59,211 bases of DNA from Actinomycetales bacterium (lineage in GTDB: Bacteria; Actinomycetota; Actinomycetes; JAJZTN01): the NCBI GenBank assembly GCA_051960855.1, contig JBQCDV010000084.1, positions 1 to 59,211 of the forward strand, read 5' to 3'. The stretch's first letter is position 1; every line of letters begins with the position of its first letter. The notes below the pieces were generated by a model. The model was not told the origin of the DNA. It did no database searches and saw nothing but the letters and a program-made list of their open reading frames with translations. Below, in pieces: positions 1-59,211 of the stretch. Made by a program: the position numbers and the translations under genes.

Positions 1-555
1 CCCTTCCACGTCGTGCGCCTGGCCGGTGACGCCCTCGACAGGTGCCGGCGCCGGGTCCAACTCGCGATCCACGGGCACCGTGGGTTCAGGGACGACCCGC
101 TCTACAAGTCGCGGCGCACGCTGCACACCGGCGCGGACCTGCTCACCAACAAGCAGAGCGACAGGCTACGCGCGCTGTTCGTTGATGACGCTCACGTCGA
201 GGTCGAGGCGACCTGGTGTGTCTACCAGCGCATGATCGCCGCCTATCGCCACGAGGACCGGCAACGTGGCCGCGAGCTCATGGAGAAGCTGATCACCGAC
301 CTCAGCGCCGGCGTCCCCAAGGTGCTCACCGAGCTCACCACCCTGGGCCGGACCCTGAAGAAGCGAGCCGCCGACGTGCTCGCCTACTTCGAACGACCCG
401 GCACCAGCAACGGGCCGACCGAGGCGCTCAACGGACGGCTCGAACACCTGCGCGGCTCCGCACTCGGGTTCCGCAACCTGACCAACTACATCGCCCGAAG
501 CCTGCTCGAGACCGGCGGCTTCAGACCCCAACTCCTACACCCCCGATTGGGATGA
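1..555 (+). CDS. ISL3-family transposase, C-terminal part (5' truncated by window)
   Basis: Frame begins PFHVVRLAGDALD; contains SNGPTEALNGRLEHLRGSALGFRNLTNY, the DDE_Tnp_ISL3 signature. Confidence 0.93.
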   Translation, partial: PFHVVRLAGDALDRCRRRVQLAIHGHRGFRDDPLYKSRRTLHTGADLLTNKQSDRLRALFVDDAHVEVEATWCVYQRMIAAYRHEDRQRGRELMEKLITDLSAGVPKVLTELTTLGRTLKKRAADVLAYFERPGTSNGPTEALNGRLEHLRGSALGFRNLTNYIARSLLETGGFRPQLLHPRLG

Positions 556-558
556 GCC
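1..558 (+). mobile_element. Right end of an ISL3-family insertion sequence (IS1096-like)
   Basis: Transposase C-terminus runs into the terminal repeat ...CCCCGATTGGGATGAGCC ending at 558, typical of ISL3 ends; the following 8 bp (GCTATCGT) is the candidate target duplication; left end is outside the window. Confidence 0.85.
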
Positions 559-570
559 GCTATCGTCATC

Positions 571-620
571 ACGACAGAAAAGGCCGGCACCTCAAAGGTG
601 CCGGCCCTTTCGTGTGTCGT
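571..620. terminator. Probable bidirectional intrinsic terminator
   Basis: GAAAAGGCCGGCACCT-CAA-AGGTGCCGGCCCTTTC hairpin extended by ACGACA/TGTCGT, between converging IS and hppD. Confidence 0.75.
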
Positions 621-630
621 ACCGCCGGTT

Positions 631-2560
<1,930 letters not shown>

Positions 2561-2654
2561 GACTCGCAAACCGAAACGACGCAGGCGTTTGAGTCGCTTG
2601 CTTTTCGGCAAGTGCTCAGGAGTCGAGAGCTGCACCCGACTTCTGGAGCGTGCC

Positions 2655-4457
2655 ATGACGCAGACCACCGCAGACTTCCTTCTCGCCCGCCTCCGGGAGT
2701 GGGGCGTGGATACCGTGTTCGGTTACGCCGGAGACGGCATCAACGGCATCCTGGCCGCCTGGGAGCGGGCCAAGGACGACCCCAAGTTCATCCAGGCGCG
2801 ACACGAGGAGCTCGCCGCCTTCGAGGCGTGCGCCTACGCGAAGTTCTCGGGCAAGCCCGGATTCGTCTTCGCGACGTCCGGCCCCGGAGCGATCCACACC
2901 CTCAACGGTCTCTACGACGCCAAGCTTGACCACGTGCCCGTCGTGGCCATCGTCGGACAGACCGCGCGCAGTGCGATGGGCGGTGCCTACCAGCAGGAGG
3001 TCGACCTGCAGAACCTCCTCAAGGACGTCGCCAACGAGTACTGCGTGACGGTCAGCTCGCCCAAGCAGCTGCCCAACGTGCTCGACCGCGCAATCCGAGT
3101 CGCGACCTCCCGTCGCACCGTCACGGCGCTGATCATCCACAGCGACGTGCAGGAGGAGGAGTACGTCGCGCCGACGCACGCCTTCAAGGAGGTCCCCTCC
3201 AGCCTGGGCATGACCTACGCGGCCCACGTCCCGCACGAGGACGACGTCAAGCGCGCGGCCGACGTGCTCAACGCCGGCTCCAAGGTGGCGATCCTGATTG
3301 GCCAGGGCGCCCGCGGGGCCAAGGAAGAGGTCATGCAGGTCGCCGAGACCCTCGGCGGTGGTGTGGCGAAGGCGCTGCTCGGCAAGGACTCCCTGCCGGA
3401 CACCCTCCCCTACGTCACGGGCTCCATCGGGCTGCTCGGGACCCGCCCGAGCTACGAGATGATGATGGACTGCGACACGCTGCTCGTCGTCGGGTCCAGT
3501 TTCCCGTACACGCAGTTCTTCCCGCCGCTCGACCAGGCTCGAGCCGTCCAGATCGACGCCGACCCCACGATGATCGGCATGCGCTACCCCTTCGAGGTCA
3601 ACCTCGTGGGAGACGCCAAGGCAACCCTGCAGCGTCTGCTGCCGCTGCTGCAGACCAAGAGCGACCGGAGCTGGCGCGACAAGATCGAGAGCGACGTCAA
3701 GCGCTGGTGGGAGGTCATGGAGCGCCGGGCCGCTGTGTCCGCCGACCCGATCAACCCGCAGCTGGTCTTCGCCGAGCTCTCGCCGCTGCTGCCCGACAAC
3801 GCCATTCTCGCCGCCGACTCGGGCTCGTCGGCGAACTGGTACGCCCGCCACATCAAGATGCGCGGCGACATGCGCGGGTCTCTCTCAGGCAACCTCGCCA
3901 CGATGTGCCCCGGCGCGCCCTACGTGACCGGTGCCAAGTTCGCCCACCCGGACCGTCCCGCGATCGGCTTCGTGGGCGACGGGGCCATGCAGATGCTCGG
4001 CATCAACGAGCTGATCACGATCAAGCACTACTGGCAGGACTGGCAGGACCCGCGGGCGATCATCGGCGTCCTCCACAACAACGACCTCAACCAGGTCACG
4101 TGGGAGATGCGAGCGATGGCCGGCTCGCCGGAGTTCCTGCCGTCGCAGCACCTGCCGTCGTTCCCCTTCGCCGACTACGCCCGCAGCCTGGGCTTCCTCG
4201 GGATCAAGGTGGACTCCCCCGAGGGCGTCAAGCCGGCCTGGGAGCAGGCGCTGGCGGCTGACCGGCCGACCCTGATCGAGTTCATGACCGACGCCTCGAT
4301 TCCGCCGATTCCGCCGCACGCGACCTGGGAGCAGATCGAGAAGGCGGGCAAGGCCGTGCTCGGCGGCGACGCCGACACCTGGGGCATGGTCAAGGAAGGC
4401 ATCAAGGAGAAGGTGCAGGACTTCCTGCCCGGTGGCCACTCGGAGGTCAAGCACTGA
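2655..4457 (+). CDS. Thiamine pyrophosphate-requiring enzyme (pyruvate oxidase/PoxB-like)
   Basis: VFGYAGDGIN, ARHEE, TSGPG, GDGAMQM...HNN TPP-binding motif. Confidence 0.9.
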   Translation: MTQTTADFLLARLREWGVDTVFGYAGDGINGILAAWERAKDDPKFIQARHEELAAFEACAYAKFSGKPGFVFATSGPGAIHTLNGLYDAKLDHVPVVAIVGQTARSAMGGAYQQEVDLQNLLKDVANEYCVTVSSPKQLPNVLDRAIRVATSRRTVTALIIHSDVQEEEYVAPTHAFKEVPSSLGMTYAAHVPHEDDVKRAADVLNAGSKVAILIGQGARGAKEEVMQVAETLGGGVAKALLGKDSLPDTLPYVTGSIGLLGTRPSYEMMMDCDTLLVVGSSFPYTQFFPPLDQARAVQIDADPTMIGMRYPFEVNLVGDAKATLQRLLPLLQTKSDRSWRDKIESDVKRWWEVMERRAAVSADPINPQLVFAELSPLLPDNAILAADSGSSANWYARHIKMRGDMRGSLSGNLATMCPGAPYVTGAKFAHPDRPAIGFVGDGAMQMLGINELITIKHYWQDWQDPRAIIGVLHNNDLNQVTWEMRAMAGSPEFLPSQHLPSFPFADYARSLGFLGIKVDSPEGVKPAWEQALAADRPTLIEFMTDASIPPIPPHATWEQIEKAGKAVLGGDADTWGMVKEGIKEKVQDFLPGGHSEVKH

Positions 4458-4918
4458 TGGCTCTGCTCACGTCACCTGGGCAGCGCCGGGAGCACCTGCT
4501 CGACCGCATGCTGCGCAACGTGCGCACGGGGCACTTCGAGCGATCGCTGTCGGCCCTCACGGCGGTGGGCTCGCTCGCAGTGTCTGGCGAGATCTGGATG
4601 GAGCACGACCGGGCTTCCTTCGGCAACACCTGGATGTGGCTGCCCGTCGTCATGGGGCCGGTTGGCGCGGCTGCCGGCATCGCCGGTGCCGTGAGCAAGC
4701 GCGCCGCGAAGACCGCCCTTCCGATTGCTAGTGCGGCGATTGTCGCGACCGGTGTGCAGGGCACCTACTTCCACGCTCGGGGCATCGCTCAGCGCCCGGG
4801 CGGCTGGAAGCTGCCGCGCTACAACGGCGAGATGGGGCCGCCCCCCATCGCCCCGCTGCTCATGACGATGGTCGGTGGCATGGGACTGCTCGCCGCCGTG
4901 CTGCGCCGGGAGCAGTGA
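4457..4918 (+). CDS. Small membrane protein of the TPP/GMC operon
   Basis: About four hydrophobic segments; TGATG overlap with the upstream gene. Confidence 0.75.
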   Translation: MALLTSPGQRREHLLDRMLRNVRTGHFERSLSALTAVGSLAVSGEIWMEHDRASFGNTWMWLPVVMGPVGAAAGIAGAVSKRAAKTALPIASAAIVATGVQGTYFHARGIAQRPGGWKLPRYNGEMGPPPIAPLLMTMVGGMGLLAAVLRREQ

Positions 4919-4921
4919 CCG

Positions 4922-5902
4922 ATGCGTCGACCCCGGGAGAAGGGCCGGACAGAGGCGTGGTCGCCGGGCACGACACCGGACGGCGCGCGACCGAGACAGC
5001 TCCACCACATCGTCCAGGGCCATCACACCGGTCAGACCCCCAACGGACGTCCGAGCCGCTTCCCTGGCTATGACGTCCTGCGGGAGGTCGACCGGTGGGA
5101 TGAGCCGACGCGACGGGTGGTGCTCGCCAGGTTGCAGCGTCCCGGCGCGCTCCGCTTCTTCACCCCGAAGGAGGCAGCGATCCTGCAGCCGCTCTCGGAC
5201 CTGGTCCTGGACCAGGACACCGAGCCGAGGGTGCCGATCGTCCCGGTCATCGACCAACGCATGGCCGACGGGGAGACCGACGGCTACCGCTTCGCCGACA
5301 TGCCCTCCGATCGCGAGGCGTGGCAGCGTTCCCTGGCGGCCCTCGACGAGATGGCTCGGGTGCGACGCGGCAACGGCTTCGCCGAGATCGACGACCTCCA
5401 GCGCTCGGAGCTGATCACCGAGATCGCCGAGGGCCGCGGCTCCGACGGCGCCGGTCACTTCGGCGACATGCCGTGCGAGCGAGTCTGGAACCTCTGGACT
5501 CGCTACCTGGTAGATGCCTTCTACCGGCATCCATGGTCCTGGAATGAGATCGGCTTCGGTGGCCCGGCCTATCCCCGCGGCTACAAGTCCGCGGGGGTGA
5601 ACAAGCGGGAGCCATGGGAGACCAAGGACGAGGGACTGCACTGGCCCTCATCGCTGCGCTCTGAACGGGTGGCGGCGGGCGACGAGCCGGAGTTCGACAT
5701 GGGGCCGCAGCACGCCAGCCAGGTCGCAGAGCTGCAGGAGCGGATGATCGACGGCTCGTCGGCCCTGCCGGCACCGCATCCGCATCCACCGGCAGGCGAC
5801 AAGCCGCTCGCGCACGCCAGCGACGACAGCGCCGACAACACGGCAGCGCAGGGCCCGGTTGCCACCGGCACTGACAGCAACGACAGCGAGGAGTCCGAGT
5901 GA
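4922..5902 (+). CDS. Gluconate 2-dehydrogenase subunit 3 family protein
   Basis: LRFFTPKEAAIL...FYRHPWSWNEIGFGGPAYPRGY; directly upstream of a GMC oxidoreductase. Confidence 0.8.
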   Translation: MRRPREKGRTEAWSPGTTPDGARPRQLHHIVQGHHTGQTPNGRPSRFPGYDVLREVDRWDEPTRRVVLARLQRPGALRFFTPKEAAILQPLSDLVLDQDTEPRVPIVPVIDQRMADGETDGYRFADMPSDREAWQRSLAALDEMARVRRGNGFAEIDDLQRSELITEIAEGRGSDGAGHFGDMPCERVWNLWTRYLVDAFYRHPWSWNEIGFGGPAYPRGYKSAGVNKREPWETKDEGLHWPSSLRSERVAAGDEPEFDMGPQHASQVAELQERMIDGSSALPAPHPHPPAGDKPLAHASDDSADNTAAQGPVATGTDSNDSEESE

Positions 5903-5915
5903 GAGGGGCGATTTC

Positions 5916-7604
5916 ATGAACAGCGTCCGCCGGCGCAACGAGTCGGCGTGGCTGCTTCCCCTCGACGGGACGCGGACCAACTGGGACCTGCGCGACAGTA
6001 TGCGTCGCTATGACGAGAACGACGAGGTCGACCTCGTCATCGTCGGCGCTGGCGCCGGGGGCGGCACCCTCGCCCAGCGGATGGCGCGGGCTGGATGGAA
6101 GGTCGTCGTCCTCGAGGCTGGGCCCTTCTGGGATCCCGACCGCGACTGGGTGAGCGACGAGGCCGGTGCCCGTGACCTCTACTGGATCGAGACGCGGGTC
6201 ATCGACGGCAACAACCCCGTCGAGATGGGCAGCAACAACTCCGGCCGCGGAGTCGGCGGCTCGATGGTGCACTACGCCGGCTACACCCCGCGCTTCCATC
6301 CCTCCGACTTCGAGACCAAGACACGCGACGGTGTCGGCCAGGACTGGCCCATCAGCTACTGGGACCTCAAGCCGTACTACGAGGCCATCGAGCAGGAGCT
6401 GCCGGTGGCCGGTCAGGACTGGCCCTGGGGTGACCCGCACAGCTACCCGCAGTCGCCCCACCCGATCGGCGGCAACGGCGACATCCTGATGCGCGGGTTC
6501 CTCAACGCCGGCATCGACGTCCGGGTCGGCCCCGTCGCGATCAGCAACGGGCGCTTCGGCCACCGCCCGCACTGCATCTACCGCGGCTTCTGCCTGCAGG
6601 GCTGCAAGGTCAACGCCAAGGCCTCCCCGCTGATCACTCACATCCCCGATGCGCTGAAGCACGGCGCGGAGGTGCGTCCGGCGTCGTTCGCGACCCGGGT
6701 GCTCGTCGACGCGAGCACCAATCTCGCGACGGGCGTCGAGTACGTCGACGAGATGACCGGGCACGTGCATCGTCAGCGCGCCCGGCATGTCGCCGTCGCG
6801 GGCTACTCCATCGAGACGCCCCGACTGCTGCTCAACAGCGCGACCGACGCTCATCCCGACGGCCTCGGCAACGGCCACGACCTGCTCGGGCGCTACCTGA
6901 TGGTGCAGGGAGCACCGCAGATCGCCGGCCGGTTCGATGAGGAGATCCGGTCCTACAAGGCGCCGCCGCCCTCGATCTCGTCCGAGGCCTTCTACGAGAC
7001 CCAGCCGGACAAGCCCTACAAGCGCGGGTTCTCGCTGCAGACGGTGTCACCGCTGCCGATCCAGTGGGCCAAGCACTGGACGGGACGCGGCATGTGGGGA
7101 CGGCCGCTGCGGGAGAACGCGACGGACTTCGTGCACTGGGCGACCATGGGCGCGCTGTGCGAGTTCCTGCCGCTGCCGGACAACCGGGTCACTCTCGACG
7201 AGGAGAAGGACCGCCGCGGCATTCCGGTGGCCCGCTTCACCTACTCGCGGTGCGAGAACGACGAGAAGCTGATGGGCGCGGCCACCAAGGTCATCACCGA
7301 GATCATGAACGCCGCGGGCGGCTCGAACGTGATGACCAGCGACCGCGTCGCCCACCTCGTCGGCGGCGCCCGCATGGGGGCTGACGCGACGCAGGGGGTC
7401 GTGGGTCCGGACCACCGGATGTTCGACTGCCCCAACGTGCTCATCGTCGACGGCAGCGTCCTGCCGACTCAGGGAAGCGCGAACCCGGCCCTGACCATCA
7501 TGGCGCTCGCGGCCCGGTGCGCCGACCTGCTCGTCGCCGGCGGGCGATCCGGCGCCCGGGTGCCGGAGACCTCCCGAACGACGTCGTCGGTAGGTGCGGC
7601 ATGA
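5916..7604 (+). CDS. GMC family FAD oxidoreductase
   Basis: IVGAGAGG Rossmann motif, GVGGS, CxxxxxCxxxC, ETPRLLLNS, AHLVGGARMG, SANPALT. Confidence 0.93.
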   Translation: MNSVRRRNESAWLLPLDGTRTNWDLRDSMRRYDENDEVDLVIVGAGAGGGTLAQRMARAGWKVVVLEAGPFWDPDRDWVSDEAGARDLYWIETRVIDGNNPVEMGSNNSGRGVGGSMVHYAGYTPRFHPSDFETKTRDGVGQDWPISYWDLKPYYEAIEQELPVAGQDWPWGDPHSYPQSPHPIGGNGDILMRGFLNAGIDVRVGPVAISNGRFGHRPHCIYRGFCLQGCKVNAKASPLITHIPDALKHGAEVRPASFATRVLVDASTNLATGVEYVDEMTGHVHRQRARHVAVAGYSIETPRLLLNSATDAHPDGLGNGHDLLGRYLMVQGAPQIAGRFDEEIRSYKAPPPSISSEAFYETQPDKPYKRGFSLQTVSPLPIQWAKHWTGRGMWGRPLRENATDFVHWATMGALCEFLPLPDNRVTLDEEKDRRGIPVARFTYSRCENDEKLMGAATKVITEIMNAAGGSNVMTSDRVAHLVGGARMGADATQGVVGPDHRMFDCPNVLIVDGSVLPTQGSANPALTIMALAARCADLLVAGGRSGARVPETSRTTSSVGAA

Positions 7605-8734
7605 GCGGCACGCAGGGTCGCGCAAGCGTCACGGACGCGACGATCGACGACCTGAGCGTCGAGGTCTACACCGTCCCGACCGACAGCCCGGAGGCTGACG
7701 GCACGATGACGTGGGACAAGACCACGATGGTCCTGGTCCGCGCCCGGTCTGGTGACACCGAGGGCATCGGCTACACCTACGCCTCGCCGGCCTGTCGGCC
7801 GCTCATCGAGGGCGCGCTCCGCGACCAGGTGCTGCACCGGCCGGCGCTCGACACGACCGGCGCCTGGGTGGCGGTGCAGCGGCAGCTGCGCAACATCGGC
7901 CGTCCAGGCATCGGCAGCTGCGCGCTGTCAGCGATCGACATCGCGCTGCACGACCTCAAGGGCCGGCTGCTCGGCGTCCCCGTCGCCGACCTGCTGGGGC
8001 GTTGCTTCGAGGACGTCAAGGTCTACGGCAGCGGCGGCTTCACGACCTACGACGACGAGCGCACCGTCGAGCAGATGCGGCACTGGGCCAAGGAGCAGGC
8101 CATCCCCCGCGTCAAGCTCAAGATCGGTGAGTCGTGGGGCAGCCGCGAGCAGCGCGACCTGCACCGGGTGGAGCTGGTGCGCTCGGTCGTCGGCGACGAG
8201 GTCGAGGTCTTCGTCGATGCCAACGGCGGCTACACGGTCGGCCAGGCTGTGCGGATGGGGCGCCGCTACGACGCGCTGGGCGTCACCTGGTTCGAGGAGC
8301 CTGTCAGCAGCGACGACCTCGCCGGTCTGCACGAGATCCGCGGGCAGATCACGGCCGATGTCGCGGCCGGGGAGTACGGCTACGACCTCGTCTACTTCGA
8401 CCGGATGATCGACGCCCGGGCGGTGGACTGCCTGCAGGTCGATGTCACCCGGTGCGGCGGCTACACGGAGTGGTTCCGTATCGCCGCCGTCGCCGCCGGC
8501 TCCGGGCTGCAGGTATCGGCGCACTGCGCCCCCAACCTCGCAGCACATCCGGGAGTGGCGACGCCGAACGTGCGGCACCTGGAGTGGTTCCACGACCACG
8601 TGCGGATTGAGGAGCTGTTCTTCGAAGGCACGCTCGACCCGCAGGGCGGCACCGTGACCCCGAGCCGGGAGCGCCCGGGTCTGGGCCTCACGCTGCGCAC
8701 CGACGAGGCGGCCCGCTACGCCGTTCGGGAATGA
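7601..8734 (+). CDS. Mandelate racemase/muconate lactonizing enzyme family protein
   Basis: SAIDIALHDL, KLK, VDAN, WFEEP, AGE, SAH enolase-superfamily motifs; ATGA overlap. Confidence 0.92.
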   Translation: MSGTQGRASVTDATIDDLSVEVYTVPTDSPEADGTMTWDKTTMVLVRARSGDTEGIGYTYASPACRPLIEGALRDQVLHRPALDTTGAWVAVQRQLRNIGRPGIGSCALSAIDIALHDLKGRLLGVPVADLLGRCFEDVKVYGSGGFTTYDDERTVEQMRHWAKEQAIPRVKLKIGESWGSREQRDLHRVELVRSVVGDEVEVFVDANGGYTVGQAVRMGRRYDALGVTWFEEPVSSDDLAGLHEIRGQITADVAAGEYGYDLVYFDRMIDARAVDCLQVDVTRCGGYTEWFRIAAVAAGSGLQVSAHCAPNLAAHPGVATPNVRHLEWFHDHVRIEELFFEGTLDPQGGTVTPSRERPGLGLTLRTDEAARYAVRE

Positions 8735-8823
8735 CGGGGATCGCCTCGCGTCCCGGGAAGTCTCCCGGGACGCGAGGCGTTGGACCCAGTAGCAAGCACG
8801 CAGTCACGCAGGAAGGGGCCGTC

Positions 8824-9207
8824 ATGGCCACCGTTGCACTGACCACCGAGACCCACGACGAGACCGTCAAGGACGGGCTCGTGCTCATCGACTTCTGGGC
8901 TTCCTGGTGCGGCCCGTGCCGTCAGTTCGCGCCCGTGTTCGAGGCCGCCTCGGAGCGCCACCCGGACGCGACGTTCGCGAAGGTCGACACCGAGGACCAG
9001 CAGCAGCTCGCCGCCGCGTACGGCATCACCTCGATCCCGACGCTGGTGATCTACCGCGACGGCATCCCGCTGTTCGGTCAGCCGGGGGCTCTGCCGGAGA
9101 ACGCGCTCGAGGACCTCATCACCCAGGCCAAGGGCCTGGACATGGACGAGGTCCGCAAGCAGGTCGAGGCCACCGAGAGCGAGCACGCGCACAGCCACAA
9201 CGCCTGA
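8824..9207 (+). CDS. trxA: Thioredoxin
   Basis: DFWASWCGPC active site and SIPT cis-Pro motif. Confidence 0.93.
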   Translation: MATVALTTETHDETVKDGLVLIDFWASWCGPCRQFAPVFEAASERHPDATFAKVDTEDQQQLAAAYGITSIPTLVIYRDGIPLFGQPGALPENALEDLITQAKGLDMDEVRKQVEATESEHAHSHNA

Positions 9208-9249
9208 GTCATCAGGCCCTGAGGCTCTCGCCTCGCTCACATCGACGAA

Positions 9250-9286
9250 CGACGCCGTCGTCGCCCCTCGGGGCGCGGCGGCGTCG
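9250..9286. terminator. GC-rich hairpin between converging trxA and helicase
   Basis: CGACGCCGTCG-T-CGCCCC-TC-GGGGCG-CGGCGGCGTCG. Confidence 0.5.
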
Positions 9287-9359
9287 GCGTCTGCGGCTAG
9301 CGCGCGAGTGTGTCCTCGGCAGTCATGAGCACTCCGTCGTCATTGGCAGGCGTGCAGCG

Positions 9360-11123
9360 TCAGCGCCGGCCGACGGCCCAGCCGCGGACCGTGTCGATGC
9401 GAGCCTGGAGCTGCTCGGCGGTGGCGCGGGCCGTCGGCGGCCCGCCGCACGCCCTCACGAGCTCGGCGTGGATGGTGCCGTGCGGCTGGCCGGTCTTGTG
9501 GTGCCAGGCGCCGACCAGGCCGTTGAGCTCTCGCCGGAGTGCGGCGAGACGCTGGTGGGTGGCGCGTTCGGCAGCTGGGTCCGGAGTGGCAGCCGGTGCC
9601 GCGACCGCCGCTCGCTGCTGGTGCTTGCTCTGGCGGGCCTGCAGCAGCCGGGTCACCTGGTCGGGCTCGAGCAGGCCGGGCAGCCCGAGGAAGTCCTGCT
9701 CCTCCTCGGAGCCGGCCATCCCGCCGGAGCCGAACTCCCCGCCATCGAAGAGCACCCGGTCGAAACTCGCCTCGGAGTCCAACGCCTCGAAGCTGAGCTG
9801 GTCCCCGCCCGAGGGAAGGTCCTGCTGCCTGTTGGCGGCGGCCAGCAGGTCGTCCTCTGGGGCGAAGATGCCCTCGTCCTCGGAGCGCTTGCGGTCGAGG
9901 GCGTGGTCGCGCTCGACCTCCATCTCCCCGGCGAAGCGCAACAGCGGCGTCACGCTGGGCAGGAAGACACTCGCGGTCTCTCCTCGCTTGCGTGCACGCA
10001 CGAAGCGGCCGACAGCCTGGGCGAAGAAGAGCGGGGTCGCGATGCTCGTGGCATAGACGCCGACCGCGAGCCTCGGGACGTCCACCCCCTCCGACACCAT
10101 CCGCACCGCCACCATCCAGCGGTCCTCGGAGTCGGCGAAGGCGGCGATCCGCGAGCTCGCCTTCGGGTCATCGGAGAGCACGACGGCCGGACGGGTGCCG
10201 GTGATCTCCTTGAGCAGGGCAGCGTAGGCACGCGCTTTGGTCTGGTCGCTGGCGATGACGAGGCCGGCCGCGTCAGGCATGTGACGGCGCACCTCAGTCA
10301 GGCGGGTGTCAGCGGCCTTGAGGACGCTGGGGATCCAGTTGCCCTTCGGGTCCAGGGCGGTGCGCCACGCCTGGTTGGTGAGGTCCTTGGTGAGCGGCTC
10401 GGCAAGGCTGGCCGCCACCTCGTCGCCGGCGGAGGTGCGCCACCGCATCTGCCCGGAGTAGGCAAGGAAGATGACCGGACGCACCACGCTGTCGCGCAGA
10501 GCGTTGCCGTAGCCGTAGGTGTAGTCGGCGGCCGAGCGGCGGATGCCGTCGGGGCCGGGCACGTAGCTGACGAACGGGATCGGGTTGGTGTCGGAGCGGA
10601 AGGGCGTGCCGGTCAGTGCGAGGCGCCGCGTCGCTGGCTCGAACGCCTCCCGCGTCGCCTCCCCCCAGGACAGGGCGTCTCCGGCGTGGTGGATCTCGTC
10701 GAGGATCACAAGAGTGCGCCGCGACTCGACTCGGCGGCGGTGGCGCATCGGGTGGGCGGCGACTCCGGCGTAGGTGACGGCCACGCCGAGGTAGTCCGCT
10801 GACAGCCCCTCGGTCCCCCCCGACGGGTCGAGCCGGATGCCAACGCGGTGGGCGGCCTCCGCCCACTGCGTCTTCAGATGCTCGGTCGGCGTCACCACCG
10901 TGACCGCCGAGATGATTCCGCGGTGCAGCAGCTCAGCTGCCACCCGCAGTGCGAACGTCGTCTTGCCCGCCCCCGGCGTCGCCACCGCGAGGAAGTCCCG
11001 GGGCAGGTCACGCAGGTAGCGGTCCAGCGCCTCCTGCTGCCATGCGCGCAGCGCACCGGCGGTGCCCCACGGTGCGCGGAGGGGATATGACGGTGGGAGC
11101 GAGGAGGCGGCTGAGGTACTCAC
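9360..11123 (-). CDS. SF2 DEAD/DEAH-box helicase (conserved actinobacterial family)
   Basis: LRAWQ, ATPGAGKT, LDEIHH, LTGTP, MVSEGVDVP, QAVGRFVR. Confidence 0.92.
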   Translation of the reverse strand: MSTSAASSLPPSYPLRAPWGTAGALRAWQQEALDRYLRDLPRDFLAVATPGAGKTTFALRVAAELLHRGIISAVTVVTPTEHLKTQWAEAAHRVGIRLDPSGGTEGLSADYLGVAVTYAGVAAHPMRHRRRVESRRTLVILDEIHHAGDALSWGEATREAFEPATRRLALTGTPFRSDTNPIPFVSYVPGPDGIRRSAADYTYGYGNALRDSVVRPVIFLAYSGQMRWRTSAGDEVAASLAEPLTKDLTNQAWRTALDPKGNWIPSVLKAADTRLTEVRRHMPDAAGLVIASDQTKARAYAALLKEITGTRPAVVLSDDPKASSRIAAFADSEDRWMVAVRMVSEGVDVPRLAVGVYATSIATPLFFAQAVGRFVRARKRGETASVFLPSVTPLLRFAGEMEVERDHALDRKRSEDEGIFAPEDDLLAAANRQQDLPSGGDQLSFEALDSEASFDRVLFDGGEFGSGGMAGSEEEQDFLGLPGLLEPDQVTRLLQARQSKHQQRAAVAAPAATPDPAAERATHQRLAALRRELNGLVGAWHHKTGQPHGTIHAELVRACGGPPTARATAEQLQARIDTVRGWAVGRR

Positions 11124-11191
11124 GGCCCGCCGAGGTTATCCCGGTTCGTCCGGCGACATGCCGAGCGGCTCGAGGTGCTTGACGAGATTTC

Positions 11192-11497
11192 CTAGCTCTC
11201 GTCGCCGCCGTCGGGCAGGCCCTCGTAGATCTCCTTGCACTCCGGGCAGACGGGGTAACGGTTGGGGTCGCGGGACGGCACCCACACCTTGCCGCAGAGG
11301 GCGCGGATAGGAGTGCCGGTGACCATCGCCTCGACGATCTGGTCCTTGGGTGCGTAGTGGGCGAACCGCTCGTGGTCGCCGTCGTCGGTGGGGCGAAGAC
11401 GCGTCTCCTCCTCGACGAGGGTTCCCGTGCCACCTCCGGGCGAGTCCCAGAGCGGGTCGAGACCGGGGCCGCCGGGACCCTCCGGCGCCGAAGTCAT
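11192..11497 (-). CDS. DUF3039 domain protein
   Basis: GDHERFAHY...ALCGKVWVPSRDP...PVCPECKEIY; typical partner of this helicase; start uncertain. Confidence 0.85.
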   Translation of the reverse strand: MTSAPEGPGGPGLDPLWDSPGGGTGTLVEEETRLRPTDDGDHERFAHYAPKDQIVEAMVTGTPIRALCGKVWVPSRDPNRYPVCPECKEIYEGLPDGGDES

Positions 11498-11735
11498 AGC
11501 TGGCACGGCCACCACGCGTGCGGGGGCGGCGGACGACGGACGGGCAGCGGGCCGGGCGGCGTTCATCGGGCCAGGATAGGTCGCCTCGCCGCTTCCGTCG
11601 ACGGTCCACAGCCGGCCCGCCGTGGGGGTCTCATCCACAGGCAACCCGTCGCCACGCGACTCGTCACCGACTCACTCCTAGCGTCGGCCGTGGCGCCGGG
11701 CTGGTGCCGCAGAGATGGTGTCGAGAGGAGACGGC

Positions 11736-12242
11736 GTGGACGAGGCGCGCGAGACGGCATGGCTGGACCAGGAGGACGCCGAGGTGACGTCGGTGATCCG
11801 CCGCTGCGGCTGGCACATCTGCTACGTCTTCGGCGGCTGCAGCTTCCCTGGCTGCCCCTGTTGGGACCCCGAGGAGGGACCGGCGTTCGCCTACACGACC
11901 GGGCTGTTCGGTCTGGGTCATCCCGAGCTGCTCGTGTTCGGCCTACCCGCGAGCCTGGCGCAGGCCCTGCTCAACGAGGTCGGCGAGCGCATCCGGAGCG
12001 GGGAGGACCTGGTGCCCGGCCTCGAGTACCAGGTCGGCAGCTGGGAGCGGCCTTTCACGCCGGAGTCGGTCCCCAACGCCGGCGCCATCGCCTTCACCGC
12101 CAACCGGCACTACGGGCGGCCACCACAGTTCTCGGTGCCGCTGCTCCAGCTGAGCTATCCCGACGAGGCGGGGCGCTACCCATGGCAGCCGGGCTACGTG
12201 CGCGCGGGGTCCCAGCCGCGGCCGGGCACGTTCTCCGCGTGA
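11736..12242 (+). CDS. DUF4262 domain protein
   Basis: IRRCGWHI..., FAYTTGLFGLGHPELLVFGL, QLSYPDEAGRYPW; GAGGAG RBS before GTG. Confidence 0.82.
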   Translation: MDEARETAWLDQEDAEVTSVIRRCGWHICYVFGGCSFPGCPCWDPEEGPAFAYTTGLFGLGHPELLVFGLPASLAQALLNEVGERIRSGEDLVPGLEYQVGSWERPFTPESVPNAGAIAFTANRHYGRPPQFSVPLLQLSYPDEAGRYPWQPGYVRAGSQPRPGTFSA

Positions 12243-12308
12243 ACCCGCCGGCGTCATTTTCCGCGTGAACGCGGCTGCGTCATTTTCCGGGTGACCGCGG
12301 CGGCGTCA
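12231..12308. repeat. Three contiguous imperfect 26-bp tandem repeats
   Basis: TTCTCCGCGTGAACCCGCCGGCGTCA / TTTTCCGCGTGAACGCGGCTGCGTCA / TTTTCCGGGTGACCGCGGCGGCGTCA. Confidence 0.88.
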
Positions 12309-12878
12309 GTTGCGGGAGGGGTCGGGCGGATAGGTCGACATCATCGCCAGCGAGGACGCCTGACGGCGCAGGACCTGCCGCCACAGCCGCTCGGGCTCCG
12401 CGGAGAACGGGTCGGCGGGCTCGGCGGGCACGGTCCACCACGACCCCTCGATGACCTCGTCCTCCAGCTGGCCGCCCGACCAGCCCGCGTAGCCGGCGAA
12501 GACGCGCAGCCCGGCGAGGTCCGCGGCCACGAGCGGCGGTGGCGTGTCGAGGTCGAGCAGTCCCATGGAGCTGGTCAGCGACCGCCAGCCGAGTGGCTCC
12601 TCGGTGCCCAGGGTGCGCCCGAGGGCCATCGCTCCGTCGGTCGACACCGGTCCCCCGGCGAACAGCACCCGGGGCTCCCCGGCGAGGTCGTGCCACTCGG
12701 GCATGACCTGCGAGACCGGCACCTCGGAGGGCTTGTTCAGGACGACGCCGAGAGCGCCGTCCTCGTCGTGATCGAGGAGCAGGATGACCGAGCGCTCGAA
12801 GAACGAGCCGTCGAGCGCGGGCGTCGCCACCAGCAGCGCCCCGGCGCGAACGGCGGGGTCGGCCTCCTCATCCCGCAT
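12306..12878 (-). CDS. YqgE/AlgH family protein
   Basis: LLVATP...FERSVILL...GALGVVLN, GGPV, FAGYAGWSGGQLEDE. Confidence 0.92.
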   Translation of the reverse strand: MRDEEADPAVRAGALLVATPALDGSFFERSVILLLDHDEDGALGVVLNKPSEVPVSQVMPEWHDLAGEPRVLFAGGPVSTDGAMALGRTLGTEEPLGWRSLTSSMGLLDLDTPPPLVAADLAGLRVFAGYAGWSGGQLEDEVIEGSWWTVPAEPADPFSAEPERLWRQVLRRQASSLAMMSTYPPDPSRN

Positions 12879-13272
12879 GCGCTCGACCTCCCCGCGAGCG
12901 GATCGCCCGACACACGAGCAGGCCCACAAGGATGCCCAGGAGGATGCCCACCCAGTCGGCGACGACGTCGCCGAGGTTGCCGTCGCGGTGGGGCAGCAGG
13001 AGCGCCTGGACGACCTCGCTCTCCACGGCATGCACGGCCAGCAGGGGCACGAGCCAGCGCAGGCCGGCGCCCAGCCACCATGCCGAGACGAGCAGCCCAC
13101 CGAAGAGTGCCGCGTGCGTGAGCTTGTCGATGCCCGGGAAGAGAGACTCACCGGCCCCCCTCGGCGCGTAGAGCGCGACGAGATGGATGACGAGCACCAC
13201 GGCGAAGACCAGCCAGGCCAGCCGCGACGGCGTCCCGGTGGCCGCGTGCTCGCCGCGCGTGGGAGCGCTCAC
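12868..13272 (-). CDS. VanZ-like membrane protein
   Basis: DKLTHAALF, SEVVQ, DVVAD motifs with hydrophobic helices. Confidence 0.75.
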   Translation of the reverse strand: MSAPTRGEHAATGTPSRLAWLVFAVVLVIHLVALYAPRGAGESLFPGIDKLTHAALFGGLLVSAWWLGAGLRWLVPLLAVHAVESEVVQALLLPHRDGNLGDVVADWVGILLGILVGLLVCRAIRSRGGRAHAG

Positions 13273-14753
13273 TCGCCGATGACCCCGCCGCGGACGCCGC
13301 CGAGGCCGCCGTCAGCGAAGTCACCCGGCTCGCTGCTCGCCGCGACGTGCGCGGTCGCGCTGATGCCGGTAGCGAGCGCAGCCTCGCGCACGGCCGCCGC
13401 CACCCGGGCGGCGAGGTCGGGATGGAAGACCGACGGCACGATGTAGCTGGCGTTGAGCTCGTCGGGTGAGACCACCGCGGCGAGAGCGCGAGCTGCGGCC
13501 AGCAGCAGCTCGGTGGTGATCGACGTGCTCGCGGCGTCCAGCAGGCCGCGGAACACGCCGGGAAATGCCAGGACGTTGTTGATCTGGTTGGGGAAGTCCG
13601 ACCGGCCCGTGGCGACGACCGCGGCGTGCTCGGCTGCCTCGACGGGGTCCACCTCCGGCTCGGGGTTGGCGAGGGCGAAGACCACCGCGTCCGGAGCCAT
13701 GGTCGCGATGTCGTCTCCGGTGAGCAGCCGGGGCGCGCTCACCCCGATGAACACGTCTGCGCCGGCAACCGCGTCCTTGAGAGTGCCGGACACGTTGCGG
13801 CGGTTGGTGTGCTCGGCGACCCACCGCAGGTCGTCCTTCAGCCCCGGACGATCGCAGGTGACGATGCCGTCGATGTCGGCGACGACCACGTTCTGCGCTC
13901 CGGCGGCGAGCAGCAGCTTGAGGATCGCAGTGCCCGCTGCCCCGGCTCCGCTCATGACGATCGCGACATCCTCGAGGCGCTTGCCCACGACGGTAAGCGC
14001 GTTGGTGAGGGCGGCGAGCACGACGATCGCCGTTCCGTGCTGGTCGTCGTGGAAGACGGGGATGTCGAGCAGGTCGCGCAGCCGTCGCTCGATCTCGAAG
14101 CATCGCGGCGCGGAGATGTCCTCCAGGTTGATGCCGGCGAACACGGGCGCGAGGACCTGCACGGTGCGCACGATCTCGTCGGCGTCCTGAGTGTCGAGGC
14201 AGATCGGGAACGCGTCGATCCCGGCGAACCGCTTGAACAGCGCCGCCTTGCCTTCCATCACCGGCAGCGCCGCCTCGGGGCCGATGTTGCCGAGTCCCAG
14301 GACGGCTGAGCCGTCGGTCACCACCGCGATCGTGTTGCGCTTGATGGTGAGACGGCGGGCGTCCTTGGGATTCTCGGCGATCGCCATCGACACCCGCGCG
14401 ACGCCGGGGGTGTAGACCATCGACAGGTCGTCGCGGTTGCGCAGCGGCACCTTGCTCTGCATCTCGATCTTGCCGCCGAGGTGGAGCAGGAAGGTGCGGT
14501 CGGAGATCTTGCCGAGCGTGACGCCGTCGAGCCCGGCGAGGGTCTCGGTCAGCCGGCGCGCATGGTCGGTGTCGCTCGCGGCCACCGTGACGTCCACCTG
14601 CAGCCGCTCATGGCCCGACCCCGATACGTCGAGCGCCGTGACGACGCCACCGGCCTGCTCGACCGCCGTCGTCAGGGAGCTGACGACGTTGCCTCGAGCC
14701 GGCACCTCGAGCCGGACGGTGAACGAGTACGAGACGCTGGGCGCTGCAGTCAT
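13269..14753 (-). CDS. NAD-dependent malic enzyme with N-terminal ACT domain
   Basis: VYTPGVA, TDGSAVLGLGNIG, MEGK, NLEDISAP, FHDDQHGTA, GAGAAG, QINNVLAFPG. Confidence 0.94.
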   Translation of the reverse strand: MTAAPSVSYSFTVRLEVPARGNVVSSLTTAVEQAGGVVTALDVSGSGHERLQVDVTVAASDTDHARRLTETLAGLDGVTLGKISDRTFLLHLGGKIEMQSKVPLRNRDDLSMVYTPGVARVSMAIAENPKDARRLTIKRNTIAVVTDGSAVLGLGNIGPEAALPVMEGKAALFKRFAGIDAFPICLDTQDADEIVRTVQVLAPVFAGINLEDISAPRCFEIERRLRDLLDIPVFHDDQHGTAIVVLAALTNALTVVGKRLEDVAIVMSGAGAAGTAILKLLLAAGAQNVVVADIDGIVTCDRPGLKDDLRWVAEHTNRRNVSGTLKDAVAGADVFIGVSAPRLLTGDDIATMAPDAVVFALANPEPEVDPVEAAEHAAVVATGRSDFPNQINNVLAFPGVFRGLLDAASTSITTELLLAAARALAAVVSPDELNASYIVPSVFHPDLAARVAAAVREAALATGISATAHVAASSEPGDFADGGLGGVRGGVIGE

Positions 14754-14781
14754 GCGCTGCATCTTGGCACTGGCCTCGAGG

Positions 14782-15897
14782 TCAGCGCGGACCAGCCGCC
14801 GGTGCCACACCGGAGCGCGACCGCCGGGGCCGTGCCCGCTCGTACTGCGGAGGCCACGCGACGTCGTCGCCGAGGGCCTCCCCGGCGTGCAGTGGCCACA
14901 GCGGCTCGCGCAGCTGCTCGCGGGCGAGCAGGACGACATCGGCCTCGCCGCGCTCGAGGATGTCCTCGGCCTGCTCGGCATCGGTGATGAGTCCGACGGC
15001 GCCGGTCGGGATCCCCGCCTGGGCGCGGACAGCCGCCGCGAAGGGGACCTGGTAGCCGGGCCCGACGGGAATCGACTGGCGCGGGTCGAGGCCGCCGCTC
15101 GAGCAGTCGACGAGGTCGACCCCTCGGGCCTTGAGCAGCCGGGCGAGGGCGACGCTCTGCTCGAGGTCCCACCCGCCCTCGACCCAGTCCGTCGCCGAGA
15201 TCCGCACGAGCAGGGGCAGCCGCTCCGGCCACGCCTCCCGCACCGCGTCGACCACCTCGAGCACGAGCCGCACCCGGTTGTCGAAGCTGCCGCCGTAGGC
15301 GTCGGTGCGCTGGTTGGACAGCGGGGAGAGGAACTGGTGCAGCAGATATCCGTGCGCGGCGTGCACCTCGACGAGCTCGAAGCCGGCGTCCAACGCCCGC
15401 CGCGTCGAGGCGCGGAACGATTCGACGACGTCGGCCACGTCGGCGGCCCCCAGTGCGCGCGGCGCCGGCAGTGCGCCGTAGGCGAGGGCGGAGGGGCCCA
15501 CCGTCTGCCAGCCACCGTCGCGCGGCTGGACGTAGCCGTCCACGTGCTGCTCGTTCTCCCACGGGGCCGGCGTCGACGCCTTGCGACCGGCGTGGGCGAG
15601 CTGGACCCCTGCGACAGCGCCGTGCTGGGTCAGGAAACCGGTGATGCGGCTCCACGCCTCAGTCTGGGCGTCGTTCCACAGGCCGGTGTCATGCGGGCTG
15701 ATGCGCCCCTCGGGCGAGACCGCCGTTGCCTCGGTGATAACGGCACCCGCCCCTCCGACCGCGCGGATGCCAAGGTGGACGAGGTGCCAGTCATCGGGCA
15801 GCCCGTCCTCACTGGAGTACTGGCACATGGGCGAGACCCAGGCACGGTTGCGGAAGGTGACGGAACGGAGGGAGAGGGGCGACATCAGCAGGCTCAC
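14782..15897 (-). CDS. NADH:flavin oxidoreductase (old yellow enzyme, YqjM/NamA-like)
   Basis: SPMCQYS, QLAHAGRK, HAAHGYLLHQFLSP, YGGSFDNR, PPQYERA. Confidence 0.93.
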   Translation of the reverse strand: MSLLMSPLSLRSVTFRNRAWVSPMCQYSSEDGLPDDWHLVHLGIRAVGGAGAVITEATAVSPEGRISPHDTGLWNDAQTEAWSRITGFLTQHGAVAGVQLAHAGRKASTPAPWENEQHVDGYVQPRDGGWQTVGPSALAYGALPAPRALGAADVADVVESFRASTRRALDAGFELVEVHAAHGYLLHQFLSPLSNQRTDAYGGSFDNRVRLVLEVVDAVREAWPERLPLLVRISATDWVEGGWDLEQSVALARLLKARGVDLVDCSSGGLDPRQSIPVGPGYQVPFAAAVRAQAGIPTGAVGLITDAEQAEDILERGEADVVLLAREQLREPLWPLHAGEALGDDVAWPPQYERARPRRSRSGVAPAAGPR

Positions 15898-15950
15898 CGC
15901 CTCACTGTGCCAAAGCCGCGCGCGGTCGGCCCGGCAGGGTGCCGGCCGAC

Positions 15951-17297
15951 TCAGCTCTTGCGCAGCCGCTTCTGCGCGTACATGGCTTCGTCCGCGCTCC
16001 GGAAGGCCTCCGACACCGCCCGCTCCGCGCTCGCACCGGCCGCGCCGATCGAGGCGAGCACGGGCAGCCCCTTGGTGCTGTGCAGCCCGTCGAGCGCGAC
16101 GGAGATCCGCGACAGCAGCGAGTCGGGATCGGCGTCGCCGCCGCGCAGCAGCAGGCCGAACTCGTCGCCTCCGAGCCGGGCGACGACGTCGGTCTCCGAC
16201 CGCACGACGCCCTGTAGCGCGTGCGCCAGCGTGACGAGGACGTCGTCGCCGGCCTGGTGGCCATGGGTGTCGTTGATCACCTTCAGTCCGTCGAGGTCGA
16301 CGCTGGCGAGCGTGACCGTGCGGCCTCGCACCAGGTCGTCGCGGACCTGGTCCAGTGCCTCCTCCCACGCGAGGCGGTTCGCCAGGCCGGTCAGGGGGTC
16401 GCGGCGCGCCTCGTTGCTCGAACGGCGCAGCGCCCGCTCCAGGTCGTCGCGGAGGCGGGCCAGTTGCAGGACGACCCCCGCGGCATCGGCGAGCTGCGCC
16501 GCCAGGCGCTGGCAGAGCTGCGTGAACCCGCGGGGCATGACGTGCGCGGTGAAGATGGCGCCGCCGACAGGCTCCGGAATGCGCACGGCGAGCCAGCTGA
16601 CGATGTCCTCTGACCCGGCGAAGGCCACCGGCAGCGGCTCCAACCCGGTGTCCTGGCTGCACGCGGCGTCCTCCCGGGACGCCAGCTCCCGTAGCAGCGC
16701 CGCGACACCGGGATGGTCGTCGGTGGCCCATCCCGCGTCGACGACGGCGAGGGCACCGGCACCCGTCATGACCGCTGCCATGTCACAGGACAGCGCCTCG
16801 GCGGCCACCCGCCCCACGTGGTGGAGGGCCGCCAGCAGGTCGGAGTGCACCGACCCGGACAGCCGCTGCACGGCGTGCAGGACCTCGAGCTCGTCGGCCA
16901 GCCGCTTGGCAGGGCTGACGGCCGTGACCTCCTCGGCGAGCGCGGCCGAGCGCGCCTGCAGCTCGGCGTCGTCCAGCACGTCGACATCGCTGCACGGAGT
17001 CGCCTTGCCCCACACGACGACGACGTCGTCCGAGACCGCGACCAGGGCGGCACACGCCGCCCAGTACGGCCCCACCACGTGACGGGAGGTGGCACCGGGA
17101 ACCCGGCGCAACCCGTGGGCGAGCGCATCGGTGAGCAGCGGCTCCGCGGCGGCGTCGACCTCGACGATGCCCGCCCAGCCCTCGCCGCGGCCGCGGCCGC
17201 CCAGATGCGCCCACCGACCACCGCCGAGACGCCGGAAGACCAGGGCGTCCCAGTCCTCCAGGTACCCGGGCCTGACCGGCTCGGTCATCGCGCTCAT
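15951..17297 (-). CDS. GAF-GGDEF diguanylate cyclase
   Basis: DPLTGLANR, DLDGLKVINDTHGHQAGD, RLGGDEF, ADEAMY. Confidence 0.9.
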   Translation of the reverse strand: MSAMTEPVRPGYLEDWDALVFRRLGGGRWAHLGGRGRGEGWAGIVEVDAAAEPLLTDALAHGLRRVPGATSRHVVGPYWAACAALVAVSDDVVVVWGKATPCSDVDVLDDAELQARSAALAEEVTAVSPAKRLADELEVLHAVQRLSGSVHSDLLAALHHVGRVAAEALSCDMAAVMTGAGALAVVDAGWATDDHPGVAALLRELASREDAACSQDTGLEPLPVAFAGSEDIVSWLAVRIPEPVGGAIFTAHVMPRGFTQLCQRLAAQLADAAGVVLQLARLRDDLERALRRSSNEARRDPLTGLANRLAWEEALDQVRDDLVRGRTVTLASVDLDGLKVINDTHGHQAGDDVLVTLAHALQGVVRSETDVVARLGGDEFGLLLRGGDADPDSLLSRISVALDGLHSTKGLPVLASIGAAGASAERAVSEAFRSADEAMYAQKRLRKS

Positions 17298-17404
17298 GCG
17301 AGTCGTCCCTCCCCCACGTGTGCCCGACAGTCTGCGCCAGACCATCCGGCGTCCGCGGCAGCTTCCAAGATCTTTTCACCTTCACGGGCGAGGATGGACG
17401 GGTG

Positions 17405-18808
17405 ATGCTGCGGGAGATGCCTCGCCCCCGATGGGTCCGCGAGGCACCGTGGGCACCATGGGCGGCCGTCGCCTCGGTCTGTATCGGCGCGTTCATGGGC
17501 CAACTGGATGCCAGCATCGTCACGATCGCCTACCCCGCACTCCGTTCCGAGCTCGACAGCAGCTACGGGGCGGTGGAGTGGGTCTCGCTGTCCTATCTCG
17601 TGGTGCTGGCCGTCCTGCTCGTGCCGCTCGGCCGGGCCGGGGACGCGCGGGGCCGGAAGCTGCTCTACGTCTGGGGCTTCGCGGTCTTCGCCGCAGCCTC
17701 CGCCGGTTGCGCCCTGGCCCCGTCGCTGGCCTGGCTGCTCGCGGCTCGGGCCGTCCAGGGAGCCGGCGCAGCCCTCCTGCAGGCCAACAGCGTCGCGCTG
17801 GTGGCCCTCAGCGCCCCGCCGCAGCAGCGCCGTTCGGCTCTTGCGGTGCAGGCCGGCGCCCAGGCGCTCGGGCTGGCGCTCGGCCCCGTCGTCGGGGGCG
17901 CCCTCGTGCAGACCGTCGGCTGGCGGTGGGTCTTCGGCGTCAACGTGCCCATCGGGGCCGTCGCTATCGTCGCCGGCCAGCTGCTCCTTCCTCGCACGCG
18001 CGAGCGCGCCGAGCGGGCGCGGGCGGACCTCCCCGGCGGCGTGCTGCTCGGCCTGGCCAGCGTCGCCCTGCTGCTCGCGCTCAGCAGCGTCTCCGGGCTG
18101 GACTGGCCGGCCCCCGTCGCGGTAGCACTGCTCGCCGTCGCCGTGGTGGCCGCAGCGTTCCTCGTGCCTGTCGAACGCCGCCGCGTCGCTCCCCTCATCC
18201 CCCTCGGCGTCCTGTCCGCGCCGGGCGCGGGCTTCGGCCTGGTCACGGCGGCAGCCGGCTACCTGCTGCTGTTCGCGCCGCTGGCGCTGTACCCGGTCGT
18301 CATCACAGGCCGAGCCGGCGGAGCCGGAATCGTCGGGCTGGTGCTGGCCGCGCTTCCGGTGGGTTTCGCGGTGGGCGCGCTGCTGCTCACCGCCGGCCCG
18401 GGCTCGCGCCTGGCGTGGTCGGACACCGGCCGGGTGCGAGCCGGCGCTGTGGTCGCGGCGGCGGCGCTGGCGGGTCTCGCGGGAGCGGGCTCGCGGCTCG
18501 CGGTGCTCGTCCCGCTGCTGCTGCTGCTCGGCGCCGCCATCGGCGTGCTCGCGCCGGCGAACAACGCCCTCGTCATGGCAGCGGCGCCACCCCGTGACAG
18601 CGCGGTGACGGGCGGCCTCATCAGCGTCACCCGCGCGTGGGGCACGGCCCTGGCCGTGGCGCTGCCCGTCCTCGCGGCCCACCACCTGTCGGCGAGGTCA
18701 GCGGAGGTGGCCGTCGCCCTGCCGCTGGCCGCGCTGGCGGTGACCATCGGTGTCCTCGCTCCGGCTAGCCATCGCGGGGACCGCCGACACCGAGGTGTCC
18801 GAAAGTGA
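17405..18808 (+). CDS. MFS transporter (DHA2/EmrB-like)
   Basis: LDASIVTIAYP, GRAGDARGRK motif A, GPVVGG, GWRWVFGVNVPIG. Confidence 0.9.
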   Translation: MLREMPRPRWVREAPWAPWAAVASVCIGAFMGQLDASIVTIAYPALRSELDSSYGAVEWVSLSYLVVLAVLLVPLGRAGDARGRKLLYVWGFAVFAAASAGCALAPSLAWLLAARAVQGAGAALLQANSVALVALSAPPQQRRSALAVQAGAQALGLALGPVVGGALVQTVGWRWVFGVNVPIGAVAIVAGQLLLPRTRERAERARADLPGGVLLGLASVALLLALSSVSGLDWPAPVAVALLAVAVVAAAFLVPVERRRVAPLIPLGVLSAPGAGFGLVTAAAGYLLLFAPLALYPVVITGRAGGAGIVGLVLAALPVGFAVGALLLTAGPGSRLAWSDTGRVRAGAVVAAAALAGLAGAGSRLAVLVPLLLLLGAAIGVLAPANNALVMAAAPPRDSAVTGGLISVTRAWGTALAVALPVLAAHHLSARSAEVAVALPLAALAVTIGVLAPASHRGDRRHRGVRK

Positions 18809-18846
18809 CCGATCTTCGCGGCGAGCGCCCGTACGCTGGAGGACTG

Positions 18847-20202
18847 ATGTCCTCCACCTCGACGACTCCGCCCCCGACGCTCGTGCCCGCCAGCGGCGGC
18901 GCGCGGTCGGTCGTGCCCCGCCGCGGGCCCCACGTCCCGCGTCACGCCGCCACCCGTCCGTCGTCGACGCTGCACCGGGTCCGGCGCGTGGTGACCGTGC
19001 TGCTCGCGATCGTCGTGGCCGTCGGCGCCGTCTCCGAAGGCACGTTGTTCTACGCCCGCTGGCAGCTCTCGCGGATCCCCACCTTCACGGCCGCTCCGGT
19101 CGGCGGCGGCAGCACCGGAGGCGGTGCGGCCGCTGCGCCTGCGCCGCTGTCGCTGCCAGCGGCGTTCAACGACGTCACGACGTTCCTGCTCTTCACGACG
19201 GGCAGCCGCGGCATGACCGCCGAGGAAGCCAAGCGCTACAACATCCCCGATGTCGAGAAGCGCGGCGAGGACAGCCTCACCGACTCCATCATCCTGGCGG
19301 TGCTCGACGCCCCCCAGCGGCGGCTGTCGCTGCTGTCCATCCCCCGCGACACCTGGATCGCCTCGCGCGGCTCCCGCATCAACGAGATCTTCGTGACCTC
19401 CGGGCCGCAGGCCCTCGCCGACGAGGTGACCTCGCTCACCGGCATCCCGGTGAACCACATGGTGTCGATCAGCTTCGTCGCCGCGGCCCGGCTGGCCGAC
19501 ACCGTCGACGGCATCGACATCGAGATCCCGACGCCGATGCGCGACAGCAAGAGTCACCTCGACATCCCCTTCGCCGGCTGCGTGCACCTCGACGGCCGCA
19601 ACGCGCTGGCGTTCGCCCGGTCCCGTCACACGCAGGTGCAGGTCGACGGCCGGTGGCAGACGGATGCCTCGGCGAGCGACTTCGGCCGGTCGACGCGGCA
19701 GCAGGCCGTCATCACCGCAGCGCTGGGCAAGCTGCTGACGCCGAAGCTGCCGATCCTGCTGCCCCGCCTCGGCGACACCGCCGCAGCCACCCTGCAGATC
19801 GACGCGGGCCTGGACATGGGCACCGTCTTCGACACCGCCCGCGTCCTCGCCACCGGCACCAAACTGAAGGTCGTCCACCTCGGCCTGACCTCGACCATCG
19901 GACAGGTGGGCAAGGCGAGCGTGGTGTTCTCCGAGCCGCACGCGTCGGCCAAGGTGCTCGCAGGGCTGATCTCCGAGGTTCCCGGCGCGGAGTGGCCGAG
20001 CTGGATCCCGGACAGCGACAGGGAGGCCGCCCTCGCTCCGGCTGCACCGACGCAGAGCGGTGACCCCGAGTCGGCCTCGCCCAGCCCCTCGGGCACCGCA
20101 GACACCAGCGTGGTCGGCAGCGACACCCCCATCAGCGTCAAGGGCTTCGACACGGGCAAGCACACCGACTACCGGCCCTGCTCCGACGGCCGCACTCCCT
20201 GA
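18847..20202 (+). CDS. LCP (LytR-CpsA-Psr) family cell-wall glycopolymer transferase
   Basis: N-terminal TM helix; TDSIIL, LSIPRDT, ALAFARSR, DFGRSTRQQ. Confidence 0.9.
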   Translation: MSSTSTTPPPTLVPASGGARSVVPRRGPHVPRHAATRPSSTLHRVRRVVTVLLAIVVAVGAVSEGTLFYARWQLSRIPTFTAAPVGGGSTGGGAAAAPAPLSLPAAFNDVTTFLLFTTGSRGMTAEEAKRYNIPDVEKRGEDSLTDSIILAVLDAPQRRLSLLSIPRDTWIASRGSRINEIFVTSGPQALADEVTSLTGIPVNHMVSISFVAAARLADTVDGIDIEIPTPMRDSKSHLDIPFAGCVHLDGRNALAFARSRHTQVQVDGRWQTDASASDFGRSTRQQAVITAALGKLLTPKLPILLPRLGDTAAATLQIDAGLDMGTVFDTARVLATGTKLKVVHLGLTSTIGQVGKASVVFSEPHASAKVLAGLISEVPGAEWPSWIPDSDREAALAPAAPTQSGDPESASPSPSGTADTSVVGSDTPISVKGFDTGKHTDYRPCSDGRTP

Positions 20203-20260
20203 GGGTCTAAGGCACCTCGACCGCTCCGGCGCTGTGCGCCACGCAGGCGTCGAGCGTCGT

Positions 20261-21169
20261 TCAGGCCGACAGCGAGGGCACCGCGAGCCGCGCCACGCAG
20301 GTGACCGAGCCGGGCGCCACCTCGGTGAACCCCGCGTCGCGCACGGCCACGATCCCGTCCTCGGGGCGCTCGCGGCGGACAAGATCCTCGAACGCCGGTG
20401 CGTCGGCGGGCGTCAGCCGCAGCGGGAACCCCGCGGACGCCCAGGCAGCGACTCGGTCCTCGGGTAGCAGCATGAGCGCGAGCTGGCTGGCGTGCGCGAC
20501 CTGCGCGACCGACTTGCCGGTGGTCATCGACAGGCGCGGATTCACCGCGATGGTCAGGACCTCGGCCGCGCGGACCCCGGTCGCCCGGACCTCGGCATCG
20601 CTATCGGCATCAGCAGGAACACCGGCAGGGACACCGGCAGCCGCGTCTGGGGCTGGCAGCCGGAAGCACGACGGGTTCCCAGCGACAACGTCGTTCGCGC
20701 CGGGCAGGTCGAGGCCGCCGATCTGCAGGCGGTCGATCTCGGGCGGTGGGGCCGACACGGGGTGCGGCAGCAGCGCGCGGACCTCGCCGCCGGGCACCGC
20801 GACCGTGACGCCGGGCAGCTCCGACAGCGCGTCCCAGCGTGTGGCACGGGCCCGTCGCGCGAGCTTGCGGATGCGCCCGTCGAGCCACTGCTCGAGCGGG
20901 GGGCGCCACGGACCGGGGTCCACCTCCGGCCCTGAGCCAGGCGCGACTCGGGCATCGCCCAGCAGTGCCACGACGGCGAGAGCCGCCGCCGTCAGGACCG
21001 CCTCGTGCGCGGGGGCCCCCGTTCGCTCGACGCGGACGACCAGCGGCAGCGCCCAGGGGTCGGGTTCGTCCTGTCCGAGCGCCCGCAGGGGTCGCGCCTC
21101 GCGCCAGGACAGCGCGACGGCCACCTCCCCGGGTATGCCGTCAGAGGTGGCCGTCGCGATCGCTGTCAC
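20261..21169 (-). CDS. Peptidyl-tRNA hydrolase PTH2-family protein
   Basis: MTTGKSVAQVAHA and VRDAGFTEVAPGSVT. Confidence 0.85.
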   Translation of the reverse strand: MTAIATATSDGIPGEVAVALSWREARPLRALGQDEPDPWALPLVVRVERTGAPAHEAVLTAAALAVVALLGDARVAPGSGPEVDPGPWRPPLEQWLDGRIRKLARRARATRWDALSELPGVTVAVPGGEVRALLPHPVSAPPPEIDRLQIGGLDLPGANDVVAGNPSCFRLPAPDAAAGVPAGVPADADSDAEVRATGVRAAEVLTIAVNPRLSMTTGKSVAQVAHASQLALMLLPEDRVAAWASAGFPLRLTPADAPAFEDLVRRERPEDGIVAVRDAGFTEVAPGSVTCVARLAVPSLSA

Positions 21170-21223
21170 TGCTGCAGGCTCTCACCTGCGTCAGTGACCC
21201 TGCCGGGCTGGGCGCCCGTCGTC

Positions 21224-22147
21224 TTACCGGTCCTGGCGCTCCTGGGTCTTAGTCAGGTCGACCACGCTGTCACCAGTGCGGCCATCATCGGCGAGGTCGC
21301 CCTCGGCGCCGATGCGCTCCTTGCGGACCTGCTCGTTGACCTGCGCCTCGTCCTGCTCGACGTCCTTCTCGACGCGCACGCGCTCGACGGGGACAGTCTC
21401 CTTGGTCACGATCGGCCGCTCCTCGGTGAGGGTGGCCTCGTGCTCCTCCTCCGACAGGTCCGGGCCGTCAAGCGCGTCGCCGCGGTTGGCGTCGGTGATG
21501 GGCTCGGTCACGAGGCGCGCGCGCTCCTTGCTCACCGGCACGGTGACGTTGACGTCCTCGGTCTCGACCCACTTGCGCAGGCGGGCACGCCCGGTCTGGA
21601 CTCGCTCGGTGCCGGCGTGGACCCGCTCCTCGGACCGCGTCATCGCGTCGTCGGTGGTGGGACCAGAGGTGTCACGGCCGACGGCGGCGGTCGTCTCGTC
21701 GGCGGTGCCCGTGCGGGGACCCGAGGCGTTGCCGACTCCGGCCGTCTCGGGGGCGAGGCCGCCGGTCGCCATCGCGGCAGTGCCCGTGTCGCGGCCGGTC
21801 GTGGGCAGCCCGGTGTCCGAGCGGCTGTCGGAGTAGTTCAACCCGTAATACGAGTAGAGCTCCTGCTCCTGGTCCTGCGAGAGGTGCCCGTCGGCGGGGT
21901 TGACGTTGGGGGCGTCCTTGATCTGGTTCTTGCTGTAGGGGACGGTGACGCCGTCGCCGGTCGTGCTCGCCTCGGCGAGCGGCACATAGCTCTCGTTGGA
22001 CCCGAAGAACCCGGTGTTGACGGTGGCGAACTCCGGCTGGCCGGTCTCGTCGTCGAGGAAGACCTGACCGATCTTGCCGATCTTGTCCCCGTCGGATGCG
22101 TAGAGGGTCGAGCCCATGACCGTCGAGAGGTCCTCGGTGCGAATCAC
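21224..22147 (-). CDS. PRC-barrel + DUF2382 (YsnF/AvaK-like) protein
   Basis: DGDKIGKIGQVFLDD PRC barrel; MTRSEER...RARLRKWVETE...VRKERI. Confidence 0.9.
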   Translation of the reverse strand: MIRTEDLSTVMGSTLYASDGDKIGKIGQVFLDDETGQPEFATVNTGFFGSNESYVPLAEASTTGDGVTVPYSKNQIKDAPNVNPADGHLSQDQEQELYSYYGLNYSDSRSDTGLPTTGRDTGTAAMATGGLAPETAGVGNASGPRTGTADETTAAVGRDTSGPTTDDAMTRSEERVHAGTERVQTGRARLRKWVETEDVNVTVPVSKERARLVTEPITDANRGDALDGPDLSEEEHEATLTEERPIVTKETVPVERVRVEKDVEQDEAQVNEQVRKERIGAEGDLADDGRTGDSVVDLTKTQERQDR

Positions 22148-22338
22148 TGCGCGATCTCCTTGGCTTGAAGGTAGGTGTGCTGACGTTCGTGTAGCGCCCT
22201 CTGTCGTTGCCGCCTGTTACGGCCCGAAACGCAAAGCAGGTCAATACCGCCTGAAAGGGACGAATCGGCGTCGATTCGGTGACGACACGCCCTGGCGATG
22301 ACTCAAGCCGGAGGGCGCCGCCGCCGAGACTCCGTGCT

Positions 22339-23874
22339 ATGCGCTGGATCGGGTCTCGTCGCGCCATCACCGCCGCCGCTGCCTCCGCCGCCCTGCTCGC
22401 TGCGGTCGTCGGCCCAGCCGCCCCGTCGTCAGCCGACCCGGCGCCGGTGTCGTTCACGGCACCGATCGAGGGGTGGCCCACCCCGTGGATCAGCGAGAAG
22501 GGCTGCGACAGCACCCCGAAGGCAGGCACGAACAGCCTGGCGAACCTGCTGATCAGCTCGTGGGGCAACTTCGGCGGCTTCCTCACCGACCGCACGTGCA
22601 GCGCGACCGCCGAGAGCGGGCACGACGACTACCGCGCCATCGACTGGATTATCAACGTCCGCCAGAGCGACCAGGCGGGCGTCGCCGCGTCGTTCCTGTC
22701 GTGGCTGACAGCGACGGACGCCGACGGCAACCCAGACGCCATGGCGCGGCGGCTCGGCGTCATGTACGTCATCTGGAACAACTCCATGTGGCGCGCCTAC
22801 CCCCACAACGGCAACCCGGCCGGATCGTGGGAGCCATACCTGAGCTGCGCCACCACCGCCTGGGCGACCTCGGCGTACGACACGACCTGCCATCGCAACC
22901 ACATCCACGTCTCGCTGACGCCGGAGGGCGCCGCCGGTACGACGTCGTACTGGTCGACCGGCGGCGGCAGCTCGACGACGGGCACCGACAGCGGAAGCGC
23001 TCCAGTCAGCGCCCCCGCGCCCGTGCCGGCCCCGCAGCCGGCACCTCAGCCGGCACCGCAGCCGGCACCTCAGCCGGCACCTCAGCCGGCACCGCAACCC
23101 GCCACGGCTCCGGGACCGAAGGCTCCGTTGCGCGTGCTGGCAGCGGCCGGTGACCTCAACCGCGATGGGCGGGCGGACCTACTCGCCATCGATGCCGCCG
23201 GCGTGCTGTGGCGCTACGACGGCACCAGCAACGGCGTCGGGAGCGCCGTGCGACTCTCGACCGGCTGGGGCTCGATCCGGACCGTCACCGCTGGCGGCGA
23301 CTGGAACCGTGATGGCAAGGCCGACGTGATCGCCAGCGACGCCCGCAGCGGAGCCGTCTACCTCTATCCCGGACGGGGCAACGGCACGCTGGGTGCCCGG
23401 TCCGTGCTGGCTTCACGCGGCTTCACGAAGTCCCTGCTCGCTGGCGGCGGCGACCTCAACCGCGACGGCCGTCCGGACCTGGTCGAGCGGACGCCGTCCG
23501 GACGACTCCTCGTCTACCTCAACGCGGCGAAGCTCGGGGTCGGGCGGCTCGTCACGTGGCAGTACGCGACGGCCACGGGGATCACCCTCGCCGACACCAA
23601 CCGGGACGGTGTCGCCGATCTGGTGGCCAAGGACTCGGCCGGTCGGCTCTGGCGCGCGAACGGCAACGGGCGTGGCAGCTTCGGCGCCCGCGCCGTGATC
23701 GGGACGAGTGGCTGGCAGACGATGACGGCGATCGCCGGCGTGCAGGACCTGTCGCAGGACCGAGTGAGCGACCTGGTCGCCCGCGACTACCGGGGCCGGC
23801 TGTGGCTGTACCCCGGGACGGCGGCCGGAGGTCTCGACGCCCGCAACCGGGACCTGCTGGCCTCCGGGGTCTAG
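22339..23874 (+). CDS. Secreted protein: putative M15/LAS-type cell-wall peptidase domain, PQPA linker, FG-GAP/VCBS repeats
   Basis: Ala-rich signal peptide; GHDDYRAID...YVIWN...HRNHIHVS metal motif; five GDxNxDGxADL-like repeats. Confidence 0.75.
   Translation: MRWIGSRRAITAAAASAALLAAVVGPAAPSSADPAPVSFTAPIEGWPTPWISEKGCDSTPKAGTNSLANLLISSWGNFGGFLTDRTCSATAESGHDDYRAIDWIINVRQSDQAGVAASFLSWLTATDADGNPDAMARRLGVMYVIWNNSMWRAYPHNGNPAGSWEPYLSCATTAWATSAYDTTCHRNHIHVSLTPEGAAGTTSYWSTGGGSSTTGTDSGSAPVSAPAPVPAPQPAPQPAPQPAPQPAPQPAPQPATAPGPKAPLRVLAAAGDLNRDGRADLLAIDAAGVLWRYDGTSNGVGSAVRLSTGWGSIRTVTAGGDWNRDGKADVIASDARSGAVYLYPGRGNGTLGARSVLASRGFTKSLLAGGGDLNRDGRPDLVERTPSGRLLVYLNAAKLGVGRLVTWQYATATGITLADTNRDGVADLVAKDSAGRLWRANGNGRGSFGARAVIGTSGWQTMTAIAGVQDLSQDRVSDLVARDYRGRLWLYPGTAAGGLDARNRDLLASGV
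23026..23103 (+). repeat. In-frame 12-bp tandem repeat encoding (PQPA)n linker
   Basis: About six copies of CCGGCACC(T/G)CAG. Confidence 0.85.
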
Positions 23875-23881
23875 CCGCTGC

Positions 23882-24442
23882 TCAAAGGTGCAGCTGCACG
23901 ATCACGATGAGAAAGCACCAGACGGGCACCGAGAGCAAGGACAGCGCCGCGGTGGCCGTACGCACCCGGGTCGGTGAGCGCACCACGAGGCGCACCAGCA
24001 GGACTGCCGCGATGCCGACGAGTCCTCCGAGGCTGTTGAGGATGACGTCGTCCACGTCAGATGACCCGACCGCAAGCACCCACTGGAGGACCTCGGCGGC
24101 GACGCTGACTGCGGCGACCGCGAGCAAGGCCAGCCACCCGGGTGCGCGACGGCCGAACCACCGCGCGTAGACGCCCAGGGGGATGAAGAGGACGACGTTG
24201 CCGACCACGTTGGCCCACGCGAAGGGACTCAAGCCAGCCGAGCCGGCGGAGACGTAGGAGCTGATGGTCTGCAACGGCACGAGGTTGACCGACCGCTGCG
24301 TCCCGGGGGCACGGGAGAGGAACAGCACCTTCAGCAGGAAGACCGCGTAGAGGGTGAAGCCCGTGAGGATGGCCACCAGCTCGGCCCGTGACCGCCTCGT
24401 CGCGTCGGGCGGCGCCGGCACGACTGTCCCCCGGTCACCCAT
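23882..24442 (-). CDS. VanZ family membrane protein
   Basis: NLVPLQTI, GNVVLFIPLG, EVLQW, DVDDVILNSLGG. Confidence 0.88.
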   Translation of the reverse strand: MGDRGTVVPAPPDATRRSRAELVAILTGFTLYAVFLLKVLFLSRAPGTQRSVNLVPLQTISSYVSAGSAGLSPFAWANVVGNVVLFIPLGVYARWFGRRAPGWLALLAVAAVSVAAEVLQWVLAVGSSDVDDVILNSLGGLVGIAAVLLVRLVVRSPTRVRTATAALSLLSVPVWCFLIVIVQLHL

Positions 24443-24476
24443 CCCGACGATCCTAGGGCGGCGTCACGCCAGACGA

Positions 24477-24508
24477 CGAAGGGCCGGTCCATCAGGACCG
24501 GCCCTTCG
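24477..24508 (-). terminator. Terminator hairpin downstream of ssrA
   Basis: CGAAGGGCCGGTCC-ATCA-GGACCGGCCCTTCG, perfect 14-bp stem. Confidence 0.8.
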
Positions 24509-24518
24509 GTTGAACAGG

Positions 24519-24910
24519 GGTGGAGGTGGCGGGAATTGAACCCGCGTCCTTCGGCATGAGAACAAGGCTTCTCCGGGCGCAGCCTGCTGTGATTTTCTCA
24601 GCCCCGGCAGTCACGCAGGCAAGCTGCCGACAGGCTCAGTCACTGTTTGATTTTCCTACCGACCCCGTGACCGGGTCGACAGGTTGAGCTCCCTGAATGA
24701 GGCCAGCATCCGGGTCGGGAGCATCCCCGGGCTGACCGCAGCGTTAGTTGCTAGTCGCTCAGGCCGCGAGGGCGCAAGCGTTCTTGCTGCTGCAGTGCGC
24801 GTTGGTATTGGCGCTTGTTTCTTTTGCTGGGCATGGTTAACGAGATCACCCCAGCACTCCTCGGCCCGCTTCCCCTGGACAGATGTCCGAAGTCGAGACC
24901 ATTCACCCCC
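24519..24910 (-). ncRNA. ssrA: tmRNA
   Basis: 5' GGGGGTGAATGGTCTCGAC pairs with 3' CACCTCCA including the G3:U70 Ala determinant; T-arm GCGGGTTCAATTCCCGC; tag ORF 24759-24812 ending ALAA-stop; adjacent to smpB. Confidence 0.97.
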
Positions 24911-25050
24911 TGTGATGTTGTCAAGCAGCGCCGCCGGCACCGCGACAGGCTTCCCCGCCTCGGCCACCGCCAGCGTCGTTCAGACTACCCACTCCAACGC
25001 GGCGGCATCCAGTGAGATTCCCCCGGACGGAGGCTCCCCCAGACGGCGGG

Positions 25051-25530
25051 CTAGCGGGTCATGCCCTTGGCGTAGCGGCCGATGGCCCGCTGCATCTCCC
25101 GCTGGGCGTCGCGCTCGGCGAGGGTCTGCCGCTTGTCGTAGGACTTCTTGCCGCGGGCGAGGGCGAGCTCGACCTTGGCCTTGCCGTCCTTGAAGTACAG
25201 CGAGAGGGGCACGAGGGTGGCACCGCTCTCCTTGGTCTTGCCGATGAGGCGCTCGATCTCACCGCGGTGCAGCAGCAGCTTGCGCCGACGCCGGGGGGCG
25301 TGGTTGGTCCAGGTGCCCTGCGTGTACTCCGGGATGTGCACGCCCTCGAGCCAGATCTCGCCGTCACGGATGGTGGCGAAGCCGTCGACCAGGCTCGCCC
25401 GGCCGGCGCGCAACGATTTGACCTCGGTGCCGGTCAGCACGATGCCAGCCTCGTAGGTCGTCTCCACGTGGTAGTCGTGGCGCGCCTTCTTGTTCTGCGC
25501 GATCAGCTTGTGGCCCTGCTCCTTGGGCAC
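25051..25530 (-). CDS. smpB: SsrA-binding protein
   Basis: [37 protein letters not shown]. Confidence 0.98.
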
Positions 25531-25532
25531 GC

Positions 25533-26702
25533 TCAGCCCCTCCCGCTGCCTGGTAGTGATGCGACGAGCCCGGCCAGCACGTCGACCCCTCGGCGGAGGG
25601 CGACGGCTGGGTCATCGGACGCAGCGAGTGTGACATCCGGGGTCAAGCCGATTCCCTCGATGCTGCGCCCGCTGGGGGTGAAGTAGCGCCCGACCGTGAG
25701 CTCGAGCGCTCCCCCGTCGGGAAGCTCAACCGGCTCCTGCACCGAGCCCTTCCCGAACGTGCGCGTCCCCACCAGGACCGCCCGGTTGCGCTCCTGCAGG
25801 GCGGCCGAGACGACTTCGGCGGCGCTCGCGGTGCCGGCGTCGACCAGCACCACCAGCGGCGTGTGGACGTCGCCTCCGGGGGGCGCGGACAGCGTCGTTC
25901 GGGAATGCCCGCGGCGGTCATAGGAGACGACGGTGCCGCCGTCGAGGAAGGCCCCGGCCACCTCGACAGCCTCGTCGACGAGGCCGCCGGGGTTGCCGCG
26001 CAGGTCCAGAACGACGCCGTCACGGTGCCGCTCGGGGTCCTGCTGCAGGACCTGGCGCACCTGGCGTCCGACTCCGCGCGCGAACGACGTGATCTGGATG
26101 TCGAGCACGCGCGGTCGCAGCTGCTCGACGCTGACGTTGGCGGCGGTGACGTCGGCGTGAGGCAGGGTCACGTCGAGAGTCTGCGCGCCCCGCCGGACCG
26201 TGAGATCGGTGCGCTCGCCGCGCGCACCACGGAGGGTGGCGGCGACGTCCCCGGCGGTGCGGCCCGCCGTGCTGTGGTGGGCGACGGCGAGGACGAGGTC
26301 GCCGACGTGCAGGCCGGCGCGGGCGGCCGGGGACCCGGGCGTCACCGAACCCACTTCGACGGCGGAGGACGCGGTGGGTCGCAGCCACAGTCCCACCCCC
26401 ACGTAGCGGCCCTCCAGCGCATCCTGCTGCGACTGGAACTGCGCGGCGGGGTAGTAGGCCGACCACCGGTCGTGCAGCTGCTCGACCATCGCGCGCAGGG
26501 CCGCGCGCTCGAGGGTGGCGCGGTCGACAGGGGCGGCGGCGGTGTCGGCGATCTCGGCGGCAGCGCGGTCGAGGACACCACCGGCTGTCGAGGGTGCCGC
26601 GGGCGCGGGGTGCGAGCCGAGGGCGCCGGTGAGCACCCCGGCGAGGTAGGCGGCCGCGACGCCACCGACCAGGGCGGCACGTCGAACGACGGTGCGGCGC
26701 AT
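25533..26702 (-). CDS. S41 family carboxy-terminal processing peptidase with PDZ domain
   Basis: [28 protein letters not shown]. Confidence 0.92.
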
Positions 26703-26742
26703 CCGCCCAGTCTAGGAGCGGGCGACGCGCGACGCCGGGCGT

Positions 26743-28095
26743 CTAGAGCACGACCGCCGGGCCGTTGGGGCACAGCGAGGCGACAGTGCGCATCGGGCCA
26801 CCGAACCACCCCATCGGGTCGTAGGCGACACCGTTGACCGTGACATTGAAGTGCAGGTGGGGCCCCGTGGCGAAGCCGCTGGCGCCGACGTAGCCGATGA
26901 CCTGCCCGCGCTGCACCTGCTGGCCCACGCTCACTGAGAAGCCGGGCTGGTGGGCATACCAGGTCGCCAGTCCCCCACCGTGGGCGATGACGGTGGTGTA
27001 GCCGTCCCAGGCGGTGTACTCGGTCGCGATGACGACCCCAGCAGCAGCCGCGTAGATGGGCGCGCCCCCACCGGGAGCAATGTCGATGCCCGAGTGGCAG
27101 CTGGGGTTGCCCGTGACGGGGTTGGTGCGGTAGCCGGCCACTGTCGAGATCCGACCGTTGGCGGGGAACTGGAGAGCACCGGACGGGACTCCCGCCGGCA
27201 CGGCGTGCTGGCGGGCGGCCTGCTCCTCGGCCTTCTTGATGCGAGCGGCCAGAGCCGCCGACTGCTGCTCGGCCTGGCGCAGCTGCTCCTGCTCGAGCCT
27301 GCGCTGCTCCTCGATCGTCTGCTTGGCGGCTGCGCGTGCCGCGATCAGCTGCTCGACCTTCGCCTGGGCCGCGGTCGCCTCGTCCGCCCGGCGCTGCCGC
27401 TCGGCCACCGCCTGCTGCGACTCCTTGCGCATCTGCGCCACCTGCGCCTGCTTGGCGTCGAGGTAGGCCTGGGCTGCGCGAAGGTCGGCCTTGCTGGTGG
27501 CCAGATCGGCGAGTGCGGCGTCACCGGCGTCGAGCGCGGCCTTGACCAGCTGGAGGCGGTCAGCGAACTGGTCAGGGCTCGTGGCGTTGAGCGCGACGGC
27601 CAGCTCGCCCATCCCGCCCGAGCGGTACGCGGCCGCAGCGAGCTCACCCAGGTCACTCTGCTGCTGGGCCAGCCGATCCGTGGCCGTCGCAAGGGCGCGC
27701 TTGCCCTTGTCCTGCTCGGCTTCGGCGAGCTGGAGCTGGGCGGCGACCGCCTCGTCGTGGGCCTTCGCCTTGTCGAGAGCGGCGCTGGCGGAGGCCGCCG
27801 CAGCCTGCGCATCGGGCAGCTCGGACTGGGCCTGTGCGAGTGCGACGGCGGCGTCCTGCAGCGCCTGGCTGGACTCGTCCAGCTGGTCGCGCAACGCCGA
27901 GATCTGGGCGTCCAGAGCCTTCTTCTTCGCCTTGTCGTCGGCGGAGACGCCAGCAGCGGGGCTCTGGGAGAAGGCCGTCGAGACCGAGGACCTCGCCGCT
28001 GCGAGGACCGGGACGGACGGTGCCGCCGTCGCGAGGACAGCGAGGCCGAGGCTGCCGCTGAGAGCGGCGGTCAGCACGGCACGGGCACGGCGCAC
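26743..28095 (-). CDS. M23 peptidase with coiled coil (FtsEX-associated)
   Basis: Signal peptide, long coiled coil, HSGID, YAH, ATGPHLHF. Confidence 0.9.
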   Translation of the reverse strand: MRRARAVLTAALSGSLGLAVLATAAPSVPVLAAARSSVSTAFSQSPAAGVSADDKAKKKALDAQISALRDQLDESSQALQDAAVALAQAQSELPDAQAAAASASAALDKAKAHDEAVAAQLQLAEAEQDKGKRALATATDRLAQQQSDLGELAAAAYRSGGMGELAVALNATSPDQFADRLQLVKAALDAGDAALADLATSKADLRAAQAYLDAKQAQVAQMRKESQQAVAERQRRADEATAAQAKVEQLIAARAAAKQTIEEQRRLEQEQLRQAEQQSAALAARIKKAEEQAARQHAVPAGVPSGALQFPANGRISTVAGYRTNPVTGNPSCHSGIDIAPGGGAPIYAAAAGVVIATEYTAWDGYTTVIAHGGGLATWYAHQPGFSVSVGQQVQRGQVIGYVGASGFATGPHLHFNVTVNGVAYDPMGWFGGPMRTVASLCPNGPAVVL

Positions 28096-28212
28096 GGACG
28101 GTCTCCCGGAGGTGGCGGAGGCAGGCGTGAGGCACCCGCCGAGGGCAGGCGCTCTAGGACTATCACGATCGACGGGTCCTGCTGGGGACTTGAGGGGATC
28201 TGGGGAGAAGTG

Positions 28213-29118
28213 TCAGACCCGCAGGTAGCGCCGCAGGGTCACGAAGGCAGCCGCGGCGGCGAGGGCAGCACCGGTGACGAGGAGCACGGGGACGGTTCCC
28301 CACACCTCGCTCCACCCGATGTAGCGGGTGATGGGGAAGCCCTGCTCGAGCCGGTCGATGACGAGGAACTGCACGAGGCCGGCCAGGGCCGCCGCCGCGA
28401 GGACTGCCCCGACCAGGCCCGCAACGGCGCCTTCGAGGATGAAGGGCAGCTGGATGTAGAAGTTGGACGCCCCGACCAGGCGCATGATCCCGGTCTCGCG
28501 TCGCCGACTGAAGGCGGCGACCCGGATGGTGTTGGAGATCAGCAGCGCCGCCGCGACGAGCTGGATGAGGGCGAAGCCGAGCGCTCCGAGCTGCAGGCCG
28601 TTGAGGACCCGGAAGAGCTTGTCCAGCACGGCTCGCTGGTCCTGCACCTCGTCGACACCGGGCCGCTCCTCGAACGCGCTGGCCACGATCGGGAAGTCGT
28701 TGGGGTCGGTCAGCTTGACGCGGAAGGACTCCGGCAGCGAGCTGGGCTTAATCGCGTCGACGATGTCCGAGTCCGGCATCGACTGCTTGAAGTGCCGGTA
28801 GGCCTCCTCGCTGGACTCGTAGTAGACCTGCTCCACCTGCGGCAGCGACCTCAGCTGCTGCTGGAGCTCCTCACGCTGCTCGGGCGTGACGGGACCGGCG
28901 GCACAGCCGGGCGAGGTGGACCCGGTGCCGCACAGGAAGATCGCCACCTCGACCTTGTCGTACCAGTAGCCCTTCATTACATCGACCTGCTGGCGCAGCA
29001 GCAGTCCGGCGCCGAGGAAGAACAGCGAGATCGCGACGGTGACGACGACGGCCACGGTCATGGTCAGGTTGCGTCGGAGCGCGACCGCGATCTCCGAGGC
29101 GATGAACTGCAGCCGCAC
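28213..29118 (-). CDS. ftsX: Cell division permease FtsX
   Basis: LRRNLTMT, ISNTIRVAAFSRRRETGIMRLVGASNFYIQLPFILEG. Confidence 0.96.
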   Translation of the reverse strand: MRLQFIASEIAVALRRNLTMTVAVVVTVAISLFFLGAGLLLRQQVDVMKGYWYDKVEVAIFLCGTGSTSPGCAAGPVTPEQREELQQQLRSLPQVEQVYYESSEEAYRHFKQSMPDSDIVDAIKPSSLPESFRVKLTDPNDFPIVASAFEERPGVDEVQDQRAVLDKLFRVLNGLQLGALGFALIQLVAAALLISNTIRVAAFSRRRETGIMRLVGASNFYIQLPFILEGAVAGLVGAVLAAAALAGLVQFLVIDRLEQGFPITRYIGWSEVWGTVPVLLVTGAALAAAAAFVTLRRYLRV

Positions 29119-29121
29119 GCC

Positions 29122-29811
29122 CTACCTCGCGTACCCGTAGACGCCGCGGGACTGGTCACGCACCAGCTGCCCGGAGTCGAGCTCGATCACACGCTTGCGC
29201 ATCTGGTCGACGATCCCCTTGTCGTGCGTCGCCATGACGATGGTCGTCCCGGTGCGGTTGATGCGGTCGAGCAACCGCATGATCCCGATGCTCGTCGCGG
29301 GGTCGAGGTTGCCGGTGGGCTCGTCGGCGATGAGGATCATCGGTTTGTTGACGAAGGCGCGGGCGATCGCGACCCGCTGCTGCTCGCCGCCGGAGAGCTC
29401 GTCGGGACGCCGGTCCTCCTTGCCGTCGAGACCGACGAGGGCGAGGACCTCCGGGACCCGCTGGGCGATGAGGGCCCGCGGCTTGCCGAGAACCTGCAGC
29501 GCGAAGGCGACGTTCTCGTGGACGGTCTTGGTCGGCAGCAGCCGGAAGTCCTGGAACACGGTGCCGACCTGTCGCCGAAAGGCGGGTACCCGCCAGGAGG
29601 CGATGCGGCGCAGGTCCTTGCCCGCCACGAAGACCTGCCCGCGGGTGGCCGTCTCCTCTCGCAGCACGAGACGTAGGAAGGTCGACTTGCCCGACCCCGA
29701 CTGGCCGACGAGGAAGACGAACTCCCCCCGCTCGATCTCGACACTCACGTCGTCGAGGGCGGGACGCTGGGTCGCGGCGTAGGTCTTGGTGACGTGCTCG
29801 AAGCGGATCAT
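29122..29811 (-). CDS. ftsE: Cell division ATP-binding protein FtsE
   Basis: [34 protein letters not shown]. Confidence 0.97.
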
Positions 29812-29994
29812 GAGTGAGGCACCTGCATCGTCCCTTCCTGAACCGCCTGATCGGACTTTCGGCCCACTTTCGAGATCACTTCACGTGGGAATCGTGAAGG
29901 TCGACACGATGGGCGTGCCTTCCTGATTGTCGGCGCTGAGCGAGCAGAGCTCACCGCCCAGGGAGGACCGAAGCAGTGTCGACCAGGAGGCCTC

Positions 29995-31932
29995 GTGAGC
30001 GGTGCCACGCGCGAAGCCGACCGTCTCGAGTCGCTGCGCACCTACGCCCTGTCCGCTGCCCGAGAGCAGGCCTTCGACGATATCGCCCGCCTCGCCGCGG
30101 TCGTCTGCGACGCGCCGATCGGCCTGGTGAACGTCGTCGACCAGGACCTGGTGTGGGGCAAGGGCAGCTACGGCAGCCTGCCGACCTACGCTCCGCGGCC
30201 GGCCGGCTCCTTCTGCGAGGCCCTCGTCGCATCGTCGGCCGACGCCCTCGTGGTGCCCGACGCCGTCTGCGACCCCGCGTGGGCCGGGACGCCGTTCGTC
30301 GCTGGCGCCGACGGGATCCGCGCCTACGCCGGCGCGCCGGTCATCGGCCGCGACGGGCTCGCGCTCGGCACTGTGTGCGTCCTCGACACCGAGGCCCGCC
30401 CCTTCACAGACGAGCAGGTGAGCGACCTGCTCGCCCTGGCCGCGCAGGCGACCGCCGTCTTCGAGCTGCACCGCGCAGACGTCCGGCAGCACCGGCCCAC
30501 CGACCCCGTCCCGGCCGCGGGCGGCGGTCTCGCTGACCCCCGTCGGCTGCGCGAGGCCCTCGAACGGCGCGAGTTCGTGCCCTACTTCCAGCCCATCGTG
30601 GACGTGGTCTCGGGCGCGCCGGTCGGGTTCGAGGCTCTCCTGCGGTGGCAGCACCCGGTGCTCGGCCTCGTCCCCCCGGCGGAGTTCCTGCCCGCCATCG
30701 AGTCCTCCGGGCTGATGCTTCCTGTCGGGCGCTCCGTCATCGAGCAGTCGCTGGACCACGTCCGCCGGTGGCGGAGCGACTTCGTCCTGCCGGAGGCGCT
30801 GACCGTCGCTGTCAATGTGAGCCCCGCCCAGCTCGCAGCCCCCGGTCTGGCCGCCTTCGTCGCCGGTGCCCTGCAGGCCCGCGACCTGCCAGCTGCGAGC
30901 CTCACCGTCGAGCTCACCGAGACGCTCGACCTGCTCGACTGCGACGTCGCGCGCACCGAGCTCGCGGAGCTGCGGGCGCTGGGCGTGCACGTCGCGATCG
31001 ATGACTACGGGACGGGCCACTCCGGCCTCATGCGGCTGCTCGACCTGCCCGTCAGCACCCTCAAGCTCGACCGCTCCCTGACATCGCGGCTGCCTGACGA
31101 CGCCCGCGCCCTCGCCGCAGCACGCTCGGTCCTCGGTCTCGCGCACGACCTGGCCGTCGCCGTCATCGCCGAAGGGGTCGAGACCGGCGAGCAGCAGCGA
31201 GCCCTCGCCGACATCGGCTGCCTCCACGCTCAGGGTTTCCGGTTCTCCCGCCCGCTCCCAGCGGAGCAGATCGCCACCTTCCTCGCCCCCTGGGAGACGC
31301 GGCCGGTGCTCGCCGTCGCGGAGCCGCCACGGCGTCACGCTCGTCGGACCCCGGCCCCGACCCCGACCCCGGCCCCCGGCGAGGCGCCGGGACCCACGCG
31401 AGGCAGCGGTCACTCCGTCGTTCTCTACCGCTCAGACGCCGAGCTGACCGAGGCAGCCCTGGCCCACCTGACGGGAGACCTCGCGAGCAACGAGGCACTT
31501 GTCGTCGTCGCGACGCATAGCCACCGGCGCCGGTTCGAGACCGCGATGACTCGGCGTGGACATGATGTGGCCGCGTGGCGAGCGGCGCGTCGCTACCTCG
31601 CCCTCGACGCCGACGAGCTGCTCGCGAGCTTCCTCGACGGTGGCCGACTGGACGCCGACCGTTTCCGCGCGGTCGTCGGTCCCCTCGTCGCGCCCGACGG
31701 GGGCGTCGTGCACGTGCGTGTCTACGGCGAGATGGTCGCGCGCCTGTGGGAGTCCGGCCGGCGCGCCGAGGCGGTCGACCTGGAGGAGCTGTGGTGCGAC
31801 CTGGGCGGCCGATACGCCTTCTCGCTGCTGTGCGGCTATCCCCTCGCACAGCTAGCGGGTGACGACCAACGCGGCTACCTGCAGCGGGTGATCGCGCGTC
31901 ACGCCGCACCACCCGTCGACGGCGCCGCCTGA
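29995..31932 (+). CDS. GAF-EAL-MEDS c-di-GMP phosphodiesterase
   Basis: N-terminal GAF (IRAYAGAPV...GTVCVLD); EAL motifs YFQPIV, FEALLRW, DDYGTG, EGVET; C-terminal HSVVLY...RVYGEM...LEELW...LLCGY (MEDS). Confidence 0.85.
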   Translation: MSGATREADRLESLRTYALSAAREQAFDDIARLAAVVCDAPIGLVNVVDQDLVWGKGSYGSLPTYAPRPAGSFCEALVASSADALVVPDAVCDPAWAGTPFVAGADGIRAYAGAPVIGRDGLALGTVCVLDTEARPFTDEQVSDLLALAAQATAVFELHRADVRQHRPTDPVPAAGGGLADPRRLREALERREFVPYFQPIVDVVSGAPVGFEALLRWQHPVLGLVPPAEFLPAIESSGLMLPVGRSVIEQSLDHVRRWRSDFVLPEALTVAVNVSPAQLAAPGLAAFVAGALQARDLPAASLTVELTETLDLLDCDVARTELAELRALGVHVAIDDYGTGHSGLMRLLDLPVSTLKLDRSLTSRLPDDARALAAARSVLGLAHDLAVAVIAEGVETGEQQRALADIGCLHAQGFRFSRPLPAEQIATFLAPWETRPVLAVAEPPRRHARRTPAPTPTPAPGEAPGPTRGSGHSVVLYRSDAELTEAALAHLTGDLASNEALVVVATHSHRRRFETAMTRRGHDVAAWRAARRYLALDADELLASFLDGGRLDADRFRAVVGPLVAPDGGVVHVRVYGEMVARLWESGRRAEAVDLEELWCDLGGRYAFSLLCGYPLAQLAGDDQRGYLQRVIARHAAPPVDGAA

Positions 31933-31953
31933 GCCAGTCGTCAGACTGTCGAG

Positions 31954-32298
31954 GTGCAGCTGCTCTCTCCGACCGAATTCGAGGAGCTCGTGGCCGACGC
32001 CCTCGACGCTCTGCCGCCGGAGCTGACCGCCGGCTTCGACAATGTCGTCCTCGTGGTCGAGGACGAGCACCCCGACGAGCCCGAACTGCTGGGGCTCTAC
32101 GAGGGCATCGCGCTCACCGAGCGGGAGTTCTACAGCGCCGTGCTGCCCGACCGCATCACGCTCTACCGGATCCCGCTGTGCCTGATGGCCGAAGACCTCG
32201 ACGACCTGGCACACGAGGTCCGCGTCACCGTCGTGCACGAGTTCGCCCACCACGTGGGCATCGACGACGAGCGGCTGCACGAGCTCGGCTGGGCCTGA
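31954..32298 (+). CDS. Zincin-like metallopeptidase family protein (DUF1025)
   Basis: LLGLYEG, PDRITLYR, TVVHEFAHHVG. Confidence 0.88.
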   Translation: MQLLSPTEFEELVADALDALPPELTAGFDNVVLVVEDEHPDEPELLGLYEGIALTEREFYSAVLPDRITLYRIPLCLMAEDLDDLAHEVRVTVVHEFAHHVGIDDERLHELGWA

Positions 32299-32398
32299 CA
32301 CGACGAGAGGTGATGCGCCGGCTGCCTTACACGGGGCGTGTCTCCCTCGGGCCCAGCGGATGAGAAGCGTTCGTCGCAGCGGCACGACGGGGATGCGG

Positions 32399-33409
32399 TT
32401 AGCCGGCGGCAGCGCGCCGCAGTCGGTCCATCACGGCTCGGCCGACCCCGGCCTCCGCCACGCCTTCCACGACGACCAGTTCCACGCCAACCATTTCAGC
32501 GCGACGCAACGCGTCGTAGAGCACGGCGGCCAGGTCCTCGGCATTTCCGAACGTCGCCAGTGTCGCGATCCCGTCGTGGTCGGCTGCCGGCTCGGTCCCA
32601 ACGAGGCCGACGAACACTCCCCCGGCTGCCGCGTCACGCGCCACCTTCAGCCCCCTGCCCGCAGGAGCGACGACGACCGGCACGTTGGGCGAGTAGTGGC
32701 GGTAGCGGGTGCCGGGAGAGGCAGCGGTGTCAGCTACGGCGGCGTTCGTCTCCGCGGCCGGAGCAGCGAGACCTAGCTGCTCCCTGGTCACACCGCCTTC
32801 CCGCAGGACGACGGCCCGCTCGCCGCGCGCGTCCACCACGGTCGACTCCACACCGATGCGGGTCGCGCCGCCGTCCAGCACAGCTGAGATGACGTCGCCG
32901 AGGTCGCTCATCACATGGTGGGCGGTTGTGGGTGAGGGACGGCCGGAGCGGTTCGCGCTCGGCGCCGCCAGCGGCAGGTCGGCGACCTTCAGCAGCTCGA
33001 GCGCCACCGGGTGGGCCGGGACGCGCACACCGACGCTGTCGAGACCGCCGGTGGTGACACGCGGCAGGTCCGGTCGCGCCGGCAGCACCAGCGTCAACGG
33101 TCCGGGCCACCACTGCTCGGCCAGCTCACGGGCCAGGGGGGTAATCGTCGCCGCGACGCGAAACACCTCGTCGATGTCGGCGACGTGGACGATCAGCGGG
33201 TTGTCGGCAGGGCGGCCCTTGGCCTCGAAGATGCCGGAAACGGCCGCCGCCGAGGTCGCGTCGGCGCCCAGGCCGTAGACGGTCTCGGTAGGAAACGCCA
33301 CGAGCCGACCAGCCCGCAGCAGTGTCGCCGCCTCCCCCACTCCCGACGGGTCAGCCGACAGCAGACGAGCGCGCGCACCAGCGACGTTCGGGACGGGGTT
33401 GTCGTCCAT
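32399..33409 (-). CDS. sua5: L-threonylcarbamoyladenylate synthase (Sua5/TsaC2)
   Basis: FPTETVYGLGA, KGRPADNPLIVH, WPGPLT, APSANRSG, SPGTRYRHYSP. Confidence 0.94.
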   Translation of the reverse strand: MDDNPVPNVAGARARLLSADPSGVGEAATLLRAGRLVAFPTETVYGLGADATSAAAVSGIFEAKGRPADNPLIVHVADIDEVFRVAATITPLARELAEQWWPGPLTLVLPARPDLPRVTTGGLDSVGVRVPAHPVALELLKVADLPLAAPSANRSGRPSPTTAHHVMSDLGDVISAVLDGGATRIGVESTVVDARGERAVVLREGGVTREQLGLAAPAAETNAAVADTAASPGTRYRHYSPNVPVVVAPAGRGLKVARDAAAGGVFVGLVGTEPAADHDGIATLATFGNAEDLAAVLYDALRRAEMVGVELVVVEGVAEAGVGRAVMDRLRRAAAG

Positions 33410-33419
33410 CGGACGAGAA

Positions 33420-34535
33420 CTAGGCGGTGGCCGTGTCCTGCTGACGGCGCCAGCGGATCCCCGCCTCGATGAAGGTGTCGATGTCCCCGTCGAACACTGC
33501 GCTGGGGTTGCTGACCTCGTACTCGGTCCGCAGGTCCTTGACCATCTGGTACGGGTGCAGCACGTAGGAGCGCATCTGGTTGCCCCAGGAGCCGGAGTTG
33601 TCGCTGCGGAGCGCATCCATCTGCGCCTTCTCCTCCTGGCGGCGGCGCTCCAGCAGCCGCGACTGCAGGACGCGGAGAGCGGCGGCACGGTTCTGGATCT
33701 GGGACTTCTCGTTCTGACACGACACGACGATGCCGGTGGGCAGGTGCGTGATGCGCACCGCCGAGTCGGTCGTGTTGACGCTCTGGCCGCCGGGCCCGCT
33801 GGAACGGAAGACGTCGATGCGGATGTCGGTCTCGGGGATGTCGATGTGGTCGGTCGTCTCGGTAACCGGGAGGACCTCGACGCCAGCGAAGGAGGTCTGG
33901 CGCCGACCCTGGTTGTCGAAGGGGCTGATCCGCACGAGGCGGTGAGTGCCCATCTCCACCGAAAGAGTGCCGTAGGCGTAGGGCGCCTTGACCGCGAAGG
34001 TCGCCGACTTGATGCCGGCCTCCTCGGCGTAGGAGGTGTCGTAGACCTCCACCGGGTAGCCGTGGCGCTCGGCCCAGCGCAGGTACATCCGCTCGAGCAT
34101 CTCCGCGAAGTCCGCGGCGTCGACGCCACCGGCCTCGGCGCGGATGGTCACCAGGGCCTCGCGGGGGTCGTACTCGCCGTTGAGCAGGGTGCGGACCTCG
34201 AGCTCACCGATCGAGGCCCTCAGGCTCTCGAGCTCGCGGCGTGCCTCGGCGCGGGTGCCCTCGTCGTCGGCGTCCTCGGCGAGCTCCCACAGCACCTCGA
34301 GGTCGTCCACGCGCTGGCGCAGCCCGGTGACCTTGTTGAGCTCGGCCTGGGCAGCCGACAGCTTGCTCGTCACCTGCTGCGCGCGCTCCTGGTCGTCCCA
34401 CAGGTTGGGCGCGGCGGCGGCCTCCTCGAGCTCGGCCACCGTGCGGCGCAGCGCCTCGAGGTCGACAACGGCCTCAATCGAGCTCAGCGTCGTCTCGAGC
34501 TCCTTGAGCTCGGCGGAGAAGTCTTCGGCAGCCAC
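33420..34535 (-). CDS. prfB: Peptide chain release factor 2
   Basis: ISPF anticodon-mimic motif and GPGGQ; single continuous frame. Confidence 0.97.
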
Positions 34536-34695
34536 GTCGATCCAGGGTACGCGACCGCCGCCGCGCGGACCGACCGTCGACGGGGCACGCGTGGTCGCAC
34601 GTCGCCCCAACCGTCCCCGTCCGGTGCCTCCGGGTGCCTTCGGGGCGTCCGGGGCATCCGCGGCGTCGGGGGCCACGCGGATGCCTTCGCGGCGC

Positions 34696-34760
34696 CCGGG
34701 GGACCTGAGCTGGCGCTCCGGGGGACCTCAGCTGGCTATAGGCGGTCTCAGGTCCCCCGG
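34696..34760. repeat. Two direct + one inverted REP-like repeat
   Basis: CCGGGGGACCTGAGCTGGC (34696), CCGGGGGACCTCAGCTGGC (34718), inverted CTCAGGTCCCCCGG (34747-34760). Confidence 0.75.
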
Positions 34761-34817
34761 ACCAGTACGCCTCCAGCATGACCGCGCCGGCGAGCACCCC
34801 GCTGAGAGGCTTGCCCG

Positions 34818-35594
34818 ATGATCGCCCGCCCTGCCTCATGCGTCCTCGGCGTCGACGCCTGCCCGAAGGGCTGGGTCGCAGCCCTCACCTCTCCCGACGC
34901 GCCGTCCTCCGGCTGTCGGCTGCTGCTGGGCGCCACGATCGCCGAGGTCGTCAACGCGGCGAGTGACCTGGCAGCGCCCGTCGTGATCGGCATCGACATC
35001 CCGATCGGCCTGCCCACCGCCGCCCGGCGCCGAGCCGACGAGGCCGTCCGCGTCGCCCTTGGCAGTCGTCGCTCCTCGCTCTTCCTGACCCCGACGCGCG
35101 CGGCGCTCGAGGCACCGACCTATGCGGAGGCCCGCGAGACCAACCTGCGCCTGACCGGCGAGAGCGTCTCGGCACAGTCCTACGCCTTGCGCGGCAAGAT
35201 CCTCGAGGTCGACCGCTGGCTCGCCTCCGGTGCCGCCGGGGAGACAAAGGTCGTCGAAGTGCACCCTGAGACATCGTTCGGATTCCTGAACGCCGCAGCG
35301 ACGGCTGAGGCGGTCCCCTGCCTGCCGCTCACTGCGCCCAAGACGTCGCTCACCGGTGTCGTCGAGCGCCAGCAGCTGCTGACCGAGGCCGGGCTGCTGC
35401 CCTTCGACGACCCGGAGAGGGTGGCCGCGCGGGCGGGGGTTGCCGCCGACGACGTCCTCGACGCCATCGCGGCCTCGTGGACAGCGGTTCGCGTCGCTGG
35501 GGGCGCTGCGTACCGCTTCCCGGCCGGCGGCGACGCCGTCGCCTCGCCGCCTCTCGCCTCAACCGACGACTCTGGCGGCCTCATCTGGGCCTGA
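34818..35594 (+). CDS. DUF429 domain protein (RNase H-like fold)
   Basis: LGVDACPKGW, IGIDIPIGL, EVHPE, DDVLDA. Confidence 0.87.
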   Translation: MIARPASCVLGVDACPKGWVAALTSPDAPSSGCRLLLGATIAEVVNAASDLAAPVVIGIDIPIGLPTAARRRADEAVRVALGSRRSSLFLTPTRAALEAPTYAEARETNLRLTGESVSAQSYALRGKILEVDRWLASGAAGETKVVEVHPETSFGFLNAAATAEAVPCLPLTAPKTSLTGVVERQQLLTEAGLLPFDDPERVAARAGVAADDVLDAIAASWTAVRVAGGAAYRFPAGGDAVASPPLASTDDSGGLIWA

Positions 35595-35686
35595 CGTCTT
35601 GATCGCCCTCAGCCCCACGCCGCCGGGCATGTGGGCCGTAGGCCCTCTCGACTCGGCCATTCTCCCCCGCGACGGGCCCGGGCTGC

Positions 35687-36055
35687 ATGTCCCTGCCTGA
35701 GAAGACCTGCGAGGCGTGCGGTGGGCGCATCGTCTGGCGCAAGACGTGGGAGCGCGACTGGGACCAGGTCCGCTACTGCTCCGACGCCTGCCGCTGCGCC
35801 AAGGTCTCGCCTCAGGACCGCCAGCTGGAGCGGACCATCCTCGACCTCGTGGAGCAGCGGAGCTCCACAGCAACCATCTGCCCGTACGAGGCAGCTCGAG
35901 CCGTCGGCGGAGACGAGTGGCGCGAACTGGTGGAGCCAGGCCGACGCGCGGCACGGCGGCTGGTTGCACAGGGCCAGGTCGAGATCACGCAGGGCGGTAG
36001 CGTCGTCGACCCGTCCACGGCCAAGGGACCCATCCGGATCCGCCGCAGCGACTGA
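35687..36055 (+). CDS. DUF2256 + DUF3253 domain protein
   Basis: [10 protein letters not shown]...[11 protein letters not shown] followed by [11 protein letters not shown]...KGPIRIR. Confidence 0.85.
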
Positions 36056-36440
36056 CGCCCCGTCGCTCCCTCTCACGCCGGCGCAAGCACGACACCCAGG
36101 TGTCCGGGAAAGCGGGTCAGGCTCCGTCATGTCGACAGCCGGGGCCGACCCGGTGCGCGTGGCGCTGCCGGTCGACATCAGCGGCGCAGTGGTTGGCGTC
36201 GACCCGGGCCAAGGTGTCCAGTTGAAGCCCGACCGTGCACCGCCAGCACCTCGTGCACGCGGCGAGCGCAGGCAGCGTCGTTCGCGAGGTGGACGATGAG
36301 GTCGAGGCCGGCGGCGGCGACAGCCGGAACGATGAAGTGGTGGTTGACGGTGGGGCCCGCCAAAGTCAGAAAGGGAGAGTGCAAGAGAGGGCGCAGGGCA
36401 GGGCCAAGCCGTCGAAGCCGTGCAACACGCCGCACACGTC

Positions 36441-36484
36441 ACTTGACGCTATCCGACCTCACATGAGGTAGCGTTTCGTCAAGT
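36441..36484. promoter_or_regulatory. Concentric 44-bp imperfect palindrome (operator or att-like site)
   Basis: ACTTGACG-N7-ACCTCA-CA-TGAGGT-N7-CGTCAAGT; both arm pairs share one centre; 27 bp upstream of the 36512 start. Confidence 0.7.
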
Positions 36485-36511
36485 TCGCCTTGGACTGACA
36501 GGAGAGACCCG

Positions 36512-37168
36512 ATGACGATCGTCGCAGTCGACGGTACCGCCGAGCACCGACTCCACGCACTCGGTCTCTCGACCCATCAGATCGCACGCGCACTCCTGCG
36601 CGCCGACGCCGAGGCCAAGCACTCGACCGGCCTCGAGCCTCCGACGGCCGAGGGCACGATCCGCTACTTCAAGACCGTGCGGTTCCTCCGCGAGGAACTG
36701 GTTCCGCACGGGTGGGGGACCAACGACTACAAGAACTTCTGCCGCACGGTGGACCCCAACCACGGGTTCTCGATCGTGACTAGCTCCGGGGACGAGGTCA
36801 CCGGGGTGGAGATCCCGGGCAGGGTGCCGCGCACCAAGTACCCCAAGGGCGAGCTCACCGCACTGGCGGTGCGACAGAACGCTGAGCAGGGCGCGCTCGA
36901 CCTCGGCGAGGAGTTCGCCGAGCCGACCGTTGAGCCGGCCGAGCTCGAGAACGTTTGGTTCCTGCTCCAGCGAGTCACTTCGGACTACATCTACTCCGAG
37001 CTTTCGCTCCCGGTCCGCATCGAGGACGGGACGATCACAGAGTGGGAGGAGCGCATCCTCCTCCCCCGCGTCGACCGCCAGGACCCCGAGACGACCGGCA
37101 CCAGCACGATCGAGGAGCCCCCGGCCAGCGACGGCGATGCTTACTCGGTCGACGTCGCAATGCGCTGA
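36512..37168 (+). CDS. Hypothetical protein paired with XRE-ImmA regulator (putative toxin/effector)
   Basis: AGGAGA RBS, coding-like GC3 bias, 33 bp from the downstream gene; no family recognised. Confidence 0.75.
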   Translation: MTIVAVDGTAEHRLHALGLSTHQIARALLRADAEAKHSTGLEPPTAEGTIRYFKTVRFLREELVPHGWGTNDYKNFCRTVDPNHGFSIVTSSGDEVTGVEIPGRVPRTKYPKGELTALAVRQNAEQGALDLGEEFAEPTVEPAELENVWFLLQRVTSDYIYSELSLPVRIEDGTITEWEERILLPRVDRQDPETTGTSTIEEPPASDGDAYSVDVAMR

Positions 37169-37201
37169 GACCGGCCCGCCAGAGATCAAGGCATCATCGC
37201 C

Positions 37202-38287
37202 ATGCTGAACCCCACCCGTTTGGCTGCGGCACGCAAGCGCCGCGGCTGGACCCTGACCAAGCTCGCCCAGGAGACCGGGCTGAGCCGCGCCAGCCTGTCG
37301 ACCTACGAGAACCAGCACCAAGACCCGGCCCCGCAGACCCTCATCACCCTTGCGACCGCACTCGGCGTCGCCGAGGACTTCCTCACCGGTGACGATCTGG
37401 ACGAGATCCCTGTCGGGGCCGTCAGTTTCCGGGCTTTGAGCAAGATGACCGCACGCACGCGGGATCGCGGCCTCAACTCGGGGCGGCTCGCGATCCTCAT
37501 CAACGACTGGCTCGAGGATCGATTCGATCTCCCGGTCGCTGATGTCCCTTCTCTGACGGGTCGCCTTCCAGAGATCGCGGCCCAAGAGGTACGTGCGCGC
37601 TGGGGCTTGGGCGAGCAGCCGATCGGCAACCTAGTGCACCTGCTAGAGGCCCACGGAATCCGGGTCTTTTCGTTGACAGACGACACCAAGGATCTCGATG
37701 CGTACTGCCTGAACTGGCACGGCCGGCCATTCATCTTCCTTAGCCGCGAGAAGTCCGGTGAGCGACACCGGTTCAACGCCGCCCATGAGCTCGGCCATCT
37801 CGTGCTTCACGGCGAGGACGGCATCCCAAACGGCCCCCAGGCCGAGACGGAGGCGAACCAGTTCGCAGCGGCGTTCCTCATGCCTCGAGCTGGGGTGCTC
37901 ACCCAGGGCCTCCGCAACGCCCATGTGGAGCGGATCCTCCAGGCGAAGAAGCGTTGGAACGTCGCAGCCATGGCGATGGCGCACCGAGCCAACGAGCTCG
38001 GCCTGATGACCGAGTGGGCCTACCGCACTGCGTGCGTCGATCTGTCCAGGATGGGCTACCGGCGAGGCGAGCCAGGAGGGATCGCGCACGAGTCTTCCCA
38101 GCTGTTGACCAAGGTCATGCAGCAGCTGCGCGCACACGGCCTCGGCCCGCACACCATCGCGACCGACCTCGGGCTCGACGTCGAGGAAGTGCAGGCCTAC
38201 ATGCTCGGACTCACCCCCACGGCTGTTGCTGGCGTGCCGAGCACACCTGGCCGCACCCGCTCGGACCACCTTCGCCTGGTCGACTGA
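37202..38287 (+). CDS. XRE HTH + ImmA/IrrE family metallopeptidase (COG2856)
   Basis: ARKRRGWTLTKLAQETGLSRASLSTYEN HTH; RHRFNAAHELGH; ETEANQFAAAFLMP. Confidence 0.93.
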   Translation: MLNPTRLAAARKRRGWTLTKLAQETGLSRASLSTYENQHQDPAPQTLITLATALGVAEDFLTGDDLDEIPVGAVSFRALSKMTARTRDRGLNSGRLAILINDWLEDRFDLPVADVPSLTGRLPEIAAQEVRARWGLGEQPIGNLVHLLEAHGIRVFSLTDDTKDLDAYCLNWHGRPFIFLSREKSGERHRFNAAHELGHLVLHGEDGIPNGPQAETEANQFAAAFLMPRAGVLTQGLRNAHVERILQAKKRWNVAAMAMAHRANELGLMTEWAYRTACVDLSRMGYRRGEPGGIAHESSQLLTKVMQQLRAHGLGPHTIATDLGLDVEEVQAYMLGLTPTAVAGVPSTPGRTRSDHLRLVD

Positions 38288-38389
38288 CGGGGCCCCCACC
38301 GCGAACCCGAGGAGCCCGATGATCAACACCTGCGCAGGGTCCCCTTGCGGTGACGACACCCGTGCCGCCGGTTCACAGCGGAGCTGCTG

Positions 38390-39814
38390 ATGCGCTTCTC
38401 GAGGGCGTTCAAGATCTCCCGCGGACCGCGGGAGGACTGGTTCGATCCCGACCTGAGCGTCGACACCAGGTTGTTCTTGGACCCGTTCCTGCTGCTGAAA
38501 GCCGGGAGGACGTGGGTCAGAGCGCACGAGGACCTGGTCTCGCACTTCGCGCACTGCTACGCGTTGGTGGCCAAGGCCCAGGGCCCGAAATCGCTCTCGG
38601 CCAAGGCTGCGCATCGGCTGCTGACCTTTCCCGAGCCGTACGAGTTCGGCCTCGGGTACACCGCCGCCTCCACTCGTGGATCGGGTGGTGGCCTGATGCA
38701 AGCACACTCGATCGCGGACGGGATCGCCGTCGCCGTCGTGGCCGGGCTCATCGAGCCCGAGCACATCGAAGAGATCGGGATCCTCAACGAGGGATTCGGA
38801 GCCGACCGGATCTCTGACGCGACCCTCAACGTCCTCAAGGCGCGGTTCATCACCTACACCCAGACCATCGCCGCCCGGCACGATGTTGCGTTGCAAAAAC
38901 ACCAGGTGCGCAACGCCGGCGTGGACCTCGCGGCAGCACGGTGGTGCGACGACGTCGTCGAGCTGCCCACCAATCCCGTCACCGGAGACCCGATCCTGCT
39001 GGTTCCCAAGAAACTGCTGCGGGACCTGCCCACACTCAACGCCGAGGACTGGTTCCAGTCCGACGTCAACGACGAGGTCAGGACCTACCTCAACCTCAAG
39101 GTGGGGCAGAGCATCCCGAAGCGGGAGATCGTGAAGCTCGCCCGTCGCAATCCTGAGCAGGTGCGCGAATGGGCACGGCGGCAGACCACCCGGACCGACC
39201 TCACCGGGTACAACTTCGGTGAGGACCCACGAGGCGTGGTCAACTACGACACCGCGACCGTCGAGTTCGCCCACACACATCCCCTCCCGGAGACCGCCCC
39301 GCCGAGGAACCAGGCCGAGCTGTCAACGCTGGTCGGGAGAGTCTTGGGCAACTTCAAGACCTTCGTCGAGCAGGGTGGTGGCTGGAGGTTGCTGTGGAAC
39401 AGCGACGGCAGCGAGAAGAACGAGGACGCCGCACAGTTGCTGTTCATGGGCATGGCACGCGAGTACCTGCGCCTGTACGGCGTCGAAGTCGACCGCGAGG
39501 TCGAACTCGGCCGCGGGCCCGTGGACTTCAAAGTCTCCGCCGGCTACAACATCCGCCTGCTCATCGAGGTGAAGAAGGCCCACACCGGCACCTTCTGGAA
39601 CGGCCTCAACGACCAGCTCCCCAGCTACCTGACCTCCGACGACACCGGCGAGGGTTGGCTCGTCGCGATCCGCTACCGCGACGCCAAGAGCACCACCGAT
39701 CGCCTCACGCAGCTCCCCACGGCGGTGACCCAGGCGGCCGACCGCACCGGCATGAGCCTCCACTACATCGCCATCGACGGCCGGCGACCCCTCTCGGCCT
39801 CCAAGATCAGATGA
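38390..39814 (+). CDS. Hypothetical protein with C-terminal PD-(D/E)xK nuclease domain
   Basis: REVELGRGPVDF...LIEVKK...QLPSY restriction-endonuclease-fold motif; N-terminal DTRLFLDPFLL and DRISD motifs. Confidence 0.75.
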   Translation: MRFSRAFKISRGPREDWFDPDLSVDTRLFLDPFLLLKAGRTWVRAHEDLVSHFAHCYALVAKAQGPKSLSAKAAHRLLTFPEPYEFGLGYTAASTRGSGGGLMQAHSIADGIAVAVVAGLIEPEHIEEIGILNEGFGADRISDATLNVLKARFITYTQTIAARHDVALQKHQVRNAGVDLAAARWCDDVVELPTNPVTGDPILLVPKKLLRDLPTLNAEDWFQSDVNDEVRTYLNLKVGQSIPKREIVKLARRNPEQVREWARRQTTRTDLTGYNFGEDPRGVVNYDTATVEFAHTHPLPETAPPRNQAELSTLVGRVLGNFKTFVEQGGGWRLLWNSDGSEKNEDAAQLLFMGMAREYLRLYGVEVDREVELGRGPVDFKVSAGYNIRLLIEVKKAHTGTFWNGLNDQLPSYLTSDDTGEGWLVAIRYRDAKSTTDRLTQLPTAVTQAADRTGMSLHYIAIDGRRPLSASKIR

Positions 39815-40103
39815 CCGTATGACATGCCGCGGCGGAGGCCCGGAAGTCGTATCCGGCCCGCGCCGAGGTCTCGAGGACCGCTGCGGCCGGCTGAATGGGC
39901 CGCCGCCTATCGACACTGCCCAGCGCGACCACGTGCTCTCCCTCGATCTTGATTAGCTGCAGCTACTGCTCGCCATCGGCCGGGATCGCCAATCCCGGGC
40001 AGTCCGGCCGCAGGCACGGTCCGAACAGCGCGTCGACTGCGAGGTGTGCAGCCAACTCATCGGTCACCGGGGCGAGCACTGGACGGTGTGCTTGGACGGC
40101 CAT
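39808..40103 (-). pseudogene. Possible degraded gene fragment
   Basis: ATG at 40103 reads MAVQAHRPVLAPVTDELAAHLAVDALFGPCLRPDCPG..., in-frame TAG at 39963-39965, then continues LQLIKIEGEHVVALGSV. Confidence 0.3.
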
Positions 40104-40591
40104 GGCCCCAAGTTAGGTCCGGGATTACTGCGCCGCCAGATCTGTCGCGGCGCCTGTGGAAACCGACAGAACCGAATGACCGACGGTTGCCGCCGGGCGC
40201 CGCCCAAAATCATCGGAGGGATGCACATTCACACTCAGATCGAGCTGGGTGGCCATCGCCCCTGGCAGCAGCGGCAGGGTGCACAGCTTCGCCAGCGCGT
40301 CGCAGGCTGAGTTGGCGTGGATGGTGCACGTGCCGGGCGACCCTGGCATTGCAAATGGCAATCACGATGGAGCCTGTCTCGAGAGTCGTAGGAGCCGTGA
40401 CATCCCGCCTCAGCACGCATCCGCACGCCCAGCGACTCTGGCCCTCTCCGGGCGTGCTGTCCGATGTCTTTCATGGAGCGGCCTAGGGGAAGCGGGAGTA
40501 CAAGGGCGAGCTATTCGACGCTGGCTGGGAGCCGATCCTCGACGTGGAGAAGCGGAACCGCCTGAACGACCTGCTGCGCAACCAGTCCCGA

Positions 40592-40893
40592 GTGACTCGA
40601 AGGCACCAGGCGACATGGCCTTCAGGACGTCCAGCAACTGGTCCTTCCGCGACTGCTCGGTGTCCTCAAGGTCCTCTGAGACCTCGTCGTCCTCGGTGCC
40701 GGTGACCTGATCCTCGGCCCGACGCGTCTTGCGATCCTGAGCACGCTTCCGTGAACTCTCCCGCTTGAGGTCCTCGACGTCCTGCTCGGTGACGGACCAC
40801 CCCGGCGGGGTCAGGGCCGACACACCTCGCGAAGAGTTCTCAATCAGCCCCAGCGCCTCGGCGAGCGTCCTCGCCCAAGGTAGGCGGGACTCC
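40592..40893 (-). pseudogene. mrr: Mrr (type IV restriction) N-terminal remnant
   Basis: SRLPWARTL...GLIENSSRGVSALT (Mrr_N) and LLDVLKAMSPGAFE; catalytic domain and normal start absent. Confidence 0.8.
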
Positions 40894-41204
40894 CCCTCCG
40901 TTCGGCTGCCGGCCGCCGTTGTCACGCTGTTCCCCCGGCGGGGAAGCGCTGCGGGGGCCCATCTGCACCCGGCGATCACGCTCGGTCCTGCATGGAAGGG
41001 CGGCCACACCTAGGCAGGGATGTGGTTCGTCTGCCCGCTGCTGCAATAGCCTTTGCTTGGCGCCGGTCCGCTGCATCCCCCGTCTGCGGCCCGGCGCCTC
41101 TTCGCGCCGGCAGGCGAGCACGATCGACCAGCGGTCGAACATTTCCCGGTCGCGGCGTCGAAGGATTGGATGCATCCGGGCTGGCGCCCGGCACGGTGCC
41201 TCTC

Positions 41205-42071
41205 GTGAATACCTCAACGGCTTGCGCCGGCGAACAGCCGTTCTCGAGCAGCCAGTCAGTTCCAGCGGCACGTGGACGCGGACGACGTGCCCCGAGGGTG
41301 TGTGGCGGGTGTGGGGAGGCGTTGGCGGGGAGCCGGTACCGGCAGGAGGGGATGCGGTGGTGTCGGCCGTGTGGGGAGTTGGTTCGGATGCGTCGTGAGG
41401 ACCGGCAGGTCTACCTGGCCGGTGCGGCACCGGATGACGCGCTGCTGCGCGCGGCCAAGTTGCCGGTCCCGGTGGCCTCCGACCTGGTTTCCGCGTTGAC
41501 GGTTCCACGGGCGAGCTCCCGGTCCAGGGTGGCGTCTGCCGCCACGGAGACGCTGGTCACCCTTGCCGGCACTGTTCCGGTGTTCCTGCCCGCGGTGGCG
41601 TTGGAGCTCGCCGAGCGTGGCGCTGCGCGGGAGCTCATCGGGTTGCCGGGCGTGGCCAGTGGCGCCTTCCGCACCATCGCGTGCGCGCTGGAGCATGACT
41701 CCAGCCTCAGCCTGGACGAACTGCGCGCGGTCGCCGCGAGCGACTATGCGGCTGCGCTGATTCCTCGCTGTTTTCTCGAGCTGCCCGAGCGGGACACCTT
41801 GGAGCTGGTCGTACCGCGGCTGTCGGATGCCGAGGCTGCGGACCTCGCGGCGCGGCGAACGGCCCCGGTGCATGCTCTGGCCGTCCTGGCGGCGGTAGGT
41901 CCGCGAGCGGCGAACGCGGTGGTCCGCGACCCACGTACCCCGGCTGCGGTGTTGGCTTTGATCGCGGCCCGCACGGACGACGCGAGCGCGCACGCGGTGG
42001 CGCTGGCGCTCGAGCACGCGAACGTCGACGGGTGGCAGTCGAGGACCACTACAGATCGGGCGACTCGATGA
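41205..42071 (+). CDS. Hypothetical protein, N-terminal CxxC/CxxC zinc ribbon plus Ala/Leu-rich helical region
   Basis: CGGC-x17-CRPC; AVVRDPRTPAAVLALIA resembles leucine-rich-variant repeats; start uncertain. Confidence 0.55.
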   Translation: MNTSTACAGEQPFSSSQSVPAARGRGRRAPRVCGGCGEALAGSRYRQEGMRWCRPCGELVRMRREDRQVYLAGAAPDDALLRAAKLPVPVASDLVSALTVPRASSRSRVASAATETLVTLAGTVPVFLPAVALELAERGAARELIGLPGVASGAFRTIACALEHDSSLSLDELRAVAASDYAAALIPRCFLELPERDTLELVVPRLSDAEAADLAARRTAPVHALAVLAAVGPRAANAVVRDPRTPAAVLALIAARTDDASAHAVALALEHANVDGWQSRTTTDRATR

Positions 42072-42138
42072 CTCTCCGTCGAGCCCTCGCATAGTCTGCG
42101 ACACGGAGGCAGCGACGTGAGGGGCCGGGAGAAATAAC

Positions 42139-44868
42139 GTGGCGACGAAGGTGATCGGGGGCGGATCGAGCGCCGTCGCCGCGTCGTCACACGCGGCGTG
42201 CGCCCGGTTCCGGGGGACTGATCCGCTTATCACCGGGGTCACGCGACGCGGCCTGGCCAAGGCGGTCGGCTTTCAAGACGATTTCGGTGGCATCCCAGAG
42301 GCCCGCTGGATGCGTGCGATGACCTTCGAGCGGCTGGTTCGCGACGAGAAGTTCGCGAGCGAGGTTGCCACCACCGCCGTCGGCCGGCTAAATCTCGCGC
42401 GTCCGACCAAGGTCGTCACCGTAAACGCAAGGATCAACGTCGACCGCACCGCCAAGCTCCTGGCAGACGCTCACGACCGCGCCGTCGCCGAGGGCGCCGC
42501 CACGATGATCCACGGACTCGCGGTCCCCTTCGTCGGGTTCGAGGACGAGCGGGCGACCGACGTCAAGCCTGACTTCGCCGTGGTTGCGCCACAGGTTCCC
42601 CATGGCGACGACACTGTCAGCAAGAGTTGGCTGATATTGGGCGACGCCAAGGACTACGAGCGCGTCCGCTCCCGAATCGACGACGCCCGACTGCTGAAGG
42701 GCTTCCTCCAGGTCGCGCTCGGAGCCGAGTCGGCCGCGAACTGGTCGCAGCTCCCAGCCGACATGGCCGTCCATTCCCACGGCGTCCTCGCCGTGCCGCG
42801 CAACGCGTTCCTCCAGCCGGAGGCGTTGGTCGAGAATCTCGGCGACCACCGCGAGGAGGTCCGAACGCGGGTCGGCGAGCGTCGCCGGGAGGCCACCTCG
42901 GTCCAGTACGACGCAAAGACGCTGATCACGGACCACGTCCGGCATCTGGAGGCCACGTTCAACCCGGCCACCTGCTCGTCGTGCACGCTGTTCTCGTTCT
43001 GCCGCCACGAGCTACGCAGCTCTGAGGACCCGACGGACCTGCTGGTCGAGATCGGCATCTCCCGTACCGAACGCCCGCTCCTCGTGGGCATGGTCGACGG
43101 CAGCGGTCTGGTCGGGGACGCTGCGGCGTCGACCCGCGCGCTGGTCGCGGCGACGTTGGACGGCGTCGCCCGGCCGACCGGTCAGGCTCGGATCGACCAA
43201 GCCGGCCTGCCGGGCACCGTGAACGTCGTCATCGCGAAGTCCGACAGCGCAGCGCTGGGCGTGTATGGCATCGCCGTGCAGCGGGTCAGCCGCGACGGTC
43301 CGGGCAAATGGCAGACGACCGTTTTCGATGACCCGCAGAGCGCGGACACCCGACGCGCCATCATGAAGGTGCTGGGCAAGGAGCTCACCGCGGCGATGAA
43401 GGATCGCCGCCAGGTCGATCCGGAGGCACCCGACCCGGTGCATGTCGTAGTTCCGGACAAGCCGACCGCGGACGTGCTCGTGTCTATCGCCGACAACCTC
43501 GCGGGCATCGAGCTAAGCCGCCTCCGGTGGGTGCGGGACAAGCAGATGGGCCGTAGGCCGCTGACGTTCAACGGCGAGGACGCAGAGATCCCCGCAGCGC
43601 TTCGGGAGACGGAACGAACCGCCGTCTCGTTCCTGCTCGAGGAGGACCGGGCCCGCGCGCTCGCCCTGCGATCGCCGATCGTCGACGCCCGCGCAGCCCT
43701 CGCCCGGCACATCGTCGCTGGCGGTCCAGCCGTCAACGCCCTCCGCCTGGACTACCTCGTGCCCTGGGCCGAAGCCACCGCCGCCGAGCCGCTGGACCAC
43801 CGCGCACTGGCCGACCTTATCGAAGCAGAAGAGCACACACCCGGCGCCCGGTTGACCAACCGGCGCTCCAACGCCATCCACCAAGCCTTCACCGGCAGGG
43901 GCAAAGGCGACCCGCGTCCGGCCGACATCGCGAAGTACCACGCCTTGATCCGAGATGAGCTTGCCTACAAGTCGGGGTTCATGGACCGCGCAGTGGCTGC
44001 CCTGGCGTGCATCGTCGACTCGCGTCTTCGAGAGGTCTACCGCTCGATCGAGGGGGACGCTCAGGCAATCTGGCGACGCCGCCTGAGCCTGCACGCGTCG
44101 GACCTGGTCCGGTTCGGCCGCACCTACCGCCACTGGCGCAACTCGCTGGTGCCCGCCATCGAAGCCGACGACAGGTGCGCCAAGCAGTTGCTCGCGCTCA
44201 CCAACCCCCAGGCGGCGCTGGACGCCGCCCGCAACGCCGGCACCCGAGAAATCGCCACGGCCCGAGTCGTTACGACCGCGCCGCTCACCATCGAGATCGA
44301 CTCACGACGGATCGGGGCCGAGCGACGTGTGGTCCTGCTGCACGTCAACGAGCAGGCCTGCGTGGAGTCCGACGGCGTAGTCGTCGCGTTCCTGAAGGGC
44401 AGCTTCAAAATCACGGGTCTGGGGATCGGCCCCCTTGCCGTCGTCGACGCGGCACGCCGTCACTTCGAGTGGTCCCCGGCCATCGACCTCGGGCTGACTG
44501 TGGGCGACGAGCTGATCGTGGCGAACTTCGAGTGGTTTTCGTCCCTGAAGGGCAACCAACAGCTCAACGTTGCGCGGCCGACACCGGACACCATCTCGGC
44601 GCCAGCCCCTGACTGCACCGAGGACACATACGCCGACGACCCGACCGGACACCGGTACTGCTGCCGGCCCCACGAAATCGCTGAAGCGGAGTGGTCCGAC
44701 AGCATCGCTGAGCGCCGCGCCCGCGGCGAACTGAACCCGCAGGCGTGGCCCCCGCTGGTGGACGGCGACGCCTTTGAGGTGTCGCCGACCGACGCCCGCT
44801 TGGGCGACCCAACCGCTCAGCCGGCCACTCCGGTTCCCGACGACGTCACCGTGGACGACCTGGAGTAG
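42139..44868 (+). CDS. Large Cas4/AddB/Dna2-like Fe-S PD-(D/E)xK nuclease
   Basis: N-terminal Cys (HAAC), KPDF...GDAK...LQ nuclease motif, CSSCTLFSFC (CxxCx5C); beta-rich C-terminus. Confidence 0.7.
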   Translation: MATKVIGGGSSAVAASSHAACARFRGTDPLITGVTRRGLAKAVGFQDDFGGIPEARWMRAMTFERLVRDEKFASEVATTAVGRLNLARPTKVVTVNARINVDRTAKLLADAHDRAVAEGAATMIHGLAVPFVGFEDERATDVKPDFAVVAPQVPHGDDTVSKSWLILGDAKDYERVRSRIDDARLLKGFLQVALGAESAANWSQLPADMAVHSHGVLAVPRNAFLQPEALVENLGDHREEVRTRVGERRREATSVQYDAKTLITDHVRHLEATFNPATCSSCTLFSFCRHELRSSEDPTDLLVEIGISRTERPLLVGMVDGSGLVGDAAASTRALVAATLDGVARPTGQARIDQAGLPGTVNVVIAKSDSAALGVYGIAVQRVSRDGPGKWQTTVFDDPQSADTRRAIMKVLGKELTAAMKDRRQVDPEAPDPVHVVVPDKPTADVLVSIADNLAGIELSRLRWVRDKQMGRRPLTFNGEDAEIPAALRETERTAVSFLLEEDRARALALRSPIVDARAALARHIVAGGPAVNALRLDYLVPWAEATAAEPLDHRALADLIEAEEHTPGARLTNRRSNAIHQAFTGRGKGDPRPADIAKYHALIRDELAYKSGFMDRAVAALACIVDSRLREVYRSIEGDAQAIWRRRLSLHASDLVRFGRTYRHWRNSLVPAIEADDRCAKQLLALTNPQAALDAARNAGTREIATARVVTTAPLTIEIDSRRIGAERRVVLLHVNEQACVESDGVVVAFLKGSFKITGLGIGPLAVVDAARRHFEWSPAIDLGLTVGDELIVANFEWFSSLKGNQQLNVARPTPDTISAPAPDCTEDTYADDPTGHRYCCRPHEIAEAEWSDSIAERRARGELNPQAWPPLVDGDAFEVSPTDARLGDPTAQPATPVPDDVTVDDLE

Positions 44869-44870
44869 GC

Positions 44871-46376
44871 ATGGACGTCACCTTCACTCCGCCACGCGAG
44901 CCGGCGGAGCCTTCAATTCACCATGCCCGGGCCGCAGCCGGCAACGCCGCGGTCGCAGAGAAAGCGATCGGGCACCTCCGTGACGCGCTTTCCGGCCCGG
45001 CCGAGATCGACCGGATCCTGATGAAGGCGGCAGCCGGCGCCGGAAAGTCCTACGTGCTCAAGAAGCTCGTCGCTGACTCCCTGGAACATCCGCGCTGCCT
45101 CCGCGTCGGCGTCATCGCGTTCCAGAATCGCCAGCTTTGGCCGATCGCCGCTTCCCTCGGGCAGGCCTTGGGCATGGGCCGCGTCTGCCTGTTCTCCAGC
45201 AAAGACGCCTACGACAAGGTGCCCGACGACGTGCTCCACCACGCCGAGGTCACCACCTCCACCTCGCACATCCCCGACGATTGCGTCGTCATTGTCGCCA
45301 CCGCCCACCGGCTGGGAGCCATCGGCGAGCGGAAGCGCCTCCTTGACCACCTCGGGGCCGGGGCCAACGGTGTCGTACCTTTCGACGTTCTCTTCGTCGA
45401 CGAGGCCTGGCAGCTTCCTCACTACCTGTTCGACAAGGTCGCCAACCTCGCACCGATCACGGTCGGTGTCGGTGACGTCGGCCAACTTCCGCCGCTCGAA
45501 TTGGGCGCCAACCCTTGGCGCGGCGACCCCGGCTACAACCCGTACCGCGCCTGGCCGACCAACTACGACCACGACGATCGGACCTGGTCGACCGAGCTCC
45601 CCTCCGTCTGGCGCCCTGCCGCCGGGCAGCTTCCGCTGTGGCGGGCGTTCTACCCGGAGTGGGCACAGCTCAACTGTGTCGCCGCGCCCGGCGACCGGTT
45701 GCTGCACGTGTCCGGGCTGAACGGCGCCGCTGCCGAGGTGTGGGCGGAGGTCGCCAAGGGTGTCCCTGTGATGCTCGAGGTCGACGGGCTGGCTGACCCC
45801 GAGGCGCCCGATGTGGACCTGCCGCTGATGGAATTCGTCGAGGACCTGCTCGACCAATTGTTCACCGCCGGACTCAAGCTCGAGCAGGCAGTGTACGACG
45901 AGGCCGGGTCACCCACCGGTGACGTGGCCTCCGCAGAACCCGGAGATGCGGCAGGTGACCCCCTCGTCGCCGTCTTGGCTACCCGCAACCAGGCGGTCGA
46001 CGACGCAACAGACGCCGTGGAACGGCTACAGAAGAAGCACGGTCTGACCGACAAGGATCTCCTCGCGTCGACCGTCGACTCCTGGCAAGGCCAGACGAAC
46101 GGGATCACCGTCGCGCTGCACCCGCTCAGCGGTGCGTCTCAACTCGACGAGTTCAACTCGGCGTTCGGCCGCCTCGCCGTCACCTGCACCCGTGCCACCC
46201 ACGGACTGCTGGTGGTATCCCGCCCCGGCCTGGATCGGCTCCTGGCCGAAGCCCCGGTCGCGCCCGGCACCCCCATCGGGGAGCCGGGCACCCGGCAACT
46301 GCCGCGGCAGACACACCAGCGCATCCTCGCGACGTTCACGCGCGGGACCGTTACCGTCACCGCGAACGCAAAGTGA
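44871..46376 (+). CDS. SF1 (UPF1/Dna2-like) helicase
   Basis: AAAGAGKS, VDEAWQ, VGDVGQL, TVDSWQGQT, RLAVTCTRA; 2 bp after the nuclease stop. Confidence 0.85.
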   Translation: MDVTFTPPREPAEPSIHHARAAAGNAAVAEKAIGHLRDALSGPAEIDRILMKAAAGAGKSYVLKKLVADSLEHPRCLRVGVIAFQNRQLWPIAASLGQALGMGRVCLFSSKDAYDKVPDDVLHHAEVTTSTSHIPDDCVVIVATAHRLGAIGERKRLLDHLGAGANGVVPFDVLFVDEAWQLPHYLFDKVANLAPITVGVGDVGQLPPLELGANPWRGDPGYNPYRAWPTNYDHDDRTWSTELPSVWRPAAGQLPLWRAFYPEWAQLNCVAAPGDRLLHVSGLNGAAAEVWAEVAKGVPVMLEVDGLADPEAPDVDLPLMEFVEDLLDQLFTAGLKLEQAVYDEAGSPTGDVASAEPGDAAGDPLVAVLATRNQAVDDATDAVERLQKKHGLTDKDLLASTVDSWQGQTNGITVALHPLSGASQLDEFNSAFGRLAVTCTRATHGLLVVSRPGLDRLLAEAPVAPGTPIGEPGTRQLPRQTHQRILATFTRGTVTVTANAK

Positions 46377-46386
46377 AGGAGGGCCC

Positions 46387-48513
46387 TTGTCTCGGCTCAA
46401 TGATCTGATCTGCCAGGTTGGCCTCACCAACGAGGCCCTGGCCGCAGATCTGCAGCGTGAGGTCGCCGCCCTGGCCGACCGCCGCTCGTTCGGGCTCAAC
46501 TTCGAGCGGCACGTCCCCGAGGCCGTCGAGCTCCCCGGCCGCCCAGTCCGCCGCGGAGACAAGGTCCGGATTCTCCCGCCCCGAGGCCAGACTGCGAGGC
46601 AGGCCGACCAGGCGCTCTGGCAGGTCACCAGGATTGATCGAAGCCGCAACGCACCCCTTGCCGAGTTGGTTGCCCTCGGCGACGAGACCGAGGCCACGAC
46701 TGCGTCCGTTGAGGACCTCGTCGTCGTCGCGGAGTTCCGCGACCCCATCTATCCCGGGTTGGTGTCCACGGGCAAGGTCGAACGCGGAGGCGACAAGCCT
46801 TTCCACACGGTCATCAACGCCGAGAATTATCACGCACTGCAGACGCTCCTCTTCACGCACCGCGGCAGGGTTGATGCCATATATATCGACCCGCCCTACA
46901 ACAGCGGATCCACGGACTGGAAATACAACAACCACTACGTGGCTAGCGACGACCACTATCTCCACTCGAAGTGGCTCGCATTCATGGAGCGTCGTCTGCT
47001 GTTGGCGAAGGAATTGCTCAATCCCAGCGACTCTGTCCTGATCGTGACGATCGACCACAACGAGGTCAACCGACTGAGTCTGCTCTTGGAACAGACTTTT
47101 CCGGGTGCTCGAATGCAGATGGTGACGTCAGTGATCAATCCGCGCGGCAAATACAGAGCCAATGATTTCGCACGGTGTGAAGAGTACGTATTCTTCCTTG
47201 CTTTCGGAGACGCAATAGTCCAGGGCGAGCCTGACGACGATTTTGGCACCGATGCGCCGATTGCTTGGCGAACTTTTCGCAGAAGCGACATCTCCTCGAA
47301 ACGGGGCACTGCCAAGGGCGGCACCGGCCAATTCTTTCCCGTTTACGTCACCGACGAGGGAAAGATCGCTCAGATTGGCTCGCCATTGCCCCATGGCGTG
47401 CCGAGGACCGAGGCGCCAATCCTCAGCGGCTGTACTGCAGTGTTTCCGATGCGAGACGATGGCACGGAGATGAACTGGGGCCTGACCGTTCCGGCGGCGA
47501 AGCGGCTGCTGGCTAAGGGCTACTTACGGGTCGGGCGGCATACGCCAGACAAGCCTCAGCCGTGGGAACTCTCCTATCTGACGTCGGGTCGCATCGCTGA
47601 CATCGAGGAGGGCCGTGCATTAGTCACTGGCCACAACGCCGATGGCAGCGTTGTGGCCTCCTATGTCACGCACAAAGTCAAGATGCCAGTCACGACATGG
47701 AATCGATCGAGCCACAACGCCGAGACGCAGGGCACGGAGTTACTCAAGGCTCTCCTCGGCGAGAAGTTGTTCGACTTCCCGAAATCCCTCTACGCAGTTG
47801 AGGACGCACTTCGACTGTTCGTCGCAGATAAACCCCAAGCTCTGGTTGTCGACTTCTTTTGCGGTTCGGGAACCACGGGACATGCCGTGATGAGGCTCAA
47901 CAAGCAGGACGGGGGGCGGCGGCGATCAATTTGCATCACGAACAATGAACTGTCTGCGACGGAGGAGGACGCGCTGAGGGGCAGGGGCCTTCGGCCGGGC
48001 GACCCAGACTGGGAGCGATGGGGTATCTGCGAGTACATCACCAAGCCGCGAATCTCATCCGCAGTCACCGGTAGAACTCCGTCTGGTGACGCGATCAAGG
48101 GTGACTACAAGTTTGGCGACGAGTTCCCGATGGCCGACGGGTTCGAGGAGAACGTAGAGTTCTTCACTTTGACGTACGAAGCACCCCTCCGCGTTGCCAG
48201 CCATCGCGACTTCGAGCGGATCGCGCCGCTTCTGTGGCTTCGGGCCGGCTCCCGCGGGCGCCGGATCCAGGACGTGACGCAGGGCTGGGACGTTGCCGAA
48301 GCCTACGGCGTTCTTGCTGACCTCGACCAGGTCGAGCCATTCCTCAAGGCTGTAACTGAACAGGAAGAACTCGGCATCGCCTTCATCGTGACGGACGAGG
48401 ATCGGTTGTTCGAGTCGGTGGTCCGTGAACTTCCCGATCATGTGGAGCCGGTTCGGCTCTACGAGGCGTACCTGCGCAACTTCGAGATCGAGTCCGGGAG
48501 GGGCGCCCGGTGA
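46387..48513 (+). CDS. mod: Type III R-M methyltransferase subunit (Mod)
   Basis: IYIDPPYN, HSKWLAFMERRL, FDFPKS, DFFCGSGTTGHAV; AAGGAGG RBS with TTG start. Confidence 0.92.
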   Translation: MSRLNDLICQVGLTNEALAADLQREVAALADRRSFGLNFERHVPEAVELPGRPVRRGDKVRILPPRGQTARQADQALWQVTRIDRSRNAPLAELVALGDETEATTASVEDLVVVAEFRDPIYPGLVSTGKVERGGDKPFHTVINAENYHALQTLLFTHRGRVDAIYIDPPYNSGSTDWKYNNHYVASDDHYLHSKWLAFMERRLLLAKELLNPSDSVLIVTIDHNEVNRLSLLLEQTFPGARMQMVTSVINPRGKYRANDFARCEEYVFFLAFGDAIVQGEPDDDFGTDAPIAWRTFRRSDISSKRGTAKGGTGQFFPVYVTDEGKIAQIGSPLPHGVPRTEAPILSGCTAVFPMRDDGTEMNWGLTVPAAKRLLAKGYLRVGRHTPDKPQPWELSYLTSGRIADIEEGRALVTGHNADGSVVASYVTHKVKMPVTTWNRSSHNAETQGTELLKALLGEKLFDFPKSLYAVEDALRLFVADKPQALVVDFFCGSGTTGHAVMRLNKQDGGRRRSICITNNELSATEEDALRGRGLRPGDPDWERWGICEYITKPRISSAVTGRTPSGDAIKGDYKFGDEFPMADGFEENVEFFTLTYEAPLRVASHRDFERIAPLLWLRAGSRGRRIQDVTQGWDVAEAYGVLADLDQVEPFLKAVTEQEELGIAFIVTDEDRLFESVVRELPDHVEPVRLYEAYLRNFEIESGRGAR

Positions 48514-51095
48514 AGTTCACTCTCAAGGACTACCAGGCCGATGCCGTTGACGACATCCTCAAGAGCCTTGGTCGTGCGAAGCACATCTACGAGATTGAGG
48601 GCAAGGAGGTCTCCGTCTCGCTGAGCGCCACGACGGGAGCCGGAAAGACGGTCATGGCCGCCGCGGTGATCGAGGCGCTGTTCTACGGCAACGAGACGTT
48701 CGACTTCGACGCAGATCCTGGCGCCGTCGTGATCTGGTTCTCTGACGACCCGAATCTCAACGACCAGACGCGCTTCCGGTTGATGGAGGCGTCCGACAAG
48801 CTGACGGCGACGGATCTGGTGACGATCCAGCCGCCGTTTGCCAAGCCGCGGCTCGATCCGGGCAAGGTCTACTTCCTCAACACCGGCAAGCTCACCAAGA
48901 GCTCCCTGCTCACCCGCGGACACGTCGAGGTGGACGACGAGGATGTGCTGGCCACCATGACGGCAGCCGCGCAGCCGGACCTGCAGGGCTGGACGATTTG
49001 GGAGACGATCGCCAACACCATCGAGGACGACGACCTCACCCTCTACCTGATCCTGGACGAGGCGCATCGCGGCTTCAACACCAAGACAAGCGGTGAAAAG
49101 CCAACCATCGTGCGCAAGCTGGTCAACGGTCACGCCGGCTACCCGCCCGTCCCGATCGTGTGGGGCATCTCCGCGACCATCGAACGGTTCAAGGAGGCGA
49201 TGCAGGCCGCGGACGCCAGCAAGTCCCGCCGCGCGCTGCCGCCGGTCACCGTCGACGGGTTCCGGGTACAGGAGTCCGGCCTCGTCAAGGACACCGTCGT
49301 GCTCGAGATCCCGGCTGAGGCGGGGAACTTCGACACCGTGCTCGTACGTCGAGCCGCCAAGAAACTTCGGGACTCCGCCGAGCGCTGGGAGCGGTACGCG
49401 GCGGCGCAGGGATCCGGCGACGTCGTACGACCGCTTCTGGTGCTGCAGGCGCCGAACACCCCCGACCACGATCAGCTCGGCCGTGCACTCGACGAGGTCT
49501 TCCAGGAGTTCCCGGAATTCCGGCAGAACTCGGTGCGCCACGTGTTCGGCGAGCACATCACCCAGAAGTTTGGCACCTGGGAGGTGGACTGGATCGAGCC
49601 GCAGCGCGTGCAGGAGCGATCCGAGGTCCGCGTGCTGGTGGCCAAGGACGCGATCTCCACAGGCTGGGACTGCCCTCGCGCCGAGGTGATGGTGTCCTTC
49701 CGGCCGGCGAAGGACCACACGCACATCACTCAACTGCTCGGCCGGATGGTCCGCAGCCCCCTGGCGCGTCGCGTGCCCGGGGACGAGAAGCTCAACTCGG
49801 TGGAGTGCATCCTCCCGTTCTTCGACAGGACGACTGCGGGCAACGTGGTGAAGTTTCTGACCGGGCAGATCGGCGAGGTCGCGCCACCCACGCAGAAGGC
49901 CGTCATCGAGGAGTGTCTCCTCGGCCCCAACCCACAGTTGTCAGAGTCGGTGTGGAGGTGCTGGGACGCGTTGCCGACCTTGACGATCCCGCAACGCGGT
50001 GCCGCACCGGTCAAGCGCCTCGTCTCGCTCGCGCTGGCACTGTCGGCGGACGGGCTGCGACCCGGGGCGTTGGCCGACGCCGAGCGCGAGATGCACCGCG
50101 TCCTCGACGCCGCGCGCGTGCGACACCCGGACCTGTTGAAGAGGGCCGTCTCGGAGATCTGGGCGGTGCGCGGCCAGGCCATCGCCGGCCGCGTCGGCAA
50201 GAACCAGCTCACATACCAGGATTTCGTCGAGCGCGCTGACGACCGGGCCATCCAAGTCGGTTTCGCCGACGCGAAGAAGGCGTTCGGCGCCGACGTCGCC
50301 CAGTCCTACGTCAACCATCTGACGGCTGATGACGACGACGACAGTCTCCGAGACGCCTACGTCACCACGTCAGCGCTAGCCATCGTGCCCGAGGTCCGCT
50401 CCCAGATCGACCGGGAGGCCGACGAACTCGCCAGGAGATGGTTTGCCGACTACCGGGTGGCGATCAAGGGCCTCCCGGACGAACGGCAGCAGGACTACGA
50501 GGACATCCGGGCACTCGCGACGGAGCCTCAGCAGGGGGAACTGAAGCGGCCGCGATCCCGCATCGAAGACTACGTCGAGGTTCTGCCCGGCGGACAGCAA
50601 GCGCGGGCGCCAATGGTTGCCGGTCACTTGATGTCGGACGATGACGGGATGTTCCCGATCGGGTCGCTCAACGCCTGGGAGCGTGACGTCGTCATCAAGG
50701 AGCTCTCACGCCCGGACTTGGTGGGGTGGTATCGCAACCCGCCCCGGCAGGCAGTCGACTCGCTCGGGGTCGCCTACCGCGACGAGGTCGGCAACTGGCG
50801 CTCGATGCACCCGGACTTCATCTTCTTCCACGAGATCGACCGTGTCGTGCGCCCATCGATCGTCGATCCACACGGTCACCACCTAGAAGACTCGCTGGTG
50901 AAGCTTCAGGGCCTGGCCAGGTTCGCCGAGCAGTTCGGGTCTGACTTCCACCGGATCGAGGCTGTAAGCAAGCTCGGCGCCTCTATGAAGATCCTCGACC
51001 TCAAGGTCCGGGCAGTTCGCGACGCGATCCTCGCCAGCAAGAGGCCGCCGCTAGAACTCTACGAGTCCGACTTCGCCACCGATTACGACGACTAA
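48510..51095 (+). CDS. res: Type III R-M restriction subunit (Res)
   Basis: LKDYQ, ATTGAGKT, LDEAH, SAT, GWDCP, QLLGRMVR, C-terminal HPDFIFF...IVDPHG; GTGA overlap with mod. Confidence 0.9.
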   Translation: MKFTLKDYQADAVDDILKSLGRAKHIYEIEGKEVSVSLSATTGAGKTVMAAAVIEALFYGNETFDFDADPGAVVIWFSDDPNLNDQTRFRLMEASDKLTATDLVTIQPPFAKPRLDPGKVYFLNTGKLTKSSLLTRGHVEVDDEDVLATMTAAAQPDLQGWTIWETIANTIEDDDLTLYLILDEAHRGFNTKTSGEKPTIVRKLVNGHAGYPPVPIVWGISATIERFKEAMQAADASKSRRALPPVTVDGFRVQESGLVKDTVVLEIPAEAGNFDTVLVRRAAKKLRDSAERWERYAAAQGSGDVVRPLLVLQAPNTPDHDQLGRALDEVFQEFPEFRQNSVRHVFGEHITQKFGTWEVDWIEPQRVQERSEVRVLVAKDAISTGWDCPRAEVMVSFRPAKDHTHITQLLGRMVRSPLARRVPGDEKLNSVECILPFFDRTTAGNVVKFLTGQIGEVAPPTQKAVIEECLLGPNPQLSESVWRCWDALPTLTIPQRGAAPVKRLVSLALALSADGLRPGALADAEREMHRVLDAARVRHPDLLKRAVSEIWAVRGQAIAGRVGKNQLTYQDFVERADDRAIQVGFADAKKAFGADVAQSYVNHLTADDDDDSLRDAYVTTSALAIVPEVRSQIDREADELARRWFADYRVAIKGLPDERQQDYEDIRALATEPQQGELKRPRSRIEDYVEVLPGGQQARAPMVAGHLMSDDDGMFPIGSLNAWERDVVIKELSRPDLVGWYRNPPRQAVDSLGVAYRDEVGNWRSMHPDFIFFHEIDRVVRPSIVDPHGHHLEDSLVKLQGLARFAEQFGSDFHRIEAVSKLGASMKILDLKVRAVRDAILASKRPPLELYESDFATDYDD

Positions 51096-51299
51096 CGACG
51101 CGCGGGGCGGCGACTGCTCGCGGCAGCGGTAAGCCGTGGCCAGGTCTGTCCCGACGACGGGGACGAGTGAAGCGCCGGGCGGTGCGACGAGCGGGCGCGG
51201 TAGCCGCTCTGGCTGTCGCCGACGCGGGGGCTACGGTAGACGTCGCGGCCCTTATGACCACCGTCGTCGAGCGCCTACGTCGGCGGGGACGCGGACGCT

Positions 51300-51504
51300 G
51301 AGCAGCTGCGGCGATCAGATCTTCGGCGCTGATGACGTTCTCAGTCCGCGGGTGGTCTCCGCCGCCCCCGACTGCCTCGAACCGCCCTCCGGTGAACAGC
51401 GGTACCTCGCCGGCCGGCAGCCCGGGCCCGAAATACGCCTGCAAGTCGCGCAGCGCGTGCGCGTCGTCGACGAGCTCGAGCAGCTGCTGTGTGGTGACCG
51501 GCAT
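51300..51504 (-). pseudogene. DUF6308-like N-terminal remnant
   Basis: ALRDLQAYF...FTGGRFEAVGGGGD...ISAEDLIA, after which similarity is lost. Confidence 0.6.
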
Positions 51505-51905
51505 GCGCACAGCATGGCTGATGGCAACCACGCGCTGGGCGGTACGGGCGTCGCTGTCGCAGGTGGAGCTACCAGCCCCACTCGTCCCCGGCGGGCGGCC
51601 CGGTCAAGTCGGGCGCCCAGTTCGGGTCGCCGGTCGTGACTGGGCTGCACGGCGTCGTGGCGGCCAAGAGCTGAATTCTCGACGACGCCAGCCGGCAGTC
51701 GCGCGACGCCGTCAGTGTGGGACCGAGATCCGCACCGGCTCCCCTGTCCGGGGCCGCAGCCGGGTAGTGGCGGAAGGGGCGAGGAGCGCTCGCGCACGTG
51801 AGCATCCGGAGGGCGCCTTCTCGCCGACCGCGAAGGTGATTGCGTAGCGATAGCAGGCGCGCACGGTGCCTGAGCGTCAACATCCCGACGTTCAGGAGTT
51901 CACCA

Positions 51906-54062
51906 GTGACCCGCAGCAACACGGCTCTTCAACTCATGCAGATGCACGATGTCACGCACTTCGACGGCGATGCCGCTGCTCTGGCCTCGACCGGGGTCCT
52001 GCCCCAGCGGGTGCTCTCGCTCCTACGCAAGAGCGACAAGCCCGGTGAGGACAACTGCTCCTTCGAGGTGCAGGAGCGCAGCATCAACGCCCTCATCAGC
52101 AAGGGCAGCTTCGTCCACGACCCCCGGCCCATCGCGCAGGGCGGCGACCGGCTCCAGCAGGTCGTGTCCGGCTGGCAGAAGACGGCCAACCGGAAGAAGA
52201 TCGCCGAGGTCATCGAGATGGCGACCTCGGGGCGCTACCACGCCGTGGTCGTCTACAAGATGGACCGCCTCGGACGGCGCGTGTCCGAGGTCTCGGAGTA
52301 CCTCGAGCACCTCGCTGACCACAACGTTCTCCTCATCTCGGTCGTCGAAGGCGTCTTCGACCTACGCGACCCCATGCGCATGCAGTTCGCGCTCTTCCTC
52401 GCGGTGCAGTCGCAGGGCGAGAGCGCGAGCACCTCCCAGCGCGTCAGGAACGACCGAGCGACGCGCAAGTCCAAGGGCGCATGGCTCGGGGGGCCGCCCC
52501 CCTTCGGCTTTGAGGTCGACGCGGACCTGGCCGCCAACGGCGAGCGCGTCTACAACCGCACCCCCCAGGGGACGAAGCGCCTGCGGCTCAGAGCGACCGA
52601 GGCAGCGACGCTGCGACTCATCGTGGACTGGATCTGCGTCGAACGGATGAGCACCATCGCGGCCGTCCGCAGGGCCAACGAGGAGGGGCTGCGCAACCGC
52701 GAGGGCAAGGAGTTCCGCTACCAGCACATCCGGAACCTGCTCCGCAGCCCGGTCCTCTTCGGCGGCATCCCCGAGAGCGACTACGACAAGGCGACCGGTC
52801 ACGTCATCGAGCGCTCCCTGCGACCGGCCGTCGACGACGCCGGGAATCCCCACGTTGTCCACGAGCCGCTCATGTCGCTCCAGGAGTGGCTGCAGCTCCA
52901 GAGGCTGACGGGGCAGCGGGCCACGTGGATCAAGTCACGTTCAGCGCACGCTCCATTGCTCGCGGGGCTCATCAGGTGCGGCGCCGGTCCGCGCGGGGCT
53001 GACGGCGCCAAGGCCGCGGGGGGCTGCGGTGCACGGATGTACGGGTCCGGCTCGCCTCACGCGAAGAGCAGCTACACGTGCCGGGTCTCGTGCAGCAACC
53101 GCGGCCGCTGCGCCGGCAACACGGTGACGCAGGTGGCAGTCGAGGAGTGGGTCACGGCCGTTTTCCTCGAGCTCCTCAGCGCGCCGGACTTCGCCAGGCA
53201 GCATGCGAAGCTCGTCGCTCAGGCCCTCGACGACCGGGACACGCTGGCGGCCACGCTGCTCAAGCAGCTGAACGTGCTCCAGGAGCAGCTGCCAGACCTC
53301 GAAATGGCGTCTCGCACCAAGTCCGGGCGCGCGCGCATCCTCGCGATCGACGCCGTCGAGGAGACAGAGAGGCAGGTCGCCGAGACGAGGGCGCAGCTCG
53401 TGGCCCTGCAGGTCGTGCCCGACTCCCTGCACCCGTTCGTCGGCCACGACCCCGCGGAGGTGTGGCGAGCAGCGACCCAGGGCCAGAGGAGCGCATGGCT
53501 GGCGACGGTGTTCTCGAAGATCGAGGTCCTTCCGTCCATCCGGGGCCGCGGCGCGCAGGCCGGCGGCTTCGGCTCACGTGGGCTGGACCCACGGCGGATC
53601 CGCATCCACACCCACCACAACCCTGACAACCCCATCGTCGTCGCTGACGACTACCAGCTACCGGCACCCGACCTCGGCGGCAGCGTCACCTGCCCGGACT
53701 GCGACAAGGAGCTGAGGAACTGGGCTGCACTCGCGGCCCACCGCCGGTGGGCCCACGGAGTGGTAGCCGCGGCGAAGGCAGCCCGAGGTGAGACCGCCAA
53801 GGAGTACCGGTGCTACGAGAAGGGCTGCGACCGGGTGTACTACGTCGAGGTCCCGCTGCGGAACCACCTGTACAGGGAGCACGGGATCACGCAGGGCTAC
53901 CCGTGTCCGCAGTGCGAGCGGACGTTCGCGCTCCCGGCTCACCTCGGCCGCCACCTGGGGACGCACCGCGACGAACGAGACGCGTGCGAACTCTGCGGCA
54001 AGCTCGTGAAGCACGGCGGCCTGCGTCTCCACAAGGTGCGTGCGCACGGCAACCCGAGTTAG
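51906..54062 (+). CDS. Large serine recombinase with four C-terminal C2H2 zinc fingers
   Basis: LRKS catalytic Ser (52032-52034), SG, KMDRLGR, ESASTSQRV, GGPPPFGF, HEPLM, LLAGLIRCG...CG...YTC...C zinc ribbon, coiled coil, DPRRIRI; then four C2H2 motifs; AGGAG RBS before GTG 51906. Confidence 0.93.
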   Translation: MTRSNTALQLMQMHDVTHFDGDAAALASTGVLPQRVLSLLRKSDKPGEDNCSFEVQERSINALISKGSFVHDPRPIAQGGDRLQQVVSGWQKTANRKKIAEVIEMATSGRYHAVVVYKMDRLGRRVSEVSEYLEHLADHNVLLISVVEGVFDLRDPMRMQFALFLAVQSQGESASTSQRVRNDRATRKSKGAWLGGPPPFGFEVDADLAANGERVYNRTPQGTKRLRLRATEAATLRLIVDWICVERMSTIAAVRRANEEGLRNREGKEFRYQHIRNLLRSPVLFGGIPESDYDKATGHVIERSLRPAVDDAGNPHVVHEPLMSLQEWLQLQRLTGQRATWIKSRSAHAPLLAGLIRCGAGPRGADGAKAAGGCGARMYGSGSPHAKSSYTCRVSCSNRGRCAGNTVTQVAVEEWVTAVFLELLSAPDFARQHAKLVAQALDDRDTLAATLLKQLNVLQEQLPDLEMASRTKSGRARILAIDAVEETERQVAETRAQLVALQVVPDSLHPFVGHDPAEVWRAATQGQRSAWLATVFSKIEVLPSIRGRGAQAGGFGSRGLDPRRIRIHTHHNPDNPIVVADDYQLPAPDLGGSVTCPDCDKELRNWAALAAHRRWAHGVVAAAKAARGETAKEYRCYEKGCDRVYYVEVPLRNHLYREHGITQGYPCPQCERTFALPAHLGRHLGTHRDERDACELCGKLVKHGGLRLHKVRAHGNPS
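53691..54047 (+). other. Tandem C2H2 zinc-finger array within the recombinase
   Basis: ZF1 53691-53756 Cx2Cx12Hx4H; ZF2 53811-53882 Cx4Cx12Hx4H; ZF3 53904-53966 Cx2Cx12Hx3H; ZF4 53985-54047 Cx2Cx11Hx4H. Confidence 0.92.
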
Positions 54063-54077
54063 TCCCAGCAGCGATCG

Positions 54078-54118
54078 CGCAGGGGGCGGGAAGCGGACCT
54101 GCTTCCCGCCCCCTTGCG
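54078..54118 (+). terminator. Terminator hairpin after the recombinase
   Basis: AGGGGGCGGGAAGC...GCTTCCCGCCCCCT 14-bp stem. Confidence 0.75.
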
Positions 54119-55204
54119 TCGCGTCCTCGCCGGTCCTCGATTGTGTCTTGGGTGGGCGGCGGGAACCGGTGTCGTCCGGCTGCGGGCCGCCCGTCGCCCT
54201 GGCGACGGCTCGCAGAGCAACCCTTCTCCGCCCCGGAACTCGGTTAGCCAGCAAGGCCTTGGTGCCCTTACCGCAACAGATCGAAGGCGGGGGCGTCAGC
54301 CGCCTGGACGTCGTCGACGCGCCACTCCGGGCACAACTCCTTGAGTTGCCGGCGCCTACGGACGGTCCGCACTGTTCGGTCCGGCCCCCGGCTAGCTTCC
54401 GGCGGGATGAGCATGGCCGTTACTGTCCCGTCGCCACCTGCGACGAGCGATGTGTCCTGACACGATGTCACCTCTCGCGAGGGGCCCAAAGTGACGACGG
54501 ACGCTGCAGATTGCCCAGGCCAAGTACAGGAGCCTGAGCGCGCGGGTTCAGGAGCCGCCGGTGCTCATCGCGGCGTGTCGCGCGGTCTCCAGCGCTTCTC
54601 AAGCCCCATAGGACGAAGCCGGCCCCGTCCAACAGTCTGGACGAGGCCGGCCCGGGTCGCTACCAGGCTAGGCGGCCAAGGGCTGCTCCCCGCGACCTAC
54701 GCCGTCGGTCGAGGACGTGCGCGACTTCAGAATCTCGGCCGTCACAGCGGCGACGTGGGCTGCAGCGAAGGGCGGCAGGGGAAAGCGTGCAGCCGTCTCC
54801 GCCGCGAGGGTGAGGAGGGCAGGGGACAGGTCCATGGGTTGGCTCCGTAGTTTGTTTGTCGGGCAGGGACGACTGCACGGTGCTGACCTCACAGACATGG
54901 GCAATCGCGCCGGCATAGAAGGCCACGGGCAGATGTGGCTGCATGCCTCCGCCGACCTTGGCTGGCAACACCGCAAGGGCACGCCAGTCGGACGCAGCGG
55001 GCCGAGGAACCTGCTACTAGTGAGAACACCGGGCCGCGCGAGCCAGACCTCCGGAATGGAACGCAGGACCGTCCTACGCAGGCAGAGGCGCAACTTCGGC
55101 CTCTTTGCATTCTGGGCCGGCAACAACGCCGTCTGTGATTTCGCGACGAGGACTTCTGCTGGGCTCTGCCGAGTCCGTCCCCCCGCTAGTCATCCGCCGC
55201 GGCA

Positions 55205-56725
55205 TCAAGGCTTGGCAGGTTGGAGTCTCTCGGCCGCCGACGGCGGCGACCCAGGGTCATTGCCCGGGAGGTCCACCGCGGGCCGGGGGCCGCTGCCCGG
55301 TCGGACCGCAGGCACCCACCGCCCCCCCTCGATGCGCCACAGCGGCCCGTTGGCTCCCTGAACTTCGACGCCATTGGTCAAGGACAGCCTGACCGCACCC
55401 TCGCGCTGGCAGGCTGCGACGACGTCTGGGGGTGGCCGGTGCCGCAGGCTTCCTAGCACGAGGATCCCCGAGCCGATGCTGAGCCCGTGGTTGTTGAACC
55501 AGACGTAGCCGTGCTTTCGGGCGACGAACAGAAATGCCGAGACGGCCTCAGCCACGAAGGCGACGGGCCGTCTAAACTTCGCAGCCACCTCCGCCACTAG
55601 ATCGTCAAAAGCGATCACTAACCCCAGGCGGTCGTCGAAGCCGTGGAGGAGCTCCGTCTTCCAGTGTTCAGGGTGAGCCCGAAAGTCGAATTGCTTCGCG
55701 CTTCCTGCACTTGCAACAGCCGGAGGCTTTTGACCGGCGCCGAGCAACTGCTCGCGGCGAATCCGCCACGCCTCGTGCTGACGACGCTGCTGCTCGTCGA
55801 TCCATCGCTGGCGGCGGGCCTCGCGCTGCCTCCGGCGTTCCTCCTCCTGGCGGGCACGGCGTGCGGCGCGAGCAGCCTCCCCCGCATGCCGTGCGAGTTG
55901 TCCATACAGGGCGGGGGTGAGTACCCCCTCGCGTTCCAGGCGGCAACTCTCGAGGCTCTCGACCTGCAGCGTGGCCGTGCGCACTTCGGATGCGCTGTCG
56001 TCGTCCGCCAGCAGCTGGGTCTCCTGCCAGGAGAGGAGGCCGGTGCCGATGAGCTCCTCGAAGGGGTTGATCCACAGCAACGGGAGGCCAGCTGCGGCCG
56101 CGGCACGCGTCACCGCCACCAGGGTCACGTCGGCCGGCCCGGAGGCGTAGAGCTTAGGGGCCTGCTTGCAGTACCGGGGGACATGCCCCCAAAGCCACAC
56201 GTCCGTAATGCCAAGGCGCACATAGCCGGCATGCCGAGCTCGCCACTCCTCCACGGTCAGCGGCGAGTACTGCACCTCGACGGCCACCTTGTGTCCGGTG
56301 ACGCCGGTGATGAGGACGTCGGGCTTGCGTCCGTTAGGCAGCACGACCTGGTCCACCTCCACCGTCAGCGCGGGGTTGGCGCTGCGGGCCCAGCGACCAA
56401 TGAGGTTCTTGGCTGTCAGGTGCGCCAGCGTCTCGGCCTCGTGGACAACGCTGGTGTTGGGCAGGTGCCTGAAGTGATCTCTGCGAGTTCCGCCGCTGGT
56501 GGTGAACCTCGGCGCTGGGCAGTCCTCGACGGGGCACTGCAGCTCGCCGGTCTTGCACCGCGGGCGCACCGCGTCGGCCTGCCCTCGCTCGAGGAACACC
56601 AGCTCCAGGCCGGGCGCGGTCGTGTCGCGAGCAAACAGTTGGCGACCGGCAACCTGCTCGAAAAACCGGCGGTGTGCGTCGTCGCCGGTGTTCGCACGCA
56701 CCGGCGCAACCGCGAAGTGCCCCAC
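55205..56725 (-). CDS. CoiA-like zinc-ribbon + PD-(D/E)xK nuclease
   Basis: CPVEDC...DHFRH, ETLAHLTAK, RKPDVLI...VAVEVQYS, DVWLW; Arg/Glu coiled coil; start uncertain. Confidence 0.75.
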   Translation of the reverse strand: MGHFAVAPVRANTGDDAHRRFFEQVAGRQLFARDTTAPGLELVFLERGQADAVRPRCKTGELQCPVEDCPAPRFTTSGGTRRDHFRHLPNTSVVHEAETLAHLTAKNLIGRWARSANPALTVEVDQVVLPNGRKPDVLITGVTGHKVAVEVQYSPLTVEEWRARHAGYVRLGITDVWLWGHVPRYCKQAPKLYASGPADVTLVAVTRAAAAAGLPLLWINPFEELIGTGLLSWQETQLLADDDSASEVRTATLQVESLESCRLEREGVLTPALYGQLARHAGEAARAARRARQEEERRRQREARRQRWIDEQQRRQHEAWRIRREQLLGAGQKPPAVASAGSAKQFDFRAHPEHWKTELLHGFDDRLGLVIAFDDLVAEVAAKFRRPVAFVAEAVSAFLFVARKHGYVWFNNHGLSIGSGILVLGSLRHRPPPDVVAACQREGAVRLSLTNGVEVQGANGPLWRIEGGRWVPAVRPGSGPRPAVDLPGNDPGSPPSAAERLQPAKP

Positions 56726-56936
56726 GCCCCCGTTGTGACCGCTTGGGTCGGTCGCCCCCACCACGCTTCGGAAGCGTACGCGGAAGCGAGCTCAGAAACG
56801 GGTTGACCCGGCCGGGCTCGCAGACGCTAATCACTTCGGGCTTGCCACACGACCACAAACGACGGGCGACCCGCTCCTCGCATCAGGACCACCACGAGAG
56901 ACGTGAAGAATCGGATGCGCAACTTCCGTCGAGCCC

Positions 56937-57396
56937 CTACGCGGTCAGATCGGGAATGACGACGTGCAGCCGTGAGCCGTCGGGGAGGCCGGCGTCCACG
57001 AAGGCAGAGCTGAGGTCGAGCCTGCGCCCCGACCAGGCCAGCACGCGCTCGACGAGATTACGCACCTGGGACTCGGTCAGGATCACCGTGGTCAGCTCGC
57101 TCCGGCCCCGACGGGCCGCGAAGAACTGGTCGGGTGCATTGAGCCAGACCTCCTCGACCTCCGGGTCATCGAGCAGCTCTTGCAGAGGCCCCAGACCTGC
57201 GACCGCGTCGAAGGCGGCGCGGGCCGCGACGTCGAGGTCCCCGAGCGGCGGGAGCGGCGCCGACAGCGTGCGCCGGTCCTAGTCACGCACGACCTCGTCG
57301 ATGAGCTCGCGCAGCTGCTCCTGCTGTGTCGCCGGGTCCAGGCCCCGCTGCCGCACGAGCAGGCGCACCTGCTCCTCGACGTGCCAGTCCACTCAT
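56937..57396 (-). pseudogene. cpaF: CpaF/TadA pilus ATPase, N-terminal remnant
   Basis: GLGPLQELLDDPEVEEVWLN...GRRLDLSSAFVDAGLPDGSRLHVVIPD; frameshift just after the ATG, internal TAG at 57279-57281, ends before Walker A. Confidence 0.87.
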
Positions 57397-57545
57397 TCTG
57401 CTCTCCCCGTAAGGCTTCGCGTCCCGGCGACAACAGCCGCAGGAAGGACCAAACCGGGTGGGAGGTTAGCGATCAGACGTCGCGGACGGAATCCCTCAAT
57501 CCACAGCCCCCCGTCTGCGCTCCCTACCGAAGTGGTCGTGACGGG

Positions 57546-57563
57546 GGTAGGGCCAGCCCTACC
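57546..57563. promoter_or_regulatory. 8-2-8 inverted repeat, likely binding site of the NarL-type response regulator
   Basis: GGTAGGGC-CA-GCCCTACC upstream of the kinase gene. Confidence 0.55.
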
Positions 57564-57620
57564 GTGGGGACACCGGCGGACGCCATGGGCAGCAGGGGTC
57601 CGGACGACCAGGGTGGAGGT

Positions 57621-58970
57621 ATGTCAGTGACCACGTCCTTCACCGCCCCCATTCCCGCCGCCGATGAGCCCGGGAGCAGCGCACCTAGGCGCAGCATCCG
57701 CCTGCTTGCGCCGCTGGCCGACCCACGCACCTGGCTACGCACCCTGCACCTGCTGCTGAGCCTGCCAGTCGGCACGGTGTCGTTTGCCTTCTTCGTTACC
57801 GCCGTGTCGCTGTCATTCGGCTTGGTGCCCCTGGCGCTGGTCGGCGTGGCCCTGCTGGCTGTCACGGTGCTCGGCGGCCGGGTTTTCGGCAGCGTCGAGC
57901 GCGCCCGGGCGCGTGCTCTGCTCGGCGTCGAGGTAACCCCGCCCCCAAGCGTGCGAGGGGGCGAGCGCGGCCGCGCCTTGCTCCGCACGCTCCTCACCGA
58001 CGCCGCAGGGTGGCGTGGCCTCCTCTACGGCCTGCTGCTCCTGCCGAGCGGCGTCATCGGCTTCACTCTGGCGGTCACGATCTGGTCGCTGGCCCTGGCG
58101 GGCATCGCCGCGCCGCTGGTGATCTGGCTGACACCGGCTCCCGACGTCAACTTCATCGACATCCCCGGCGTGCCGCTGTGGGCCCGAGTCGTGGTCGCCT
58201 TCGTGCTCGGGGTCGCCGCTCTGCTGGCCGCTCCGCACGTCGTGCGCGGCTGGGCCGCTGTGGAGGCAGCGCTCGTGCGAAGCCTGCTGGGCGCGACGTC
58301 GATGACCGAGCGGGTGCGGGAGCTCGAGAGCAGCCGCGACCGGGCCGTCCAAGCCGCAGCTGCAGAGCGCCGGCGAATCGAGCGCGACCTGCACGATGGG
58401 GCGCAGGTCCGCCTCACTGCCCTCGCGATGCAGCTCGGGCGGGCCAAGGAGGCGCTGCCGGACGACTCCGAGGACCCGGTCGTGCGGAGCAGCGCTGCGC
58501 TCGTGCGCGACGCCCACGAGCAGGCGAAGGCCGCACTGGTGGAGGTGCGCGCCCTGGCACGGGGCATCGCGCCCGCGATCCTGTCCGAGCGTGGGCTCGA
58601 CCCCGCGCTGAGCAGCCTCGCGGCCGCCTCCCCTGTGCCCGTCGACCTCGAGGTGTCGCTGCCCAGCCGGCTGCCGGAGCGTGTGGAGAGCGCCGCCTAC
58701 TACGTCGTCGCCGAAGCGTTGGCCAACGTCGCCAAGCACAGCGGCGCCAGCCGGGCCCGGGTCGAGGTCAGCTGCGGCCCCTCGTCCAGCCGGGACCAGG
58801 TGCTGAGGGTGCTCGTCGGTGACGACGGCCGCGGCGGCGCCGCTGCCCGCCCCGACAGCGGCCTGACCGGACTCGCAGCCAGGCTCGCCGCGCTCGACGG
58901 CCGCCTCACGGTGACCAGCCCGACAGGCGGACCGACGACGGTCGTCGCCGAGGTGCCATGCGGGTCGTGA
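57621..58970 (+). CDS. Membrane sensor histidine kinase (HisKA_3/DesK-like)
   Basis: Four TM segments, ERRRIERDLHDGAQ, EALANVAKH, DDGRGG, SGLTGL. Confidence 0.94.
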   Translation: MSVTTSFTAPIPAADEPGSSAPRRSIRLLAPLADPRTWLRTLHLLLSLPVGTVSFAFFVTAVSLSFGLVPLALVGVALLAVTVLGGRVFGSVERARARALLGVEVTPPPSVRGGERGRALLRTLLTDAAGWRGLLYGLLLLPSGVIGFTLAVTIWSLALAGIAAPLVIWLTPAPDVNFIDIPGVPLWARVVVAFVLGVAALLAAPHVVRGWAAVEAALVRSLLGATSMTERVRELESSRDRAVQAAAAERRRIERDLHDGAQVRLTALAMQLGRAKEALPDDSEDPVVRSSAALVRDAHEQAKAALVEVRALARGIAPAILSERGLDPALSSLAAASPVPVDLEVSLPSRLPERVESAAYYVVAEALANVAKHSGASRARVEVSCGPSSSRDQVLRVLVGDDGRGGAAARPDSGLTGLAARLAALDGRLTVTSPTGGPTTVVAEVPCGS

Positions 58971-59211
58971 TCGCCGAGGACGCCGTCCTCCTGCGCGAGG
59001 GCCTGTCGGGCCTGCTCGCCGGCCGGGGGCCCCGCCTCCGGGGGCCCGGCGGCCCTGGCCAGGGGCGCCGGGGCGGGGGGGGCCCGGTGTTGTCGGGCGC
59101 GGGCGGCCCCCCCGGGGGGGGGGGTGGGTCCGGGGGGGGGCGGGCCCGCCCCCCCCGCGGGCCCGCCCCGACGACCTCGCCCGGTGGGTGGAGGGCGGGC
59201 ACCGTGACGCC
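58958..59211 (+). CDS. NarL-type response regulator, 5' part (sequence degrades after ~59020)
   Basis: MRVVIAEDAVLLREGLSGLL overlapping the kinase end. Confidence 0.75.
   Translation, partial: MRVVIAEDAVLLREGLSGLLAGRGPRLRGPGGPGQGRRGGGGPVLSGAGGPPGGGGGSGGGRARPPRGPAPTTSPGGWRAGTVT

Follow-up and report, generated by a model that had tools for sequence, protein, structure and literature searches.

We describe a large serine recombinase (LSR) from a soil actinobacterium that ends in four tandem C2H2 zinc fingers. Its gene lies within a defence island inserted in cpaF, the tad-pilus ATPase gene, at codon 192. We consider it probable that this protein, here called LSR-ZF, is the intact integrase of the defence islands found at this codon and that its fingers are an integral third DNA-binding module that contacts DNA at the outer limit of the att half-site or just past it. 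The LSR itself is of a known kind; the LSR plus C2H2-array architecture appears to be undescribed, and the defence island at cpaF codon 192 and the att-like junctions are new. "The window" denotes the whole stretch of DNA analysed, 59,211 nucleotides, and its features are collected in Table 1.

Table 1. Features of the LSR-ZF gene and its island, in window coordinates
Feature	Position	Strand	Description
cpaF remnant	40265..40343	-	aa 333-360
Island cargo	42139..51095	+	two unknown proteins (909, 501 aa), then type III Mod and Res
Type III Mod	46132-48513	+	
Type III Res	48510-51095	+	
Promoter-like block 5' of integrase gene	51838..51880	+	from window/L002 alignment
LSR-ZF gene	51906..54062	+	718 aa plus stop; LSR with C-terminal four-finger C2H2 array
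Catalytic (resolvase) domain	52008..52490	+	aa 35-195; R41-K-S43, Q56, D120-R121-x-x-R124; phiC31 integrase and SPbeta YokA matches
Recombinase domain (RD)	52596..52907	+	aa 231-334; Pfam PF07508
Probable zinc-ribbon domain (ZD) with predicted inserted coiled coil	52956..53612	+	C358, C374, C392, C402; closing strands 536-543, 560-569 (RIRI)
Linker	53613..53687	+	aa 570-594, HHxPxNPIV..DDYQ..PDLGG; invariant columns in homologue alignments
Finger 1	53691..53756	+	aa 596-617, C-x2-C-x12-H-x4-H; best zf-C2H2 stretch 595-617
Finger 2	53811..53882	+	aa 636-659, C-x4-C-x12-H-x4-H
Finger 3	53904..53966	+	aa 667-687, C-x2-C-x12-H-x3-H
Finger 4	53985..54047	+	aa 694-714, C-x2-C-x11-H-x4-H
GC-rich hairpin after stop	54082..54113	+	13-bp perfect stem, 6-nt loop, without T run
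CoiA-like nuclease gene	55205..56764	-	519 aa; Pfam CoiA_nuc; convergent with integrase
Right junction (attR)	56906..56972	-	AC core 56945-56944; element arm 56943 to about 56906; cpaF arm 56946-56972
cpaF 5' part	56943..57380	-	aa 47-192 (G001 frame), cut at codon 192; tblastn 62% identity, 2e-44

Results

One open gene encodes the LSR and its fingers

The first-pass annotation of this DNA had proposed that an LSR continues in frame, through a linker of about 25 residues, into four C2H2 fingers. Pfam, a ligand-pattern search, AF2 models and the open frame all bear this out. The frame is open over 51840/51906..54062 (+); AGGAG stands 8 nt before the GTG start at 51906, and the homologous gene on contig L002 of a second genome begins with the equivalent GTG. 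The stop or frameshift in the linker that the annotation had warned of is absent. Logan contigs assembled separately for four runs agree at every position of 51800-54200 (0 other letters, 0 gaps). These runs come from one study, and three of them may be the source of this assembly; in the fourth, a single contig bridges 53444-54178. An assembly or frameshift artefact is ruled out by the identical contigs and by the presence of the fusion in other genomes. Recent eukaryotic contamination is ruled out as well: the whole gene has a GC3 of 0.90 (LSR body 0.92, linker and fingers 0.87), and the contig that holds it, of 59 kb, is actinobacterial. LSR-ZF is one open, natively composed gene.

Up to the linker the protein reads as an LSR. 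Pfam Resolvase matches aa 87-193 (1.1e-16, 61.7 bits); since this match begins at profile position 42, the Ser motif was assigned by alignment and not by Pfam, and R41, S43, Q56, D120, R121 and R124 are invariant in an alignment with four fingerless LSRs. The Recombinase match scores 9.8e-11 (42.3 bits against a cut-off of 21.1). Zn_ribbon_recom reaches 19.2 bits, under its cut-off of 25.3, and the four cysteines of the zinc ribbon are invariant among close homologues. Coiled-coil helices are predicted at aa 429-471 and 475-501 (AF2, pLDDT about 60-85). The four fingerless LSRs end shortly past the alignment position of aa ~541 in P0001, which makes the C-terminal ~150 residues an add-on. The linker has a dN/dS of 0.35 and low pLDDT at aa 580-592.

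In the added part, Pfam zf-C2H2 matches two stretches (4.6e-10, 39.8 bits against a cut-off of 25.2), and zf-C2H2_4 stays under its cut-off (22.9 against 27). Four fingers, at aa 596, 636, 667 and 694, fit the pattern C-x2-4-C-x11-12-H-x3-4-H, and their ligand spacings are those that the first reading had listed. An 18-aa helical spacer separates finger 1 from finger 2. The linkers between fingers 2 and 3 (7 residues, GITQGYP) and fingers 3 and 4 (6 residues, RDERDA) are of TGEKP type by length, not by sequence, and these are the lengths of arrays that wrap DNA. Two AF2 runs predicted four beta-beta-alpha units (pLDDT about 60-78) within models of low overall confidence (mean pLDDT 56.5 and 59.9). 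A predicted complex of the zinc ribbon/coiled coil with the fingers gave a score of 0.00 (mark 0.32), which counts neither for nor against a contact between them. All 50 Foldseek matches listed (E < 0.001) are eukaryotic poly-C2H2 structures, nearly all DNA-bound; TM-scores to CTCF, WT1, ZNF410, ZFP568 and Kaiso are 0.15-0.31, low because the finger units are flexibly linked. Outside the family, the finger part matches animal KRAB-type ZNFs best by sequence (E from 2.7e-16 to weaker values). By ligand pattern, tandem repeat and predicted fold, the array would be classed as classical C2H2.

Canonical base-reading residues occur in finger 3 only, as the first-pass annotation had said and as our reading of the helices agrees; fingers 1, 2 and 4 are without them. 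All members share one finger 3 helix, FALPAHLGRH (columns 674-683), which has His at +3 and Arg at +6; the reading positions of finger 2 differ in P0015. Since the finger code fits finger 3 only, sequence alone does not support the idea that the array reads 9-12 bp.

The fusion is conserved and very rare

The four-finger LSR architecture is real, conserved and under purifying selection. The annotation had considered that close homologues might end at RIRI, with the fingers as a separate ORF. This is not so: four fingers are fused to the LSR in 4/4 full or near-full-length homologues, down to 42% overall identity, and a natural variant has three (P0012, P0013). When window and L002 are compared, no part of the protein is better conserved than the fingers, with 78% identity and a dN/dS of 0.21 (finger 4, 0.10); the LSR body has 63% identity and a dN/dS of 0.45.

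As roles for the fingers, the first-pass annotation had put forward target selection, directionality and autoregulation. The array and its linker have changed less than the DNA-binding LSR body, as a fixed protein interface would lead one to expect. The fingers might then be a regulatory or protein-binding module, for example a tethered directionality control acting on the coiled coil or zinc-ribbon domain in the manner of separate recombination directionality factors (RDFs), or a dock for a host factor or for the CoiA-like nuclease. The noncanonical helices of three of the four fingers point the same way, and engineered covalent fusions of integrases to RDFs work, according to PMC5737554. We recognised no small RDF-like gene, in line with the remark of the first-pass annotation that none is evident; this absence, which would also suit a protein module, carries no evidential weight because RDFs are small and diverse. 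Against such a role, the relatives of the array, by sequence as well as by fold, are arrays that bind DNA, and the lengths of the finger 2-4 linkers fit arrays that wrap DNA. We regard it as unlikely, and favour DNA binding by the fingers.

The finger-bearing LSR family is very rare. The finger part was found in 0/40 relatives, a count that includes the unpublished genomes G023 and G031, and a scan of metagenome contigs returned one unrelated LSR (32% identity over 111 aa). Our literature search yielded no earlier description of an LSR joined to a C2H2 array, consistent with the annotation's view of the architecture as undescribed, although the supplementary LSR tables of PMC10083194 might list such proteins. 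We also considered a prophage integrase. Coverage of 80% of the LSR-ZF protein is reached by 0 of the 207 phage records and 0 of the 96 plasmid records that match it, no relative was found in IMG/VR, and no phage structural genes were seen among the annotated island genes; this origin is not supported.

Two different islands share one insertion point in cpaF

The ends of the island were taken from comparison with other genomes; a search for direct or inverted repeats at the island ends gave nothing convincing. In the second genome, that of contig L002, whose integrase is 65% identical, a different island sits at the same cpaF codon. CpaF of G001, where the gene is intact (as it is in G042), matches window 57380-56943 with aa 47-192 and L002 4820-4062 with aa 192-444. 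The other cpaF half of the second genome stops at aa 192, on another contig, and both its halves are intact and in frame. This second island is split over two contigs and annotated in part. Integrase and CoiA-like gene (the latter with 33-36% identity between its two copies) are the only genes common to both islands, and both carry defence cargo. The CoiA-like gene, too, is found in 0/40 relatives (count including unpublished G023 and G031). LSR-ZF is the only recombinase found in the window island, and we infer that the LSR-ZF protein made the cpaF insertions.

The island in the window is no longer whole. The cpaF 5' part is now a pseudogene with one in-frame TAG, and cpaF aa 193-332 (140 codons) are missing together with the left end of the island. 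With that end lost, the island is probably no longer mobile. Such losses, a truncated and frameshifted copy of the gene in Blastococcus, and an integrase divergence (65%) near that of prfB (70-73%) between the two genomes would fit a vertically inherited, domesticated or decaying relic at a rearrangement hotspot by the tad locus that has ceased to act as an integrase, with fingers kept for an unrelated cellular role. We give this reading very little credence, as the protein retains its full set of catalytic residues and no part of the LSR body reaches a dN/dS of 0.5. Moreover, one crossover point, unrelated cargo and in-frame cpaF halves in the second genome argue for site-specific insertion and not for random decay.

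The junctions look like LSR att sites

We read the att sites from occupied and empty sites in four genomes, with two islands having junctions and three element arms in all. The first-pass annotation had seen neither the defence island in cpaF nor att sites readable in this way. An AC dinucleotide is the sole sequence common to both junction types. All three element arms have TAGSGG at positions 5-10 and GCATCC at 26-31 (TAGGGG and GCATCC in attR). In the attB arms a GCAGCC or ACATCC-like motif stands at 21-26, 5 bp nearer the centre; conservation in attB is confounded because attB is coding DNA. The right arms of the two islands are identical at 24/38 of positions 1-38 and then at 6/22. Left and right element arms differ beyond position 31. 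The half-sites are thus unusually long, at least 31-38 bp, with conserved motifs to position 31 in all element arms and to position 38 in the right arm. Judged from these alignments of three element arms, the junctions resemble LSR att sites in having a 2-bp crossover (AC), inverted repeats that are imperfect and an outer motif that is shifted, and in lacking a long direct repeat.

The same rule, with the motif 5 bp nearer the centre in attB, holds for the zinc-ribbon motif of LI integrase (PMC3783163). The outer motif and its shift are therefore explicable by the zinc-ribbon domain alone, and no motif must be assigned to the fingers; since left and right arms differ beyond position 31, any finger site is not symmetric. 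It is possible, though we hold it only tentatively, that the array is a sequence reader at the outer edge of att sites of ~65-75 bp, with finger 3 reading the G-rich strand of the GCATCC/GGATGC motif or the adjoining flank.

The attR half-site model is unique in the genome, with 1 exact match (28 with one mismatch). A search of the genome for a second element-type half-site with two mismatches allowed was uninformative (633 matches), and the L002 left arm gave chance matches only in the window. When the DNA just 3' of both integrase genes was aligned, no shared sequence appeared, only a hairpin in each. The att site is not beside the integrase gene.

The annotation had placed a terminator after the gene. 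A hairpin is indeed there, and L002 has a different one at the same place after its integrase stop; it is without a T run, and a scan for T-run terminators returned 0. The hairpin is likely a terminator. Upstream, the 43-nt promoter-like block contains identical stretches of 7 nt and 14 nt between window and L002, in genomes whose coding DNA is only about 72% identical. Such conservation would be expected if the fingers bound elsewhere, for instance here, as a repressor or autoregulator that sets integrase or cargo expression. By eye, however, the block consists of a -35-like ATTGCG, 17 nt and a -10-like CACGGT, the layout of an ordinary promoter, and this suffices to account for its conservation; nor could we see in it a repeat of the att motifs at matching spacing. 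A sigma-70 consensus scan gave 0 sites. Autoregulation by the fingers thus seems to us quite improbable, and we return to the att sites as their probable place of action.

Discussion

Like the integrases of phiC31, Bxb1 and A118/LI and SprA/YokA of SPbeta, LSR-ZF has Resolvase, Recombinase and probable zinc-ribbon domains with a predicted coiled coil, and the same catalytic residues. The att form described for phage and island integrases in PMC3783163 (2-bp core, imperfect inverted repeats, attB motif 5 bp inward) is the one found here, with the LSR-ZF motifs displaced outward by ~7 bp relative to the 25-bp LI attP half-site of that source. LSR-ZF is 22-28% identical to these integrases and differs from them by the ~150 extra C-terminal residues that form the four fingers. 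For the catalytic domain, the recombinase domain and the zinc ribbon with its coiled coil, we would expect the mode of action known from phiC31, Bxb1 and A118-type integrases. The fingers would hang off the end of the zinc-ribbon domain on the 25-aa conserved linker and probably contact DNA at the half-site's outer limit or just beyond, where they would contribute affinity or specificity.

LSR elements that interrupt genes include the fdxN element with XisF, skin with SpoIVCA, SPbeta with SprA and the comK prophages. Their precise insertion inside a functional gene is matched by that in cpaF; given the precise point of insertion, removal of the island would put the second genome's cpaF back in frame. 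The cpaF islands differ in that their cargo is defence genes and not a prophage, and they show no sign of regulated excision. XisF (NF041201) is the best NCBIfam match of LSR-ZF (9.1e-22, 77.6 bits); LSR-ZF is not XisF, as this score is far under the cut-off of 375.

Other proteins share single aspects of the architecture. DUF4368 LSRs, which are TndX/TnpX-like and multi-targeting, have an extra C-terminal domain past the zinc ribbon that is linked to target choice (PMC10083194). They are also the nearest Atlas clusters by features (score 0.79), a lead only. DUF4368 (PF14287) itself gave no Pfam match in the LSR-ZF protein at E up to 1, and, whereas these LSRs use many targets, the finger-LSR family has one common target site in two genomes. 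Ros/MucR and small archaeal and viral C2H2 proteins show, like LSR-ZF, C2H2 zinc coordination outside eukaryotes; they are small stand-alone proteins with one or two fingers, unlike the four fingers of Kruppel-like spacing fused to an enzyme here. The Ros/MucR family, whose single finger is set in a larger globular domain, is not among the Pfam matches of LSR-ZF (E up to 1). The nearest Atlas clusters to the finger part are archaeal and phage one- and two-finger proteins (score 0.92), again a lead only.

Zinc-finger recombinases and, lately, integrases fused to programmable DNA binders have been engineered to steer recombination. Zinc-finger recombinases resemble LSR-ZF in joining a serine recombinase and C-terminal poly-C2H2 fingers in one chain; they are built on the catalytic domain of a small resolvase or invertase, with fingers in place of its native DNA-binding domain, whereas in LSR-ZF the recombinase and zinc-ribbon domains are kept and the fingers appended. 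A fusion built by engineers has thus also been made by nature. Kept by selection, it represents a working solution for where to attach the fingers, through what linker and on which type of att site. With coordinates in hand for the natural attB (cpaF codon 192) and for both element ends, what the fingers contribute to site choice, affinity or directionality is directly testable.

LSR-ZF adds a clear bacterial case to the few tandem classical C2H2 arrays known outside eukaryotes, and it defines a small family of defence islands whose insertion knocks out a pilus gene. If the fingers do read the att edge, the family would be a natural template for giving large serine integrases new targets through finger swaps, and a rare instance of a Kruppel-style poly-finger array at work in a bacterium.

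Architecture of LSR-ZF

The first-pass annotation had described LSR-ZF (718 aa) as a large serine recombinase (LSR) fused in frame to four tandem C2H2 fingers. Its gene is one uninterrupted open frame, beginning at a GTG with AGGAG 8 nt upstream; the equivalent GTG starts the homologue in another genome. GC3 is 0.90 across the whole gene (LSR body, 0.92; linker and fingers, 0.87), a codon composition typical for this 70% GC genome. The frame of the linker (aa 570-594), flagged by the first-pass annotation for confirmation, held: Logan contigs from four runs, all of one study and three of them possibly the source of the window's assembly, are identical over 51800-54200, and a single contig of the fourth run spans 53444-54178. 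Of the four Pfam domains that had been proposed, Resolvase (1.1e-16), Recombinase (9.8e-11), and zf-C2H2 (4.6e-10, in two stretches, its 39.8 bits exceeding the gathering score of 25.2) were recovered, whereas the zinc ribbon scored 19.2 bits, under its cut-off of 25.3. A pattern search located C2H2 units at aa 596, 636, 667, and 694, four in all, and their spacings match those first described.

In an alignment with four fingerless LSRs, R41, S43, Q56, D120, R121, and R124 are invariant. The fingerless proteins stop soon past the column of aa ~541, which makes the C-terminal ~150 residues of LSR-ZF an addition. By phmmer against PDB sequences, aa 93-207 match phiC31 integrase and SPbeta YokA, and aa 623-715 match ZNF410, TFIIIA, ZNF568, and Zif268. 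Two AlphaFold2 runs had low overall confidence (mean pLDDT, 56.5 and 59.9), and both predicted a coiled coil of two helices (aa 429-501) and four beta-beta-alpha units (pLDDT, ~60-78). The 50 Foldseek matches listed for the C-terminal model at E < 0.001 are all eukaryotic poly-C2H2 structures; TM-scores were low, as a beads-on-a-string arrangement would lead one to expect. We assign LSR-ZF to the LSRs on four of five defining features; the zinc-ribbon model scores below cut-off. Judged from its sequence, the protein has the features of an LSR, among them a putative zinc ribbon, together with four classical fingers, and we hold the architecture, an LSR with four C-terminal C2H2 fingers, with high confidence. 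Two other assignments were ruled out: LSR-ZF scores 77.6 bits for the XisF equivalog, whose cut-off is 375, and, unlike DUF4368-type LSRs, it carries no DUF4368.

A small, constrained family

Searching 5.8 billion proteins with the whole protein returned the window's own record, two close full-length or near-full-length homologues (P0003, from a Motilibacteraceae MAG, 66% identical; P0004, without the N terminus, 68% identical), and one frameshifted fragment (P0005), followed only by LSRs at 25-29% identity. A finger-part search among longer proteins added P0015, a divergent member of full length (697 aa; 42% identity overall, 49% across the fingers), the three fragments P0011, P0012, and P0013, and a chimeric, frameshifted Blastococcus record (P0014); beyond the family, the next matches were zinc-finger proteins of animals (E 2.7e-16 and weaker). 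A profile search gained two N-terminal fragments and no further member. Pattern scans found two loci in 185,579 species genomes, no relative in IMG/VR, and no true relative in metagenome contigs. None of the 207 matching phage records or 96 matching plasmid records covers 80% of the protein, and the finger part was found in none of 40 relatives of the window's genome, including the unpublished G023 and G031.

Whether homologues share the fusion had been left for checking, and they do: each of the four full-length or near-full-length members has four fingers and the complete set of 16 ligands. In P0011, three fingers are intact and the fourth has Tyr for the last His. P0012 and P0013 represent a natural three-finger form in which a deletion joins the finger 2 Cys pair to the finger 3 helix. 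Between the window and L002, a contig of a second genome with a 65%-identical integrase, the fingers are the best conserved region (78% identity; dN/dS, 0.21), compared with the LSR body (63%; 0.45) and the coiled coil (dN/dS, 0.72). The linker is likewise conserved among homologues. The fusion is both conserved and constrained.

The P0014 record comes from a 4.3-kb Blastococcus MAG contig (L003 / L006) with a decayed integrase copy that lacks the N-terminal ~375 aa, is frameshifted past finger 2, and is annotated as fused to an HflC-like N terminus. That genome has an intact cpaF, the tad-pilus ATPase gene.

Two islands in cpaF

G001 belongs to the same family and lacks the integrase. There, prfB is followed by the tad pilus locus, which is the ancestral order, and an intact cpaF lies on another contig. 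With tblastn, which we regard as decisive, G001 CpaF residues 47-192 align to window 57380-56943 and residues 192-444 to L002 4820-4062. Both matches break at residue 192, so two islands with unrelated cargo interrupt cpaF at the same codon. The other cpaF half of the L002 genome, on a separate contig (L019), ends at residue 192 and continues into island DNA. cpaF is also intact in Blastococcus G042, and the prfB proteins of the two island-bearing genomes are 70-73% identical.

The window is the entire 59-kb contig of a 3.5-Mb MAG. From prfB to the sensor-kinase gene it carries, in this order, RosmerTA, a PDC-M36A candidate, two large unknown proteins, a type III restriction-modification pair, a truncated DUF6308 gene, the integrase, and a CoiA-like nuclease. 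In L002 the integrase again follows prfB and precedes a convergent CoiA-like gene, and all other genes in the interval differ; the defence-type cargo there comprises an AAA_21/AAA_15 ATPase, an EcoRV-like nuclease with a C5 methylase, HNH, and AbiEi. The CoiA-like gene, found in none of the 40 relatives, is convergent with the integrase in both islands. It and the integrase are the only genes shared by the islands, which are inserted at one point of cpaF via LSR-like sites. We consider it likely that LSR-ZF is the integrase of a cpaF-targeting island.

Features of the window and of related contigs (window coordinates unless a contig is named)
Feature	Position (strand)	Remark
tmRNA gene	24519-24910 (-)	tag ANTNAHCSSKNACALAA
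prfB	33423-34676	one flank of the gene series reaching the sensor-kinase gene
cpaF remnant	36223-36363 (-)	aa 358-403; ~3-codon overlap with the next
cpaF remnant	40265-40343 (-)	aa 333-360
3.9-kb block between remnants	36364-40264	RosmerT, RosmerA, PDC-M36A candidate
Two large proteins	42139-46376 (+)	909 and 501 aa; between defence systems
Type III Mod and Res pair	46132-51095 (+)	
Truncated DUF6308 gene	51004-51531 (-)	between restriction gene and integrase
LSR-ZF gene	51906-54062 (+)	718 aa
Small ORF	54268-54489 (-)	73 aa; in 1.1-kb gap, integrase to CoiA-like gene
Small ORF	54668-54835 (-)	55 aa; same gap
CoiA-like nuclease gene	55205-56764 (-)	519 aa; CoiA_nuc domain, Cys/His-rich N terminus
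CoiA-like nuclease gene	L002 14939-16528 (-)	529 aa; same features
cpaF pseudogene	56943-57380 (-)	
Sensor-kinase ORF	57180-58970 (+)	first-ATG reading
AC core, occupied	56945-56944 (-); L002 4820-4819 (-); L019 2308-2309	
AC core, empty sites	L012 3726-3727; L020 4757-4758	

At both islands (window 56937-56945 (-); L019 2308-2316), the element end gives a TAG two codons past the crossover, so the N-terminal part of CpaF left by the insertion ends immediately. The window's CoiA-like gene lies 178 nt beyond this TAG in the same direction as cpaF and could therefore be read from the tad promoter.

Attachment sites

AC is the sole sequence common to the two junction types. Arms were numbered outward from this dinucleotide, and three element arms were available. 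All three carry TAGSGG at 5-10, AG at 20-21, and GCATCC at 26-31, making the two arms of an element, left and right, imperfect inverted repeats of each other. The right arms of the two elements are identical at 8/11 positions over 1-11, 5/14 over 12-25, 11/13 over 26-38, and 6/22 over 39-60. cpaF arms have GCAGCC (three of four genomes) or ACATCC/ACGTCC at 21-26, an outer motif 5 bp closer to the centre than in element arms. Rutherford et al. (PMC3783163) demonstrated such a shift for LI integrase, with the zinc-ribbon motif at 16-24 in attP and 11-19 in attB; the motifs here are ~7 bp further out than the 25-bp LI half-site. Given their motif content and the LI-like 5-bp shift, the junctions look like bona fide LSR att sites. 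Precise excision in the second genome would bring cpaF back into frame.

The window's genome contains TAGSGG-N15-GCATCC only once, at the right junction. Of cpaF, residues 193-332 are missing, just the two small remnants being left, and the N-terminal fragment carries an in-frame stop. For these reasons, the window's island has lost its left end and is probably fixed in place. The block between the remnants, which contains no recombinase, looks like a second, separate insertion into cpaF.

Possible role of the fingers

Known LSRs contact the outermost part of the half-site through their zinc-ribbon domain. Attached at the end of this domain, the fingers would reach DNA at or beyond positions ~26-38, and we tentatively propose that they are a DNA module for the att flanks. 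Relatives of the array by fold and by sequence are all DNA binders, linkers of 7 and 6 residues join fingers 2-4, and finger 3 has an invariant helix carrying His +3 and Arg +6. Against a DNA role, fingers 1, 2, and 4 all lack canonical readers; the zinc ribbon alone can explain the outer motif; and the arms of a single element diverge past position 31. In one rival explanation the fingers are a tethered regulatory or protein-binding module. In another, they are an autoregulator acting on a conserved block upstream of the integrase gene. A third takes LSR-ZF for a domesticated relic.

Island cargo and neighbors

The 909- and 501-aa proteins have no Pfam or PADLOC match; the latter has a weak PLuB AAA-like match (1.3e-4), and the two may be an undescribed defence pair. 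The 73- and 55-aa ORFs match no family and are candidates for a small accessory factor; GGAG precedes the ATG of the shorter one. GC content is lowest on the contig at 47-48 kb (0.587 at 47001-48000, in the Mod/Res pair, versus ~0.69 around). DUF6308 likeness is limited to the first ~50-80 codons and the remaining frame is Arg/Pro/Ala-rich and non-coding-looking, hence our reading of a truncated gene. Read from its first ATG, the sensor-kinase ORF overlaps the opposite-strand cpaF pseudogene. As its Sensor domain begins only at aa 190, translation probably starts further downstream. The tmRNA gene, ~9 kb from prfB, has no relation to the island.

Comparison with known recombinases

Unlike engineered zinc-finger recombinases, LSR-ZF retains its native DNA-binding domains. 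Durrant et al. (PMC10083194) describe DUF4368 as the extra domain typical of multi-targeting LSRs and a quality filter admitting only proteins of 400-650 aa; "zinc finger" and "C2H2" are absent from the main text. The first-pass annotation knew of no described family with this architecture. In the full-text literature outside subscription journals and database annotations, we likewise found no natural LSR-C2H2 fusion, and no paper combining zf-C2H2, Resolvase, and Recombinase. Such a fusion is rare and surprising, and with its natural att sites known, LSR-ZF is directly testable.
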